Source: Anthoceros angustus
Lineage: Eukaryota; Plantae; Anthocerotophyta
Reading direction: 5' to 3'
DNA: 64,000 bases
Assembly (NCBI GenBank): GCA_010909165.1
Contig: VJWM01000197.1
Span: 124,001-188,000 of the forward strand
Positions 1-64,000 of the stretch are shown one piece after another (positions within the stretch are counted from its first letter, which is position 1; every line of letters starts with the position of its first letter). Made by a program: the position numbers and the translations under genes. Under the pieces are notes generated by a model. The model saw only the letters and a list, made by a program, of their open reading frames with translations. It was not told where the DNA came from and made no database searches.

Positions 1-1276
1 TGCTCTCAATTTGCTCATGCAACTTTAAGCATCTCAGCTGATATACTAGGAGGCAATAGCTCATCTAGGATTTTCCTAGAATGGAGTGCGCCTATGCTAG
101 AAATGCTCCTTTTCAATGCATTTCATTTGTGTTAACATTCCCTTTCTAACGCAGCATTGTTGTAATAATCCCCTCTCTAATTCCCATGGATTTCTTCATC
201 CTTAGAAGAAATAAGCAGAGGATTAAGAAAAGAGATAAATATCCAAAACAAGAAGCGCAAATTATGAGCCATGAGGTTAAATGCAATGGAAAATTTGATG
301 TAATTGATAGATTGTAACCAATTAACCATAAATAACTAATGAAACGACTTCTAACCCTAAGAATTAATTAATTATTAATTCTAGGGATTTAATAGAGCCC
401 TAATGAATAGTGCCATAATATATCATGTATTTTATTAGGTATAACCTCAGGTCACATCCTGCTATTTCTGGCCCTGGTGGTTGGAAGGAACCTCCTTTAG
501 ATTGAACAATCATTAGAGAGACAGAAAATTGCATTACCACCACCTCAGAATTGCGCATACCTCGTGGGAGTCCAAGGACCTACCATCCAAAAGGCCGAAG
601 ATATTGCCATCCGGAGATCGTAGTTGCCTCATGAGCAGAAGTTTCGCAAAATCTGGATACACGTGTCGAGCAAGCCAGTGCTACAAGGAAGCACCATATA
701 GAGGAGCTTGAGCAGAGGCTGCGGTAGGACCCCAATCCATTCCCAATTGTCGATCCGCTTGCTTGAAGATGGAGACAAGAATGCTTCCAATTCGTGCAGC
801 AAGGCTCCACGTGCATGCTCACGCCACAAGCACGGCAGCGAATTTAGCCAAAGAAGGATCACAGGATCGCCAGCCCCCTCGCGCCAACCGCCAACTATGG
901 AAAGGCGGCTCCTAGCTGACCCTACCGGATCGGGACCGACATATCCAAAGAAGAAAGGGAAATGCATACGTGGGGACAACCAGCTAAGCCGAAGCGGAAA
1001 CCTTTCCAAGTCCTTCGGGCTCCCGCACTAGCCTAGATGTCGGTAACCAATTTCTCTGTTCCGCTGTGTGAACACTCTCACACATATATCATGTATGTCG
1101 TGGCACGTACAATAATGCCACCTATCTAATATTATATATTATGTAACTCGATTATGAATTAATCTAGAGTCACCGTTGTGAACTCTAGCATGCATGCTAA
1201 GTTTTAACGGTGCAACAACGTTTATGAGCAACCAAATTGGACACACATTCATAAGAATGCTGCTGCTGAGCATCCT

Positions 1277-1386
1277 GTGCTTAGATCGATACTTAGATGG
1301 GGTGTTTAGATCGATACTTAGATCGGGTGCTTAGATCAATACTTAGATGGGGTGCTTAGATGGATACTTACATGGGGTGCTTAGAG
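1277..1386. repeat. 25-bp minisatellite (GTGCTTAGATCGATACTTAGATGGG), about 4.4 copies
   Basis: Direct tandem units visible; a related single unit with similar downstream sequence recurs at about 32410-32465. Confidence 0.85.
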
Positions 1387-2097
1387 GGAATGGATGCCAT
1401 CGGTGCAAGTAGCTTATGAACATCATGTTGGAAATTTCATCCAAGTGCAACTTGCTAGTGAGACTAGATAATTAGATCACACCAACTTGCAGGCGGGCAA
1501 GGGCGGACATCTCTTATCTTCATATTTGTCTTTCGACTGAAATTTTTGGGATGTGGATAAAACTTATCTTATCATGAGTTCATCAAACAAAAGAGTGAAC
1601 TCGATAACTTCATCAAATAAAGTTGTTGAAATGGATCTCAATTTTATTCCTCTGAAGAAGAAAATAACAGCGGGCGTCTGATGTGCTCAAGGGCCAACTC
1701 TAAAACTTATTCACGAAGCTGAACCAAATAAAAGAAGCTTTGCACCATGCTCCTTGATATAATTGATGATGTCACCATAAGCCCGTCGACCATAAGAGTT
1801 CTCCAACTTCCAAAGCTTGTTCCTGAAACTTAAATCATTGGGGCCGCAGCCCACACGCAGATCCCGTTGTAATACCAAAGAGAGCCGAGACTGGAGCTTG
1901 CGCTTCTCAAAGTATAGATGTATGTAAACCACCTGCATCCATATGCCATGCACCATTGATGTGTTAGTTCAGCCGAATGAAAATTGAAGACTGCAAATTT
2001 AGAACTTGCATGGGCAGAACCCTAAATACTTTTGTGGGCGCAGAGTCTAAACCTTGGCTCTTGATCAAGCACCCAACTCGGGCCGAGGACCGAGAAG

Positions 2098-3431
2098 TCA
2101 GAGTGGACGAGTCCTGGAGTTCCAAGGATTGCGAGGCAGATCCTTAATTACAAGGCTCCAAGCGCGGGCGGGGAGGTTGAAACAAAGAAGGTGCTGGTTT
2201 GCGGTTCCATGGACGGAGACGTAGAACCGCCCACTCATTACCATGACCACCCTGTGACGGTATTCCGCGGCCGCAGTGCAGGAACCATCGGCAAACCAAA
2301 GCTCATACACGCCGTTGTGGATGCTGCCGATGGTGCCGCGTGCTTGTCGATCACCCACCCTACCCCCCGCAATAGGATCTGCAGGTACCTGAGTCTCCCA
2401 CAGGAGCGTCTCCTGGTTTAGCTTCCGAATGGAGATGCCATAAACCAGGTCTGACTTGTTCCGATGCTTACGCGTTGTCCACCTTGTTCGAGAGCAGCAC
2501 ATGTAGAACTCCCCACCGTGGCCGAAAATCTTGTCGACCCGAGGTCCTTTGTGTTGCCAAGTCCTCACGTGTACATGTACGATCTCCGGGGGGACTTGTA
2601 CAGCAGCTTGAGCCTGATCCTGCTGCTCTAGGTCTGCATGATGGACAATGACGGTGCCCTGCGGGAACCCTCCCACTAGTGTGCCGTGCGACACCGCGAA
2701 CCCGGGGCTACCATCTGAATCCAAATGACGCCAACGTGCATCCAAGATAGGTTCCATCACCCATCGCTGAGTTGCTGGACCATCATTAGCGGATCCGGAG
2801 GAGAAGAAACCCAAGCTCCGACGGCTCAAAACCGGAGTTTCAAGACCAGCCCATCAAATCTCGGCCGACTCCACGACATCCAGCACATCCACCCACATCT
2901 TTTTGCTAGCCGGAACGTCAGGCCGCCGATCTCGCACGGTCACCTCCTCCCACTCCTTAGTAAACACGTTCACTACGCAGATGTTGATCAAAGTGCCATC
3001 ATGCCCTTCCTCCATCTCCTCAGGAACCATCTCCTGGATGAGGACGAGCCCATTCTTGACACTCCACCGAATGCGTGACGCATTTTGCGACCGGTACTTG
3101 GGAGGCAAGAAGTTGGCGCGTACCTTAGTGGGCGGGCCATATCCCATGCCGATGCATCGGCAGGAGAGTGCGAGCAACCTGCCTCCAGGCCGATCCATGC
3201 ACTCACACATATACTCCACAGCGAATACGGGCTCCTGCAGGTAGCCATCATCCTTAGATCGCTCTCTCGCTGCTCCTCGCACCCGCTTCTTGAAACCAGC
3301 ATCTGAGGTGAGCAGTCCATTCCACTTCTTGCTTGGCGGAGGCGGGGCCCCAGTGGCGGTGAGGTGCGTGTCAAAATCTCGCACTCTAGAAGGTCGGAGA
3401 CCTGCAATTTGCCCCACAACTCCGGGTCCAT
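2098..3431 (-). pseudogene. F-box protein pseudogene (F-box plus probable beta-rich C-terminal domain)
   Basis: MDPELWGKLQVSDLLECEILTR (from 3431) continues after a 1-bp frameshift near 3335 as SKKWNGLLTSDAGF, together forming an F-box. ORFs 2854-3621 and 2098-2829 are in the same frame, separated by one TGA at 2854-2856. Confidence 0.7.
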
Positions 3432-3611
3432 GGCGGGGCGGGGCTCTACCACCAGTGCAGAGGAAAAATACAACTCTTTGAGCAACCATCATGCATGGAT
3501 GGGGCTCGCTCCCCGCCGGGCCTAGTCGAGGTAGGGAATTGCAATGCCTCGGACCAGATCGCCGCCCCCATTGACCACATCTCATCGACCATGCTCGCAC
3601 ACCTAGGCCTG

Positions 3612-3990
3612 TTGCATGCAATGTAACATGAATTCTTTGCTTAAATCAAAAGAAGAAGATGATTGCGTCGATGCACATATAGCGGGGTGCATGCATGGTT
3701 GGGTGTCCCAATTCCACAAAAACAAAGCGCTCGCTCATATATAGTCGAATGTAAAGGGCCTCAAGCTCGGTAGAATATTAATCTCGAGAACATGCACTAC
3801 CACATCTCAAATACTCGGCTTGCATGCAATGTAACATGAATTCTTCTTAAATCAAAAGAAGAAGATGATTGCGTCGATGCACATAGCGGTGCATGCATGG
3901 TTGGTCCCAATTCCACAAAACAAAGCGCTCGCTCATATAGTTGAATGTAAATGGCCTCAAGCTCGGTAGAATATTAATCTAGAGAACATG
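3612..3990. repeat. ~205-bp near-tandem duplication
   Basis: TTGCATGCAATGTAACATGAATTC...GAGAACATG occurs from 3612 and from 3820; copy 2 differs mostly by 1-2 bp deletions in runs. Confidence 0.9.
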
Positions 3991-4471
3991 GGGCGATCAA
4001 AATACCCCGTACATATATTCTACAAATATATCTGGGCCTTGGGTCCTTGGTCCTCGACCGTACGTAGCATTGAAGCATTCCTTGGTTCTCGGGATTTTGC
4101 AATCACTGTATCAAGGCATGAGTTTTGGCTTATTTGCTCTAACTCAAGCATCTTGCTTTCTCTTTCTAACTCCTTTTTGCTCCTTGGGGATGTGAAGTGC
4201 AAGAGATGTTAGAACATGAAAGTCCATATATATGGGTGCCTGACACAACGTGTGCTTTGAGTTATTCTACCTTGAGTTTTGTGGTTTTCGTTGGTTACTC
4301 ACAGCAGACGTTACGTGCAAACAAATAGGGACGACATGCTTGTTTCTTGACATTTGCTTGCGCAATGCAAGGCTAGGAAACTCATAATGCAATGTTCCCA
4401 CAGAGGACGCAAGCAATGTGTTTTGGGTGCAGGAAAAGCTAGGACACAAAAACCGGGGGTCACATATTATA

Positions 4472-4828
4472 TGTAAAACCTAGTGAAGGCACCGGCCGGC
4501 TGGGTTTTGTGGTCGTCATGTAATCAAAACAGGCCTTCACGTTACCCACTTCCAGCCAAAGGATCGTGCTTACTCGCAAAACAGCTAAAATGCATATTTT
4601 GTGACTGTGTGGGACGTGATAAGTTAGAAGTAAAGACCGTGTTGGTTATGGTTAGCTTAGCTTAACCCAGCGTGGTCATACCCTCTGGTATCTTGTACCG
4701 AAGAGGTACAACTCTTCAAACACAGCTATAAAAGCCCACCACTTGTAATCAATTGTATCAATTAGTAAAGCACTAAACTTTGATCATAAATTCGCTTCCG
4801 CAAAGCACCTCAAACTTGGTATCAGAGC
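4472..4828 (+). mobile_element. LTR-like segment followed by tRNA-Met primer-binding site (truncated LTR retrotransposon)
   Basis: Exact TGGTATCAGAGC PBS at 4817-4828 just after ...CCTCA. TATA-like CTATAAAA near 4726. Candidate TG start at 4472 (uncertain). No gag follows. Confidence 0.55.
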
Positions 4829-6383
4829 AAAGTTTGATTACTAAGTCCACCATGCATTATGATGTGAATCTAGATGTTCTTCTTTTATGCAATGTCTTTC
4901 TAATGCCTTTGGTATTTGTTTTATGAAACTATTTAATAATTATTTATAATTTGGTTTATATTCAACCAAACATATTTTCCTAATAAAATAGTTTGGCTTT
5001 TTCTATGATTAACTTTTATATTCATTAAAGTTTCATGGACCATTGACACTCTCATTCTTCATCTTGTTCTTCCAATACTTCTAGCACTCGTATCATTCTT
5101 TCTTGCTCAAAACTTTGTTCCTTTATCATTTCATTCAAAGTTACAACATGGCAAGAGACACAACCACAAGAGTATTCATGCTAAGAGGAGCGGAAAACTA
5201 GAAAGGAGAAGTAGATGAAGCAGGAACACCAGTAGATTGTCACCAAGGTGATCTACCTTGGTGAGCATGTTCCAATGGACAATGATCCTGCCATCGCTCC
5301 TCACCCTCCGGCCCAAAGAATCGACATCGGCCCAGCTGGTTGTTCGTTCGTCCACAGCTTCGACGCCGCCTTTGCGCCTCTATCTTTCCTCTTGCCTTGA
5401 GGGGCTCCAACTCGCTAATCTCTTGGCGGTTGTAAACGCCTCAGACCTCCACGGTCCACCTCCTAGGGTCCTCCTGAGTTCTTGGACGGACCTCCTTGTT
5501 GGCCGCTACCAACATTTTCCGGTGTACTCTGGACTAAGCGTATTGAAGGTCCAGGCAGCATGGAAAATGTCCGTGCTCATTCCTTCACGCTCCCCGCCTC
5601 CTCCACCACGGATCAAGTCAGGTAGCGCTTAGTGACAATGTTGCGCTCCACCAAGCGCCATGGCTCCCACGCCTCCGCCGCTTTGGGTCCCATCTTCGTA
5701 CTTCCGCCCCGCCATCGAGGCGTGGCTCCACAATCTTCCGCCTCGCCGCGTGTGGGCTTGCTTCACCGCCAAGTCGAATCGCGCCTAGGGATGCCGGGAG
5801 CGATAAAAGACAACGCCAGAGAGCCGGGTGTCTCGCGAGAATGCAAAACTCGCCGGTTGTTTGGAAGAATGACCTCCGCCTCTCTCCGTCGGAAGTAACG
5901 GCGCGGGCGGCTCTTATTTCCGCGCGAGTCGCATGGCTTACTCGCCTTACGCTTCCGCCTACTCGGCCTTACGCCGCTGATGCAGCAGGCGTGAATACCG
6001 CCTATAACGGCCAGCAACTACGGTCACGGCTGCTGCATGCCGTCTACCACTCGACCATCCACGTGGCGCCGCCCTGTCTAATTCACGCCCCAACTTCTAA
6101 GTTACTTTACTTGGCGTACTTATCCCGGTTTGACTCGGAGTGGGGTCCGAACTTATCCGACACTCCGGTGCACAGTCCGGAGGTCCTCCGGAGTGGGCTC
6201 CCATGTCCGTTACCTACCCGAGTCAGTGCAGGAGCACTCAGTCGTCCGTGCTTCTTCCTCCCTTTCCGCCTTATTTTACACTCCATACCTACGAAAAAAA
6301 ACAAACCCAGCTTATTTCCTAACCCCAAGGAGAGTCCGTTGTCCACATACTCCCCTTCTCATCTGTTGGCGTCTCCGCCAACA

Positions 6384-7680
6384 CTAGGCATGGTACTTCT
6401 TCACCCGCCACCCGTTTACCCGGGTGGGCAACAGTTCACCATCTAACTGCCGGAGCTGAACGGACCCATTCGCGTAGACCTGCACTACCTGGTAAGGCCC
6501 CATCCATCGCAAGTGAAGCTTGCCCGGGAAGTGCATATGGCGACTGTCGTAAAGAAGGGCCAGATCTCCCTCCTTCACATACTCCTGCTTGCGGAGTCGC
6601 CGGTCGTGCCATAGCTTCCGCTGATTTTGTACCAGTTGCATTCTGTGCTGCGCCTCCTCCCGGCCTTCCGTATGCTGGAAAAACCCTAGCAATCGCTCCA
6701 GTTGGCTTTCTTCATCCGTTAAACGTCCTTCCATCATGACTCGGAGCGTTGGTACCTCAAACTCCACAGGCATAACCGGCGAATGCCCATAGGTTAAATG
6801 TCTGAGTTCGTTGCGTAGTTACTTTCTGCCGTCGACCACCGTTTCCGCTTTGTTGAAGGTACCTCGCTCCACGTCAGTCCCACCTTAAAGATACATCCAT
6901 TGTACATCCTGAAGGGCCGGGCGTAGTGTACAAAGGCCTGTTGTTGGGCACGGTTTAACTCACTTGGAATCTCCATCTCCCACAAGTACGTTCGACTCCA
7001 TGGGTGGGTCGTCCTCTCGCTCCCTTCTCCTTCCCTTTCACGTTATCCACAAGTTTGGGGTTCCTCAGACTGCGCTCCCCCTCCTGTGGCTCCACTGTGG
7101 CCACCAATTCCTCATCCGGAAAGTCATCCTCCTGATCCCGCAGGGTCGGCTCCGTTTTCAACCTGGACAAGAAGTCAGCATTTTGGTGTTGCCTCCCTTG
7201 CCGGGTCTCCACCTCAAAGGTGAACTCCTGGAGCAGCAGAATCCACCTCGCACCGCCTTGACACCGCCTTATTCACCAGATGCTTGAGCGCGAAGTGATC
7301 GACATAGAACACAAAGTCGTTGGGCAGAAGGTAGTGCCTGAATTTCTTGACCGCGTATACCATTCCCACCGCCTCTCGCTCCGTAGTAGTGTACCTCCGA
7401 TTACGCATCGTGAGTGTCTTGGCATAGTAGATTGGATGATCCCTCCGCTTGTCGCCCTTTTGGTGAGCACTACTCCGATGGCGGCCGACACGTCTACATA
7501 CACATGGAACCGCTTACTCCCTCGGACCCTTTGTCTTGGGCGCTTATCGTGGTGGTCAGATCTCGAATGCCGCGTTCCTTTCTGGTGTCCAGGCCCACTC
7601 CTCCTCCTTCCTGAGTAACTCCGTTAGCTTGGCGGCCCGCTTTGCGAAGTCCAGTGTGCACCATCGACGATATTACAATC
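6384..7680 (-). mobile_element. Ty3/Gypsy pol relic: RT connection/RNase H, integrase N-terminus, large internal deletion, integrase C-terminal GPY/F module
   Basis: Minus-strand fragments DFAKRAAKLTELLRKEEEWAWTPE, YVDVSAAIGVVL, RRYTTTEREAVGMVYAVKKFRHYLL..YVDHFALKHL, QHQNADFLSRL and GKLHLRWMGPYQVVQVYANGSVQL...VNGWRVKKY. Many frameshifts; integrase core missing. Confidence 0.9.
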
Positions 7681-7689
7681 ATTATCGGC

Positions 7690-8691
7690 TGAATTCTCCT
7701 CTTATCAAAAGTCTAGGAAGTAAGATAGCCTATGTGCTATCTTATTTCTTTCTAGAAAACGACTTGATATCATCATCAACAAGAGAAACTTCTAGCCAAC
7801 ACAGATCAGCAAGACCATGGTCCTCTAATGGTGACTCTGATGTACTTCGTTGTTCTGGAGATATATCAAGTGTTGTTGAGAGGAATAACCTAACCTCGCT
7901 TAAGCTTTGTTTAGTTATGTTAGGTTTGCTATTCCGAAGAGTCACCTAGTAAGTATATAAGAACACGGTTTTGACACTTTCTGTATTCGTTCATTTACTT
8001 TGTTATGTAGAATTCACGTTGTGCAATTGAGTTCTTTATCTCCCAAAATAGAAATATGGTATCAGTGCATCCTCAATGCTCTCTGATCTGGCTATGAGCC
8101 ATACCTTTCACGGATAGTTCATCTTCATATGGGCACGAGGAACGAGCCACCAGATCCCGTATTTGCAGTTGCAAAAAAGGACGTGAAGGCCGCACTCCGC
8201 GAAGTAATTGTTGGGCACAATGATAGGCTAGATTAATGCAAAACAAGAGTCGAGATTTGGTGAATCGTGCTGACATGAGGTCAGATAACATCAAATCGTC
8301 TCGGGATTTGCAATACGATGGGCGACTAGAGAGAGCTGCTAAGAAGGCTACAGATCCTGTTGTTGCATCTACTCCCTCTAACGGGGGTGCCCAACAATTT
8401 TCACAAGACAGGCACCTTTCCACACTACAGCCTATGCAGTTTCTTCTGAGGCAGCTTATCTCTAACGTATCGACCACTTTGGAGCAGATCCTACAAGATC
8501 ACAGAACTTATAGTCAGAGACTTGAAGACCAGTATTGCCGCTTTCAGACCGCAATTCATAACAGAGATCTTATAATTCAAAGGAGCTTCCTAAATATTGC
8601 GGATCTGCTACAAGCGCTTAATCTTCACTCTCAAGAAGGATCACCACCTAGCAATCGCGTGAGATTGCCAGTCGATACTCGTTTTTCCTGA
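7690..8691 (+). mobile_element. Second LTR-like segment with PBS-like site and a downstream 151-aa ORF (possible gag N-terminus)
   Basis: TGGTATCAGTGC (one mismatch to the Met PBS) at 8057-8068, TATA-like GTATATAAG near 7952, and ORF 8236-8691 with no diagnostic motif. Confidence 0.4.
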
Positions 8692-9133
8692 CTCCGCTGC
8701 GTTTGGGCGAATAGAGAATTGAAGCGCCGCATTGAGAGGGTCGCAACGGGCGTGATGGCACCTTGGCCTCAAGGTCACGCCCCCTCTCTTGTGCATGTGC
8801 GTCCCTCTCGATCCTGATGTCCTGGAGCGTACTATTGGAATCCTCGTTCAGCGGACACACATAACCGTCCGTAGAGGCAAACTTAGGGATACCAAGCGAC
8901 ACAATACCTTTTTTTTAATGGTCTTCTCGTGTCGCTTCGTATTTAGTTAACTAAATCTGCCTATTGGGGTCACTGCTAAGATGGGGCACATGTAGGCTTG
9001 TACACCTGTGTGTACACTCCCACATGAGCACCACCCAGCGACGACCCCAACATGCATAATAGCTGTTAGTATGTATGACCACTGAGTCCCTGGATCAGTT
9101 AGTGGCCCAGTTCAGTGTCTTAAACACTACAAC

Positions 9134-10080
9134 ATGTCGACTGGATCAGGACAATCGAGCACCACTTCAGGTGCAGTCTTCACTTCTGAGCTAAAGGAAA
9201 AGGATCGTTTTAATGGAACTAAGTACCAAGTGTGGCGAGTACGTATGTAGTCCACCTTGGTAGCACATGGAGTGTGGCCAATCATAGAAGGGACTCTGCC
9301 GAAGCCTGGTCTCGCTGCGTCTCCGACACCCACACTTGCAGAAATCCTCAAATGGGATCAGTTGAACAACATTGTAGTTGCACTTCTGGTTGGAGGTTTG
9401 GACATTGATTTGGTACCGAATGTTGAGTTCTTGACTGAAGCCTCGGCGATCTGGAACCAGCTTTCATCAACTTACAACATACGCAACGCGATGATACTTT
9501 GTGCTGTAAGAATGAAGTTTTATAGTCTCCAAATGAAATAGGGAGACAGAAAGGCCGCACATGCTGCTAAGTTTCGACGCCGTGGACAGCTGAAATCTCT
9601 TGGCACTGATATGAGGGAAGTTGATGCTGCTGCTTAGCTACTTACCAACTTGCGTGCATCATATCAGAATTTTGTCACTAGTCAGAATTTTCCTATCTTG
9701 ACTGCTCATCAAGCTTCTCAAGCGGGCATTACCTCTACTATCTCAATGGAAGATATAATTGGCGCGCTTTTCCAGGAAGAACAAAGTCACTTGCTTTCTG
9801 GAGGAGGTCCCAAGCCTAGGCATGACAAAGCTTTAGCGGTTAAGTTTAGGCAAAATCGCAACAAGGAAAAACCTACTTTCGTTTTCAAAGGTGAATCCAG
9901 TTTCGACCACACGTCGTGCAGGTGGCTGCAACTGGTGTGGGGTGGTTGGACATTGCGCACGAGAGTGTCGGAAGAGGAAGTCTGGAGAGCCACGTCAGAA
10001 GCAAGGCCTTCGCCAATCTGCTCATGTGGCTGTCAAGGACAAGGCCTCGAGTGAGAGCTCCAAACCTACAGTCAAAATCC
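9134..10080 (+). pseudogene. Ty1/Copia gag relic
   Basis: One main frame from ATG 9134 with several stops: RFNGTKYQVWRVRM*STLVAHGVWPIIEG (Copia gag N-terminal motif), ASAIWNQLSSTY (UBN2-like), and a frameshifted zinc knuckle CNWCGVVGHCARECRK near 9915-9965. Confidence 0.85.
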
Positions 10081-12196
10081 TTACATTTTGCTTAACATAG
10101 GAGGGATGGTGGCTTGTTTGCTCGATGACTATAGCGAGGCTGCGGTGAGTTTCTCCTCCCGTTATGTGTCTTTGAAGCAGCAGTTATTCGGTTTTGGTTG
10201 CAACAAACTTCTGCCTCAATATTACATACTCTAGTCTCCAATATAAATACCATGTTGTCTTCATATTTATCCTCAATACTGCGTAATCTAGTCTCCAATA
10301 TTGATACCATGTTGTCTACATTTTTAACTGTTTTACGCTCAGCAACAATAGAAGATATAACCTTAAAAAATCAATAAAAATAAAATACCTACAATCTCCT
10401 CCACACTACCAATTACAGCCGCCGCACCAAAAATCATAAATCATGTCCTCACCGTGACCTCCTCCACCCCATGCTTACCATGATATCAACCCCAACACCC
10501 TATGTTCAGCGCGACAGAGTCACAGAGACCCACTACAAAGCAAGCCCTCAACCCCTGGAATAGGAACCACCGCAGACCGCACCTTGCACCGCGCTCCGCA
10601 TGCCGTGTAGAGATGAGACTGCAATGTTTTTTGCAATTGTTATCTTTAACCTCTTGGTTAGAGATGTAAGTTGGGTTGGGAAGGACTTCAGTTATGATCA
10701 AGAAGTATGTTCCCGTAACTGCAGACCATTGGGACCACGGCTAACTATGTTGGTTGCTACTTCAGACAAATGAAATCAAACGAGAGCCAGAAATCAATTG
10801 AAGAGGGACGTGATAGAACATTGTCGAAAATGGAGCAAATTGGAGTTTCCATTCTTCAAGATTTTCATTCCTTAGGGGGGATGTGATAGAACATTGTTGG
10901 AAACGGAGCAACTCGGGAGTTTCCATTCTAACTTCAAGATTTTCTTTCCTTATCACAAACTCTTTTGGATGCTCTAGACATAATTATGTTCTCTCCCCAT
11001 TGAAATGAAGCTGCTTGATGTTGTCTCTTGCATTCACATCCAATCTCGGCAATCCCTATACCGTTAACCCAGTCTACTTGAAACGATATAAGCCTTGCGC
11101 CAGATTCGGAGGTTCAAGATGTAATTTTGAGGTCCCCTATCGTTCCTTTTGTGACATTTATGAGCATTCTATACCTCTCTAGAATGAGACTTTTCTTTCA
11201 GTATTTCATCCTATGGGTGACGAAAGTGGACTCACCCTAAGGAAATATATTCAGCTCAGCGCTGATAGTCTCTTTTGAAGACTATCAATGCTAGTTCTTC
11301 TCAAAAAGAGCTTTGCGAGTCTTGGAACAACGGTCCAATTGCATGCACACAAATTGGAAGGGATGGTGAGTCCACATGCTGATGCTGACTTGATAGTTTG
11401 ATATTATAGACAGGAAGACACACTGCAATGCCCACCGAAGAGAAGGACGCACTTCTTAGGACCGGTGTCTTTGTAGTCAGTAGTAAATATTTGTGTTTAC
11501 TATCGCACCTTGTACAAAGATGCTGCAAAAGACCATAAACCAATCATACTACAACCACTTCTCACGCTATTCTTGGGGTAGATGGGTTTCCCCGTCTCTT
11601 TTTTACAATAAAGTCTCCAAGGTACAGCTTCTCATGCTACTCTCGAATACATATCGGTTGGCCTGCACTTTGTCAGTGTCCTCCTCCATGTTACTGAACT
11701 AGAGTCAAGGTTCAAGATTCAAGATTCATTGAAAAAATATCTCGAGCTAAAGAATGTATGAAGCATGAAAGTAATACTATTGGAATATTTTAAGATGACA
11801 TAATATTACTTGCATAAACTCTTATAGCAAATGAAGATGAAAAATGTAACCAACATATAAACTTGTCGTATGGAAGTAGCAAATTGAGTGAATTAGATTA
11901 TAATGTTTCTCTGCTATGAGATAAAGTTGTGTGTGACTCCTCCCAAGGTTTATGGCTCGGTATTTTTGCACTTAGGTACCCATGTCTGCATAGTTACGAA
12001 GTCTCCACGTTCATGACTTGAGTACTTATCAGACATCAAACATCTTAACAATGTTTTCTGAAGATGTTTCTGCGGTTTTGCCATTGCATACAACATCACT
12101 GGTTTTATGACAGGTTGATGCACAGGAGGATTACTGCTATTGGGGCTCTTTGCTCTTCATGGTGTTGCAGTCCACTATGGCCATGACAACAGTTTG

Positions 12197-15100
12197 TCAA
12201 TGCCGATCACCACAGGAACAAGTGCCGTCCGAGAAACGGTGTACTCGGTGTGCGTCTCTAACAACGATCTCTCGCTTCTCAAGATGTGACATAATCTTGG
12301 TGCTGCTGTGACAGTCATTACACATGCGAAGATTCTTCGTGACTATCAAGGTTGTGCCATCAGGAGTGTTCAGGAGACCATATGCCAGCGCCAATTTCTC
12401 GGCATGTCCACACAAGGCATCTTCCTTCGCCTGCTCAGATACAGCCTTCAGTACCAAGCCCGTTTGCGGGACATGGCCACCTTCGTCTTTCAACCTCAGA
12501 TTCACGCTTTTGAGCTTTGAGGATATGTCAGCCCTCTCTTCTCCCACTCTGAACTCGTGCACCTCAGACTTGACTTCGATGCACGCCTTTGCAGGCTTCT
12601 TTCCAGCACTTGCTAATTTTCTCAAGCTTTCTATCCTGTCTACCTCGTCCCACCTCCCTGCCTCTGCGTAGATATTTGCTAGGAGCACATACGAGCTGGC
12701 ATTACTGGGTTCCAGTTGCACGAGACGGTCAAAACATCGCCTTCCACGCTCCATGTCAGCGTGGCTTCTGCACGCACTTAGCAACGACGTCCAGCCCACG
12801 GCATCATTTTCAGAACAGCTGGTTTGCAGCAGATCTTCAGCCTCATCCAAATGACCTGACCGTCCAAGAAGATCGACCATGCAATTATAGTGACACTCCG
12901 TGGGCAGAATCCGATAGTCCTCAACCATCATCCTGAAAAACTCCTGGCCCCTGTGCACCAAACCCGCATGACTACATGCGACCAGAAGGCAAATAAAGGT
13001 AGCACCATCCGGTTTGACACCTTGCAGACGCATTTCCGTGAAGAACTGCACGGCCATTTCACTGTCGCCATGCTCAGCGTAGCCATTAAGCAGGGAGTTC
13101 CATGTCACTACATCTCTAGTGGCTAATCTGTCAAACACTTCCCGAGCCTCTGCCAAACTTCCACATTTTGCGTACATGTCTACCAGGCTGCTGCCAACAG
13201 ATGCATCAGCTTCCAGGCCACTGGCACGAATCTGTGCATAAAGCTGCTTCCCCTGCTGCAAGGCTCCCATGGAGGCACATGTTTGAAGGAGACACACATA
13301 CGTAACACGATCAGCTGGAGTCATGGCCTCCCGTTGCATACTGGCATAGAGAGCCAGGGCTTGTCGACCAAGCCCTAGCTGAGTGTATCCTGCAATCATG
13401 GTAGTCCATGTTACCACATCTTTTGCAGTTAGACTGTCAAACACACTCTGAGCATCCTCTACACTTCCACACTTTAAGTACATATCCATCAGGCAGTTGC
13501 CAATAACTACGTCAGCTTGGAGCCCTCTTTGCTGGATTTGAGCATGAACTTGCTTCCCTTGCTCCAGAGCTCCTATGCTGGCACATGCTTGAAGGAGACA
13601 CACAAACGTGACATGACTGTCTAGCATCACGCCCTCCTGTTGCAAACTGGCAGCCAGAGCCAAGGCTTCTGACCCCAGGCCCTGCTGCGTATATCCAGCA
13701 ATCATGGCAGTGCATGCAACCGCATTCCTCATGGGCAGCAAGTCAAACACTCTGCGAGCAGCTTCCAGGCTTCCACATTTTGCATACATGTCCACCAGGC
13801 TGCTGCCAACTGCAAGATCGGCTTCTAGGCATCTTTCACGGATCTGTTGATGAAGCTGCTTTCCCTGAGACAGCGCTTTGATGCTGGCACATGCTTGAAG
13901 GAGACAGACAAATGTGACATGATCAGCTGGAGTGATGGCCTCCTTTAGCATGTTCTCGTACAGAGCCAGAGCTTCATGTCCCTTCCCCCGGTGGGAATAT
14001 CCTGCAATCATAACAGTCCATGACACCACATCTTTTGCTTGCAATGCGTCAAACACTCTGCGAGCATCCTCCAAGCTCCCGCATTTTGCATACATGTCCA
14101 CCAGGCAATTGCCCACTAGCACATCAGTTTCCAGCCCCCTTTCTTTTATCTGTTCATGAAGCTCCTTCCCATAATGAAGAGCTCCAACACTAGCACATGC
14201 CTTCAGGAGGCATGCAAACGTGACATCATCAGCTATAGACATGCCATCTTGTGGCATGCTTGCATACAGAGCCAGGGCTTCTTCACCAAGTCCATGCTGT
14301 GTATATCCTGCCATCATCGCATTCCAGGTTACCACATTTCTACTGGGCAAGCTGTCAAACACAGTGCGAGCATCTTCCAAGCTCTTGCATTTCGCATACA
14401 TGTCCAGCAGGCTGCTGCCTACAGACACATCAGCTTCTAGGCCCCTTTCACAGATGAGTGCATGGAGCTGCTTACCCTGACGCAACGCTGCAACACTAGC
14501 ACATGCTTTCAGCAGGCACACAAATGTAACGTGATCGGCCGGAGTCAATCCCTCTTGCTGCATAACTTCATAAAGATCCAGGGCCTGCTGACCGAGCCCA
14601 TTCTGAGCATATCCAGCTATCATGGCATTCCACGTCACCACAGATCTGGTCGGCAATGCGTCAAACACTTTTCGAGCATCCTCCAAACTTCTGCACTTGG
14701 CATACATGGTCACCAGGCTGCTATCAACGAAGACATCAGCTGCAACAGCACTCTCCAGAATATCACTATGAACCTCCTTCCCCGAGACCAAATCCCCTGC
14801 AGCAGCACAGGCCTTAAGAACTGCAACAAACACATGGTTGTCTGCCGTCACACCAGACTCCCGCATCTGTCGATACAGTTTAATAGCCTCCCTGGACTTC
14901 CCCTGTCGAGCATGCGCCAAAATAATCGTACCCCAAACGTAAACATCTGGGGCATTCACATCACCGAACACCTGCAACGCTTTCTCCAACTTCCCATGAC
15001 CAGCATACATACCAATGATGTGATTGGCCAAAAACACATCCCCCTCGTACCCAGCTCTCCGAGCAAGAGCATGAACACGCCTCCCAAGCCCCAAATCCTT

Positions 15101-15697
15101 CTGTGCCACACACTTCTTCAGCACACGATAAACAAGACCCCTCCCAACACTACGCCCTTCCTTCACCATAAACTCCAACCCTTCAACAGCCTCCCTCAGC
15201 TCCCGATCCTCACAACCATACCCGAAACCCCCTTCCACCAAAATTCGAGATTCCCCATTTCCTGCACTCGCAGACTCCTTCTCTGCATCCCACCTGGCCA
15301 GCTCCGAATCCACCCAGCCAGGCTTCCCATAGCCATTCAACCACAGAGCCTGGTCGTACGTCTTGTGCCTGAAGTCGGGATGGCGAGAACTCCTCTTCTC
15401 CAGCCTGTTGTCCCACCACTTTGCAGGATCCTGAAAGAAGAGCTGCCACAGAACATCCTGACTCTCCTTCTGCGCAACGCCATTGCTTGAGCGCGTCCTT
15501 CCAGCACAAGCTGGAGGTGGGTCGCATCCACCAATCTTGTGGGCCGAAGGCCTCCTCCCAAAGCCAAGCTGGTCATCTGCCTCCCTGTTGTAAGGGCAAT
15601 GTGCCTCCTTGAAATGCAATTCTTCGAAGGCACGTCCGCCATCGAGCCACCAAGCTTGCTTCCCTGAAACCACATTGCGTACGCAGGAAAGCTGCAT
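12197..15697 (-). CDS. PLS-class PPR protein with E domains and DYW:KP (KPAxA, DRH-type) deaminase domain and N-terminal OSB-type PDF motif; candidate organellar U-to-C RNA editing factor
   Basis: Intact intronless 1166-aa ORF with about 7 repeats of a ~102-aa PPR triplet (VVTWNAMIAGY...FVCLLKACAS...SSLVDMYAKCGSL). C-terminus KKPAKACIEV...HAEKLA...CNDCH...CSCGDRH. aa 83-130 LWQLFFQDPAKWWDNRLEKRSSRHPDFRHKTYDQALWL. Confidence 0.95.
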   Translation of the reverse strand: MQLSCVRNVVSGKQAWWLDGGRAFEELHFKEAHCPYNREADDQLGFGRRPSAHKIGGCDPPPACAGRTRSSNGVAQKESQDVLWQLFFQDPAKWWDNRLEKRSSRHPDFRHKTYDQALWLNGYGKPGWVDSELARWDAEKESASAGNGESRILVEGGFGYGCEDRELREAVEGLEFMVKEGRSVGRGLVYRVLKKCVAQKDLGLGRRVHALARRAGYEGDVFLANHIIGMYAGHGKLEKALQVFGDVNAPDVYVWGTIILAHARQGKSREAIKLYRQMRESGVTADNHVFVAVLKACAAAGDLVSGKEVHSDILESAVAADVFVDSSLVTMYAKCRSLEDARKVFDALPTRSVVTWNAMIAGYAQNGLGQQALDLYEVMQQEGLTPADHVTFVCLLKACASVAALRQGKQLHALICERGLEADVSVGSSLLDMYAKCKSLEDARTVFDSLPSRNVVTWNAMMAGYTQHGLGEEALALYASMPQDGMSIADDVTFACLLKACASVGALHYGKELHEQIKERGLETDVLVGNCLVDMYAKCGSLEDARRVFDALQAKDVVSWTVMIAGYSHRGKGHEALALYENMLKEAITPADHVTFVCLLQACASIKALSQGKQLHQQIRERCLEADLAVGSSLVDMYAKCGSLEAARRVFDLLPMRNAVACTAMIAGYTQQGLGSEALALAASLQQEGVMLDSHVTFVCLLQACASIGALEQGKQVHAQIQQRGLQADVVIGNCLMDMYLKCGSVEDAQSVFDSLTAKDVVTWTTMIAGYTQLGLGRQALALYASMQREAMTPADRVTYVCLLQTCASMGALQQGKQLYAQIRASGLEADASVGSSLVDMYAKCGSLAEAREVFDRLATRDVVTWNSLLNGYAEHGDSEMAVQFFTEMRLQGVKPDGATFICLLVACSHAGLVHRGQEFFRMMVEDYRILPTECHYNCMVDLLGRSGHLDEAEDLLQTSCSENDAVGWTSLLSACRSHADMERGRRCFDRLVQLEPSNASSYVLLANIYAEAGRWDEVDRIESLRKLASAGKKPAKACIEVKSEVHEFRVGEERADISSKLKSVNLRLKDEGGHVPQTGLVLKAVSEQAKEDALCGHAEKLALAYGLLNTPDGTTLIVTKNLRMCNDCHSSTKIMSHLEKREIVVRDAHRVHRFSDGTCSCGDRH

Positions 15698-15949
15698 CCG
15701 CAGGATTTGCTGTCTCCCCTTGCTCGGTTGGTCGATCTCTCAGATTCCTACACCCGAATAACCTTACTCAAAATTCCCCAGTTCTCAGCGAGGAATTTTC
15801 AACAAAGATAAAATAGAATCATTTAAACAAATATTAATTAAAAAATTGATGATTAAAATTCTAAAATAGATCAAGACAACTACATAGATACATATTAAAT
15901 CGGAGATGAGGTGAACCCATCTACTAAAAAGACATACAAGGGAACCTAT

Positions 15950-15975
15950 TATGGAATACCGATCTGGTCACACGG
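15950..15975 (+). repeat. Left TIR (26 bp)
   Basis: Exact reverse complement of 27810-27835. Confidence 0.97.
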
Positions 15976-16586
15976 GAGTGTGTGTGTGACATCCTTTTTT
16001 TTTCGGTGTACGCTACGAGAATATGCCATGGAATCTTTTAGATACTCACGTATAATACATGCCACATCAGCTTCACGAGGTTTCTACGCGGGGAAAAAAC
16101 ATTCTATCACACGTTCATCGGCTTGGTGTTCCGATGGTGTCATACAGATCTTTTCTTGTTAGTGGTTTTTAGGGTTTCCATCGGATCAGCACACATACAT
16201 GGGAAAGAGGCGGGCAACACATACATACAGGAACTTTTGTTTGCAAGTATGGCCCGCGTTTGCCGAGAAGCTGAATGCAAATCCTCCGCTTAGACAGGTT
16301 GCTTTCACTGTATGTGCAGGAAGGACAGGATGTGGGAGCATTCACTACGTTTCGGTGTGGTTCAATACTAACATGCTTCTGTTATGCTTGCAGTTGATGG
16401 CGGGGGAATGACGGAAGATGATAGTAATTTGAATCAGCATCCACTCACCTGGGCATCAACACCCTGTTCCTCATCGCATCATGCCTCGAGTGAGTGACCC
16501 TGCGTGTTTTAGGAGACGGGACATGTGAGGACGAACCCTAACGCTTTTTGTGCACTGAGCATATTAGGTGATGGTGCGGCGTGTAG

Positions 16587-16928
16587 CGTGTTGCACCTTT
16601 GTTTCACGTTTTTTGATTAGTCAGGCAGCCAGGACTGATTGAATGCAAGTGCCTTGCTTTGCAGGCACCTTCAGAAGGATTTCGCAAATAGGATGCTCAT
16701 ACAACCTCGGCAAATGAAGGAAATTCGACGCTCACACACACAACATCTTCAAGTGACACCGGTATTCATGCAGCTCCGTGTTGTTTCCTTACCGTGTTGC
16801 ACCTTTGTTTCTCGATTTTTGTACAATGTGGCAGCCAGGACTCACATTGTGCAAGGGTCTTGCTTTTCAGGCAACTTCAGAAGGATTTCGCCGACGTCAT
16901 GGTCATACAGGCTCGGCAACTGAAGGAA
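16587..16928 (+). repeat. ~140-bp direct repeat (period 206 bp) inside the transposon, each copy containing a splice-acceptor-like TTGCTTT(T/G)CAG
   Basis: CGTGTTGCACCTTTGTTTC...CTTCAGAAGGATTTCGC...TGAAGGAA at 16587-16722 and 16793-16928. Confidence 0.75.
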
Positions 16929-18479
16929 CCCAGTCTTGTGATGCACCATTCACTGCCTCAGACGGGAAAGGTGGCACCTGTGAATCTCAAGTGCAACGTC
17001 TGTTGGCGTCTGCGAAATTTTGCAAGTCACAATGATGTGCCTTGATAGTGATTACAGTGTAGTTGTGTCATTATGATTTAAAATCCCTAGAACTAGCCGT
17101 GGAACACAATCTTGAAGCAACAAAACAAACCGAAAAGCCAACACTTGTGCGCAGTAACTCATGCTTGCACAATTGCAGCCACAAAAACCACATGTTCAAG
17201 TTTGCACTCCCACCTCATGGTGGGAGGTCTCAAAACACCTACCTACAAAAAAGCCTACAACCTGCTCCGCTCAATCTGGAAAGAGTCGTAGAGCAGGGCC
17301 TCCATCCTCTTGTGCCCCGGTCAGTGGCCCCTCGCTTAGCTCGGTGGGCGCCTCGTGACTGAGGAGGAGCCCTGTGAGGAAGGCAAGGCAGGCCATGGCA
17401 TACCATGGCGCCGCTGCGCTGTGGAATTGGGGTGGAGGTGGAGCAAGCAGCATCCCATGAAATGGAAAGGCGGTGGGGAAAGGGAGAGGTGGGCGGGGCT
17501 AGCAGGAGGGGAGGGGTCTCGGGTGCGCTCCTTGAGACATGGATGCACATGCACTGCTGCGTTCATGATATCCATGAACGCCCGCACTCGGGCTTCCACA
17601 CACTGCATGTTAGGGGCACTTGGGGCATCCTCTCCATCATGCCTCCACCTCGATGCAGCGCAACCTAAGGTCGCGCACCTTGTCCACGACCTCCGTGGCC
17701 GGCGCCACTCATGGGCGCATCGATAGCAATCAATGATGATCGAGTGGTCGCCATAATGCCCGAAACTCACAGGCGCGGCTCTGGCCGCCTTGGGATGTGC
17801 CCCGTTCTTCTTGGTGCTCACTCCCGAGACAGGAGTTCGCACCTCGGCGTCGCCCCCTCCATCTTCCCCACAGCAACTTGCGCCCGGGGCTTGGGTTTGC
17901 GCCCGCCGTAGTTCACCCTCTTCTTCTTCCGCCCACAAACCCAGTGACCTCAGGCTCCACAATGAGCTCGGCCAACTCGCTCGAGTGGCCGCCTCCCTCA
18001 GCGCGATTCGCCTCCCAAACGACGCTCAATCTTGGTGGCGCTCACATGTGCAGTGCGGGGAAGTGCCATCCGAATCATAGATGATTCGGTGATGGCTGCT
18101 CAAATCACGCCTTCAAGACCGCAACCCCAACCCATCATGCGGCTATTAGCATTGTTGTCAATCCCATACGCGCAAAGCGCGCCTTTTGCCGGCGCGTGCG
18201 CCGGCGCACCCGGACGGGTGCACGCTTTTGCGTGCACGCGCGGACCGGTGCAGCGCGCTTGTGCGCTGTGGGTCTGGAACAACGGCGCGCACGGTGCGCT
18301 TACCTCGACTGCTGGAGCCCGATGCGCGCCTGAAGTCTGGCGCGACCGGCACATGAGGTGCCCCAGCACGTACTTATGCACGCCTTGGTGTCATCTAAAG
18401 CCCAACTGTAGATGTCTCTGGTTAATGTATCTGGTTGATGTATCTGGTTAATGGAGTCGTGGTTGTCTTTTTATTGCAG

Positions 18480-21400
18480 ACATTCGGGACTATGCTGGCG
18501 TTTCTCCAAAAGGAAATAGTTTTAGGGTTGATGATGACGAAGATGGCCGAACAAGCATGTGAAAGCGATCCTCTCCGGGAGAGCGATGGAGAGGCAAGGA
18601 AAAGGCAGTTCGCAACCACGACCAAAGCACCATCATCAGCAGCTCTGAATAGGGGCAATTTTGATGAGGATTCAATGGAACAAGAAACAGAGAGGTACTT
18701 GCAGCCAGCAGGTATAGATATCCTGGATGACGCTGATAGTGGAGAATATGAAGAGCATGAAACCGCAAATGAAGATGTTGAGGACGACGATGTGCATCAG
18801 ACAACCGACAGAGTTGAAGCCGATGACAACAACAGAGAGGATATACATAGCGAGGGGGCTCAAAACGTTGTCTAATGTCCCAAAGAATCGCCATGCATTG
18901 GAGGATGCCCAGCAGCTTCTACAAAGTCTGGACAGTAGGGTCAAAGAATCTGTGAAGGAGCGAGCCCGTGTACAACCAACCTCAAAGGAGGTAGACGCGG
19001 ATGTTCCAGTTTCACCTGCAAGGACTAAAGGTAAACCGAAAGCAGGGAAAAGAGGAAAGAGGAATGACATTGACGAGACACCAGCGACGGGACGCGTCAT
19101 CACCAAAGCTGTGCTAACGGACAACGACAGAGTAGAGCGAGCAGCATAAGGACCCGTTACATCAAATTCGAGAGTCAGCGCACAAAAAGAGGTGCATTCC
19201 GCATACAGATATGGTTGCCATCACCAAGTTGAGAAGCGCAGACTACATTACTCGTGACGCTCAGATCCGAAGAGTGGATGAATCGTGGGGAAAACATCTT
19301 CTCCGGGAAATTAAAAAGGGACCTGTGCAAGAGGGAGTACTTCCTCTGCTATGTATGATCGATCCAAGGGAGTGCGCAAGCGTGGAGGTCTTTGACAAAG
19401 ACAAGTTGAAAAGGCAGCAGTACACCATGGGAGTATTGGGTGGGAACCACAGCTTCTATGCGTTCCAACGCTGTCACGCGAAGACCGGAGAACTCACACT
19501 TCCAAAGATATGGAAGCTCATATATATCGAGCTTAACCTGTGCAGATGCGTGTCCGCCAGATCACAATGTCAAGGCAGATTTCCGGAAGAGAATGTCTTT
19601 CATTGAGCAAGTCCGCTATATTCACGATGAAATGAAAATTGCGGCTGAGGAGGGTATTAGCATTACAATGGATTGGAAGTACAATCTATATCGGATGCTA
19701 GGCGTCATCGGCGCGCGGATCGGGAAGAAATGCGACTTGTCGACGAGCTGCCGTTATGCATTGCTAGTGTCCCGCCTCATGTGTGGACACGGTGGACGAG
19801 GTTTTCGATCTTTGGGAGAGGGGTGAGCTTCCGAGCAAGGTAACCGAAGAAAGGCAGCAAGAGGGGAAATCAAAACGGGGTCTTGACATGAGCCGCGGGA
19901 TCCAAATTTGATTATAAAGCCAATGCATGCGACCAATTGGAGAGTTTTCCAGGGCATGCCTCCAGGGGAAGCAGGTGAAAGGATTATGTTGTCTGCGCTG
20001 GAGAAAGTGATTCAAGGCGAGTTGACCGTGAGCGGCATGAAAACGTGGATAACGAAGGCCAAGAAGTTGAATGTCATCCAGACAGCATTTTGCTCTGGAC
20101 TGAGGTGCAATTCATTTGCAGAAGTTGAGCGAGAATACCGAGGCACTCACACCGTAAGATATAGCGAAATTTCAACCGGTGTTTGATCACATTGTAAGTA
20201 CACATGTATTGTCCGCCGAGTTAGCAAGTCGCAAAACTAGTTTGCGCTCGTCTTCATGTTGCACCTATGAGCGTCTCCATCCTGTGCGGAACCTGAAAAA
20301 GAAGAGTACAAAGAGAAGATGATACCCGATAGCTTCAAAGAGCACATCAATGCGGCAAGAAATTGGAAGAGGGTGGAAGATTTGCGAGAGTGGCGAGAGG
20401 AAGACAACGACGCAAAACTAGACATTTTCCATGTTCAAAAGCAAGCAAAGGTCCGTTACGGTAATAGCGGTGATATTCGTGAAATGGCTGCCTACTTGGG
20501 GAAAAGAGAATACAAGTTGGTCGTCGATTTACCAAGGGGCAATTTATCGGAGACATGGGATAAGGAGATGACATGTGAGGATTTGGAGAAGATAATGGAT
20601 GGATTCATGACAATCACCGAATGCAAGACTTTCCGTGATATTCATGCATGGACGGACGGATCAGGGATGTCCAAATGCACCGCGAAAATGGTGTGAAAAG
20701 GGGGTTTATACAATGGTGCAGGAGAAAGACAACTTGGTTTGGACGAGGGACTTTACGAGAATCATGAGTACATGACGTGGGGTATGGTGTTCACCCAACG
20801 TTGAAGATATGAGGAAGTGCGTGCATTGTCCAATAGTGCGGTAGATTGGAGCAATGCTGCGTTTATTCGACATAGCGCGATCGTGAAGAAACTTTTGAAT
20901 GTGTCCAACGATGGCCATGTTGTTTCTCCTTACCAAAAGCCAATAGGGTTGATGGTCCTGCTATACGACCTATTCACAGAAAGAGGGGAATGGGTTATAG
21001 ATGGATGCTCGGAAAGCGGGAGTGGAATACTTGCGGCATTCTTGGAAGGCGGGCGTATTCTGTTGACCAAGAACAGAGGAGCACAATATTCATCGAACAG
21101 CGTATTACAGGCCATGAAGTGTTTCCTACAGACGAGGAAGAGTTGACCACCAAACCACACAAACGTGGACATCCGGTTTTGCCAAAGAGATGGCAGGGAG
21201 ATCAGTTAAGCCCAGGGCCGCAACGCTACACTTGGTTCAAGGAACATGCGCACCCATCGACCTTCAAGACTTGAGTCAATCACAGGGGCCCCAGAAGAAG
21301 AAGGAGAAAGATGGCAAAAAAGGTCCGGAAAACCCTAAGAACCCAGACGGGAAAGAAGTGCGAAGACCAGAAGAAAGCGACCCTACTTGGGACAACCAAC

Positions 21401-21540
21401 ATCTGGAGACGTTTGGCTTTGGCGAATCCCAAGGTGGAGAAACGCCATATCTTCCTCTTGCTATTTACGATCCGCAACGGCTGCAGGAGAACGATGACAT
21501 CGTCGTCCCGAGGACGGAAAGACAACATTCGCCAAACTAG
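18480..21540 (+). pseudogene. Transposon cargo gene: acidic N-terminal region, ParB-like domain, helical linker, beta-class N4C/N6A DNA methyltransferase domain, charged tail (frameshifted)
   Basis: Successive + strand fragments: YTMGVLGGNHSFYAF (GGNH 19439-19450), DHNVKADFRKRMSFIEQV, GDIREM..YKLVVDLPRG...TWDKE (motif IV-like, 20526-20540), SPYQKPIGLMVLLYDLFTERGEWVIDGCSESGSGILAA (motifs X and I, 20928-21026), GRRAYSVDQE..IEQRI. Order IV...X-I-II is that of beta-class MTases. Confidence 0.75.
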
Positions 21541-22299
21541 CTAGAAACATACACCGTTGTCATACATGTTGGAATTTAAATGTGAGTGCGCGCACAAGTT
21601 TGTGCACAAATAGCGTGGCGGTCGAAGGAAAAGGCGATCGTGAATGTCTCGGATGGTTTTCCTCGTAATTCGATGCACAATGTGACATATCGTGTATCGC
21701 AACAATAATTGAAATGTTTGGGGTGACATGTCGGAGAAATACCAAAAGGTCGATTCCAAAGGCGGATTGTGCGAAGGGGTCCGGAACGTCCGTGTACCAA
21801 AAGGGGGTTTCGGAGAAACCCTTCGCAATGCATTTATTCCTTGTGCACGCTAGATGGTGCCGACCTTGGGAGGATGACCAACGCGTGATTTTGTGCTGGG
21901 GAGGGGCGGGGAGGAAGCGGGTGGGGGTTGGGGTTTCGTAGTGGCCGCAGCGGGGTGATTTTCCGCCACGGTGGGGTGACGGGGTGGCGGAGCGGGTGGG
22001 GTCGGGGCTGCAGTGGCGCAGAATGGGGTGAGGCAAAGTTTTGCGGTTGTGGGAAAGGCAAGTTGGGTGCAGCGGTAGAGGGACGGCAACCGACAGGCGC
22101 TGGTGCGAGAGCTAGGATGAGGCCTGAATGGCCAGACGGCCCAACTGGCCGCCGAACCCGGCCACGAATCGGCAGCTTGAGTTGGAAGAAAAACGACGCG
22201 CGGCGACTCTTGAGCACGCAACCATGCGGTTGACGCGCTACCACCGAAAAGATGCAGAACGACTCTACCGCGCCTAAACCCTCCACGCCTGCACCAAGG

Positions 22300-23083
22300 T
22301 TTGCAGACTCCGAGACCGGAGTGGACGATGAGGAACCCGCAATCACTTGCAGGTATGAGTGGCAGCGGCCATCCAAGGTAGGTTGTCCGAGTGCAGGTGG
22401 GTGCGGCTGCACCATCCACGGGGAGGTTCATGTGCTTTGGACGCGCTGCACCGACGTGCATTACCTTGCAGGAAGGTGCAATGACGGTCGCGGGCTTCGG
22501 TTGTGTGCAGACCGGGCGTCTCGCACAGCCACGGGTGGCAACGACCTCAAGCGGGCCGTGGGGAAGATAGGTGGGAGATGCAATGCCCTCGAGAGTACAT
22601 CGCTGGGTGGCCCATGGTTCCCATCAACTATAGGGAGCTCTCCGAGTTTTTGGACTTTGTTGAGGACCATCAGAGCCAATGCCTTCGTATGGAGGGGTAT
22701 CCAGAGAGACTTGCAGTCCTATACCACCTGCACCGGCGGGGGACAAATGGGATGGAGTGGCGGTGGACAAATTACTGCGAGAGCGCTTACCGTCTGGTGG
22801 AGTGCCATGTTTTCATGCATCGTATTTGTGATTGTACAAAGCCGGAATGGAAGGTGTCTGTGGAGCGACCACAAGCGATGGATGACCTGCGGTTTGGTTC
22901 GCCAATTATGCTGTGAGCCACCATGACTTGGTGGAAAGATGGCCCAGGAGGTTCTACGAGTTGGTGGATTTCGTGCGATATGCGGAGCTCAATTGGAATG
23001 AGAAGACCGCCGCGCTGTTCGATGAGATTAACCTGCAGACGAAAGCCCATGTGGTGGCATATTTGGCAGACGTGCACGCTTGA
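22300..23083 (+). pseudogene. Transposon cargo ORF of unknown function (frameshifted or spliced)
   Basis: ORF 22503-22916 (WPMVPINYRELSEFLDFVEDH...) continues in another frame as HDLVERWPRRFYELVDFVRYAELNWNEKTAALFDEINLQTKAHVVAYLADVHA*; protein-like composition. Confidence 0.4.
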
Positions 23084-23775
23084 GGCGAGGAGCAGTCGGA
23101 GCCCAACGCCTGCAAGGCATGCACAGACTCATAGTGATGGGTGCAACTGCAGAGGGCATGCAGCTGCAGAGGAGCATTTCCCGGCCTGCCCTGCAGCCGC
23201 ACCTACTGTGCCACATGTACGTGCCATTCGCGGTTTGGCACTGAGTTGTGTTCGGTGCAAATTGTATGTAGATGAGAAGAACGCCTGCCGGGTGTTAGGG
23301 GTTAGGTGTGCGACGAGAGTTGCAGCACATGGCGATTGTAAGCCGGCACGGCATGTGCGATGTCGTTTTCAGTAATATGCTTTCTGCCCACAATGTTGTC
23401 GAGGCGGTCGCAGACACCGCAAGTTATCGCCTTTGCTGTTGTGACCAACTCCCGATTGGCTGCATCGCCGCAACATCGCAGCCGACTGCATGCGGTTGCA
23501 ATGTACTAGGGAGACCACCAGTGAGCGTGGCCTTTTACCAAGGCGGATTCGGTCTGAAATAATGCGGTCAGAAGCCCTCCGAAAATTACAAGGCCATCGC
23601 TGCACATTTGTTTCCGTGTACATTGAATGACTGCCTTGATGGCGCCCCACCCAGCCCATGAGGGAGGGGCTGGTGGTGCAGCTCAAGCAACAGCGGTGGG
23701 CGGGATGTCATGGACGCTTGGGGCAGGGGATGCTGTTAACGCGCCAAAGAGCTCGCATGGCATGTTGCTGTTGTT

Positions 23776-24357
23776 GTGGATGCCATTAGGAAGGACACAC
23801 GCCTGCGAGCTGCATGCCTAACAATTGAGATAGGGACGCCTGCAGTGACAATGCTGTGCCAGAAGGAAATGGGTGCTTATGTGTGGGATTTCTCAGTCAC
23901 TGAAAAGGAAGCCCTTTACCCATCGCACCGTCTGTCTCATGCAAACGAAAGCATGTTGGAAGGCACCTTGTGGGTTGCGATTGCGAAAGTGATGGAGGGC
24001 AAAGTCCTGCAGTCGGCGAAGTGGGCATGGAAGGTAGTCGAGAGGACGGTGGGGCCGCAGTGGGATCGTCGGCACCTGTGCTTGTGGACTGGGCCTGAGA
24101 GGGCATTGCACCTCGCAGTGGACATTGAGTGCCGGCCGGTGCCATTATGCATCGTGCACAGGGATGTGGATCGCCACAACTTCTTTGTGGGCCGCCACAC
24201 ACTCCCATTTGTGTACAACAGGACGGAGCATTTCATCTGCTACATGGACTTTTCGACCAACGAAGAGGGAGTGTTCCAAGTACTGGAGGTATGTGACCTC
24301 ATCATCAGGGCATGCCACACCATGGGTGGGCGCAAAGGGCACGCGTTGATTGCTTGA
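23776..24357 (+). CDS. 193-aa transposon cargo ORF, unknown function (weak resemblance to Ulp1-like peptidase)
   Basis: Open frame with globular composition. LPFVYNRTEHFICYMDF and a downstream frameshifted QG-CSFHVL loosely recall the His and Cys motifs of C48 peptidases. Confidence 0.35.
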   Translation: MDAIRKDTRLRAACLTIEIGTPAVTMLCQKEMGAYVWDFSVTEKEALYPSHRLSHANESMLEGTLWVAIAKVMEGKVLQSAKWAWKVVERTVGPQWDRRHLCLWTGPERALHLAVDIECRPVPLCIVHRDVDRHNFFVGRHTLPFVYNRTEHFICYMDFSTNEEGVFQVLEVCDLIIRACHTMGGRKGHALIA

Positions 24358-24899
24358 AGATCACATGCTTTCATGTTTGCGCCCTTGTGACTTCTGGACC
24401 CTGGGTTGAGGTAAAGCGTGATTACATCGTTTCGAGTTTTGCCAAGCGGCGGCCGAAGGCTATTGAGGGGAAGGACCAAGGCGTTGCAGCTTCCATGTGC
24501 TTACATATGAGGAATGAGCATGAGTGGCCATGTTTGTGTTGTGATGCTCTCGGAGGCCCATAGTGGCCTGTATAGTAATATGCAGATGTGTGTTGTGTGC
24601 GAGTTGGTGTGGAATGCTCGCAGCTTGTCTACAGTGCAAGAGTGTTTGCACTGCAGACAAGCTGCAAGCATGGTGACCAAAGGAGACCTCACACGGCCGC
24701 GTGCGCTTGCAGCCACGAATCCGCAACACGCAGAGAGGCGCCGCAACATGGTGGTGTGCGTCAGTACCCGCGATCGTGATAACCACCATGCCGGCGCGTG
24801 CGGCCTTCAATCGAAAGCCGCAGAGGCCTGAGCAGGCAGACGACAACCACGCGAACGCCTTCCACGCTAGTGGTGTGCGAGGTGTGCAAGCCACCTTGG

Positions 24900-26330
24900 C
24901 CATCCACAAGGCAGAAGCGCGCCTGTGGAGGAGGCCGATGGCAGCGGCGGGTGGCTCACCCGAATGGCAGGCGGATGATGGGTGGCTTGGGGGCACGCAC
25001 GGGCTGCACCAGGAGGATTGGACCAACGGGGAGGAAGGGCTGCAGGATGAGCAGTGGATGCACTTAGCAGAGGGGAAGAGGCGGCGCAAGGGGAGATGAG
25101 GCGAGGAAGGGGAGGAGGAGGCCGCGTGGTGGAGGCTTCGAGCGCTCACGCCCGAGCGGTGTCACGGCCGGCGGTGCGGCACTTGCAATCGTGGCGGCCC
25201 AGAAAGAGGCTGCCGTGAACTTCCGCTGAGGAATGATGGCCGGCTCCATGCGGCACCCGGAATGGCGCGGCGTGTATGGGAGGCTATCCGTGGTGAGTGC
25301 TGCTCGCACGCTCATGCCCATCACGCAGGCGTCAACGCAGAATACGCCGTTGCACGCAAGTCGATGGAATCGACATCCCAAGGAGGTGTGACATGGTTGA
25401 TCTGACCGGAGGACATGGCCCGCGCGATCCGCATCCGCAGCGTGCGATACACCAACAGCGCCCATGTTCATGTGGCACATGGATTGTGAGTGGTTCCAGT
25501 TTACGCGGTGTGTCTTGTCGCTAGATTGGAATGGGAGCGATTCTTTGCGATTGTCACAAATGGATGTGGTTGGATTGTGTGCGACTATGACAAGGCGTAC
25601 CAATTCTACTTGAGTCCATGGTGCAATAGATGGGGCCACCACTCGTCCCATGGTTGGTCTTTGGAAGATAACAAGCGGGGGACAACCATTTTCAACGCCT
25701 ATGTGGATGCAATGAGGAGGTTTGGCCATCCCAGTGATTCGCCTGACTATGCAAGCACAACAACAGATTAGGAGGATCGAGGCCAAGGGCACACGGCAGC
25801 AACTTCATCTGTGGCCCCTCCGTGCACAACCAGGTCAGACTGTGGTTGCTTGCGATGCCTTTGTCAACGAGGAGGTATGGTGCAGGGTAGTAATTGCAGC
25901 CTTTCTGTAGAGGATTGAGCATTTTTGGCGGTCATTGGGGGTGAAGTGGGCGTTCCTGTACGAGGGGTACATGATGGATTTGGTGAGGAGTAGCGAATTG
26001 GACATCACCAACCCCTAGCACATCCATTCCCTGCATGTCACCTTCATGCCCACCATGAGGGCGGAGCTGGAGCGTTGGAGGCAGGTGTGGAACAAGCACA
26101 GGGTGCGCAGGATAAGGGCCGCGGACAGGGACATCCCCGGCCATGTTGCTTGCAATAGCGTTCCAGGAAGAGGCTCGGCTCCAAGGGCGGGTGCAGCCAC
26201 CCGCATATGGGACTGCGGATGACGATGGCGAGGAGTTCGATGCCTGTGGTCCTTAGTATGCACAGAACGTGGCCCCCGAGATGCCACCGCTAGGTGTGAT
26301 TGAGCTGTTGTCCGGGGTGAGTCTTGGTGC
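24900..26330 (+). pseudogene. IS3EU-type DDE transposase (IS3/IS481-like integrase core) with introns
   Basis: APMFMWHMD (D 25482), YDK, VHGAIDG (25614-25634), DNKRGTTIFNAYVDAMRRFGHPS..DY (D 25745) and GSNFICGPSVHNQ. Removing the GT-AG intron 25834-25910 joins this to RIEHFWR (E 25917), followed by LDITNP*HIHSLHVTFMPTMRAELERWRQVWNKHRVR. 5' boundary approximate. Confidence 0.85.
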
Positions 26331-26340
26331 AAAGCACACT

Positions 26341-27124
26341 TGTCTTTGTCGCTAGATTGGAATGGGAGCGATTCTTTGCGGTTGTCACAAATGGATGTGG
26401 TTGGATTGTGTGCGACTATGACAAGCTGTACCAATTCTACTTGAGTCCATGGTGCAATAGATGGGGCCACCACTCGTCCCATGGTTGGTCTTTGGAAGAT
26501 AACAAGCGGGGACAACCATTTTCAACGCCTATGTGGATGCAATGAGGAGGTTTGGCCATCCCAGTGATTCGGTGGACTATGCGGTGAGCACAACGATAGG
26601 CGGACTGGGAGCGATGCGAGGCCAAGGGCACACGGCAGCAACTAATCCATGCCCCTCCGTTACTGTGGTCGTTGTGGTTGCTTGCGATGCCTTTGTCGGA
26701 GGAGGTATGGTGCGGGGTAATAGCTGCGGCTGTCTGCGAGGATTGAGCATTTTGGCGGTCATTGGGGAGAAGTGGGCGTTCAGCAAGGGTACATGATGGA
26801 TTTGGTGAGGAGTAGCGAATTGGACATCACCAACCCACAGCACATCCATTCCACACATGTCACCTTCATGCCCACCATGAGGAGCGTTGGAGGCGGTGTG
26901 GAACAAGCACTGGTCGCAGGATAAGGGAGCATGACGAGACATCCCGCCATGTTGCTTGCAATAGCGTTCGAGGCTCGGCTCCAAGGCGGGTCGACCACCC
27001 GCATATGGGGCGGATGGCGATGGCGAGGAGTTCGATGCTGTGGTCCTTAGTGACGTGGCCCAAGATGCCACCGCTAGGTGTGATTGTTGTCTGGTGAGTC
27101 TTGGCTGCCCGCACACTTGTCTTT
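26341..27124 (+). repeat. Tandem second copy of the 3' half of the transposase gene (copy of 25511-26340)
   Basis: TGTCTT(T)GTCGCTAGATTGGAATGGGAGCG restarts at 26341 and both copies end GCACACTTGTCTTT; they differ by many small indels. Confidence 0.9.
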
Positions 27125-27809
27125 AATGTGTGTAGGTTGTACCGCTTCTCATGTAAGGTTCCATCCCTTTAGCACATTTGCTAAACGAATGTGTACGCTT
27201 GTCTGGGTGAACCGCATGTCGCGAGGACAATGCCTATGCAAAGGGCTTGGAGGGCATGGACTTCCTCCCGATATGTACCGCTTTGCACAGCGACATTGTG
27301 CGGGGAGTGCGAGGCGAGGCACGCCGAGTACCTCCAGCGTGGGCCGGCAGGCGGGCGTGGCGTGGGCGGGGATCACTCTGCTGCTCGTAGTCCGATGCAG
27401 TCATGGCCCGATGCCAAGCTGCAGTCTTGCACGCAAGGGCAAACGCACTAAGCCGCATTGCAAATAGAGACGATGATTGTAGCGCAAACGCCATTGCACA
27501 GCGTAAGCGCAGCGCTAACGCAACCGCTGGCAACCCTTACACCTTGTGGATGCCGTGGTCGCAGACATGGTATGTTGCATGCCGCAATGGCGCGGCGACG
27601 CAAATGACCGCAACGCAACCCTAACCCCAAAAGAAGAAAAGTTTCTGTGTGTCGTGGAATCATTTTGTGTATCATGTGGTAGGTTGACCACATTGGGACA
27701 CTGGGGGGCCGCAACCTGGCAGATGTGGTCATGCATGACATGCCGAAATAGTTCCCCAGATGCGGCGGGACTATTTCTTTCTGTCCATAACCCTAAAAAA
27801 ATGTGGATG

Positions 27810-27835
27810 CCGTGTGACCAGATCGGTATTCCATA
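27810..27835 (-). repeat. Right TIR (26 bp)
   Basis: CCGTGTGACCAGATCGGTATTCCATA followed by TSD ACCTAT. Confidence 0.97.
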
Positions 27836-27841
27836 ACCTAT

Positions 27842-28685
27842 AGCGTACCCATCTAATCAAAGAAGTTCAGGAGAAAGAAGTTTTGGTGACTTGTTTTTTT
27901 TTTCTTTGTGTGGAGCTCGTGCGCGACCTGGCTCGATACAAGCCGGAACGTGAGCTGATTCTTGGGAATGCCTGCCGAGTAAGGCTTGGACCCAATAGCG
28001 TTTGGCGAGAGGGTTACGTAAGGCTTGGACCCAAGAGCGCCTGGCGGGAGGGGTAAGGCTTGGGCCCAAGAGCACCTGGCGAGAGGGGTAAGGCTTGGAC
28101 CTAAGAGCGCCTGGCGAGAGGGTAAGGCTTGGACCCAAGAACGCCTAGCAAGAGCAAAGATGGGACTCCGAAGGATAGAGCTCAATGCGTGGCCAACGGC
28201 CATGCGCAACTGTAACCTATGTAGGGAATTTAGCGAGTCGTCAAAAATAGCTATTGTGCTGGACACGACACATCCACTGACTTGTTGTTTTTGTGTGTTG
28301 GGGTGTCTGTGTTGCCCAAGCGACCGGTGAAGGCGAAACCGTAGTGAGTGGCGTTCAAGAAGGGAGCAACGTCAAGAAGGGAGCAACGTCAGTGGCCTAG
28401 ACGTGACGACCAATCAGGCCTGGCCAAGCCGTCAGGAGCCTAGCCCCCCACAGCCGATTAGGCTTGGCCAGGCCGTCATTGGCCTAGCCGCAATGACCAG
28501 TAAGTGGCCTAGCCGCAATGGCCTCAACACGGTGGCCTCAGAGCTTCATCGGCTCCGTTACGGTTAGGTGAAGGTAGACTTGCATCCGGGGGCGCCCGCG
28601 TCACCTCTACACAAAATTAAAAAAAGTCACAAGAAATTTCCCTAAACTTGTGGCTGCGGAGAACGGTATGCCATAGGAACCTAAG
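27842..28685. mobile_element. Older non-autonomous element with long imperfect inverted ends and an internal ~35-bp minisatellite (27979-28152)
   Basis: AAGTTCAGG..TTTTGGTGACTTGTTTTT..TTTGTGTGGAG mirrors CTCTACACAAAA..AAAAGTCACAAGAAATTTCCCTAAACTT. About five copies of GTAAGGCTTGGACCCAAGAGCGCCTGGCGAGAGGG. Confidence 0.45.
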
Positions 28686-29616
28686 GATCACAGTAAAGAG
28701 TTGCTAAACAACTACCTAGGTACATACCTATTTTGAGACCTATGTCATATATATATATATATCTATCTATATATATATAACTAACTTTAGGGTTGATGGG
28801 ACTAAATGCAAGCTAGATATGTATACGATGCAAGTGGACACAAGCTTTTCGTCTCATTACTTAATTTACGATCAATTTTGTAATTAGAAAATTAGTAATA
28901 TAATTAAATTAAAAATTAAATTCAAATAATATAATTGACGGTAACTTGTAACCGATGGTTCTCTTATCTCGAGTACAGTGTTGCCATGCAACTTTCTCCT
29001 GTCGGATTTGTCGGCCTCGCGCGACAAGCATAACCGCCACCGAGGCAGCTGCAGGTGAGCAACGACTGGCCTTCAACTGGCTGAGCCGCCATTCCAAATC
29101 CTCTGGCGTTGCAGGACTTATAACCCGGTTGCCTTCCCACTCCCACAAACGGCATGGTTCTCGATTGACGCGCCAACCAGCCACCGATGCGAGTGCTTGT
29201 CGGACTCAGGGACAGGTTCGCACCCAAGTGATTGGCCGTGCGGCTCCCGATTCAGAAATTGGCATGAAACACGTCTCCTGACAAGCTAGGAGCTTGGAGG
29301 TCCGGTTTTGGAGATTCTTGGCAGGAGTCGGCGTTCCTCTTGGGGAAGGAGAGTGCAGGATCGTGTGGGCGAAGGCAGGTTTTGTGAGTGATTGACTGAG
29401 GTGCGAGCGATTGCGGGACGGTAGCCACATTTGTCAACAATGTGCCTCCTGTCTGCAACTCGACATGATCTGGAGGAGGTCTGGGAGATCTAGAATTACG
29501 AGTGGAGTGTCGGATCGCGGAAGCCCTGGGAGTGCAAACTTGTACAATAGTGTAGGAGAGGACGGTGCTAGAATTAGAAAAAATCTTGTCTGGCAGCCTC
29601 AGCAGCTTAGGACGCT

Positions 29617-31200
29617 ATGACGATTGGTCTATCTAGGCCCACTGAATCAACACCGCTGTTAGGGCATAGCCATGGAGGAACAGCGTCAGTGCTGAGGACT
29701 TGTGGTAACATAGTCATCTCTATTGTGGGCGCTGGTGTGCTGGGCCTGCCATACACGTTCAAGGTTGGAGGATGGGCAGTTGCTGCAGCATGTGTGGTAC
29801 TGGCGGCTTTGGTATCTTATTATTGTATGGTGCTTCTGGTAAGCTTGCTTGCCTTAGGATGTGTGATTTATCTTTGCTACCTGGCAGGGAATATATTGTG
29901 TGCTGCTCGTGTGTGCTGCAGGGCTGTGATCTTGCTGTACAATTGCCATAATTCTTAACTTGTTGATGGTTTTATTGCAGGTGAGGTGCAGGGATCAGCT
30001 GGTTCTGGAAGGTCGCAGAGGGATCTACACATACAGCGATCTCGGTTATGAAACCTGTGGAAGTGTTGGACGGCACATAGTGGACATTTTGGTGGTCGTT
30101 TCTCAGATGGGTTGTTGCGTGTCGTACCTCATATTTATCGGCCAGAATCTTTCGTCTCTGTTCTTTGAGTCTAGTTCTTCCAAGTTTTCAACTTTCGTTC
30201 TCTTTTTGGTGCCGGTGGAGGTGGTTTTGGCAAGTGTGAGATCGTTGGCTAGTCTGGCACCTTTCAGCATCTTTGCTGACATCTGTAACGTGCTGGCCAT
30301 GACAATAGTCATCAAAGACGATTTCCACTTGATCTCAGGGTTTGAAAAGGTAAATGCTGCTAACCTTCCAAATGCCGCGTTTCATGCTGAGGCATCCTCT
30401 AGCAGGTCTTTCCGTTCCTGCAAGTTAGCTCAAAAGCAGTGGACGGTTCGTGGTGTTGCTTTTTTGACAATGACTTTCCATGACCTTTCCAGGTAAAACC
30501 TTTCACCCATTGGCAGGGCATTCCTTTCGCCATGGGTGTAGCAATTTTCTGTTATGAGGGATTTGGGATGACTCTAGCTCTGGAAGCTTCTATGCGGGAG
30601 CCTAAGAGATTTGCAAAGGTATTGGGCTATGCGTTCATTTTCATCACCATGGTGTACGTCTCCTTCGGATTTATCGGTTATCTTGCATTTAGTGAGGAGA
30701 CCAAGGACATAATCACCCTGAATTTGCCTCACCACTGGACTACAGCGGCAGTAAAAGCTGCTCTATGCATTGCGCTTGTCTTCACCTTCCCTGTCATGAT
30801 GTATCCAGTTCATGAGATTTTTGAGAGGAAGCTTCTGCTCAGTGACTGGTTCCAGGTTTATGTGCTGCCATCGCCTCGACTGCAGCAGATTCTCTTAAAA
30901 TTGATGCGCGGAGTCCTTGTTATTTTTGCAGCTCTTGTGGCTGTCTCGGTACCTGGATTTGGAGTATTTGTTTCTTTGGTGGGCAGCACCGTCTGTGCTA
31001 TGCTGGCCTTCGTATTGCCCGCCCTATTTCACGTACAGGTCTTCAAGGACAGCGCGTTCTTGGTGGAAAGGGTGGTTGACTATATTCTCATGGTGTCAGG
31101 TGCCATCTTTGCAATCTATGGCACTTACACAGCCGCAGTTTCGTTGTTTCATCCAGTGTCCAGTTCGCCAGCCAATCTGGTTCTCTCGACACATGTATAG
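29617..31200 (+). CDS. ANT1: Aromatic/neutral amino-acid transporter (AAAP family, ANT1/AVT3-like), 3 exons, 432 aa
   Basis: Exons 29617-29838, 29981-30349 and 30493-31200 with GT-AG introns, frame intact. Motifs TCGNIVISIVGAGVLGLPYTF, GVAIFCYEGFGMTLALEASM, FTFPVMMYPVHEIFE. Confidence 0.9.
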
Positions 31201-32559
31201 TGAAAATCAGAAGTAATTTCATGACAATTTGCCAAGCTTGGGAGCAACTTGCAAGGGATGCCTCCGAGGGAGCCCTTCTTTCATCCTGGTAGGTTTTGAG
31301 TCTTCATGACAACGATGTTCTCTGCCCTCGGCTATTCGTGAAACGCTGCAGGGAAAGAGTCTGTGATATGTACCCACACACTCCAAAACAACTGGAGTTT
31401 TGATTGTAGATAGGAAACATATACGCATGCAGCAGCTGCAAAAATCAGAAGCAGCAGAGACAGGAGGACAAAGTACCTGTTCTACTACTGGGCCTCTTTC
31501 CGAAGTAAAAGCAAGGCTGATGGGTTGCAGAATCACAAGCAGCAGACATGTCTTAGAAGGCAGCACACATACCTATCCATCTCTGCACATGTGAACTCCT
31601 CACCCCCCTGTTCAAATTTGATACGTCCCAGCCTTCTTCACACGAGCACGGGCCGCTGCTGACATTGACAGGGAACAAAACTGTTGGACAAGGGCTCGGC
31701 ATCCGGATGGCAGACAAGGATGATGAGCCAGTTGTGACGACGCTGTCACGCAGCAGCACCGGCAGCAGGCAGATCGGCCGTGCCATGGCCCATGATTCGT
31801 GTGGCGAGTACATATCGAGTCACATGCGATGCCTCTGAATCAAACAAGCATGTGGGACCGACTTGAAGGTGAGGACAGATCAGAATTCAGATTCAGCTGT
31901 GCCCAACTTGTCGTCCATAGAGCTCGGTTGGTACCAGGAAACAGACCGACCAAGACGGGCCAGACACTATCCAGCACTGAACAATAGAGATGGAGCCTGG
32001 AAGCCCGGGCCACAGAAACAGTGCTTCTTCCAGGCTTATCCGCATGACGTTGGCAGACCATCCGGATGACAAAGATGTGCGGGTAACTGACATGCTGACT
32101 GGGAGAGCCTAAGACGTCAGTGGGCGATTCGGATGCTGCAATTTCGAATTCTCGGTGGCCACTCGAGCCTGCGACATCCTAACAGGCTCCCTGGATTCCT
32201 TGCTTGTTTCCTACGGCCACACGACCTAGACGACTCCAACTGCTAACCTTCCTTGCGAAAAAAGTGTGTATGCCTTGGACGGCTCAGCCAAGATGGAGTG
32301 GCGATAAAAGGGTGTGTAAGCCTTGGACGGTTAAGGAGTGGAATATGTCGATATAGTATACGCAAGACCATGTACCTATGAGTGTGTAGCACAAACCCAC
32401 CTTGTATTGAGCTTAGATCGGTACTTAGATGGGGTGCCTAGAGGGGTTGGATACCTTGGTGCAAGATGGGTCGTTTTTTTAGTGAACAAAATTGATGGGA
32501 AAAAGTCCATAAGGTAGAGGAAAAGGAGCAGCTAAGCTTCCTACCACAAGTAACCAATT

Positions 32560-33080
32560 GTGCCTACAATGTGGAATGCAGAATCGGCTAAACTCCCTAC
32601 CGGAAGTAACCAATTGTGCCTACAATGTCGAATGCAGGAGCAACTAAGCTCCCAATTGTGCCTACAATATCGAATGCGGGACGAGTAAATAATGTGTTGC
32701 ATAATGTGTTGTTGCCACTCTGATCGTCGTGGGAAGGGCTCGTTGAAGGGCAAATGAGACCCGCTATCTGAAGAATGCCGTGAAGAAGGAAAAGCTTCTA
32801 TGGAGCTTCCTAAACACGCACATAACAAGGGTAAGTACTTTCATACCGCTGGTTTGTTTTAGAATTTTTGGCCCTTATAGTCCCTTATTGGTAGCCAAAA
32901 GATTTTGGTCGTCACATATGATGTGTGCCCAAATGGCTTAGACGTCGTTATTAAGCATCCTCATATGATGTGTGCCCAAATGGCTTAGACGTCGTTATTA
33001 AGCATCCTGACGGAAATCCGTCCTTAGTGGACTCAAATAAAATTCTTCTTCTTCTTCTCGGTCCTTAGTGGACTCAGATT
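32560..33080. repeat. Cluster of short tandem duplications
   Basis: CCAATTGTGCCTACAAT-containing unit x3 (32560-32680); CATATGATGTGTGCCCAAATGGCTTAGACGTCGTTATTAAGCATCCT x2 (32914-33008); GTCCTTAGTGGACTCA x2 (33020-33076). Confidence 0.8.
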
Positions 33081-34408
33081 AAATTATTATTCTTCTTCTT
33101 CCATACGAAGAAGCTAGATAATAGTCTGTACTGCTCTGCCCCACGGTCGCAAGCAAGCGCAACTTCAGAGGCACGGGCCTGGCAGCAGCAGGATAAATGC
33201 GACCTTATCCGGCACTGGACGCAGCGGGCAGTAGGGCAGTCGGGCCAGCCGGTGTTGCTAAATATCTGGGCAGAATAAAATATCTGGCAGCCAGGCCGAT
33301 ACGGACAAATGTCGGCTGTCCCCACATCCCAGGGAAGGAACAAGTGCCCCAATCCGATTGGCTGCTACAGGATAGATACCTCTTGCCCAAGCATGGTTTG
33401 AATACATCCTGATGGAAGTGCGCAGGCTCGCAGGCTCCCACGCACTGTCTGGTTCGGCCAAAAGTTGTCGTGTGGGCGGCAGCCGAGAGGCTTATCCTCC
33501 CGCGCTAGTTGGGCACTTGGTGACGTACAAGTGTTGGGGGCAGGGACCGCGGGAGAGGGAGCCCAAGCAACCGCCAACATGTCATCGCAGGTCAGAAAAC
33601 GGGAAAGCGTGTGCCAGGAGGTGACCGGGTCGCGACTCGGGGGGCCGTGCTGGCAGTCGAGCTTTCGGAGCGGCAGCTGGGGCGATTGGGGCAGAAAGTG
33701 GAGAAGGTGGAGCGGGCGGGCCACGGCACGTTGGACACCAGTTCGCGCTTGGGCCGCTTGTCAAGCAAGCGAATAGCATGCCCGCTGCACCAGGCTTGCT
33801 ATTTTCACTCCCCCTCTGGAGTCTGGAGGCCTGCAAACGTGTCGGCAGCGCCGCGCGGGGGCCACGGCAGCCGGGATGCCTTCAAACGGCAAACTGTGTG
33901 TGTCGCAGTGCTCGTCAGTGGGTATGCTTTGGGCCCCCTCCAATCCCGCGCTCCCAGACGTGGGACCGCTGAGAGACGGAGTGCGCGGTTTTCCTCGTGG
34001 CTGATGCCCCCTCTGCCACTGCCTTTCCTGCTTGCTGGCTTGCGGTGACATGCGTATAAATTCCGCCACCACCCACATTCCACCCATGGCGGATTCTTCG
34101 CCCGCTGCATCTCTTGCTGCTTCTAGATCTGGGTCTCTCTCAATTTTTGTGGGTTGTTGTTGAATGCGAGTGGGCATCTCCTCCTGGTTTTGGGTCCCTT
34201 CCAATTTTTGTGGGTTCTGGTTCAGTTAGAGTACCACTCGCTCCCGGTTCTGGGTGTCTTCGAATTGTTGTGGGTTCTGGCCGAGCCAGAGTTCGCATTG
34301 CCTCCTGGTTTTTGGGTCTCTTCGAATTTTTGTGGGGTTGGGTTAAGCCAGAGTGCGGAATTGCATGCAGGCAACTCTGTAGCTGATTGATCCGTATCGG
34401 CCTGTTGG

Positions 34409-35574
34409 GTGGGGAGGAGGCGATCGGAAGAGGGAGGGGGAGCTTGTGCTGTGGCTGTGGCTGTGGCTATCGCTATGGCGTTGGCGCATGGGATGGGTGC
34501 AGGCGGGGAGGGGGAACTCATACCGGGCCTGCCGGAGGACATCGCGATGGAGTGCCTGCTGCGGGTTTCCTACAAGTGTCATCCGCAGCTGCTGGGGGTG
34601 TGCCGGAGGTGGGAGCGGCTGGTGAGCGGACCGGACTTCTACGAGCAGCGGAGAAGGGCGGGGACGACGAGCCAGGCCGTGTGCCTCATCCAGGCTTTGC
34701 CGGCGCCGGTGGTGGGGAAGTTTTGGCGGCTCCAGTGTACGCTGTCGCGGTGTACGATGTGAGAACCGGGAGCTGGGACAGGTTGCCGCTAATCCCCGAG
34801 TTCCCGCAGGGCATGCCGCTCTTCTGCCAGGTGGTGGCTTACGAGGGGACCTTGTTTGTGCTGGGGGGGTGGAATCCCACCACATGGGAGGCGATGAAGA
34901 CCATCTACGCTTTCAATTTCTCCACGCGCACTTGGAGGAGGTGCGCAGACATGCGCAACGTGCGCTCCTTCTTCGCGTGCGCGGCGGAGGGCGGCAAGAT
35001 TTATGTTGCGGGAGGGCACGACGACAGCAAGAATGCGCTCACTTCCGCGGAGGTGTTCTGCATCGAGAGCAACCGGTGGGAGATGCTCCCGCCCCTGAGC
35101 CAGGAGCGGGACGAGTGCTCCGGGCATTTCCTCAACTCCAGGTTCCATGTTGTGAGTGGGTATCCCACGGATTCCCAGGGCCGGTTTGTGAGGAGCGCGG
35201 ATGTGTACGATCCTGCTACCTCTTCCTGGGAGAGGTTTGAGGATTTCTGGACTATGGGAATCTGCCCTAGCGCCTCTGTTGTGGCAAACGGCTGCCTCCA
35301 CTCCTTTTACCTGCAGAACATGTTCAGATACCAGCCGGCCTCCAAGTCCTGGGCACGGATTGACGGAGTGCCCGAGGGCGGGTGGTTCAGTCCCCACGCC
35401 ACCGCCGCGCAGGGCTCCATCTTCTTGACGGGGTCTGTTAAGGGGCACGGATCCTGGCTCCTCTACAGACCTAAGGCTGGCGTTGGGGACAACGAGCCGG
35501 GCGAGTGGGTCACTTTGGACACCGAGCCGTCTCTCAATGGCCTTACCCATTCTTCGTGCAGTGTGGAAATTTGA
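34409..35574 (+). CDS. F-box/kelch-repeat protein (KFB/KMD-like), with one frameshift near 34715
   Basis: F-box ELIPGLPEDIAMECLLRV...VCRRW in ORF 34409-34762. Kelch repeats (LFVLGGW, RSFFACAAEGGKIYVAGGHDDSKNALTSAEVF, ERDEC) in ORF 34387-35574. The frames switch in a G-rich run. Confidence 0.85.
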
Positions 35575-36187
35575 TGGAACAGAGAATGCAAGGGCTGCTT
35601 CAGCTGTGCATCCCTTTTATGTGTTGCACGAAGTCTACTTGGCGGAATAGCTCTCTTGCAAGCTTGTTTGTCCAGGCGGGACTAAAGGCAGGCCTTCAGG
35701 GCTACGGACCTCTGTTGGTTTCACTCTGCCTTGTACCATGTTATTAAGAATCAGATGTTTATCCACTCTGAAGGAGCACTCAGGCTGCTCAGAGAATTAT
35801 ATAGTTGTGCTGTCTAGCAACCTATCTATTCCTCTCTTCCCAGACCTGTGCAATCTAGTAGCCTACATATGATCTAGTTCCCTCTTCTTTCCAGGCCCTT
35901 ACCAACATTAAAATATGGTGGAGGAACCATTTCTAACAATTAACACTAGTCTACTACATGGGGTCGTGCACCAGATAACCTTCTCAGCATATGACACACG
36001 AGAGTTTTGTACAGGAACAGTTTACACAATGTACTGGAAATCGAATTGCTACACTGCTGGCACCTAGAACTTTATTCGACTAACAAGGGAAACTGGTTAT
36101 GTGTAGCAGTGACCTAATCTGTACACACTTGCATAAAGAGATGTCTAGAAATTTATCTTCCAAAAAGTTGAGACCCTCGTGCGTGAG

Positions 36188-37207
36188 TCATGCTGAGCAA
36201 ATGGCTTCGCGGATCCTGGTGATGCAACCCACTGCTTGGGCCCAGTGTCGTAGCTTCCGCTTCACGTGCTGAGGATTATCACCTGCAGGCAGCATCGTGT
36301 AAAATCGTTCAAAAAAAGAGTGTAGGGCACGGATGTCAGAAGGAAGTTCAAGGCTTTGCAAGGCGCCCGTCCTTTCGATCCAAAGGTGCTTCTAGACATG
36401 GATAACAAAGGAATCCGTTCACTGACAAAATCCCTCGGAGCCGCAATGCATGGGAAAGGCACCGTGACTTTCGACGGTGGGGTGGCCCCGGGAACCTTGG
36501 GAAACTTGGTCTGACGTCAAGAAATCTGGGGAACGGAAGTTGAGTAGTCAGACCAGGAAATCTGGGGAACGGAAGTTGAGTATCAAACCTGGTTTTGGAA
36601 TGTTCCAAGTGGACTGTGTAACTCCGAAAAGAGGGACCGATGAGCATGCGCAGCTCTCCCCCGACTCGCCACCCGCTGCATGATGCTCGCTTTCGCAGTT
36701 GTCTGGATCAGAAGTCGAGAAAGATCTGGACAGGGGAGGAGAGAGCGTAGTTTGCGTAATGTGTTCGATGGCGCTGCAAAATTCCAGAGCAGGGAGAGTC
36801 TTCTGCAGAGCGGGATTGCGGATGGCCTCCTCACTGAAACTAAACCCCAGGTCTATTGTCCCTCTCAGCTCATCAAGATCTTCATCCGTGATACTCACTG
36901 ACCGCATCCTCCTTTCACTCCGAGCCGAAGCCGTGCAATCCGACACACTCCTTTGCAACCGGTTCTTTCTGGACCTTTCCGCACGCAGATTCCAAGACCG
37001 CGAGGTCTGCAGGCAGCGGCTCTCAAATATCGGTGATCTAGGATCGGCAGGCGACAGACAATCCGCCACAAGCGCCGAACGGCGCAAACTCCGGTGCTCC
37101 TCCCCCCGGCATGCACTCCTCTCCGCAGCGTCGGCGGACAACTTCTCCAGCTCGTCCCATCTCGAAGCATGGAACACCGGCACGCCGTGATCTCCCTCCA
37201 AAGCCAT
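36188..37207 (-). CDS. DUF1685-family protein, 2 exons
   Basis: Exon 1 37207-36589 contains SITDEDLDELRGTIDLGFSF...TLPALEFC. GT-AG intron 36588-36283. Exon 2 36282-36188 encodes GDNPQHVKRKLRHWAQAVGCITR. Confidence 0.85.
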
Positions 37208-37549
37208 CTCAAATTCAGCTACAAACCAATTCAATCCTCCACACTTGCAATCAACGTAACTCTCCAAAACCGCAGATACGCAATTTCCCTTCACAAAACC
37301 TCCTCTTGCACCGGAATCGTGCCAGCAGTTCACACTCACACAAATTGCAAGAACCGCAGGGCCAGAGTCTCTAACGCACATCCGATCTTGGATTCTTGGA
37401 TCTCGCCTTGCGAGTTGCGAGCCGGTGAGCTCCTTTAGCAGCAGTGCGCAGTGCAAGAAGACTGAAATGTAGCCGGCCACGAGGGGGAGAAGAAGGAGGT
37501 CGGGAAAGTGAGTTTGTCACGGGCGGGAGCAGCAGCGCACAGGAGCATT

Positions 37550-40500
37550 GTTCCACCACCACAAGGAGGTGGAGCTGGGACGTGGACGCACCGGGCGCTC
37601 GAGAGGCCTGTCAAGGGAGTTGCAGCCAGCGTCTGTCCGCTGCTCCGAGCTCCAATTTCCCTTCCCAGTGACAACGACACGGACGGAGCTTCCGTGCCAC
37701 GGTCCACACCTTTCGTCCACAGCTCCCAGAATTGCAATAAGAGGACGTTATTGTGAGCGGACGCAAGCTTACAAGCGGTCCTTCTCGGCGCACGGGTGTG
37801 TCAGCGACTGCTCGCTCATCAGCCACGCACTTGGCGCTAATCGCAGATACTTCAAAACAAACAGCGCCGACTCCGGCCACCTGAAACCCACCAGCCGCGG
37901 CGCTAACTCGCGCGGCGCACCGCAGTTTGCAGCGGCGCGACCTTCCCGCGCCACCATTTTCCGTCAGCGATAATCTCTCTTACCATTCTGCACTTAGTCC
38001 GGATGCGTTCGATTTTAAAACATCGCGGGCGGACTGAAATAGAATCCACTACCAATCGCCCGATCGATCGGGCCATTTTCATATCAACCACGAATATCCT
38101 CATTGCGTGTTTACAAAACCGCTCTAACCTCAGACCTCTATGCAACTGCCCGATCGATCGGGCCATTTTCATATCAACCACGAATATCCTCATTGCAAGC
38201 GTGGCGTGTTTACAAACTGCTCTAACATGGGGCTATGCATGAGAGTTTATTTTACCTTTATAAAAGGGGATCTCGATCGTAGGCTACACGAAGCCCGCAC
38301 AGGTAGACGGGATGATTTACACACACACAGCAAGTCTATCTCGGACCTTTGATTGAGCATTCAATTAATTTGAGGTATATTCTTATTTGTATATTAACGT
38401 TAGCTATAGTTTTGGTTGAGGTGTGAATATCTCTTAGTAATAGTCACTTGGGAGTGAGATATAGTTTTGGTTGAGGTGAATATCTCTTAGTAATAGTCAC
38501 AGAAGATGAGATTGCCTCCAATCACAAAGGGTTCCACTATGAAAGAGTCCCACCATGAAACATCTCCATTATCTTGGGGTTTCGATGAAAAGTTGAATTC
38601 CACCTTGTACACTTGTTATTCCCCAATTGAAGTTGATTCTCCAATCAATGAGTCCCCATGTCTGAATGATTCATTGAGATGGAAAATGAATGAACCGGTG
38701 GTTCTACTTACATAAGAAAAGGTGCCCATGGTGTCGGGGTAGATTGTGTGGTGTAGAATGTCTTACCCATAGTGGTTCTACTTACATAAGACCGGTGTCT
38801 GGGTAGATTGTGTGGTGTAGAATGTTCCCATATATTTGTTGCCGCAACGAAATCATCGAGGATGGTCAATCGTGGTTAGTGCAAATATACCATGCAAAAG
38901 AGCCCCACTATGAAAACTATGATGAAAGCTAGTAGTGGTCTTTGGATGAATTCGTGATTCCGTAACTAAGGCCGATTCCCCAACCAAGCCTTGTCCACTA
39001 GCTCGGCAAGACAACACTTGCACAAGCTTGCAAAGGAGACTGAGAAAGGAGGCAGTCCCGGAGCCACCACAAGGGCACGTGCCAGCCCACGTCCTCCGAG
39101 AGGCCTGTCAAGGAGTTGCAGCCAGCGTCTGTCCGCTGCCCGAGCTCCAATTTCCTTCCCAGTGACAACGACACGGACGGAGCTTCCGTGCCACGGTCCA
39201 CACCTTCGTCCACAGCTCCCAGAATTGCAATAAGAGGACGTTATTGTGAGCGGACGCAAGCTTACAAGCGGTCCTTCTCGGCGCACGGGTGTGTCAGCGA
39301 CTGCTCGCTCATCAGCCACGCACTTGGCGCTAATCGCAGATACTTCAAAACAAACAGCGCCGACTCCGGCCACCTGAAACCCACCAGCCCGCGGCGCTAA
39401 CTCGCGCGGCGCACCGCAGTTTGCAGCGGCGCGACCTTCCCCGCGCCACCATTTTCCGTCAGCGATAATCTCTCTTACCATTCTGCACTTAGTCCGGATG
39501 CGTTCGATTTTTAAAACATCGCGGGCGGACTGAAATAGAATCCACTACCAATCGCCCGATCGATCGGGCCATTTCATATCAACCACGAATATCCTCATTG
39601 CGTGTTTACAAAACCGCTCTAACCTCAGACCTCTATGCAACTGCCCGATCGATCGGGCCATTTTCATATCAACCACGAATATCCTCATTGCAAGCGTGGC
39701 GTGTTTACAAACTGCTCTAACATGGGGCTATGCATGAGAGTTTATTTTTACCTTTATAAAAGGGGATCTCGCATCGTAGGCTACACACGAAGCCCGCGCA
39801 CACAGGTAGACTGGGATGATTTACACACACACACAGCAAGTCTATCTCGGACCTTTGATTGAGCATTCAATTAATTTGAGGTATATTCTTATTTGTATAT
39901 TAACGTTAGCTATAGTTTTGGTTGAGGTGTGAATATCTCTTAGTAATAGTCACTTGGGAGTGAGATATAGTTTTGGTTGAGGTGTGAATATCTCTTAGTA
40001 ATAGTCACTTGGGAGTGAGATGAGATTGCCTCCAATCACAAAGGGTTCCACTATGAAAGAGTCCCACCATGAAACATCTCCATTATCTTGGGGTTTCGCA
40101 TGAAAAGTTGAATTCCACCTTCGGTACACTTGTTATTCCCCAATTGAAGTTGATTCTCCAACTGGGGCTGAGTCCCCATGTCGGGCTGAATGATTCATTG
40201 AGATGGAAAATGAATGAACTGGTGGTTCTACTTACATAAGAAAAGGTGCCCATGGTGTCGTGGGGTAGATTGTGTGGTGTAGAATGTTCCCATATAGTGG
40301 TTCTACTTACATAAGAAAAGGTGCCCATGGTGTCGTGGGGTAGATTGTGTGGTGTAGAATGTTCCCATATATTTGTTGCTGCAACGAAATCATCGAGGAT
40401 GGTCAACTGTGGTTAGTGCAAATATACCATGCAAAAGAGCCCCACTATGAAAACTATGATGAAAGCTAGTAGTGGTCTTTGGATGAATTCGTGATTCCGT

Positions 40501-40590
40501 AACTAAGGCTGATTCCCCAACCAAGCCTTGTCCACTAGCTCAGTGCAGTACAACACTTGCACAAGCTTGCAAAGGAGACTGGAGAAAGGA
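37550..40590. repeat. ~1.5-kb near-tandem duplication of a non-coding, internally repetitive element
   Basis: GAGAGGCCTGTCAAGG at 37601 and 39098; both copies end ...CACAAGCTTGCAAAGGAGACT. Internal sub-repeats such as CGCCCGATCGATCGGGCCATTTTCATATCAACC. Confidence 0.9.
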
Positions 40591-40659
40591 GTACAAAACC
40601 TGAGCACCTCAAGATCGCGTGGCCGAGCGATCCTCCGAGGCTGCACAACTCAACTCGTC

Positions 40660-43745
<3,086 letters not shown>

Positions 43746-46331
43746 CAATATTCTATGGTAGATGAGTGCATGCCATTTTCATGTATGAAATTGAGCTTTC
43801 TTTATTCTTGTTAGAATCAGTATGACGTTAGATTGATCTTTGGGATTCTATGATAATAATTTGTTTGTACATAATTTTTCTTGTCTCTAGATTCCACATG
43901 TAGGTACATAAATTGGTTTCTAGAATGTTGACTCATAGTTGACCATTGTTCTCCAAAGAGCTATAGTAGAGAAACGATAAGAATTGGAAAGATTGGTCTT
44001 TGCGATTCTATGTTTATAGATAATTTTCTTGTCTCTAGATTGTACATGTAGATGCATAGTTGACAATGAGTCAACATAGTAGAAACCAATTCATGTGTAC
44101 ATGGTTTTAGTGTCTAGAAGGTTAATCAAGATAGGTCATGGGAGCTCAAATGACCTAGTTGCAAATAGACTGCATTCTTTAAGTTGTTTGTCCTAGATTA
44201 TGACGGACCTAGTTGCAAAGTCAGACTGCATTTTTGTTGAGCTCTTCTCCTCTCCGGAAGGAAACACTTCCATGAGGGCCTTTAGTTTTTCAAGCCCAAT
44301 GTCGTAGATGAACTTTGAACACAATCTTTGTCCTACATATTAAGCATCTCTCTACTTTGTCTATTCAATTTCATTAACCATGTAATGTAATTTAAATTAT
44401 TTAGATAATGTAATCCATATTACAAGTTAACGTTGTCATGTGGTCTTCGACATGACTACATGTATCTACATGTACTCATAGTCAATATGTATCTACATGT
44501 ACAATGAGTCAACATAGTAGAAATCATGGTTCTACTATGTTGACTCATAGTTTTCCATTGCTCTACAAAGAGCTATGGTAGGGACAATACTAATTGGAAA
44601 GAATGGAATAGAGCCAAATGAAGATAATCATCATCGATGTTATGTAGAGACATGAATTAAGTGGACAAAATATTTTCTTTATGTGATTTTTGAATCATTG
44701 TAAAAATCATTATTTTGTATGTGTAGATGGATAGATAATAAAGACTTGTTAACCATAGTGAGTACTTAGGCACATAAGGACCACTATATATATAAGTACA
44801 AACTATAGAGATAAAAGGTATTTCCATAGTTTCGCTTTTGCATATGGGGGGCTAACATAAGACTTTGAAATTTTATCAAAGCATGTACATGTGTGAAAGT
44901 ACATCACTCACTCAAATAGGAGCAAATTTTTGTTCTTTCTACTTAGTTACCTTCTTCAAACAACAAGGTCCACTACTCTCCAAAGAGATATAGCAATGAT
45001 TCACTCTAATAGGAGAAAATTATGTCTTTTACGCCATTACCTTCATCAAACAACCATTGTCCATTACTTCCAAAGAGCTATGAGTTGAGATCCATGCTAT
45101 TCTATTGTTTCTTTTGGGCTAAGGTATACAATATTCTATGGTAGATGAGTGCATGCCATTTTCATGTATGAAATTGAGCTTTCTTTATTCTTGTTAGAAT
45201 CTGATGACGTTAGATTGATCTTTGGGATTCTATGATAATAATTTGTTTGTACATAATTTTTCTTGTCTCTAGATTCCACATGTAGGTACATAAATTGGTT
45301 TCTAGAATGTTGACTCATAGTTGACCATTGTTCTCCAAAGAGCTATAGTAGAGAAACGATAAGAATTGGAAAGATTGGTCTTTGCGATTCTATGTTTATA
45401 GATAATTTTCTTGTCTCTAGATTGTACATGTAGATGCATAGTTGACAATGAGTCAACATAGTAGAAACCAATTCATGTGTACATGGTTTTAGTGTCTAGA
45501 AGGTTAATCAAGATAGGTCATGGGAGCTCAAACAGACCTAGTTGCAAAGCTGTACCTGCATTCTTTAAGTTGTTTGTCCTAGATTATGACGGACCTAGTT
45601 GCAAAGCTGTACCTGCAGCTTTTGTTGAGCTCTTCTCCTCTCCAGTGGAAGGAAACACTTCCATGACGGGGGCCTTTAGTTTTTCAAGCCCAATGTCGTA
45701 GATGAACTTTGAACACAATCTTTGTCCTACATATTAAGCATCTCTCTACTTTGTCTATTCAATTTCATTAACCATGTAATGTAATTTAAATTATTTAGAT
45801 AATGTAATCCATATTACAAGTTAACGTTGTCATGTGGCCTTCGACATGACTACATGTATCTACATGTACTCATAGTCAATATGTATCTACATGTACAATG
45901 AGTCAACATAGTAGAAATCATGGTTTCTACTATGTTGACTCATAGTTTTCCATTGCTCTACAAAGAGCTATGGTAGGGACAATACTAATTGGAAAGAATG
46001 GAATAGAGCCAAATGAAGATAATCATCATCGTATGTTATGTAGAGACATGAATTAAGTGGACAAAATATTTTCTTTATGTGATTTTTTGAATCATTGTAA
46101 AAAATCATTATTTTGTATGTGTAGATGGATAGATAATAAAGACTTGTTACACCTGTAGGTCTCGCACATGGGAAACGAGCATGCCCTATGCATCATAGAG
46201 AGATGCTCATAGAGGAAAGCAACAAGTATGACATATAAATGTGATCAGGAAATTATTTCAATAGATATAAATAGGATATAACTTAATTAGTTTAGAGGAA
46301 TGCAAAAGCTTATATACATAAGTTTTTAATT

Positions 46332-46787
46332 CTATAACATGTAAAACTTGTAAAATTCAAACCGAACAATACAACCGTCATTTTCAACAGTAGCTCCTTT
46401 TGAATTCGAACAAGATTGAAATAATTTGTTATTTAATATATCCTTTAAGGAACTCTTACATACTTTAGGAAAGTTTGTTGAACAAGAAACCTCAATAAAT
46501 ATTGTTTCACTTAAGTTTACAGGAAATGATGTTCGCCAATATTTTGCCCGTAGTGCAAAAAACCAATCGTCCACCTGAATTGATTCTTCAATTAAATCAT
46601 CAATTTTAGTCAATATTTCATTTTCATAGTCCTCCAGCATTCTTTGCTCATTACATCTACTTTTCACAAGCAAATCTGAAGCTGAAGAAAAGCTAAAATT
46701 TTCACCTAAAATCTCAACATTAATCATCATAAACATAATCAAAATTAATAATTGCATTCTTGGAGAAAACTTCAATAGTGATCCCAT
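46332..46787 (-). CDS. Single-domain Gnk2/DUF26 cysteine-rich secreted protein
   Basis: Hydrophobic signal peptide (MQLLILIMFMMINVEILG), SRCN, VSCSTNFPKVCKSS (third Cys lost), and QSCSNSKGATVENDGCIVRFEFYKF, which matches the DUF26 C-terminus. Confidence 0.75.
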   Translation of the reverse strand: MGSLLKFSPRMQLLILIMFMMINVEILGENFSFSSASDLLVKSRCNEQRMLEDYENEILTKIDDLIEESIQVDDWFFALRAKYWRTSFPVNLSETIFIEVSCSTNFPKVCKSSLKDILNNKLFQSCSNSKGATVENDGCIVRFEFYKFYML

Positions 46788-47917
46788 GCTTAGTAAGCAT
46801 GAAAAACATAGAATGTTGTTTGGGAAACTATGAGTCAACATAATAGAAACCTATTCATATACTTATGTGTGGAATCTTATTAAAATATGATGTAAGTAAA
46901 ATTAAATTAAATTAAATTATTGAGAAAAACATTGTAATACTTTAAGTTAAAAATGAAAGAATATAATATTTTTTGAAAATGTTGCTACATAAAAACAAGA
47001 AACCTTTCACCTAAGTAACTTCCTTGCCTTTCAACTTATCAATAATTGTTATTACTTCTCTCCAAGAGAATTATATCAAATTGAGATGAAAACAGATTCT
47101 ATTTATGACACGTTAAGCAACAATTCTATTATGAAATTATACGGCTAGAGTAGAGTAATGGTACAAACAATGATGAAGTTTTGCGAGTAAGTCTTATGCT
47201 TTGTGCCTTGACATCAATTCCTTTGGTGTTCGTTGATCAAGTATAGAGTATTACACGGGACGGTTACAGTTTCCATAAAAATGGTGGTCTTGCACAGTGA
47301 ACTCACACGAAAAAGCTCAAGGACTATGCATCTTGATATTAATCCTTCCATTATAGTTCATAAGTATAGAAGTTGCAAATGACCAAAGTGGACTAACGTA
47401 GTGACATCAGTTCCTCTTCGATTCTAGTAAACTTCATTGGACTAGGAGTCTTTATGTCAAACTCATATAAGATGAGGGAGAGATAGGTAGTATGTTCCCC
47501 TGATATGGACCATTGTTATTACTATGTAAGTTTATAATTGATAGTTAAATCATATATCTCCAAGGACATTAGACTAGTATTTTAAAAACATAAAATTATT
47601 AAGTTATATTTATGAAAATTTATCTCTATATACATATATTTAGAAAGATTATATATTTTTTCAGTCTAGTATTTACGAAGCATAACTCTCCACATCATGC
47701 ACGTGGTCATTGACATCTTCCTCTGGAGTGTTATGCACGTGATCATCAACTTGTTCCTTTATTTAAGGCCATGTCACACGAGGTAAGAACTTGCATTCAC
47801 ATGAGCACCTAATATATCATTAAACCCAAACGCTTCGATTAGTGTCTCAGGGCATGACAGCCATCATATCTCTCTACATTAGATGAAACAACACTATATA
47901 TTCTTACTTTTACATAT

Positions 47918-48355
47918 TTAAGTGACATCTGTAAAAAAGTTGTAGTATTCAAATTTCAAAATACATCCGTTTAACTCTATAAGACCTCCTTTTGAATTAC
48001 CACAAGTTTGAAACAATTGATGATATAAGATATTCTCTATGCATCCCCTACATACTGCGGCAAAGTTTGTAGTACAAGAAAGTTGAACATATATTTTTTC
48101 TTTCTTGTCTGAGGTTGTGAATTGTAGTCTCCAAATCTTTTCCTTAGATCCAAACAAAAAATCATCAACAATTTTGGTGTTAACATAATCATCAACTTGC
48201 GTTCTCACATCGTTTTCATAATCATATAGTGTTCTTTCGACATTACATTTGGATCTCATTGGATTTTCAGTTACCAAAAAATTAATATTGATGAGTATGA
48301 TTGTTATTACTATGAGGAATCGTATATGTACATAGAACTTGCAAAGGGATTTCAT
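47918..48355 (-). CDS. Single-domain Gnk2/DUF26 cysteine-rich secreted protein (paralog)
   Basis: Signal peptide, LSCTTNFAAVCRGC (C-x7-C-x2-C), QTCGNSKGGLIELNGCILKFEYYNFF. Confidence 0.8.
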   Translation of the reverse strand: MKSLCKFYVHIRFLIVITIILININFLVTENPMRSKCNVERTLYDYENDVRTQVDDYVNTKIVDDFLFGSKEKIWRLQFTTSDKKEKIYVQLSCTTNFAAVCRGCIENILYHQLFQTCGNSKGGLIELNGCILKFEYYNFFTDVT

Positions 48356-50047
48356 TCGAAAGATTATTATTAAATAAAAATCTAAAAATTTAATGAACTT
48401 CCAAATTAATTATAATAGAAACTTTCACAATACAGGTTGCCTTTAGATCAAGTTGAGTGATCATTTATTCATTTATTTCACGTATTTTATAACACATAGA
48501 ACAACGAGAATATTAGGGTGCTTTCTAAAATATAAAAATATCCCTGTCGTTAACCAACACGAAAGTGAATCTAATAGGATACCCACGTCCGAGCAAGTTC
48601 TCGCTCTGCGTCGGAAATCCAAGTGACTGCGCCTCCCTGAGTTGCAAATCTCCGACCCACGAATTTAGTGAAGATGAGTCGAAGAAGACGAAGGCCCTCC
48701 CGCGGCAACCCGGCGGGATTTCGCCCCAGTCTGCAGCACGCGTTGCTAGGTAGAGATAGCTGTTGCTATGCTACTACCTCTGCCCTGGCTTGTGGGATTT
48801 CTGGCAGCAACTTGCCGTTCCGGCATTGATCCACTGCCAGTCATTGGATTGGCTCCTCTCCAATTCGCTACCTCGTACACATGAGGTGAAGCATTCGTGG
48901 ATGCTTTCAAGCTGGATGGATGAGGAGCAGCACGTCCTGAACAGGATGTGCTGCTCCGTATCCATCATCCATCCAGCGTCAGGCCGTGATAACGATCTGC
49001 TTGAAGTCGGAGATCATGATCTCAGGGCAATTCGTTTCAAAATGTCCTCTTCAGTATGTTGAAGAGCCTCTTGATGGTGTCCACGACCTGATTCCAAATT
49101 CCAATGGCGTCCACGCCTTCTTCTGTTGAAAGGAGATCACCATTGCACGGAGTTTCACTGCTACAGAATGAGTTCCTATGACCTGTAAGGTCTCCTTCAA
49201 TCCCGTCAAAGGCAAAGAGGACTGGCACAAGTCGTTGCCTGTGCTTACCCACGGTTCCTAGTTTGTGCAGAGTCTGCAGACTGCCAATCTCTTCGAAGAG
49301 ACTTTTGTGCTGGAGCGGAACCTTCACGTGGAACTGCGTATACTTGACAGCCGGGCTCCTCGGTTGGCCAAAGTCGTTGCTATATCCCTCAGGTTCTCCA
49401 AATCATCTGCAGGCTGAAGTTGCTTGAAGCTCCGCCAAACGTCGCTCCACAAGTGGAGCAATTACTCGCAGTCATCTTCCAGTCTTTGCGAGATACTTTC
49501 CTTTGTATTCCAAGATGTAGTAGATTCCGGGCTGGTGAACCGGACCTGTTTGTCTTGTTCAAAAACACTGGGCATCCTTTCTATCCTGGCCTAAGCATGC
49601 TTCATGACTCCATACGTGCGTCAGGGAGGACTTTTGTCACGTTGCTTAAGCGGAATGCTGCGGTTTGCAGAAGCCACGTGTCAATTACCTGGTGACGAGA
49701 ATTCCAGGACAGAAAAGGAACAAATGGGAGGGGATCTTCATGTGACTTGTGACGTGGGTTGCCTTTGTGCGAGTTCAGCATGACACTGGCTGTTCCGTTC
49801 CTTGCTAGCTGCTCTAATAATGGTGGTGCTGTCGCCAGTCACTGGCTATCACTGTTTTGTGCAGGCGGAGAATGATTCGTACGGACAACTCCAATACTCC
49901 TAGGAAGTGCATGTCTGTTTACTCATTTCAGCACTGAAATGTTGCATCCCAGCCAGTTGTAATTGTTTTGCTCGAGGGAAAATGTGACGCTAATGCAGAG
50001 GCTGTTTCTTGATCAGCGTGCAGCGGGTGAGCTGAAGTGACACAAAA

Positions 50048-53000
50048 ATGGGCAAATATCCAACAGGCCCAGAGGCCTGTACTGCTGATCCGTCATGCCA
50101 TGTGCTAATCACCAGTGTGACAGACCCGGGTCCCTTGGTCTTATTGGCTTTCTGGTGTTTTGTAGTCTCAACCTGCAGTGCGTTCCAGCTTTACAAGCGA
50201 GCATACCTCAGGAGACGACCTGTGAAGGCGGTTGTTGTAACAGAATCCAGCTCCTATGTCTACACCGGGGTATCAGAAGATAAGACTGCGACTGCAGACA
50301 AAGGGTTGAAGAAGGCCTTGAACTCACCGAGTAATTCAGGGGGAGGCGAGGTTCATCTGGATGTTGAGCGTGATAAGGGATTACTCAAGTTCACCGGTTA
50401 TACATGGACACCTTTTGGAGAAGCTTGCTATTTTTTGTGCGTACTTACTTCTCTACACTGGATTGCCCTCTACTTGCTTGTGCTGGTCGACACTTATTAT
50501 GGGTGTGAGGTGGGCGGCATCGACAACTTATGCTTTTTTGGGAACAATGTGATATTTGGTACCTATGAATTGAATGGCAAGGTAAAGCTGGTAGATTATT
50601 TCCCCCCAAGCGCAGCTATGTCATGCTGCTCATGGCCTCGTGGAGAGGTGCTTCCATCTTTGACGTCCTGTTCTCTTGGGGCTGATTTTGGTTTCAGGTA
50701 TTCTTTGTGATATGGTGGCTGTCATCACTATGGTTCACACTTTGGGTGGTGAATAAGGGTAAAGTGCACAACTGGTTTCGAATGCCATGTGGGCTGTCTA
50801 AAGCAACCGTGGTTCATGTCTGGGCATTGGATCATCGAGAAATTCTGTCAGCTCACGTCTTCTTTCTTGTGCTTGTCGTCAGGAGAGTGAAGGTAATGAG
50901 AGCCCTCAGATTGCATTGTCTTTGTGTCAGTATTAGAGCCAAGGAATAACTTCTGAACTGGATAATATCCTCTGATTTCCTTCCCTGTTTGTGATCATGG
51001 GCTTTTCAGAACATTATTGTACCACCTGAGAGTAAAGGTTATTTTGAGACGATTGCCATCAAGCAAACTAAAGGGGGCCAGAGGTACTTCCTGTTTCAAG
51101 GACAGCGATATCTGGTCGATGGTGATACCCTTCAGCGTGCACACCTGTCTGTGGGGGAAACTTTAAGTGACTATATGCAGGTATCACCAAGTATCATGAA
51201 AATGCTGGAAAAGGCAGTTCAGAATGTAAGCACTTGACGAGGCTCTAGAGCTTAACACGATATGCTTTTGCAGGGGTCTGCTGGGCTTACAACAGAAGAA
51301 GCCAAACGTCGGTTGGAGCTACTAGGATTAAACGAGATTCCGTTTAAACCTGAATCTCTGACCTTCACGACATTTGACGAATTGTTCACCCTGTTCCATG
51401 TATATCAGCTAGTCATGTATATGTTGCAGTTCTGGAACAGCTACCTATTTGTTGCCTCGCTCATGACGTCCATTGTGCTACTTAGTGCTGCCATTACCAT
51501 CTACAGTCGCCGTCGAAGTCAGTTAGCCATTGCCAAGGTCAGACTTCAGTGCTATGAGCTGCCTCAAAAGAGGCGGAAACAACCCCCGGAATTTGGTGCT
51601 GACGCTTTACAATGTTTGCAGATCACCAAACATGTCACAGATGCTGATGTTTTCCGTGACAGCACCTGGAAGAAAATCAGCTCAGCACATCTAGTCCCAG
51701 GAGATGTTTTGAGAGTGAAGAGTGATTGGATCCTACCGTGCGACCTGCTCATTCTAAAAGGTGAGCCCTTCTCAACAGGCGCTCACATCCTAAAGACGCA
51801 TCCTAAAAACAAAAAACATTTTGCTTGTTCACTAAGTGTGCTGCTTAACTGTATTCAAGGTTCTTGTGTCTGCAATGAGAGCATGCTCACTGGTGAGGCT
51901 ATGCCTGTACAAAAGTACTTTTCTTCCAACACAGCCGCTGGATACCAACCTGATAGCTATCATGCACGATTTACACTTTTCTCTGGTACCACTGTGCTTC
52001 AGGCTGGCAAGGGCCATGAGGAAGTAACAGCAATAGTCACAGCCACAGGTATGTTGTCCTTATGAAAGTTCTTGGGGAATGCATGTGTTTGGTCCACCTG
52101 TATGGTTTCACTTAACATGGGTTGCATGGACCAGGAATGGCAACTTCAAAAGGTAAGCTACTATCCAGCATACTGTATCCAGAGGAGATGGTTTTCAAGT
52201 ACGATGAGGAACTCCCGATTGTGGTGCTACTGTTGCTATCGTATGCAATAGTCTGCTTCATCATTGCCCTGATTTTTCAGGTATACTGATTGGAATTCTA
52301 TCTGCAATTAATCGTAGTTCAAACAAGATTGCTGTTCCCAAAACCACAATCCCCTAGTGTTGGTGTGTTCTGCAGAGTCCTAAATAAGATCCCAATTCGG
52401 ACTGCTGCAGAACAATACTGGGGCTCAGAGCATCTGGGTGACAAAGTGGATATACTGCATGGCAATAATAAATCAGATAATGTCGCCATTGCTACCTGTT
52501 GCTCTTGAAGTTGGTCAACTCCATGCTGTCGAACGCCTGAAGGCATGATGCTTACTCTGAAGTTATTGCCACGAATAGTTGCTTACTTCATCAGCAACAA
52601 TGCTAGACATGACCTCTCAGCTCGGGAATGCTTTCTGCAGGCCAGGGGCATATTTTGTCTAAACCCAAAGCGCATAGCCATTGCTGGCAAGATTCGCCTA
52701 TTCTGTTTCGATAAAACAGGCACTTTAACTGAAGAAGGACTTGACTTTTTAGGTGTTCAGAGCGTTCTCAGCACTGGACAAAATGGGCCTCTATTTGGTC
52801 CCATAGTGGGCCCTCAGAACGGCGATCGTGTCGAAGACTTGACTTTGTATGGTTTGGCAACTTGCCATACTGTTTCCAAATTTGGCGAAGAGTTCGTAGG
52901 GAATCAAGTTGAGGTTAGTGTTCTCAAGAGCAATAAAGCAGGTAGTTGGAGTGTGTTCGTTGGTAAGTTTTCTGATAAACTTGTGACACAGGTCAAAATG

Positions 53001-55812
53001 TTCTCTGCAATTGGCTGGGAGCTAGTGGAAGGTGAGTCTCAGCCACCACTTGTACGGAGCAAGAAAGGTGAGGAGCTGCACATGGTCAAGCGCAATGAAT
53101 TTGAACACTCTAGAACAACAATGAGTGTCATCGTCCGGGATAAGGATGGCAACTTCCATATATACTGCAAGGTGAGAGTTTACTTTACCGTTTGTTTGGA
53201 CTCTTCATAGTTGTCGGGTGTATCCTTACATGCTCAGGCCACAACAGGGTGCGTTTGAAAAGATCAAGGACTTGAGCAATGACAACAGCATTCCCCATGA
53301 CTATTTGAAACGAGCTCGAGCTCATGCTCTTGATGGCTGCTATGTGCTTGGTCTTGCTTACAGGCAGGTGACGTTGCATAGTATTATCTGAAGTTTCTGA
53401 GGGGCGTTGAACCTCCTCTCTGATACTGTACAAAATTATCTGCAGAAAACTTCCTTCAAATCTGTCTTCGGTTGAAGTTGAAGCTCTATCAAGAGATGAA
53501 CTAGAAACGGAGTTACAGTTTTTAGCTCTCATACTCTTCCGGAATGAGCTGAAGCCAACCAGCCGTGCTACTATATCTTCATTGAAGGAGGGTGAGGTAG
53601 GTGCAGTGGGCGAAAATGTTAGATTACAGTTTTCTTTTGATTTTCTTAGTGAGGAAAGGTTTTCCTAGTTAATCCTTGTATATCTGTTGTCTTGGCGAAG
53701 GTTCGTTCTGTTATGGTCACAGGCGACAATGCTCAATGCGGAAAGTATATTGCTGGAGAATGTGGCATGATTTCTCCTAAGGTCAAAGTTCTACTCGGTG
53801 ATATCACGGAGTCTGACAGGTTATATAAAGCACGTCCATCAAGTTAATTTGCTCTCCTGCTTTGTCATTGCACTGTCTTCGTGTATGGCACATAACCGTG
53901 GGTTGTGAGGCAATTTGCAGTGTCAGTTGGTCTTCTATGAGTGATGAAGCTGAAATATCACTAAGTACTGAGGAGCTCTTAAACTACCACGTGAAAGGAA
54001 TGCGTGAAGGAGTTGTGGAGCTAGCTATTACGGGAAAAGCATTTGAACTCTTAACAAGATCAGAAGTGATGGATACGCTTCTCTTCTACACTCGTATATT
54101 TGCAAGGTTCACCCCTTCAAATAAAGTACGTTCCATCGCATTCCACTTCAATTTGGCAAGTATGAGTGTTGCCCAGAAGTCATGTGCTTTTCGGTTTCTT
54201 TTCAGGTGAAGGTGGCTAACATGCATAGGGATCGGGGCTTGATAGTTGGAATGTGTGGAGATGGTGGGAATGATTGTGGCGCATTGAAGGCAGCCCATGC
54301 CGGCGTAGCTCTCAGTGAAGCAGAGGCTTCTGTTGTCTCTCCGTTCACCTCTCGGGACAAATCAGTATGCATTAGTTGCTAAAATTCATTTTTGGGCGGT
54401 GATATGGTAAAGTTCACTGTCTAAGGCACAGTAAGGCTAAACTCCTTTCGTTCTGCAGGTTTCTGCAGTTGTAGCTTTACTTCGTGAGGGTCGGGGTGCA
54501 TTGCATACCTCTTTCGCCTGCTACAAGTATCTGATCACTTATGGGTTAATGTTCTCTGTCCTCAAGCTGTGTGCCTACTGGTAATAGGCCTACCTCGTTC
54601 TGATTTGCCTAGTAACAAGTGGTGGTAAGGTTCGTTGACATGGTTGATGATTGTTTACTGGGTAGGTATGGAATCATTCCTTGCCAGATGGATTATGTAT
54701 TTATTGATGGAGTGGCCGTTTTGAGCCTTTGTTACTGCATGACTCTGAGTTATCCAGAGGACAAACTGGCGAAGGTATCCTCCCTTGCTGCTTTTCCATG
54801 AACCTGGTGGGATAAAACACGTCGAGCGCTAGCAAACCTTATTCGGTCTGCTTTCAGGTGCGACCGACATCAAGTCTTCTGGGACCGATAAATGTTACAT
54901 CTGTTCTGGGAGTGTGGGTTATCAATCTCATCTTCCTCGTTGGAGCCCTCTCACTCATGAGTAGCCAACCTGATTATGTGAAGTGGCCAGCAGAGTAAGA
55001 TGACTGTCTAGCTACGAAGAAAGCATGTGATGAATTGGAACTTCGCTAACGACTTTTACGTATACATTGCAGAGAATCCCATTCTGCGAGTTGGTGGACT
55101 CTGGGTGACAACTGGGAGTCCACAGTGCTATTTTTCACCATGTACTTTCAATTCATTACAGCAGCATTCGTGTTCACATTCGGGGCGAGATTTCGCAAGA
55201 ACGTATTCACAAATTGGCTTCTCATTGTAAGTTCCCACTGCACTGGGTGTATGAAGCAAGTTTGTTTCTCGGGTACGAAATTGCTTGACTCGGTTGTTGA
55301 TGTGTACAGGTTACATACGGTAGCCTTATTGTGTTCATGTCCACTGTCCTGCTTCTTCCTCACAGTGGCTTCACTAGTTTGTGGCATGTCGGCAGTGAAG
55401 ATTTCAACAAGCCAAATTCCACATCCCCTGTGTGGATAGCGTACCAGGTTTGGCCCTGTAAACCATTCGGCTTTTTAGCACTGATGCACTGTGATAACCA
55501 ACCCTTGTCATCATATCTGATCAAGTTCGTGCTTCGAATGAACATAGGAGCGAGGGGGTGCACCATCTCCTGCCATGTCGTTTAAGCTGAGGTTCCATCT
55601 GTGGTGGTTAATTTGGTCAAATCTCGTCGCTCTCATTCTGTGGCAAAAGGTACCACTGCTCTGAACGTGTTCTTCCAGATCCAGCTTACGACGACGCTTA
55701 CAGCACTGATGTATGAAATGGCCCACGTTCGTTGCAGCTGGTTGCAGAAGGTCCTGTGGCAAAAGCTGTGGCACGCTGGCTCCCTTCCTCTCGCCCGGAG
55801 TTCCACTTGTAG
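50048..55812 (+). CDS. P5-type (P5B-like) P-type ATPase, multi-exon
   Basis: [38 protein letters not shown]4 SPLLP (52483-52497), [14 protein letters not shown] (D 52710), [40 protein letters not shown]. Last exon ends ...RPEFHL* at 55812. The 5' end may extend to about 49780. Confidence 0.92.
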
Positions 55813-56689
55813 GACTAGTGCCGCTAGAGCCGTTCTAGGGAGACACGCCAGAATTCTGAGCTTGTTCACCACAACAGATGAACAAAGCGTTTTTCATCGA
55901 CGATCAATGCAGTGTGCTTCTGTGATACTTAAGGCATGTCCCTGATGGAGGCCATCTCTAAAGAACATGGCTTGCAGTATTTGAGAGGACTCCCAAGTCC
56001 CGACATAGCTTCACCATCTATCATACTTTGAGCATGGGGCGGCAACCGCGAGATCGGTTTCTCGGCTAAGTTCACGGCCGCCTCTGCTTATGCTGCACGC
56101 TCACCAGCGGAGCCCCATCTTTCATAGCCCGTTGCTCTCGCCTCACGCACACTCCCTCCGCGGATCTCCTGTGTCCGGCATTTCCGTGCGCACAGCTGCA
56201 AGTTGAAAGCATCGCTTTTACACAGTTGTATGTAGTTACCCCCACCACGCCGAGGGGTGAGGGATCATGAAGAACTCCCCTATGACCATCAAGAACGTTG
56301 GCAGAAATCGGCCCCTCCACGTTAAGCAGGCGCCTTCCCTGAGGAGATTGTTGCTGCCACGCTACGGGCGATGCCATGTGGAAGACGAGGTTGTGCTGGT
56401 GGTGGATGCCTCTACCCTGAATTCCAGACATTTTAGGTATTCCGGGCTGCCTCAAGCGAGGTTGTGGTCTTCGAATGCCCGCAGAGATGACGATTCTGGA
56501 GGGGCTGAGGCATCCGGCAAGGAGGAGGGCTTTGAGGAGAATGGCCTTAAGGACGAGGGCTCTGAGGAGATTGGGGTTTGCTCCAGGTGGCGGGGAAGTA
56601 TCCTGGAGAAAACCCCAATCTCGTCAGAGCCATCTCCAAAGCGTTAATTAGGAGCGTTCGAAGGAGGCCCCCATGGAAGGTGGGACGTA

Positions 56690-56797
56690 TCTCTGGTGGT
56701 CACGAAGAATCTGCGCATGTGCAATGACTGCCACAGTTCCACCGAGATCATTTCAAGGGTTGAAAGAGACATTATTGTAAGGGATGGGTCGGCCTAA
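56690..56797 (+). pseudogene. Isolated DYW-domain fragment
   Basis: Translates [33 protein letters not shown], near-identical to [33 protein letters not shown] of the PPR gene at 12.2 kb; no PPR repeats upstream. Confidence 0.8.
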
Positions 56798-56975
56798 CCC
56801 CGTGAGCGAGAGCTGTGCACTACTGCTACACTAGCACCCAGATAGATCCATACACTCCCGTCAGCAAAACCCCGAGATGACGTTAGCCAGGAAGCATAGC
56901 ACGTTGAGATAATAGGTAGTGGTTGAAGGATGAGAACTGAGGCCCAATTGTTCGACTGCTACTTTTGAGAAGATG

Positions 56976-59165
56976 TCAGAAATACAAGGGCAAAGTTCCA
57001 TTGATTGCATATCTGCAAGTTGGGCATGTTCCACTCGTCCTGCGATGCTCAGCCAAACAAACGTCACAATACTGACCATGAAGGCATGGCAGGATCACCA
57101 CATTCCGACGTCTGTCCTGACAGATGTGACATAATATCTGCGTCTCAATGCTCTGTTTCTCCGATTCAATCCTGTCCATCGCCACTTCTAGCGTGTGCAC
57201 TTGAGCCCGGAAAGCCAAGTTCTCAGCCTCTAGTTTTAGCATGTTCTCCTTCAAGGTGCGTGCAGAACCCTTAGCCTCGATCATCTCCCCCATCAATCTT
57301 TGCACCTCTCTCTCATACTCCCGCTTCCGTATCCGTACGGAAGATTTGCCCGCTCCCATCTCCGCTTGCAATTCTTGGAGAGAATTATCTGTCTCCGATT
57401 CGGTTACAGCATGCGCTATTTCCGTCTCTGACTGCCTTTGCCGCAATCTCCTAGACTCAAACACCATCACTGCCTCCATGACAAGTTTCGAATGTCGAAC
57501 GCTGTGGGCATGCATTTCCATGATGAAATCTACAAGACCTTGTGACGCATCAACACTCCCGATAGCTTCGAGACAAGCCTTGTTGATATTTTCGACACAA
57601 GACCTGAAATTTTCATTGATCTCGGATAACCGCTTCTGAACAACTCGGTCCAAGGGAGTCCGATCATGAGGCTCGTCCGACCATGGTCTCTGGAGCTCCA
57701 ACTCGTAGGCCCTGGTACGGGACAATTGCAAGGCAGGGGATAAGCCGAACGTAACAGCTCCTTGGCACATTGTGCCGCAGGGATAGCGCGGGATCTTCAT
57801 GCCGTCACCAAACCTGCTTCCGAAGGCTGCGCTTATCCTCGCCCCCAGGTACTTGGGAACCGAGTACTCACCGATCAGGGACAGTCCCTTCACGTCTGGC
57901 CTTAGGTGCTCTTCGATCAGGTTGATGATTCTGTCTGCCACTGGAGCGCATATCTGCTCCCAGTCCACATGAATTCCCCCAGGTATGAGATCCTCCACAT
58001 CACCACGGTCCCGGTCGTATTCCTTCCAAGCTGTCTGCAGCATTTCAGGGAACTTGAACCAGTTTTTGTTCGGGATCAAGTCCAAGTGAAAACAAAAGCT
58101 GCGCCATTCCTTCCGCAGTTTCGTCCTGATGGCAGGGTTCTGCCTCTCCAGCTCATGGAAGCAGCCAATCCTTGCCCGCACCATGTTGTAGAACTTGTGG
58201 TCCACGTCATTGAGACAACAACCGCTGGCGACGGTACGCCCTTCCACAAGAAGGAAGCCCCCTTCACACTCCTTCAAAATGACAATGTTGGTAGCGTCGT
58301 TCCGAACATCTACCATCAACACCTCAGATCCTCCCTCCAATCTGAATCCGGTAAAGCAATGCAGGGCTGCGGCTTCCCACTCCAGAACAAAGGACAGAGG
58401 ATGCGGACTTGCCAGTGCTGCAGCTTCTGGCGGGCAAAAGGGGCCTGCCACCATGCCCGCTCTCTCCACGCACTCGCGCAAGGTCTGTAGTGCGGAATCA
58501 TCCCAAATGCTGGGCACAGTGAGGCACCACTGGATGTCCCCCTTGGTTACGTCATGGCCAGTGGCGTTCACACAACCAAGGGCAAAGTTAGAGAGCTCGG
58601 TGAAATAGTCAGTGATAACGGTGACCAGTGACAGATCGTGGGGAATGTCCCCTAGCCCTGCATTTGCGCTCCTTCGCTCTCCCTGCCACCACCCCTGGGC
58701 CGGCGCCTTGCCTGAGCTAAGATGCCCCCAAAAATTGGCCACATACACGCCTTTGCTTACTTCCGACGTCGACCCTGCTGCCAAGTCCTTTTCATGACGC
58801 ATGTCCGCGTCGAAGCCCCATTCTGAAACCTTATATTCCTCCGTGAGGGAGCCTGTTTCCGTTTCCTTCACATAGTACAGACTCATGGGCATTGCCCAAT
58901 ATGAAAGCTTCACATCCCCGTGCAAGCCGCAAGAGAAGGAACAGCGTTCATCACCGAAATGAATGCCTACTACTCTCAGCTCCGCCATTCGGAAATGGTC
59001 CACAGTCCCCTCGTGCACCGGCCGTCCTCTGCTACTTGTGTTGAAATGACCAGCTTGCCTCCTCAAAATCTGCTGGGGGCTGGTGCACATGTACACCAGA
59101 ATCTCATCGTACGTACTGTAGAGGGAGGGCCGCGGCCAGAGGAAAGGAGAGGACGCATTCAACAT
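56976..59165 (-). CDS. HSPA12-like Hsp70/actin-fold domain, coiled coil, C-terminal C3HC4 RING finger
   Basis: Intronless 729-aa ORF (alternative start M60 at 58988). IQWCLTVPSIWDDSA, FVLEWEAAALHC, LSLIGEYSVPKYL and GAVTFGL match HSPA12-type signatures. Heptad-rich ELQAEM...LEAENLAFRAQV. CHICQDRRRNVVILPCLHGQYCDVC...CPTCR. Confidence 0.85.
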   Translation of the reverse strand: MLNASSPFLWPRPSLYSTYDEILVYMCTSPQQILRRQAGHFNTSSRGRPVHEGTVDHFRMAELRVVGIHFGDERCSFSCGLHGDVKLSYWAMPMSLYYVKETETGSLTEEYKVSEWGFDADMRHEKDLAAGSTSEVSKGVYVANFWGHLSSGKAPAQGWWQGERRSANAGLGDIPHDLSLVTVITDYFTELSNFALGCVNATGHDVTKGDIQWCLTVPSIWDDSALQTLRECVERAGMVAGPFCPPEAAALASPHPLSFVLEWEAAALHCFTGFRLEGGSEVLMVDVRNDATNIVILKECEGGFLLVEGRTVASGCCLNDVDHKFYNMVRARIGCFHELERQNPAIRTKLRKEWRSFCFHLDLIPNKNWFKFPEMLQTAWKEYDRDRGDVEDLIPGGIHVDWEQICAPVADRIINLIEEHLRPDVKGLSLIGEYSVPKYLGARISAAFGSRFGDGMKIPRYPCGTMCQGAVTFGLSPALQLSRTRAYELELQRPWSDEPHDRTPLDRVVQKRLSEINENFRSCVENINKACLEAIGSVDASQGLVDFIMEMHAHSVRHSKLVMEAVMVFESRRLRQRQSETEIAHAVTESETDNSLQELQAEMGAGKSSVRIRKREYEREVQRLMGEMIEAKGSARTLKENMLKLEAENLAFRAQVHTLEVAMDRIESEKQSIETQILCHICQDRRRNVVILPCLHGQYCDVCLAEHRRTSGTCPTCRYAINGTLPLYF

Positions 59166-59268
59166 CTTCTTGCTCTAAGAATGGCGAATAGGGACCCACA
59201 TCTGCCTACAGGAGCCGGCTCTTGCTCATCACTTCGAGTCCAAGTTGCCCATCCCGTGGAACTCACAC

Positions 59269-59370
59269 AAGCTCGCCAATTCATGGAGAAAAATGTCCTA
59301 AAAAGCTCGCCAATTCATGGAGAAAAATGTCCTAAAAAGCTCGCCAATTCATGGAGAAAAATGTCCTAAA
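59269..59370. repeat. 34-bp tandem repeat x3 upstream of the RING gene
   Basis: AAGCTCGCCAATTCATGGAGAAAAATGTCCTAAA repeated three times. Confidence 0.9.
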
Positions 59371-60118
59371 ATTAATTTTATTGGGTGTTGATTGTATATC
59401 TATACAAAGAACGGACGTAGAATGAATATGCGACCATCAAGTTCTTAGTCTAACCGCTCTTCCAACTAAAAACAAGAACTTTATTTAAGTCTGCTAACAA
59501 CTTTAACTAAGCTATCGCCACACGTGACCTTCAAATCTTGAGCCTAACTGGCTCTTCCAATCACGGTTCAACCTTATCAAGGTACTTTTAAGAATTAATT
59601 ATTAAATTTAATATATGATATCATCCAATAGCATATAATTCACTCTCTTTATCTTTGAGTTTTATTCCATGATACATGAATTTATGTTATGTATGTAAGT
59701 TTTATATTTAATAATACCGAAGATAATTATATGTTGTATCAAAGTGATAAAGGTTATGTTATGTTAGGTAGAATATATTTGGCAAGAATATATTTATACA
59801 TTCAATAACATATAAATTGAACTTTTTTCTATGCAAAAGTTACATGGTGGAATTTTTAGGGTCAAAGGAAACTACCGAGGTCGAATGATAGTCACGATAT
59901 CTAGCATTTCATGCTAATCAGTCCTGGAAAATAAAACACTTCGGCTAGCGTGACCATAATCGGTTGAAACCTAGGCTGAGAGTTTAGGAACCTGGTGAGA
60001 GAGGATGTGGGGTGCTACACTTTCCCCATACCACCAACATCAGTACGAGGTCAATTTAGATTTTTTTGCAGAAATGTTTCCGGGGTAATTGCAAGGTTCT
60101 AGAAACTCGCCAGCACGA

Positions 60119-60230
60119 GATTGAGAAGAGATAGCTCAGCAGTCAAGCTTTGAGTCGAGAAGAGATAACTCATCAATCAAGCTGTGAGTCGAGAAGAGAC
60201 AGCTCAACAATCAAGCTCTAAGTCGAAGCG
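60119..60230. repeat. ~34-bp degenerate tandem repeat x3
   Basis: GAGAAGAGA(T/C)A(G/A)CTCA..A.TCAAGCT units. Confidence 0.75.
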
Positions 60231-60957
60231 CCAGCCATTGCACTTCTTGATCGGCTTCTAGAGCAACCAGGTGGGCCTGGTGACCAGAACTTACAATTAA
60301 TTGTCTGCCAAATCGACACGAAGAACACACGTCTTCAGTGAGCTCCAAAGATTATCGGAAGTGTATTACAGATGACAATGTAGCTTGGTTGAACAAGTTT
60401 AGACCAATGCTCTTATATTGCATTCAAGTCCGAGTCTTGAGCAGAGGGGTTGCACATCCAGAGAGAGGTCTCAATGAGGATGAGGGAGAGTGGTGAGACC
60501 TCTCTCTTGTACTCGGAAGGTGTGTCAGGCTTGTGTGGGAACGTACAGCAATGAAAACTTTAAGTAATATGCATAGGTACGTGCAATTGAGAATTAACGA
60601 AACACACCCTTGAAAATGGAAATTATGCACACCACGACCAAGCTGGTCTTTTGACTACGAGATGCCCCTCGTGAGGTGAGCAGCACAAGGTATGGTTGGC
60701 TGCACCCGACTCTTGAAAGCAGTCCCACTCTCGGATTGCAGCTTAAGGGAAAGAGAAGCAGTTTCGTACTCAGAAATTAGGGCATTCATCAATTTGATGG
60801 GTTTTGGTGAGGGCTATTCCAGCCAACATAGAATTAGGTCATCACGAAAACCTTATGTAAATGTGCAGCAATAATGATTAGAAAATTTGCAGCAATGTTG
60901 ATTGATGGGAAAATCATGTCATCGGCAAGCATCCGGTTTGGAAGAACTTGAAATTCG

Positions 60958-61942
60958 TGATGAAATATTGAACACAAGCTGTTCCTACCTTGCTGAGTGC
61001 TTCTTTCCCCAGTGAATTTAAACTATCCACCAATCCATCCATGTCTGTCCACCAGCTTTGCCCCGGCTGCCCAGCTATTGAGCCATGTGATCATACCAAA
61101 CTCTTCCTCGGTTCCATCCATGTCATCCACTTTGCCCGGCTGCCCAGCTATTGAGCCATGTGATCATACCAAACTCTTCCTCGGTTCCGTCCATGTTTGT
61201 CCACCAGCTTTGCCCCGACTGCCTAGCTTTTGAGCCATGTGATCATACCAAACTCTTCCTCGGTTCCATCCATGTCATCCACTTTGCCCCGCCTAGCTTT
61301 TGAGCCATGTGATCATACCAAACTCTTCCTCGGTTCCATCCATGTCTGTCCACCAGCTTTGCCCCGGCTGCCCAGCTATTGAGCCATGTGATCATACCAA
61401 ACTCTTCCTCGGTTCCTTCCATGTTTGTCCACCAGCTTTGCCCCGACTGCCCAGCTGTTGAGCCATGTGATCATACCAAACTCTTCCTCGGTTCCGTCCA
61501 TGTATGTCCACCGGCTTTGCCCCAACTGCCCAGCTGTTGAGCCATGTGATCATATCAAACTCTTCCTCGGTTCCGTCCATGTCTGTTCACCAGCTTTGCC
61601 CCGACGGCCCAGCTGTTAAGCCATTTGATCATACCAAAGTCTTCCTCCGTTCCGCCCATGTCTGTCCACCAGCTTTGCCCTGACTGCCCAGCCATTGAGC
61701 CATGTGATCATACCAAACTCTTCCTCGGTATAACCCAATGCTAGGAAGAAGCTCTTGATCACAAACAACTTCCAGTAGCCAAAGTGATGACAACAAGTGC
61801 CAACTCCAACTCGACATAGAACTAGAACAAAAACTTTGCTCAAGAACAATATCTCAAATACCTCTTGCTCATGGTGTTTGTCTGCATAGGGTTCTCCTTT
61901 GCTAGGGTGTTCCTCAAATTCCATGTTAGGTGTTCTTCAACA
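60958..61942. mobile_element. Possible solo LTR containing a ~65-75-bp minisatellite (about 10 copies, 61036-61730)
   Basis: Termini TGATGAAA...CTTCAACA (imperfect inverted TG..CA) but no TSD. Unit GAGCCATGTGATCATACCAAACTCTTCCTCGGTTCC...CCAGCTTTGCCCC. The minisatellite is certain; the LTR call is tentative. Confidence 0.45.
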
Positions 61943-62228
61943 TGTCTTAGAGATCCTGTGAACCTTATAAGTTTTTTTTCCACATATTAAAGAGAATGAA
62001 ATAGTCTCTTATATTAAAAGAATTGTGATTTTCTATGTACTTATGTATGTATGTACTATACCTAGGTAACCTTGCTAAAACCTAGGTGTGTTTTGTTATC
62101 ATGCACTACCGGTTTACAAGTCAATTATGGTGGGGGTTTGGTCATTACCGATGGCAGGTATATGATTTTGTGCACTGCATTGTTGTTTGCAGTGTGATGC
62201 GGGCGGTGTGGGAGATTTGGGTAGGAAT

Positions 62229-64000
62229 ATGTCCACGTCTGGCGTGGATGTGCTTCCGCCCGGAGGCATACAAGCCGGGGTTGCAGAAGCTGTCCCGGAG
62301 GTGGAGGAGGAGGATGCATGTGACAAGACAGAAGAAGTGCGAGTTGTGGGAGACGTCTCGTCTGTGGATGGGAAGGAACAGGGAATTCTGAATGCGAGCG
62401 CATCATTGGTTACAATGTGTGAGAATGGCAACAAAACATCTTGCAATGAAGACGCGCCAAAGGAGGCCGCGGCGGGGAAGGTGGCTTCCGGGATGGTGAG
62501 CAGAAAGGATAAGCGGAAACAGTTGAAGAAGTTGAAGAGACAGCAAATTCGGCAGGAAGTGGCTGTGGCGAGGAAGGTCGAGGAGGATGCCCGGCTGGCT
62601 GATCCGGAAGAGCAGGCTAGGATACGGTTAGAGGAGCAGCAAGAAGCGGAAGCTTTGGCGCGGGAGGAGGCTGAGAATGATAGGCTGATGCAGCTCTGGC
62701 TTGAAAGGGATGAGCAGGACAGGAAGGAGGCCGAGCGGCGGCTACAGGATGAGCTGGCTCGGCAGGTAGGATGATGGGATGGATGGATGAGTATGTTGCC
62801 GTGGGAGGTTTGTTTCTTGTGCAGCTGATTGGATGAGTGACTGATGGCCCGTCGCTGGCTCTGCAGCAAGAGGAGGAAGAGGCCAGGAAGCTGGCGGAAG
62901 AGGACCAGCTTGAAGAGGGATGGGAGTATGTGGACGATGGACCAGCTCAGATAATCTGGCAAGGAAACGAGATCATCTTTAAAAAGCCTAAGAAGAAGGT
63001 CCTGAAGGCAGTTGGTGGCCAACCTAATGAGGTATTGTGATGTTGCCGGGCGTGAGGTAGGTTGTAGCAGAGGATAAGTCTGTTTTCTGCTCTAAAGGAT
63101 GTTCCACGTTGCGTTTTTTTGGTGCAGAAAGCTCAGGCGCCATCATCAAATCCTCTTCCACCTCAGGGTACAGCATTTGCAGCCCAGCGGCGGACAGAAC
63201 CTACGAGTCCATCCGAGAGTGCTGAGAAAACTCGGAATTTCGGGACTGAACAGGTGGGTTTGTCTACAATGGTTTCCCTAGAGCAATTGTTTTTTGTCTG
63301 CCTTCGTGGCAAAAACTGACAACATTACTTCTTCTGCGCTCTACCTCCAGGACAAAACACATTGTCCTTTCCATATCAAGACCGGAGTGTGTCGCTTTGG
63401 AGTTTCTTGCAGTCGAGCTCATGTGTATCCAGATAAATCTTGTACCTTGCTTATAAGGAACATGTACACTGGCCCAGGCCTGGCTTGGGAGCATGAAGAT
63501 GGGCTAGAGGTTTGTATTGTCCGTGTCTTGTGGTTGGCATTGGTCTGTATTGTGCTTGGGCATGTTTTCAGGGGAGTACGGCAAGTAACCTCCAGGGGTT
63601 GTGTAGTCAGCATGGTCCTGTGTATGAGTCGCACACCATAAGACTGTGTGATGGGGTAGCATTACGGTCCTTGTTTTCAGAATGCTCTGAAGCAGTGGTT
63701 ATTAGAAGTTGCTTGCTCAGCTGGGTGTGCAGTGCATAGTTTTTTTAACTGTTTCCTCCAGAATGTACTTGCACAACTACTGTGATTGGAGGTGGACAGC
63801 ACCTCTTGGCTGAGGCCCAAGATATGTGAGCCGTTCCGTATCCTGCTGTTAACTGTAGAGCTCCGCACCTTTGTTATTGCATAGTTTGCAGCAGATATTG
63901 AACTTCATTGTCGGAAAAGTGATTAATTGTGAAGGAGCAACCCTTTGGTGGATTGTGCCTGGAAGTCTCCTTGATTGTAACGCTTTGTCAGAGATGTTAG
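62229..64000 (+). CDS. ZRSR2: U2AF35-related CCCH/RRM splicing factor (ZRSR2/RGH3/URP ortholog), 5' exons, continues beyond the window
   Basis: [44 protein letters not shown]|[53 protein letters not shown]. Confidence 0.9.

Follow-up and report, generated by a model that had tools for sequence, protein, structure and literature searches.

A 2019 study introduced GingerRoot transposons from Selaginella lepidophylla and bryophytes (Cerbin et al. 2019, PMC6839031), and together with IS3EU these form one lineage with 99% bootstrap support (PMC6839031; Kojima and Bao 2023, PMC10045372). Published GingerRoots range in size from 3.9 to 12.9 kb (Cerbin et al. 2019, PMC6839031) and 22 of 77 hold gene fragments (PMC6839031), while the published IS3EU terminus is TAYGG..CCRTA (PMC12730594). 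Transposon-borne ParB-methyltransferase genes have been published for algae (PMC12477816), and in the literature searched such genes came only from algae, while chlorophytes and chytrid fungi had a ParB fusion of another kind. Taken together, our analyses of a 64-kb stretch of Anthoceros angustus DNA (the window) suggest, with a probability of about 0.68, that it holds an 11,886-bp non-autonomous, decayed GingerRoot/IS3EU element which carries a broken captured or nested ParB-like/methyltransferase passenger and which was moved in trans (Table 1).

Ends, target site and interior of the element

The perfect 26-bp terminal inverted repeats (TIRs) and perfect 6-bp target site duplication (TSD) claimed in an earlier sequence-only reading were both confirmed by inverted-repeat search, shuffles and direct reading. 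Between 15000 and 29000 the longest inverted repeat is 27 nt and 100% complementary (15949-15975 and 27810-27836), and its symmetric reading gives the TIR TATGGAATACCGATCTGGTCACACGG (15950-15975, and 27810-27835 on the reverse strand), for which no extension past about 26 bp was found. Allowing up to three mismatches, this TIR occurs at only two sites in the 64-kb window, both of them element ends, against a chance expectation of 0.00 in 100 shuffles. The termini TATGG..CCATA follow both the 5'-TA..TA-3' and the TAYGG..CCRTA pattern of IS3EU/GingerRoot, and ACCTAT on both sides is a TSD of the 6-bp length seen in these elements; an empty site would read GGGAACCTAT joined directly to AGCGTACCC.

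Table 1. Features of the element and its flanking target site duplications (positions in the 64-kb window).
Feature	Positions	Strand	Basis
Left TSD copy, 6 bp, ACCTAT	15944-15949	.	direct sequence reading; identical to 27836-27841
Left TIR, 26 bp, starts TATGG	15950-15975	+	perfect complement of 27810-27835
Two subterminal direct repeats, 139 nt each, 79% identical	16584-16722 and 16790-16928	.	repeat search
Passenger-gene extent matching a multi-copy repeat family of the organism	18573-21473	+	Logan contigs, DNA run X1
Putative ParB-like N-terminal domain, GGNHS signature	19136-19709	+	tblastn of P0001
Beta-class (N6A/N4C-type) DNA methyltransferase-like domain	20469-21146	+	alignment with phage methyltransferases
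Putative open reading pieces	22485-22913, 22917-23372, 23740-24354	+	stop-free stretches only
Near-perfect palindrome, 26-nt arms, 92% complementary, 6-nt loop	24614-24671	.	repeat search
Transposase core, tandem copy 1	25525-26316	+	three-frame reading against published SL_GR-020 and IS3EU alignment
Spliceosomal intron, 77 nt, GT..AG, pyrimidine tract	25834-25910	+	motif continuity
Transposase core, tandem copy 2, more decayed	26356-27093	+	alignment of both copies
Right TIR, 26 bp, ends CCATA	27810-27835	-	perfect complement of left TIR
Right TSD copy, ACCTAT	27836-27841	.	direct sequence reading

Between these ends the interior is a mosaic of a high-copy gene, putative reading frames and a transposase core present twice, as might be seen if the TIRs were the ends of two elements, or of a composite, and the 11.9 kb had never moved as one unit. 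We regard that as very improbable, as identical 6-bp flanks are expected only from a single insertion event (a random match has a chance of about 1 in 4096) and the TIRs are identical over 26 bp. In a self-comparison the element had no sequence in common with the rest of the 64-kb window, and Rfam returned nothing on 15-29 kb. The open reading pieces within 22485-24354 gave no Pfam match, and for the last of them the word-indexed protein search found no homologue, the PDB sequence search nothing meaningful and the Atlas a score of only 0.45. A kinase reading of this last piece (motifs HRDVDRHN and DFS) was dropped given that Atlas score and the absence of profile or homologue support.

A broken transposase of probable GingerRoot/IS3EU type

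An integrase-like DDE gene does lie near the right end (25525-27093), where the sequence-only reading had placed an IS3/IS481-type DDE transposase, but it is tandemly duplicated, frameshifted and interrupted by stop codons. Copy 1 reads WIVCDYDK.., VHGAIDGATTR, NKRGTTIFNAYVDAMRRFGHP, GPSVHNQ and then RIEHFWRS..FMPTMRAELERWRQVWNKH; the frame shifts three times or more and is interrupted by TAG stops at 25769-25771 and 26016-26018. Continuity of motifs gives good support to the spliceosomal intron that had been proposed: the intron interrupts the conserved HNQ|RIE motif, home of the catalytic glutamate, and its removal joins ..GPSVHNQ to RIEHFW.., matching ..GPSTHNQRIEHQW of SL_GR-020. A 38-nt 'intron' at 25734-25771 that would link frames was rejected as too short for a plant intron. 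Copy 2 lacks the SVHNQ motif and both intron splice sites; over ungapped columns the two copies are 88.7% identical, with 21 gap runs of which most are not multiples of three. At the aligned column of the first catalytic D stands a C. Rather than an open frame with intact D, D and E, then, we observe frameshifts, stops, C for D and a duplication: this transposase copy is dead, and the element is non-autonomous.

Its transposase blocks resemble those of SL_GR-020 (DxYDK..HGxIDGAT, NKRxxTIFNxY..GHP and GPSxHNQRIEH), with a three-block identity of 36/75 to that element versus 24/75 to the animal IS3EU-1_SK. The sole relevant Pfam match among about 45 stop-free pieces on both strands was 31 residues of PF24764 (rva_4) at 26019-26219, with E 5.6e-5 and 23.4 bits, just below the 26-bit cut-off. 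Proteins of this superfamily have neither an HHCC zinc finger nor a GPY motif around the core, which sets them apart from Ginger1 and Gypsy integrases. From its motif blocks, termini and TSD we place the element as a probable decayed GingerRoot/IS3EU member. The view that it is an IS3EU-type cut-and-paste element is upheld by its TA..TA termini, 6-bp TSD and integrase-like DDE gene with a spliceosomal intron. Two further claims did not survive comparison with the literature: a plant IS3EU is not a new lineage, since GingerRoot has been known from lycophytes (S. lepidophylla) and bryophytes since 2019, and a length of 11.9 kb is neither unusual nor 'far larger' than expected, since it falls inside the published size range.

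The closest described relatives agree with this placement in several respects and depart from it in others. GingerRoots of S. lepidophylla share with the present element the 6-bp TSD, TA..TA termini, the 3.9-12.9 kb size and land-plant hosts (lycophytes, bryophytes), and GingerRoots likewise tend to hold foreign gene pieces; however, their TIRs in S. lepidophylla are 100-150 bp rather than 26 bp, their passengers are host-gene fragments of 84-1654 bp whereas here we find a near-whole ParB-like/methyltransferase gene, and a tandemly duplicated and broken transposase core sets the present element apart from them. Fungal IS3EU elements with TET/JBP (Kojima 2025, PMC12730594) are similar in their TAYGG..CCRTA termini, 6-bp TSD and short TIRs, and in carrying a DNA-modification cargo gene common to other transposon superfamilies. 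Yet their TIRs exceed 30 bp, so that the 26-27 bp of the A. angustus element lies below either published range, and their cargo is a demethylation-type dioxygenase and an alpha-kinase, as opposed to a methyltransferase-like gene in a plant host.

The ParB-like/methyltransferase passenger

In the methyltransferase-like domain, motif IV (DLPRG, 20526-20540) lies upstream of SPYQKP (20925-20942) and of motif I (DGCSESGSG, 21000-21026), a circularly permuted order that is colinear with phage enzymes and marks the beta class. Phage beta-class methyltransferases (for instance those of Lactococcus phage 66901 and Klebsiella phage BUCT556A) likewise have motif IV and then I, with a DLPYG..WD-type motif IV followed by HPTQKP and DxxxGSG blocks, but they are intact stand-alone proteins of about 250 aa, whereas here the domain is interrupted, lies downstream in a fusion and has R in place of the aromatic residue; a class of methyltransferases from phage 'ParB-terminase' loci was described by Iyer et al. 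(PMC4738411). A local HMM built from three phage enzymes matched 20805-21143 with E 2e-9 among 1298 window pieces, the C-terminal half matched a PHROG methyltransferase (E 1.4e-6), and in the Atlas PF01555 alone was named in 95/100 matches (score 0.95). With tblastn, 119 phage records were matched (best E 3e-4), 11 of the 15 matches listed being annotated as methylase or methyltransferase. The similarity of the N-terminal half was not statistically significant, Pfam gave no match to the domain even at E <= 5, the word-indexed protein search with 20271-20693 found no relatives, and a sequence search of the PDB with two methyltransferase pieces returned nothing meaningful.

Since phage enzymes adjoining terminase genes are the closest annotated relatives of the methyltransferase half, one might think of bacterial or phage contamination, a recent horizontal transfer from a prokaryote or an assembly chimera. 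The likelihood of this is negligible: at about 30-38% the identity to the phage enzymes is low (tblastn), the transposase matches a eukaryotic family and holds a canonical spliceosomal intron, and the element is embedded in uninterrupted plant DNA, 247 bp upstream of the start codon of an intact PPR-E-DYW gene (1166 aa). We therefore agree with the sequence-only reading that this is plant nuclear DNA and not bacterial contamination.

The same reading had proposed that the element mobilises an epigenetic writer, but our results point away from a working one. Two in-frame stops interrupt the methyltransferase part (20694-20696 and 20802-20804), a frameshift falls further upstream in the gene, and the catalytic motif is D-L-P-R, without the aromatic last residue of the beta-class pattern (D/N/S)-P/L-P-(Y/F/W); the aligned phage methyltransferases have DLPY(G). 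From these features the methyltransferase gene appears to be present but broken, and in this copy it is predicted to be unable to make a working enzyme, though short introns that escaped recognition may account for some of the passenger gene's apparent breaks. None of the RNA runs was found to contain the gene, and the single RNA run from the same sample gave no match to it. In land plants a prokaryote-type amino-methyltransferase is also found in MpDN4MT1a/b, the N4-cytosine methyltransferases of Marchantia sperm (bioRxiv 10.1101/2021.02.12.428880), to which we liken the passenger gene by description only; these differ in being expressed host genes with a TSPPY catalytic motif.

For the N-terminal part, tblastn of P0001 gave two colinear HSPs in different frames with a combined E of 9e-19, which puts the frameshift between 19498 and 19563, and it shares an invariant GGNH signature with three relatives. 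In a feature search of the Atlas, ParB_N clusters did not appear before rank 20 (score 0.92). HMMER with the ParB-like piece found only 4 matches among 1.8 billion representatives, two of them from the same Logan sample and a third from a metagenome scaffold of 795 bp, and these offered no useful context. The ParB-like region had no Pfam, PHROG or NCBIfam match; the word-indexed protein search with the ParB-like region of L002 found no relatives, tblastn of the piece against phages no match, and a metagenome scan with the ParB-like alignment 133 pattern matches of which none was confirmed. Two AF2 models of the domain had pLDDT of 46-47, too poor for a fold search.

As to where the gene came from, contig depth was followed over 18300-24200 in one low-coverage DNA run kept as contigs (X1). 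Within 18573-21473 we found 161 Logan contigs, with a summed word depth of up to 344, while depth was zero on 21846-24200. Since contigs pile up on the 3-kb gene only, and not on the 2.4 kb to its right, the gene appears to belong to a separate multi-copy family and was probably captured. An intact nested Sola1 copy around the methyltransferase gene was rejected, as no convincing internal TIR pair or TSD bounds it. By description the gene resembles the 1104-aa accessory protein of Sola1-1_Ec32, a large DNA transposon of Ectocarpus (PMC12477816), in which a ParB-like part is followed by a beta-class (N4C/N6A) amino-methyltransferase inside a transposon; that element, however, is a Sola1 with a presumably intact gene opposite to the transposase, whereas here the host element is IS3EU and the gene is co-oriented, broken and DLPR.

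It could instead be supposed that the ParB-like/methyltransferase gene is a regular, selected accessory of the GingerRoot family, present in most full-length members, that would bind and mark the element's own DNA as has been proposed for algal transposons, with decay confined to the present copy. In favour of this, the gene is enclosed by the TIRs, shares its orientation with the transposase and has no TIRs of its own, ParB-methyltransferase accessory genes occur on several transposon superfamilies in algae, and the TET/JBP gene of fungal IS3EU hops between superfamilies (PMC12730594). We nevertheless consider such a role unlikely in the light of the depth on the gene and not on the adjacent 2.4 kb of element, of a GC content unlike that of the rest of the element (45-49% in 19-21 kb versus 55-58% in 22-27 kb), and of the most abundant contig variant of the family in X1, which also has the R of DLPR and not DLPY.

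A probable movement in trans and its meaning

Our preferred reading of a decayed element moved in trans would have the following history. The passenger gene (about 18.6-21.5 kb) most likely entered by capture or as an old, truncated nested insertion. The element's own transposase would already have been tandemly duplicated and frameshifted when a transposase supplied from another genomic site by an intact relative attached to the TIRs and excised the element, and pasting through a 6-bp staggered cut would then have produced the ACCTAT duplication. Had the transposase duplication instead taken place at the present site, the 64 nt of TIRs and TSDs should have gathered an expected 3.9 changes, with a probability of 0.02 of finding none; that intact TIRs and TSDs would be so improbable in that case is what argues for movement in trans. 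A young insertion, as the sequence-only reading supposed, is plausible, but with its own transposase broken the element would have been moved by one made elsewhere.

What may be new here is only the pairing of GingerRoot/IS3EU with a ParB-like/methyltransferase gene. That a plant GingerRoot/IS3EU lineage took this accessory gene from Sola1-type transposons as regular cargo seems doubtful to us; if true, a self-marking gene would pass from one transposon superfamily to another in plants, much as TET/JBP does in fungi. With this locus, a superfamily little studied in plants gains one well-delimited, datable GingerRoot insertion, which suggests that GingerRoot elements can acquire a nearly whole gene from another transposon family. 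Should the pairing prove recurrent, a new superfamily would be added to the transposons that carry ParB-methyltransferase genes. It would also bear on whether ParB-methyltransferase proteins truly mark transposon DNA, a question raised by the loss of the aromatic catalytic residue in the family found here.

The transposon and its host setting

The anatomy of the element is real, and its transposase and passenger genes are both dead. Between 15000 and 29000 no inverted repeat is longer than the one formed by its ends, and when this repeat is read symmetrically the element runs from TATGG to CCATA and is immediately flanked by ACCTAT on both sides, bearing out the proposed terminal inverted repeats (TIRs) and 6-bp target-site duplication (TSD). 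Similarity between the two ends is gone past ~26 bp, and the 26-mer TIR (≤3 mismatches) had no further site in the window and none in shuffled sequence. In published IS3EU families the termini are TA..TA and the TSDs usually 6 bp long (PMC10045372), the fungal families ending in TAYGG..CCRTA (PMC12730594). GingerRoot, reported from Selaginella lepidophylla in 2019 (77 intact copies, 3.9-12.9 kb; PMC6839031), combines 6-bp TSDs with termini that are mostly TA..TA, and clusters with IS3EU at 99% bootstrap (PMC10045372). The published termini, TSDs and size range therefore identify the element as an ordinary-sized GingerRoot/IS3EU member; its TIR of 26 bp is shorter than the 100-150 bp of S. lepidophylla GingerRoots. 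Thus the IS3EU call of the sequence-only reading stands on the termini, the 6-bp TSD and the transposase blocks, but the plant lineage is not new given GingerRoot, and at 11,886 bp the element is not unusually large. GingerRoot-matching reads are present in bryophytes and lycophytes (PMC6839031), and the superfamily may already be known in the host's plant group.

The neighbouring open frame encodes an RNA-editing factor of the land-plant type, a PLS-class PPR protein with PPR repeats, E motif and DYW deaminase domain. The insertion is 247 bp from its start codon, so the element lies in the upstream region of this gene. Together with the transposase intron, this neighbour excludes bacterial contamination, as had been argued.

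Features of the element and its surroundings (window positions)
Feature	Position	Details
PPR-E-DYW gene	12197-15697	minus strand; intact, 1166 aa
TSD, left and right	15944-15949; 27836-27841	ACCTAT
Inverted repeat	15949-15975; 27810-27836	27 nt, fully complementary
Element	15950-27835	11,886 bp
Putative ParB-like domain	19136-19709	upstream of methyltransferase part
Passenger frameshift	between 19498 and 19563	
Methyltransferase-like domain	20271-21146	one frame
Passenger stop codons	20694; 20802	within methyltransferase domain
Open piece	23740-24354	plus strand; 205 aa
Near-perfect palindrome	24614-24671	26-nt arms, 92% complementary, 6-nt spacer; between predicted open pieces and transposase
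Transposase cores	25525-26316; 26356-27093	tandem duplicate
Duplication junction	26317-26355; 25486-25524	
Transposase TAG stops	25769-25771; 26016-26018	
Transposase intron	25834-25910	77 nt
PF24764 match	26019-26219	rva_4, integrase core
Tandem repeats	27979-28154	~five 35-nt units (85% matches), 140 bp right of insertion site
AT-rich kilobase	42001-43000	13.7% GC, in 7-kb low-GC stretch (~41-48 kb); window otherwise 40-60% GC

Transposase identity and decay

The sole relevant Pfam match was PF24764 (E 5.6e-5, 23.4 bits; cut-off 26 bits). We compared a three-frame reading of 25530-26130 with the published IS3EU/GingerRoot transposase alignment (PMC10045372, Data S3, Figure S1), in which the S. 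lepidophylla GingerRoot SL_GR-020 has, in order, the blocks LWHMDSYDKLAVYGFRFHGIIDGATR, NKRPVTIFNNYARAVKKYGHPY and AFLKGPSTHNQRIEHQWRD. The window blocks WIVCDYDKAYQFYLS, VHGAIDGATTR, NKRGTTIFNAYVDAMRRFGHPS, NFICGPSVHNQ and RIEHFWRS are identical to SL_GR-020 at 36/75 residues and to the animal IS3EU-1_SK at 24/75. Between GPSVHNQ and RIEHFW lies a stretch that starts with GT and ends with a pyrimidine tract and TAG, and excising it brings back the reading frame and rejoins the conserved motif HNQRIE, which supports the spliceosomal intron claimed earlier.

The blocks are spread over three reading frames, and at least three of the frame shifts cannot be explained by introns, for which the space is too short. 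Two TAG stops are also present, and a cysteine aligns with the first catalytic aspartate of the published alignment. The entire core is present twice in tandem, the copies sharing 88.7% identity over ungapped columns with 21 indel runs, mostly not multiples of three, and the second copy lacks the SVHNQ motif and both intron splice sites. At the junction the 5' portion of an intron (GTGAGTCTTGG…) is fused to the 3' portion of a different one (…TGTCGCTAG), with a TGTCTT microhomology common to both, which suggests an origin of the duplication by unequal exchange between two transposase introns. The divergence of the cores corresponds to a Jukes-Cantor distance of 0.12; had it accumulated after insertion, the 64 nt of TIRs and TSDs should have gained ~3.9 changes, and the chance of zero changes is ~0.02. 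Given these improbably intact ends, the element was presumably dead before it inserted, and transposase from an intact relative would have mobilised it.

Elsewhere in the element, in the 205-aa open piece HRDVDRHN is followed 25 residues on by DFS, the two resembling the catalytic loop and DFG motif of protein kinases; an alpha-kinase gene is known from fungal IS3EU elements (PMC12730594). We rejected this piece as a kinase, as it found no profile, homologue or Atlas support.

The passenger gene and its origin

The methyltransferase-like domain aligns over its full length with two ~250-aa phage beta-class DNA methyltransferases, where motif IV of the phage enzymes (CDLPYGT…WD) corresponds to VDLPRGN…WD in the window, HPTQKP to SPYQKP and DNCMGSGTT to DGCSESGSG. 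Run against all 1298 open pieces in the window, a profile of three phage enzymes matched 20805-21143 at E 2e-9, the motif IV-bearing half not being significant alone. Pfam gave no match for this region; PHROGs returned a methyltransferase family (E 1.4e-6), tblastn 119 phage records (best E 3e-4; methylase or methyltransferase annotation in 11 of the 15 listed), and the Atlas feature search PF01555 alone in 95/100 matches. Two phage relatives, the methyltransferases closest to the plant gene (loci L004 and L006), adjoin small and large terminase genes and have DLPYG, not DPPY, as motif IV; Iyer and colleagues described a methyltransferase class from phage ParB-terminase loci (PMC4738411).

The upstream domain carries an invariant GGNH signature common to three database proteins, and we call it putatively ParB-like from Atlas features and the published accounts of this fusion; neither profile libraries nor two structure predictions yielded a usable result for it. 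Its only clear sequence relatives (loci L001 and L002) come from one Logan sample, SRR33208241, and the Atlas clusters nearest to 19136-19603 consist of hypothetical eukaryotic proteins of Cnidaria together with DUF3723 proteins of Ascomycota (score 0.97).

One database relative of this domain (P0001) matched the window in two colinear pieces (combined E 9e-19) that lie in different frames, and hence a frameshift separates them. With this frameshift, the two stop codons and DLPR, the idea of a mobilised 'epigenetic writer' fails for this copy, and such a role is doubtful for the passenger family. Among contigs of X1, a DNA run from the same organism, placed on 18300-24200, 161 fall within 18573-21473 (summed word depth up to 344) with identities from >99% down to <90% and many differing indels, and none fall on 21846-24200; the gene therefore belongs to a multi-copy heterogeneous repeat family and the adjoining element DNA does not. 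ADLPR is also found in the most abundant X1 variant, so that the missing aromatic catalytic residue characterises the family and does not reflect decay of this copy alone. GC is lower in the passenger gene than in the rest of the element, and the gene lacks inverted repeats of its own. Read most simply, this copy of GingerRoot would have acquired the gene from a resident methylase-carrying family, either by capture or as an old truncated nested insertion; gene-fragment pickup is known for GingerRoots (PMC6839031).

Transposon-borne ParB-methyltransferase genes have been reported from algae, with no land-plant report in the literature searched; Sola1-1_Ec32 of Ectocarpus encodes a 1104-aa accessory protein that joins a ParB-like part to an N4C/N6A methyltransferase (PMC12477816), and a different ParB-fused methyltransferase family is known from chlorophytes and chytrid fungi. 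The pairing of this accessory gene with a GingerRoot/IS3EU element, seen here in one window, may be new, and the ParB-like piece of the gene may represent a wider eukaryotic mobile-element domain.

Follow-up and report, generated by a model that had tools for sequence, protein, structure and literature searches.

The question raised by this locus is whether a transposon of a land plant carries, as cargo, a ParB-like domain fused to a beta-class N4C/N6A amino-methyltransferase, as was proposed in an earlier note made from the letters alone. The window is the whole 64,000-nucleotide stretch of Anthoceros angustus DNA that was analysed, and the region in question lies at 18.5-21.5 kb. We consider it probable that this region is a decayed accessory gene of an 11.9-kb IS3EU/GingerRoot-type transposon with terminal inverted repeats (TIRs), with a GGNH-containing domain at its N-terminal side and a methyltransferase of the PF01555 type at its C-terminal side. 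This class of gene is already known from algal transposons (PMC12477816), and the locus would be another member of it, in a land plant.

The pieces of the gene were assigned as follows.

18531-18872, + strand: likely start (ATG ATG ACG AAG ATG) and acidic N-terminal region, frame 0, closed by TAA at 18873-18875
18870-18957, + strand: weak GT..AG candidate intron, found by eye, that could link frame 0 to frame 1
18958-19134, + strand: basic Lys/Arg-rich region, frame 1, colinear with homologues up to ...DNDRV
19135-19146, + strand: frameshift 1 (frame 1 to 2), where the homologue is contiguous (..DEDRL-A-SDNTKSE..)
19136-19483, + strand: first part of the ParB-like candidate domain, frame 2, with GGNH at 19439-19450
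19484-19562, + strand: frameshift 2 (frame 2 to 0), near a ATATATAT run around 19520
19563-19709, + strand: second part of the ParB-like candidate domain (HN..A..RK..SFI..V.Y), frame 0
19710-19839, + strand: linker with two more frame changes (0 to 2 to 1) as judged from the translation frames
19840-19919, + strand: candidate intron 1 (GTAACC..AG, 80 nt), predicted from the sequence to join frame 1 to frame 0 in phase
19920-20153, + strand: middle region, frame 0, matching no recognised family
20154-20306, + strand: candidate intron 2 (GTAAGA..AG, 153 nt), likewise predicted, which would excise a stop at 20184-20186
20307-20693, + strand: methyltransferase N-terminal half, frame 0, with the motif IV-like VVDLPRG at 20520-20540 (YKLVVDLPRG 20511-20540), then ..WD
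20691-20813, + strand: candidate GT..AG pair that could excise both of the following TGA stops
20694-20804, + strand: region between motifs IV and X with two frame-0 stops (TGA 20694-20696 and TGA 20802-20804)
20805-21043, + strand: methyltransferase C-terminal half, frame 0, with motifs X and I
20925-20942, + strand: motif X, SPYQKP, frame 0 (PYQKP 20928-20942)
20991-21026, + strand: motif I, WVIDGCSESGSG, frame 0 (VIDGCSESGSG 20994-21026)
21030-21045, + strand: frameshift 3 (frame 0 to 2), between motifs I and II
21044-21067, + strand: motif II/III, GRRAYSVD, frame 2
21044-21540, + strand: C-terminal tail after GRRAYSVD, frames 2 and 1, last stop 21538-21540

All five motifs listed in the earlier note were thus read on the plus strand in the order given there (IV...X-I-II), and the methyltransferase part is preceded by the GGNH domain on the same strand, as had been described. 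Outside the two domains the likeness to other proteins was slight. The acidic region (18531-18872) showed a weak compositional likeness to the acidic N-terminus of the relative P0011 (E 0.05), and residues 82-139 of frame 1 in the basic region aligned to residues 116-172 of the L001 ORF (32% identity, E 0.013). The linker at 19710-19839 was covered by none of the homologues found, and a depth-93 contig of the same family differs from it by five small indels. Within the middle region the frame near 20120 is uncertain because one base is missing there in most family contigs.

For the C-terminal part, a profile was made from five phage N6_N4 methylases, each confirmed by Pfam as PF01555, and compared with all 1298 ORF pieces of the window. 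The profile matched 20805-21143 (profile positions 157-227) with an E-value of 4e-11 among the 1298 pieces, a value that is inflated because the phage sequences in the profile were picked for matching the same piece. The C-terminal half also matched the PHROG family phrog_18293 ('methyltransferase') with an E-value of 1.3e-6, and tblastn with this half gave 268 phage records, in which, among the matches listed, most were annotated as DNA methyltransferase. Among the ESM-Atlas neighbours of the methyltransferase piece, 97/100 carried N6_N4_Mtase. For the N-terminal half, the DLPRG piece ranked top of the 1298 pieces with a sub-profile, at an E-value of about 1 that is not significant alone; this piece adjoins the C-terminal half upstream on the same strand, profile positions 8-44 align to it, and its VVDLPRG..WD aligns with CDLPYG..WD of phages. 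The spacing from DLPRG to PYQKP is 135 codons, compared with about 140-150 in the phage enzymes. The permuted order is kept, with DLPRG (20526-20540), PYQKP, motif I and GRRAYSVD following one another and profile positions 8-44, 157-227 and 217-233 in sequence. These comparisons indicate that a remnant of a beta-class, permuted amino-methyltransferase of the N6_N4 type is present, as had been claimed.

The same motifs might have arisen by chance, in transposon sequence that is non-coding or unrelated and holds no methyltransferase. This reading draws on the searches that returned nothing: no Pfam family matched any of nine pieces, PF01555 (N6_N4_Mtase) being absent at E-values up to 1, the domain being split over at least three pieces, and word-indexed protein searches were blank with both methyltransferase pieces. 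It is nevertheless very improbable when set against the two profile E-values, the phage records and the Atlas neighbours, and against motifs IV, X, I and II standing in the right order and spacing; judged on these alignments, it is refuted by the profile results already. The tblastn search of phages with the DLPRG piece also gave no match, and a profile of the middle part of the methyltransferase matched in no frame. Motifs V-VIII, which we had read by eye in frame 1 (20611-20772), were dropped with this last result.

The place of the catalytic aromatic is occupied by R (AGG), so that the motif reads D-L-P-R instead of the canonical (D/N/S)-P-P-(Y/F/W) or DLPY, and the position of a motif I glycine is occupied by E. 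Both residues had been called correctly from the letters, and at motif I an SGSG loop would remain if the alignment were moved by two residues. At the DLPR codon, no other letter was found in any aligned contig of the family, and the phage relatives have DLPY. It may be that in this lineage the family was at no time a canonical methyltransferase.

Inside the TIRs, the GGNH and methyltransferase parts follow each other colinearly within 2.1 kb of one strand, and they do not form one open frame. For the earlier proposal of a ParB-MTase fusion, the arrangement of a GGNH part and a methyltransferase part is supported, and a single reading frame, broken in this copy, is putative. At frameshift 1 there is no room for an intron because a single base separates the aligned blocks. 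At frameshift 2, two colinear HSPs lie in different frames, and the distance from GGNH to MSFI is 142 nt as compared with 48 codons (144 nt) in the relative P0007. At frameshift 3, frame 0 continues as AAFLEGGRILL and frame 2 as LGRRAYSVDQEQRSTIFIEQRI, where the profile goes on at positions 217-233; again no intron fits because the blocks are adjacent. It had been suggested that this copy may be dead or mis-assembled. With at least three certain frameshifts inside colinear stretches, further stops and a duplicated, broken transposase, the copy is dead, and the damage goes beyond the two substitutions on which the suggestion was based. Mis-assembly is unlikely because the host ORFs nearby, 1166 and 729 codons long, are unbroken and 58 independent contigs show a likeness of at least 99%. 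The contrary view, in which the gene is intact and functional and its changes of frame are put down to introns, errors of assembly or programmed shifting, could appeal to the frame-keeping GT..AG candidates (19840-19919, 20154-20306, 20691-20813 and perhaps 18870-18957), and to the perfect TIRs and target-site duplication, which suggest a young insertion. This is very unlikely to be correct: the three frame changes lie in colinear stretches with 0-2 nt between the blocks, where no intron fits, the unbroken host ORFs and the 58 contigs, which come from an independent DNA run, speak against assembly errors, and no RNA contig matched the gene, so that no transcript was seen.

The decayed gene belongs to a multi-copy family. 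In one DNA run, apparently from the same organism, 156 contigs were 85-100% alike, and the word depth of the family reached 436, as compared with about 4-8 on the copy-specific parts.

The N-terminal domain had been placed in a ParB/sulfiredoxin-like context. When the GGNH piece was compared by HMMER with 1.84 billion representatives, two real matches were obtained, the other eight being repeat proteins hitting one 20-residue stretch. In the reverse comparison (tblastn against the window) the GGNH region has the intact relatives P0007, P0011 and P0008, with E-values from 1e-17 to 1e-10. The first part of the domain aligned to residues 42-157 of P0007 (34% identity) and to P0008 (40% identity, E 2e-10), and the second part to residues 187-235 of P0007 (37% identity). 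The contig of P0008 has eukaryote-style introns, and all three contigs are too short to reveal what comes after the GGNH domain. The GGNH piece had no tblastn match in phages, P0008 gave nothing useful against phages and plasmids, and nothing was found in metagenomes with P0007 and P0008.

We consider that the GGNH domain probably, but not demonstrably, has a ParB/sulfiredoxin fold, and the label given in the earlier note is thus retained as a candidate. In favour are the Atlas neighbours of the piece, which were eukaryotic hypothetical proteins and clusters with DUF3723, ParB_N and DUF6551, and among which the model of the top neighbour superposes on ParB_N proteins with a TM of 0.58-0.65. 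In addition, we read the arrangement strand-helix-strand-(Y.i.GGNHR..A)-helix-strand, clearest in P0008, as the pattern of a ParB/Srx N-domain. Two wider precedents fit the same reading: the accessory protein in Ectocarpus was named ParB-like by its authors (PMC12477816), and fusions of a ParB fold with N6_N4 methylases are enriched in phages (survey PMC12704722). It is a real, if minority, possibility that the domain is instead an unrelated eukaryotic transposon-associated domain, in which case the methyltransferase and the transposon would be as described and 'ParB-MTase fusion' would be a misnomer. On this side, neither Pfam nor NCBIfam gave a ParB_N match for the window pieces, P0007, P0011 or P0008, hhalign against P1 ParB gave a probability of 0.1, a profile search of the PDB with the domain returned nothing, and 64/100 Atlas neighbours were without any family. 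Two AlphaFold models were of low confidence (pLDDT 41 and 54), and Foldseek with the better one (pLDDT 54), a model too poor to be meaningful, gave no match at E ≤ 0.001. Whichever fold applies, the Arg of the P-motif (G-x-x-R) is absent from the window, P0007 and P0011, which have GGNHS with Ser in its place, while P0008 has GGNHRR. In the ParB-fold proteins that have been tested, loss of this Arg abolished NTP binding (PMC12704722).

The description of the gene as cargo was borne out by the flanking sequence, in which the methyltransferase gene lies inside a DNA transposon (15950-27835, 11.9 kb) bounded by TIRs and target-site duplications (TSDs):

15944-15949, no strand: left TSD, ACCTAT, with the same 6 bases after the right end at 27836-27841
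15950-15975, + strand: left TIR, TATGGAATACCGATCTGGTCACACGG, a perfect match with the right end
23740-24354, + strand: third ORF of the element, possibly kinase-like (IVHRDVDRHN ... MDFS) from its ESM-Atlas neighbours
25401-27094, + strand: transposase remnants in an approximately 830-bp tandem duplication, with an integrase-core match at 26019-26111 and an in-frame TAG at 26013-26015 in the first repeat
27810-27835, - strand: right TIR, forming a TATGG..CCATA pair with the left end
27836-27841, no strand: right TSD, ACCTAT

The 26-bp TIR has only two copies in the window (0 expected by chance), and similarity fades beyond 26 bp. IS3EU elements have 6-bp TSDs and the termini TAYGG..CCRTA (PMC12730594), and IS3EU/GingerRoot elements have TA..TA ends and 6-bp TSDs and are present in bryophytes and lycophytes (PMC6839031); the ends found here were TATGG..CCATA, flanked by ACCTAT on both sides. 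In the transposase region, 25515-25752 and 26346-26582 are duplicates with 96-98% identity, and a match to Pfam PF24764 (rva_4) was found with an E-value of 5.6e-5 and 23.4 bits, which is below the cut-off of 26 and covers 31 residues only. Ends, TSD and integrase-core remnant together point to a carrier of the IS3EU/GingerRoot type. A second possible reading of the ends, TTATGG../..CCATAA, has 27-bp TIRs and a 4-bp duplication CCTA and would make the carrier a Sola1-type transposon like the element that provides the published precedent for a ParB-like/methyltransferase gene (PMC12477816). We regard this assignment as improbable, given the rva_4 integrase-core match, the exact fit of TATGG..CCATA and ACCTAT to the published IS3EU signature, and the rarer coincidence needed by the 4-bp reading (1 in 16, as compared with 1 in 4 for the 6-bp TSD). 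A methyltransferase of a DIRS-type retrotransposon was also considered and ruled out, on account of the TIR/TSD ends, the lack of an RT and the different clade to which the DIRS methyltransferases belong. In this copy of the element, palindromes of at least 10 bp were not enriched (7 found, 11 expected), and no repeated motifs or k-mers were enriched as possible binding sites. GCGC-rich palindromes stand at 18170-18330 and 21586-21610.

With the carrier taken as IS3EU/GingerRoot-like, the closest counterpart by description is Sola1-1_Ec32 of Ectocarpus, whose accessory gene with a ParB-like part and an N4C/N6A methyltransferase was published in 2025 (Dinatale et al., PMC12477816). In both cases, compared by description, the gene stands beside the transposase in a large cut-and-paste transposon and pairs a ParB-like N-terminal part, here a candidate one, with a methyltransferase domain of the prokaryotic N4C/N6A type in what would be one gene, and the proposed role, binding and modifying the element's own DNA, is shared. 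The two differ in host (Ectocarpus or a land plant), in carrier (Sola1 or IS3EU/GingerRoot-like), and in orientation, since the gene lies opposite to the transposase strand in Ectocarpus but shares its strand with the transposase remnants here; the Anthoceros angustus copy is, moreover, broken.

The phage PF01555 methylases share the permuted order (IV before X-I-II) and the HPTxKP...D..xGSG block, the nearest enzymes carry the DLPYG..WD variant of motif IV, and the ParB-plus-methylase architecture is common in phages. The window piece is, however, only about 30-44% identical to the phage enzymes over about 60-95 residues and has Arg at the catalytic aromatic. The gene differs from the phage enzymes also by eukaryotic features (low-complexity N-terminus, candidate introns, transposon context), and its N-terminal domain has no match to ParB_N profiles. 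With IS3EU/GingerRoot elements the carrier shares the 6-bp TSD and the TAYGG..CCRTA ends, and it may share the integrase-related DDE transposase; these elements are known from bryophytes and lycophytes and tend to take further genes along (TET/JBP and a kinase, in rust fungi), while methyltransferase or ParB-like cargo is unmentioned in PMC12730594 and PMC6839031. GingerRoot TIRs are 100-150 bp long, as compared with about 26 perfect bp here, where the transposase is a 31-residue remnant below the Pfam cut-off. Finally, N4CMT of bdelloid rotifers (PMC8885841) and DN4MT1 of Marchantia (bioRxiv 10.1101/2021.02.12.428880) share the PF01555-type permuted fold class, prokaryotic ancestry and residence in a eukaryotic nuclear genome. 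They are single or tandem host genes with a canonical (T)SPPY and proven 4mC activity, whereas the gene here, compared by family description, is broken, has DLPR and occurs in multiple copies as cargo of a transposon; N4CMT carries a fused chromodomain, and a ParB part is mentioned for neither in their papers.

The ancestral protein would have consisted of an acidic and then a basic low-complexity N-terminus, the GGNH domain, a middle region and the permuted beta-class methyltransferase, the latter with a predicted catalytic motif DLPR where the nearest phage relatives have DLPY. In intact members of the family, the protein would be anchored by its N-terminal domain on DNA, perhaps that of the element itself, and the methyltransferase would write 6mA or 4mC on this DNA, the N6_N4 domain having switched repeatedly between these two modifications (PMC8885841). 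Such a modification would mark the element or counter host silencing, as proposed for the Ectocarpus Sola1 gene. The present copy makes no enzyme and, with its rearranged transposase, would be mobile only in trans.

Transposons that bring along genes for modifying chromatin or DNA reveal the ways in which mobile DNA resists or exploits silencing by its host; such genes are known as TET/JBP in fungi, as SET in oomycetes and as ParB-like methyltransferases in algae. If our reading is true, an IS3EU/GingerRoot element of a land plant that carries a gene of this kind adds both a host group and a carrier superfamily that are new to this list, and would be a plausible source for horizontally derived plant amino-methyltransferases. 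This copy, being dead and with a non-canonical catalytic motif, contributes anatomy only. A more far-reaching view, which we hold to be rather doubtful, is that transposon superfamilies of land plants that are unrelated to each other have the module of GGNH domain and methyltransferase in common, in the manner of fungal TET/JBP, with IS3EU as the carrier here and Sola1 in Ectocarpus. In that case DLPR would be ancestral to the plant lineage and no lesion. It would belong either to a methyltransferase whose catalytic motif is without precedent or to an accessory factor that binds DNA and has no catalytic activity, and the family could be a pool for domesticated host genes such as 4mC writers.

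The third ORF of the element (23740-24354) had no match in a Pfam search. Its Atlas neighbours were fungal FunK1-type kinases with a score of only 0.88, which is a lead only; a kinase gene is carried by IS3EU families of rust fungi (PMC12730594).

From 18.4 to 21.5 kb, translation of the + strand was broken into pieces across three frames, and every motif listed in the earlier note, which had proposed a ParB-like plus beta-class N4C/N6A methyltransferase fusion as transposon cargo, was present in the frame translations.

Motifs read in translation
19439-19450, + strand, GGNH
20511-20540, + strand, YKLVVDLPRG
20928-20942, + strand, PYQKP
20991-21026, + strand, WVIDGCSESGSG
21044-21067, + strand, GRRAYSVD, in a differing frame

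Pfam gave no matches to the gene pieces. For the piece 20817-21146, 97 of 100 ESM-Atlas neighbours were in N6_N4_Mtase clusters, PHROGs gave a match to phrog_18293 'methyltransferase' (E = 1.3e-6) and tblastn against phages returned 268 records (best E = 3e-4), the annotation among the matches listed being mostly adenine- or N4-cytosine-specific methyltransferases. Several of the matched phage genes were retrieved, all of them PF01555 by Pfam, and the 1298 stop-to-stop pieces that the window yields over its two strands were all searched with the profile built from them. Its C-terminal block matched 20805-21143 (profile vHPTqKPvalleyLi..GdvVlDnvaGSGttgvAa, window VSPYQKPIGLMVLLYDLFTERGEWVIDGCSESGSGILAA) with an E-value of 4e-11 among the 1298 pieces, which is optimistic because the phage sequences of the profile were picked via the matched piece itself. 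The top match of the N-terminal sub-profile was the adjacent upstream piece (rank 1 of 1298, E about 1), with VVDLPRGNLSETWD in the window aligned to CDLPYGTT..WD in the profile, and the spacing from the motif IV-like DLPRG to PYQKP was 135 codons as compared with about 140-150 in phage enzymes. A profile for the middle of the domain detected nothing in any frame. Taken together, the ESM-Atlas, PHROGs, tblastn and profile matches and the spacing show that the remnant of a permuted, beta-class N6_N4-type domain is real. In the nearest phage relatives DLPY is a natural form of motif IV, whereas the window has Arg where the aromatic residue stands. For such a family, sequence alone cannot tell a 6mA from a 4mC product (PMC8885841).

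When the GGNH piece was searched with HMMER against 1.84 billion representatives only two true relatives were obtained, the proteins P0007 and P0008, and a further search added P0011; tblastn aligned the three to the window in two colinear blocks, with E-values from 1e-17 to 1e-10. The contig of P0008 (ENA metagenome, 795 bp) is AT-rich (31% GC) with short GT..AG introns and is therefore eukaryotic. P0008 is the relative nearest to the canonical GGNHRR motif, and a conserved HN... block continues after the first intron of its contig, so that the 103-aa protein as called comes from a eukaryotic gene model that was cut short. Uninterrupted ORFs run for 364-369 codons on the contigs L001 and L003 (Logan SRR33208241; ~51% GC); they are 69% identical to one another, each encodes an acidic/basic N-terminus and a GGNH domain, and both contigs stop short of any methyltransferase part. 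Another organism therefore has intact, possibly transcribed paralogues.

The ParB-like label was favoured by the Atlas neighbours of the GGNH domain (cnidarian and mollusc hypothetical proteins, fungal DUF3723, ParB_N and DUF6551), the top one of which has a model that superposes on ParB_N proteins (TM 0.58-0.65), and by a strand-helix-strand-GGNH(R)..A-helix-strand pattern that fits ParB/Srx by eye. However, no ParB match was obtained in Pfam, NCBIfam or a PDB profile search, hhalign against P1 ParB failed to match, and both AlphaFold models had low confidence (pLDDT 41 and 54), the better of which gave no meaningful Foldseek match. The ParB-fold proteins that have been tested need the P-motif arginine to bind NTP (PMC12704722); the plant sequences have Ser at that position. 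On balance we regard the label as likely.

Three frame changes interrupt alignments in which the window runs colinear with intact homologues or with the profile, leaving no space for an intron. Some of the gene's breaks may be introns, as judged from splice-site sequence.

Breaks and candidate introns
about 19135, + strand, frame change 1, from homologue alignment
between 19484 and 19562, + strand, frame change 2, 142 nt versus 48 codons in the homologue
19710-19790, + strand, additional frame changes
20694-20696 and 20802-20804, + strand, frame-0 stops between motifs IV and X
about 21030-21045, + strand, frame change 3, between motifs I and II, from profile alignment and translation
19840-19919, 20154-20306 and 20691-20813, + strand, frame-keeping GT..AG candidate introns

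No RNA run was among the sequencing runs listed for the gene, and the sole RNA run from that sample yielded no matching contig. The earlier note had suggested that the copy may be dead or mis-assembled; the frame changes and stops agree with the former, whereas mis-assembly is unlikely, given the intact host ORFs nearby and the 58 contigs from an independent DNA run that match at 99% or more. In that run the family is multi-copy (156 contigs 85-100% alike; word depth up to 436 on the family versus about 4-8 on copy-specific parts) and its other copies are many small indels apart. One high-depth variant lacks one G of the G-run directly after the R codon, and no family contig of the run has an alternative residue at that codon; the R is therefore not private to the window copy.

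The carrier is bounded by inverted repeats, both flanked by ACCTAT.

Features of the carrier element
15950-15975 and 27810-27835, perfect 26-bp inverted repeats, with no other copy in the window
23740-24354, + strand, third ORF, HRDxxxxN...DFS pattern (IVHRDVDRHN...YMDFS)

IS3EU elements have 6-bp duplications and ends TAYGG..CCRTA (PMC12730594), and form one lineage with GingerRoot; the lineage has TA..TA ends and a transposase related to integrases, and among plants it occurs in bryophytes and lycophytes. The piece 26019-26219, in the element's right half, matched Pfam rva_4 (integrase core) slightly below the cut-off (E = 5.6e-5). The duplication may also be read as 4 bp (CCTA, Sola1-like), which is less likely. 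The transposase region contains a tandem duplication of ~830 bp (25515-27090, + strand) with blocks 95-100% identical, the first repeat having an in-frame TAG at 26013-26015 and the second CAG at about 26835. Perfect ends around an interior that has decayed suggest that this copy is non-autonomous and was mobilised in trans. As a lead only, the third ORF has a stretch like the catalytic loop and DFG of protein kinases. Fungal FunK1-type kinases were its Atlas neighbours (weak score, 0.88), Pfam gave no match, and rust-fungus IS3EU families are reported to carry a kinase gene.

For the Ectocarpus transposon Sola1-1_Ec32, Dinatale et al. 2025 (PMC12477816) report a 1104-aa accessory protein that combines a ParB-like part with an N4C/N6A methyltransferase, and fusions of a ParB fold with N6_N4 are enriched in phages (PMC12704722); red-algal Plavaka elements carry N6A-methylase genes and, separately, ParB-like genes. 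Our literature search found no published description of such cargo in land plants or IS3EU/GingerRoot elements. The gene belongs to a class of transposon accessory genes that is already known, and the copy here is dead; the host is new for this class, the carrier superfamily is probably new as well, and the function is inferred. The original observation is confirmed and its interpretation partly supported, in that it holds for the methyltransferase remnant, the transposon cargo and the dead copy; profile and structure searches did not add support for ParB.

The window is land-plant nuclear DNA with an intact intronless PPR-DYW gene, Kelch, P-type ATPase and amino-acid transporter genes.

Neighbouring ORFs
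12197-15697, - strand, intact intronless PPR-E-DYW gene, 1166 aa (Pfam PPR, E motif, DYW deaminase)
56976-59165, - strand, intact 729-aa ORF with a C3HC4 RING finger at its end

The left end of the transposon (15950) lies only ~250 bp upstream of the PPR-E-DYW start codon, in the likely promoter region. An AT-rich block at 37700-46000 (down to 23% GC) contains extended (TA)n runs as well as tandem repeats ~1.4-2.0 kb in size that are 96-100% identical.

No enriched palindromes or repeated k-mers were found in this element copy, and GTGC-N0-6-GCAC was weakly enriched over the whole element (7 observed versus 3.0 +/- 1.6 expected). At 18412-18453, ~80 bp ahead of the likely start codon (18531), a 13-bp unit (ATGTATCTGGTTA) is repeated in tandem, with 3.2 copies. 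As a further lead, GCGC-rich clusters of short palindromes (GTGCGCCGGCGCAC, GCGTGCACGC, GTGCGCGCAC, TTTGTGCACAAA) occur on both sides of the gene, upstream at 18170-18330 and downstream at 21586-21610, and may represent a CpG-island promoter or putative binding/target sites.
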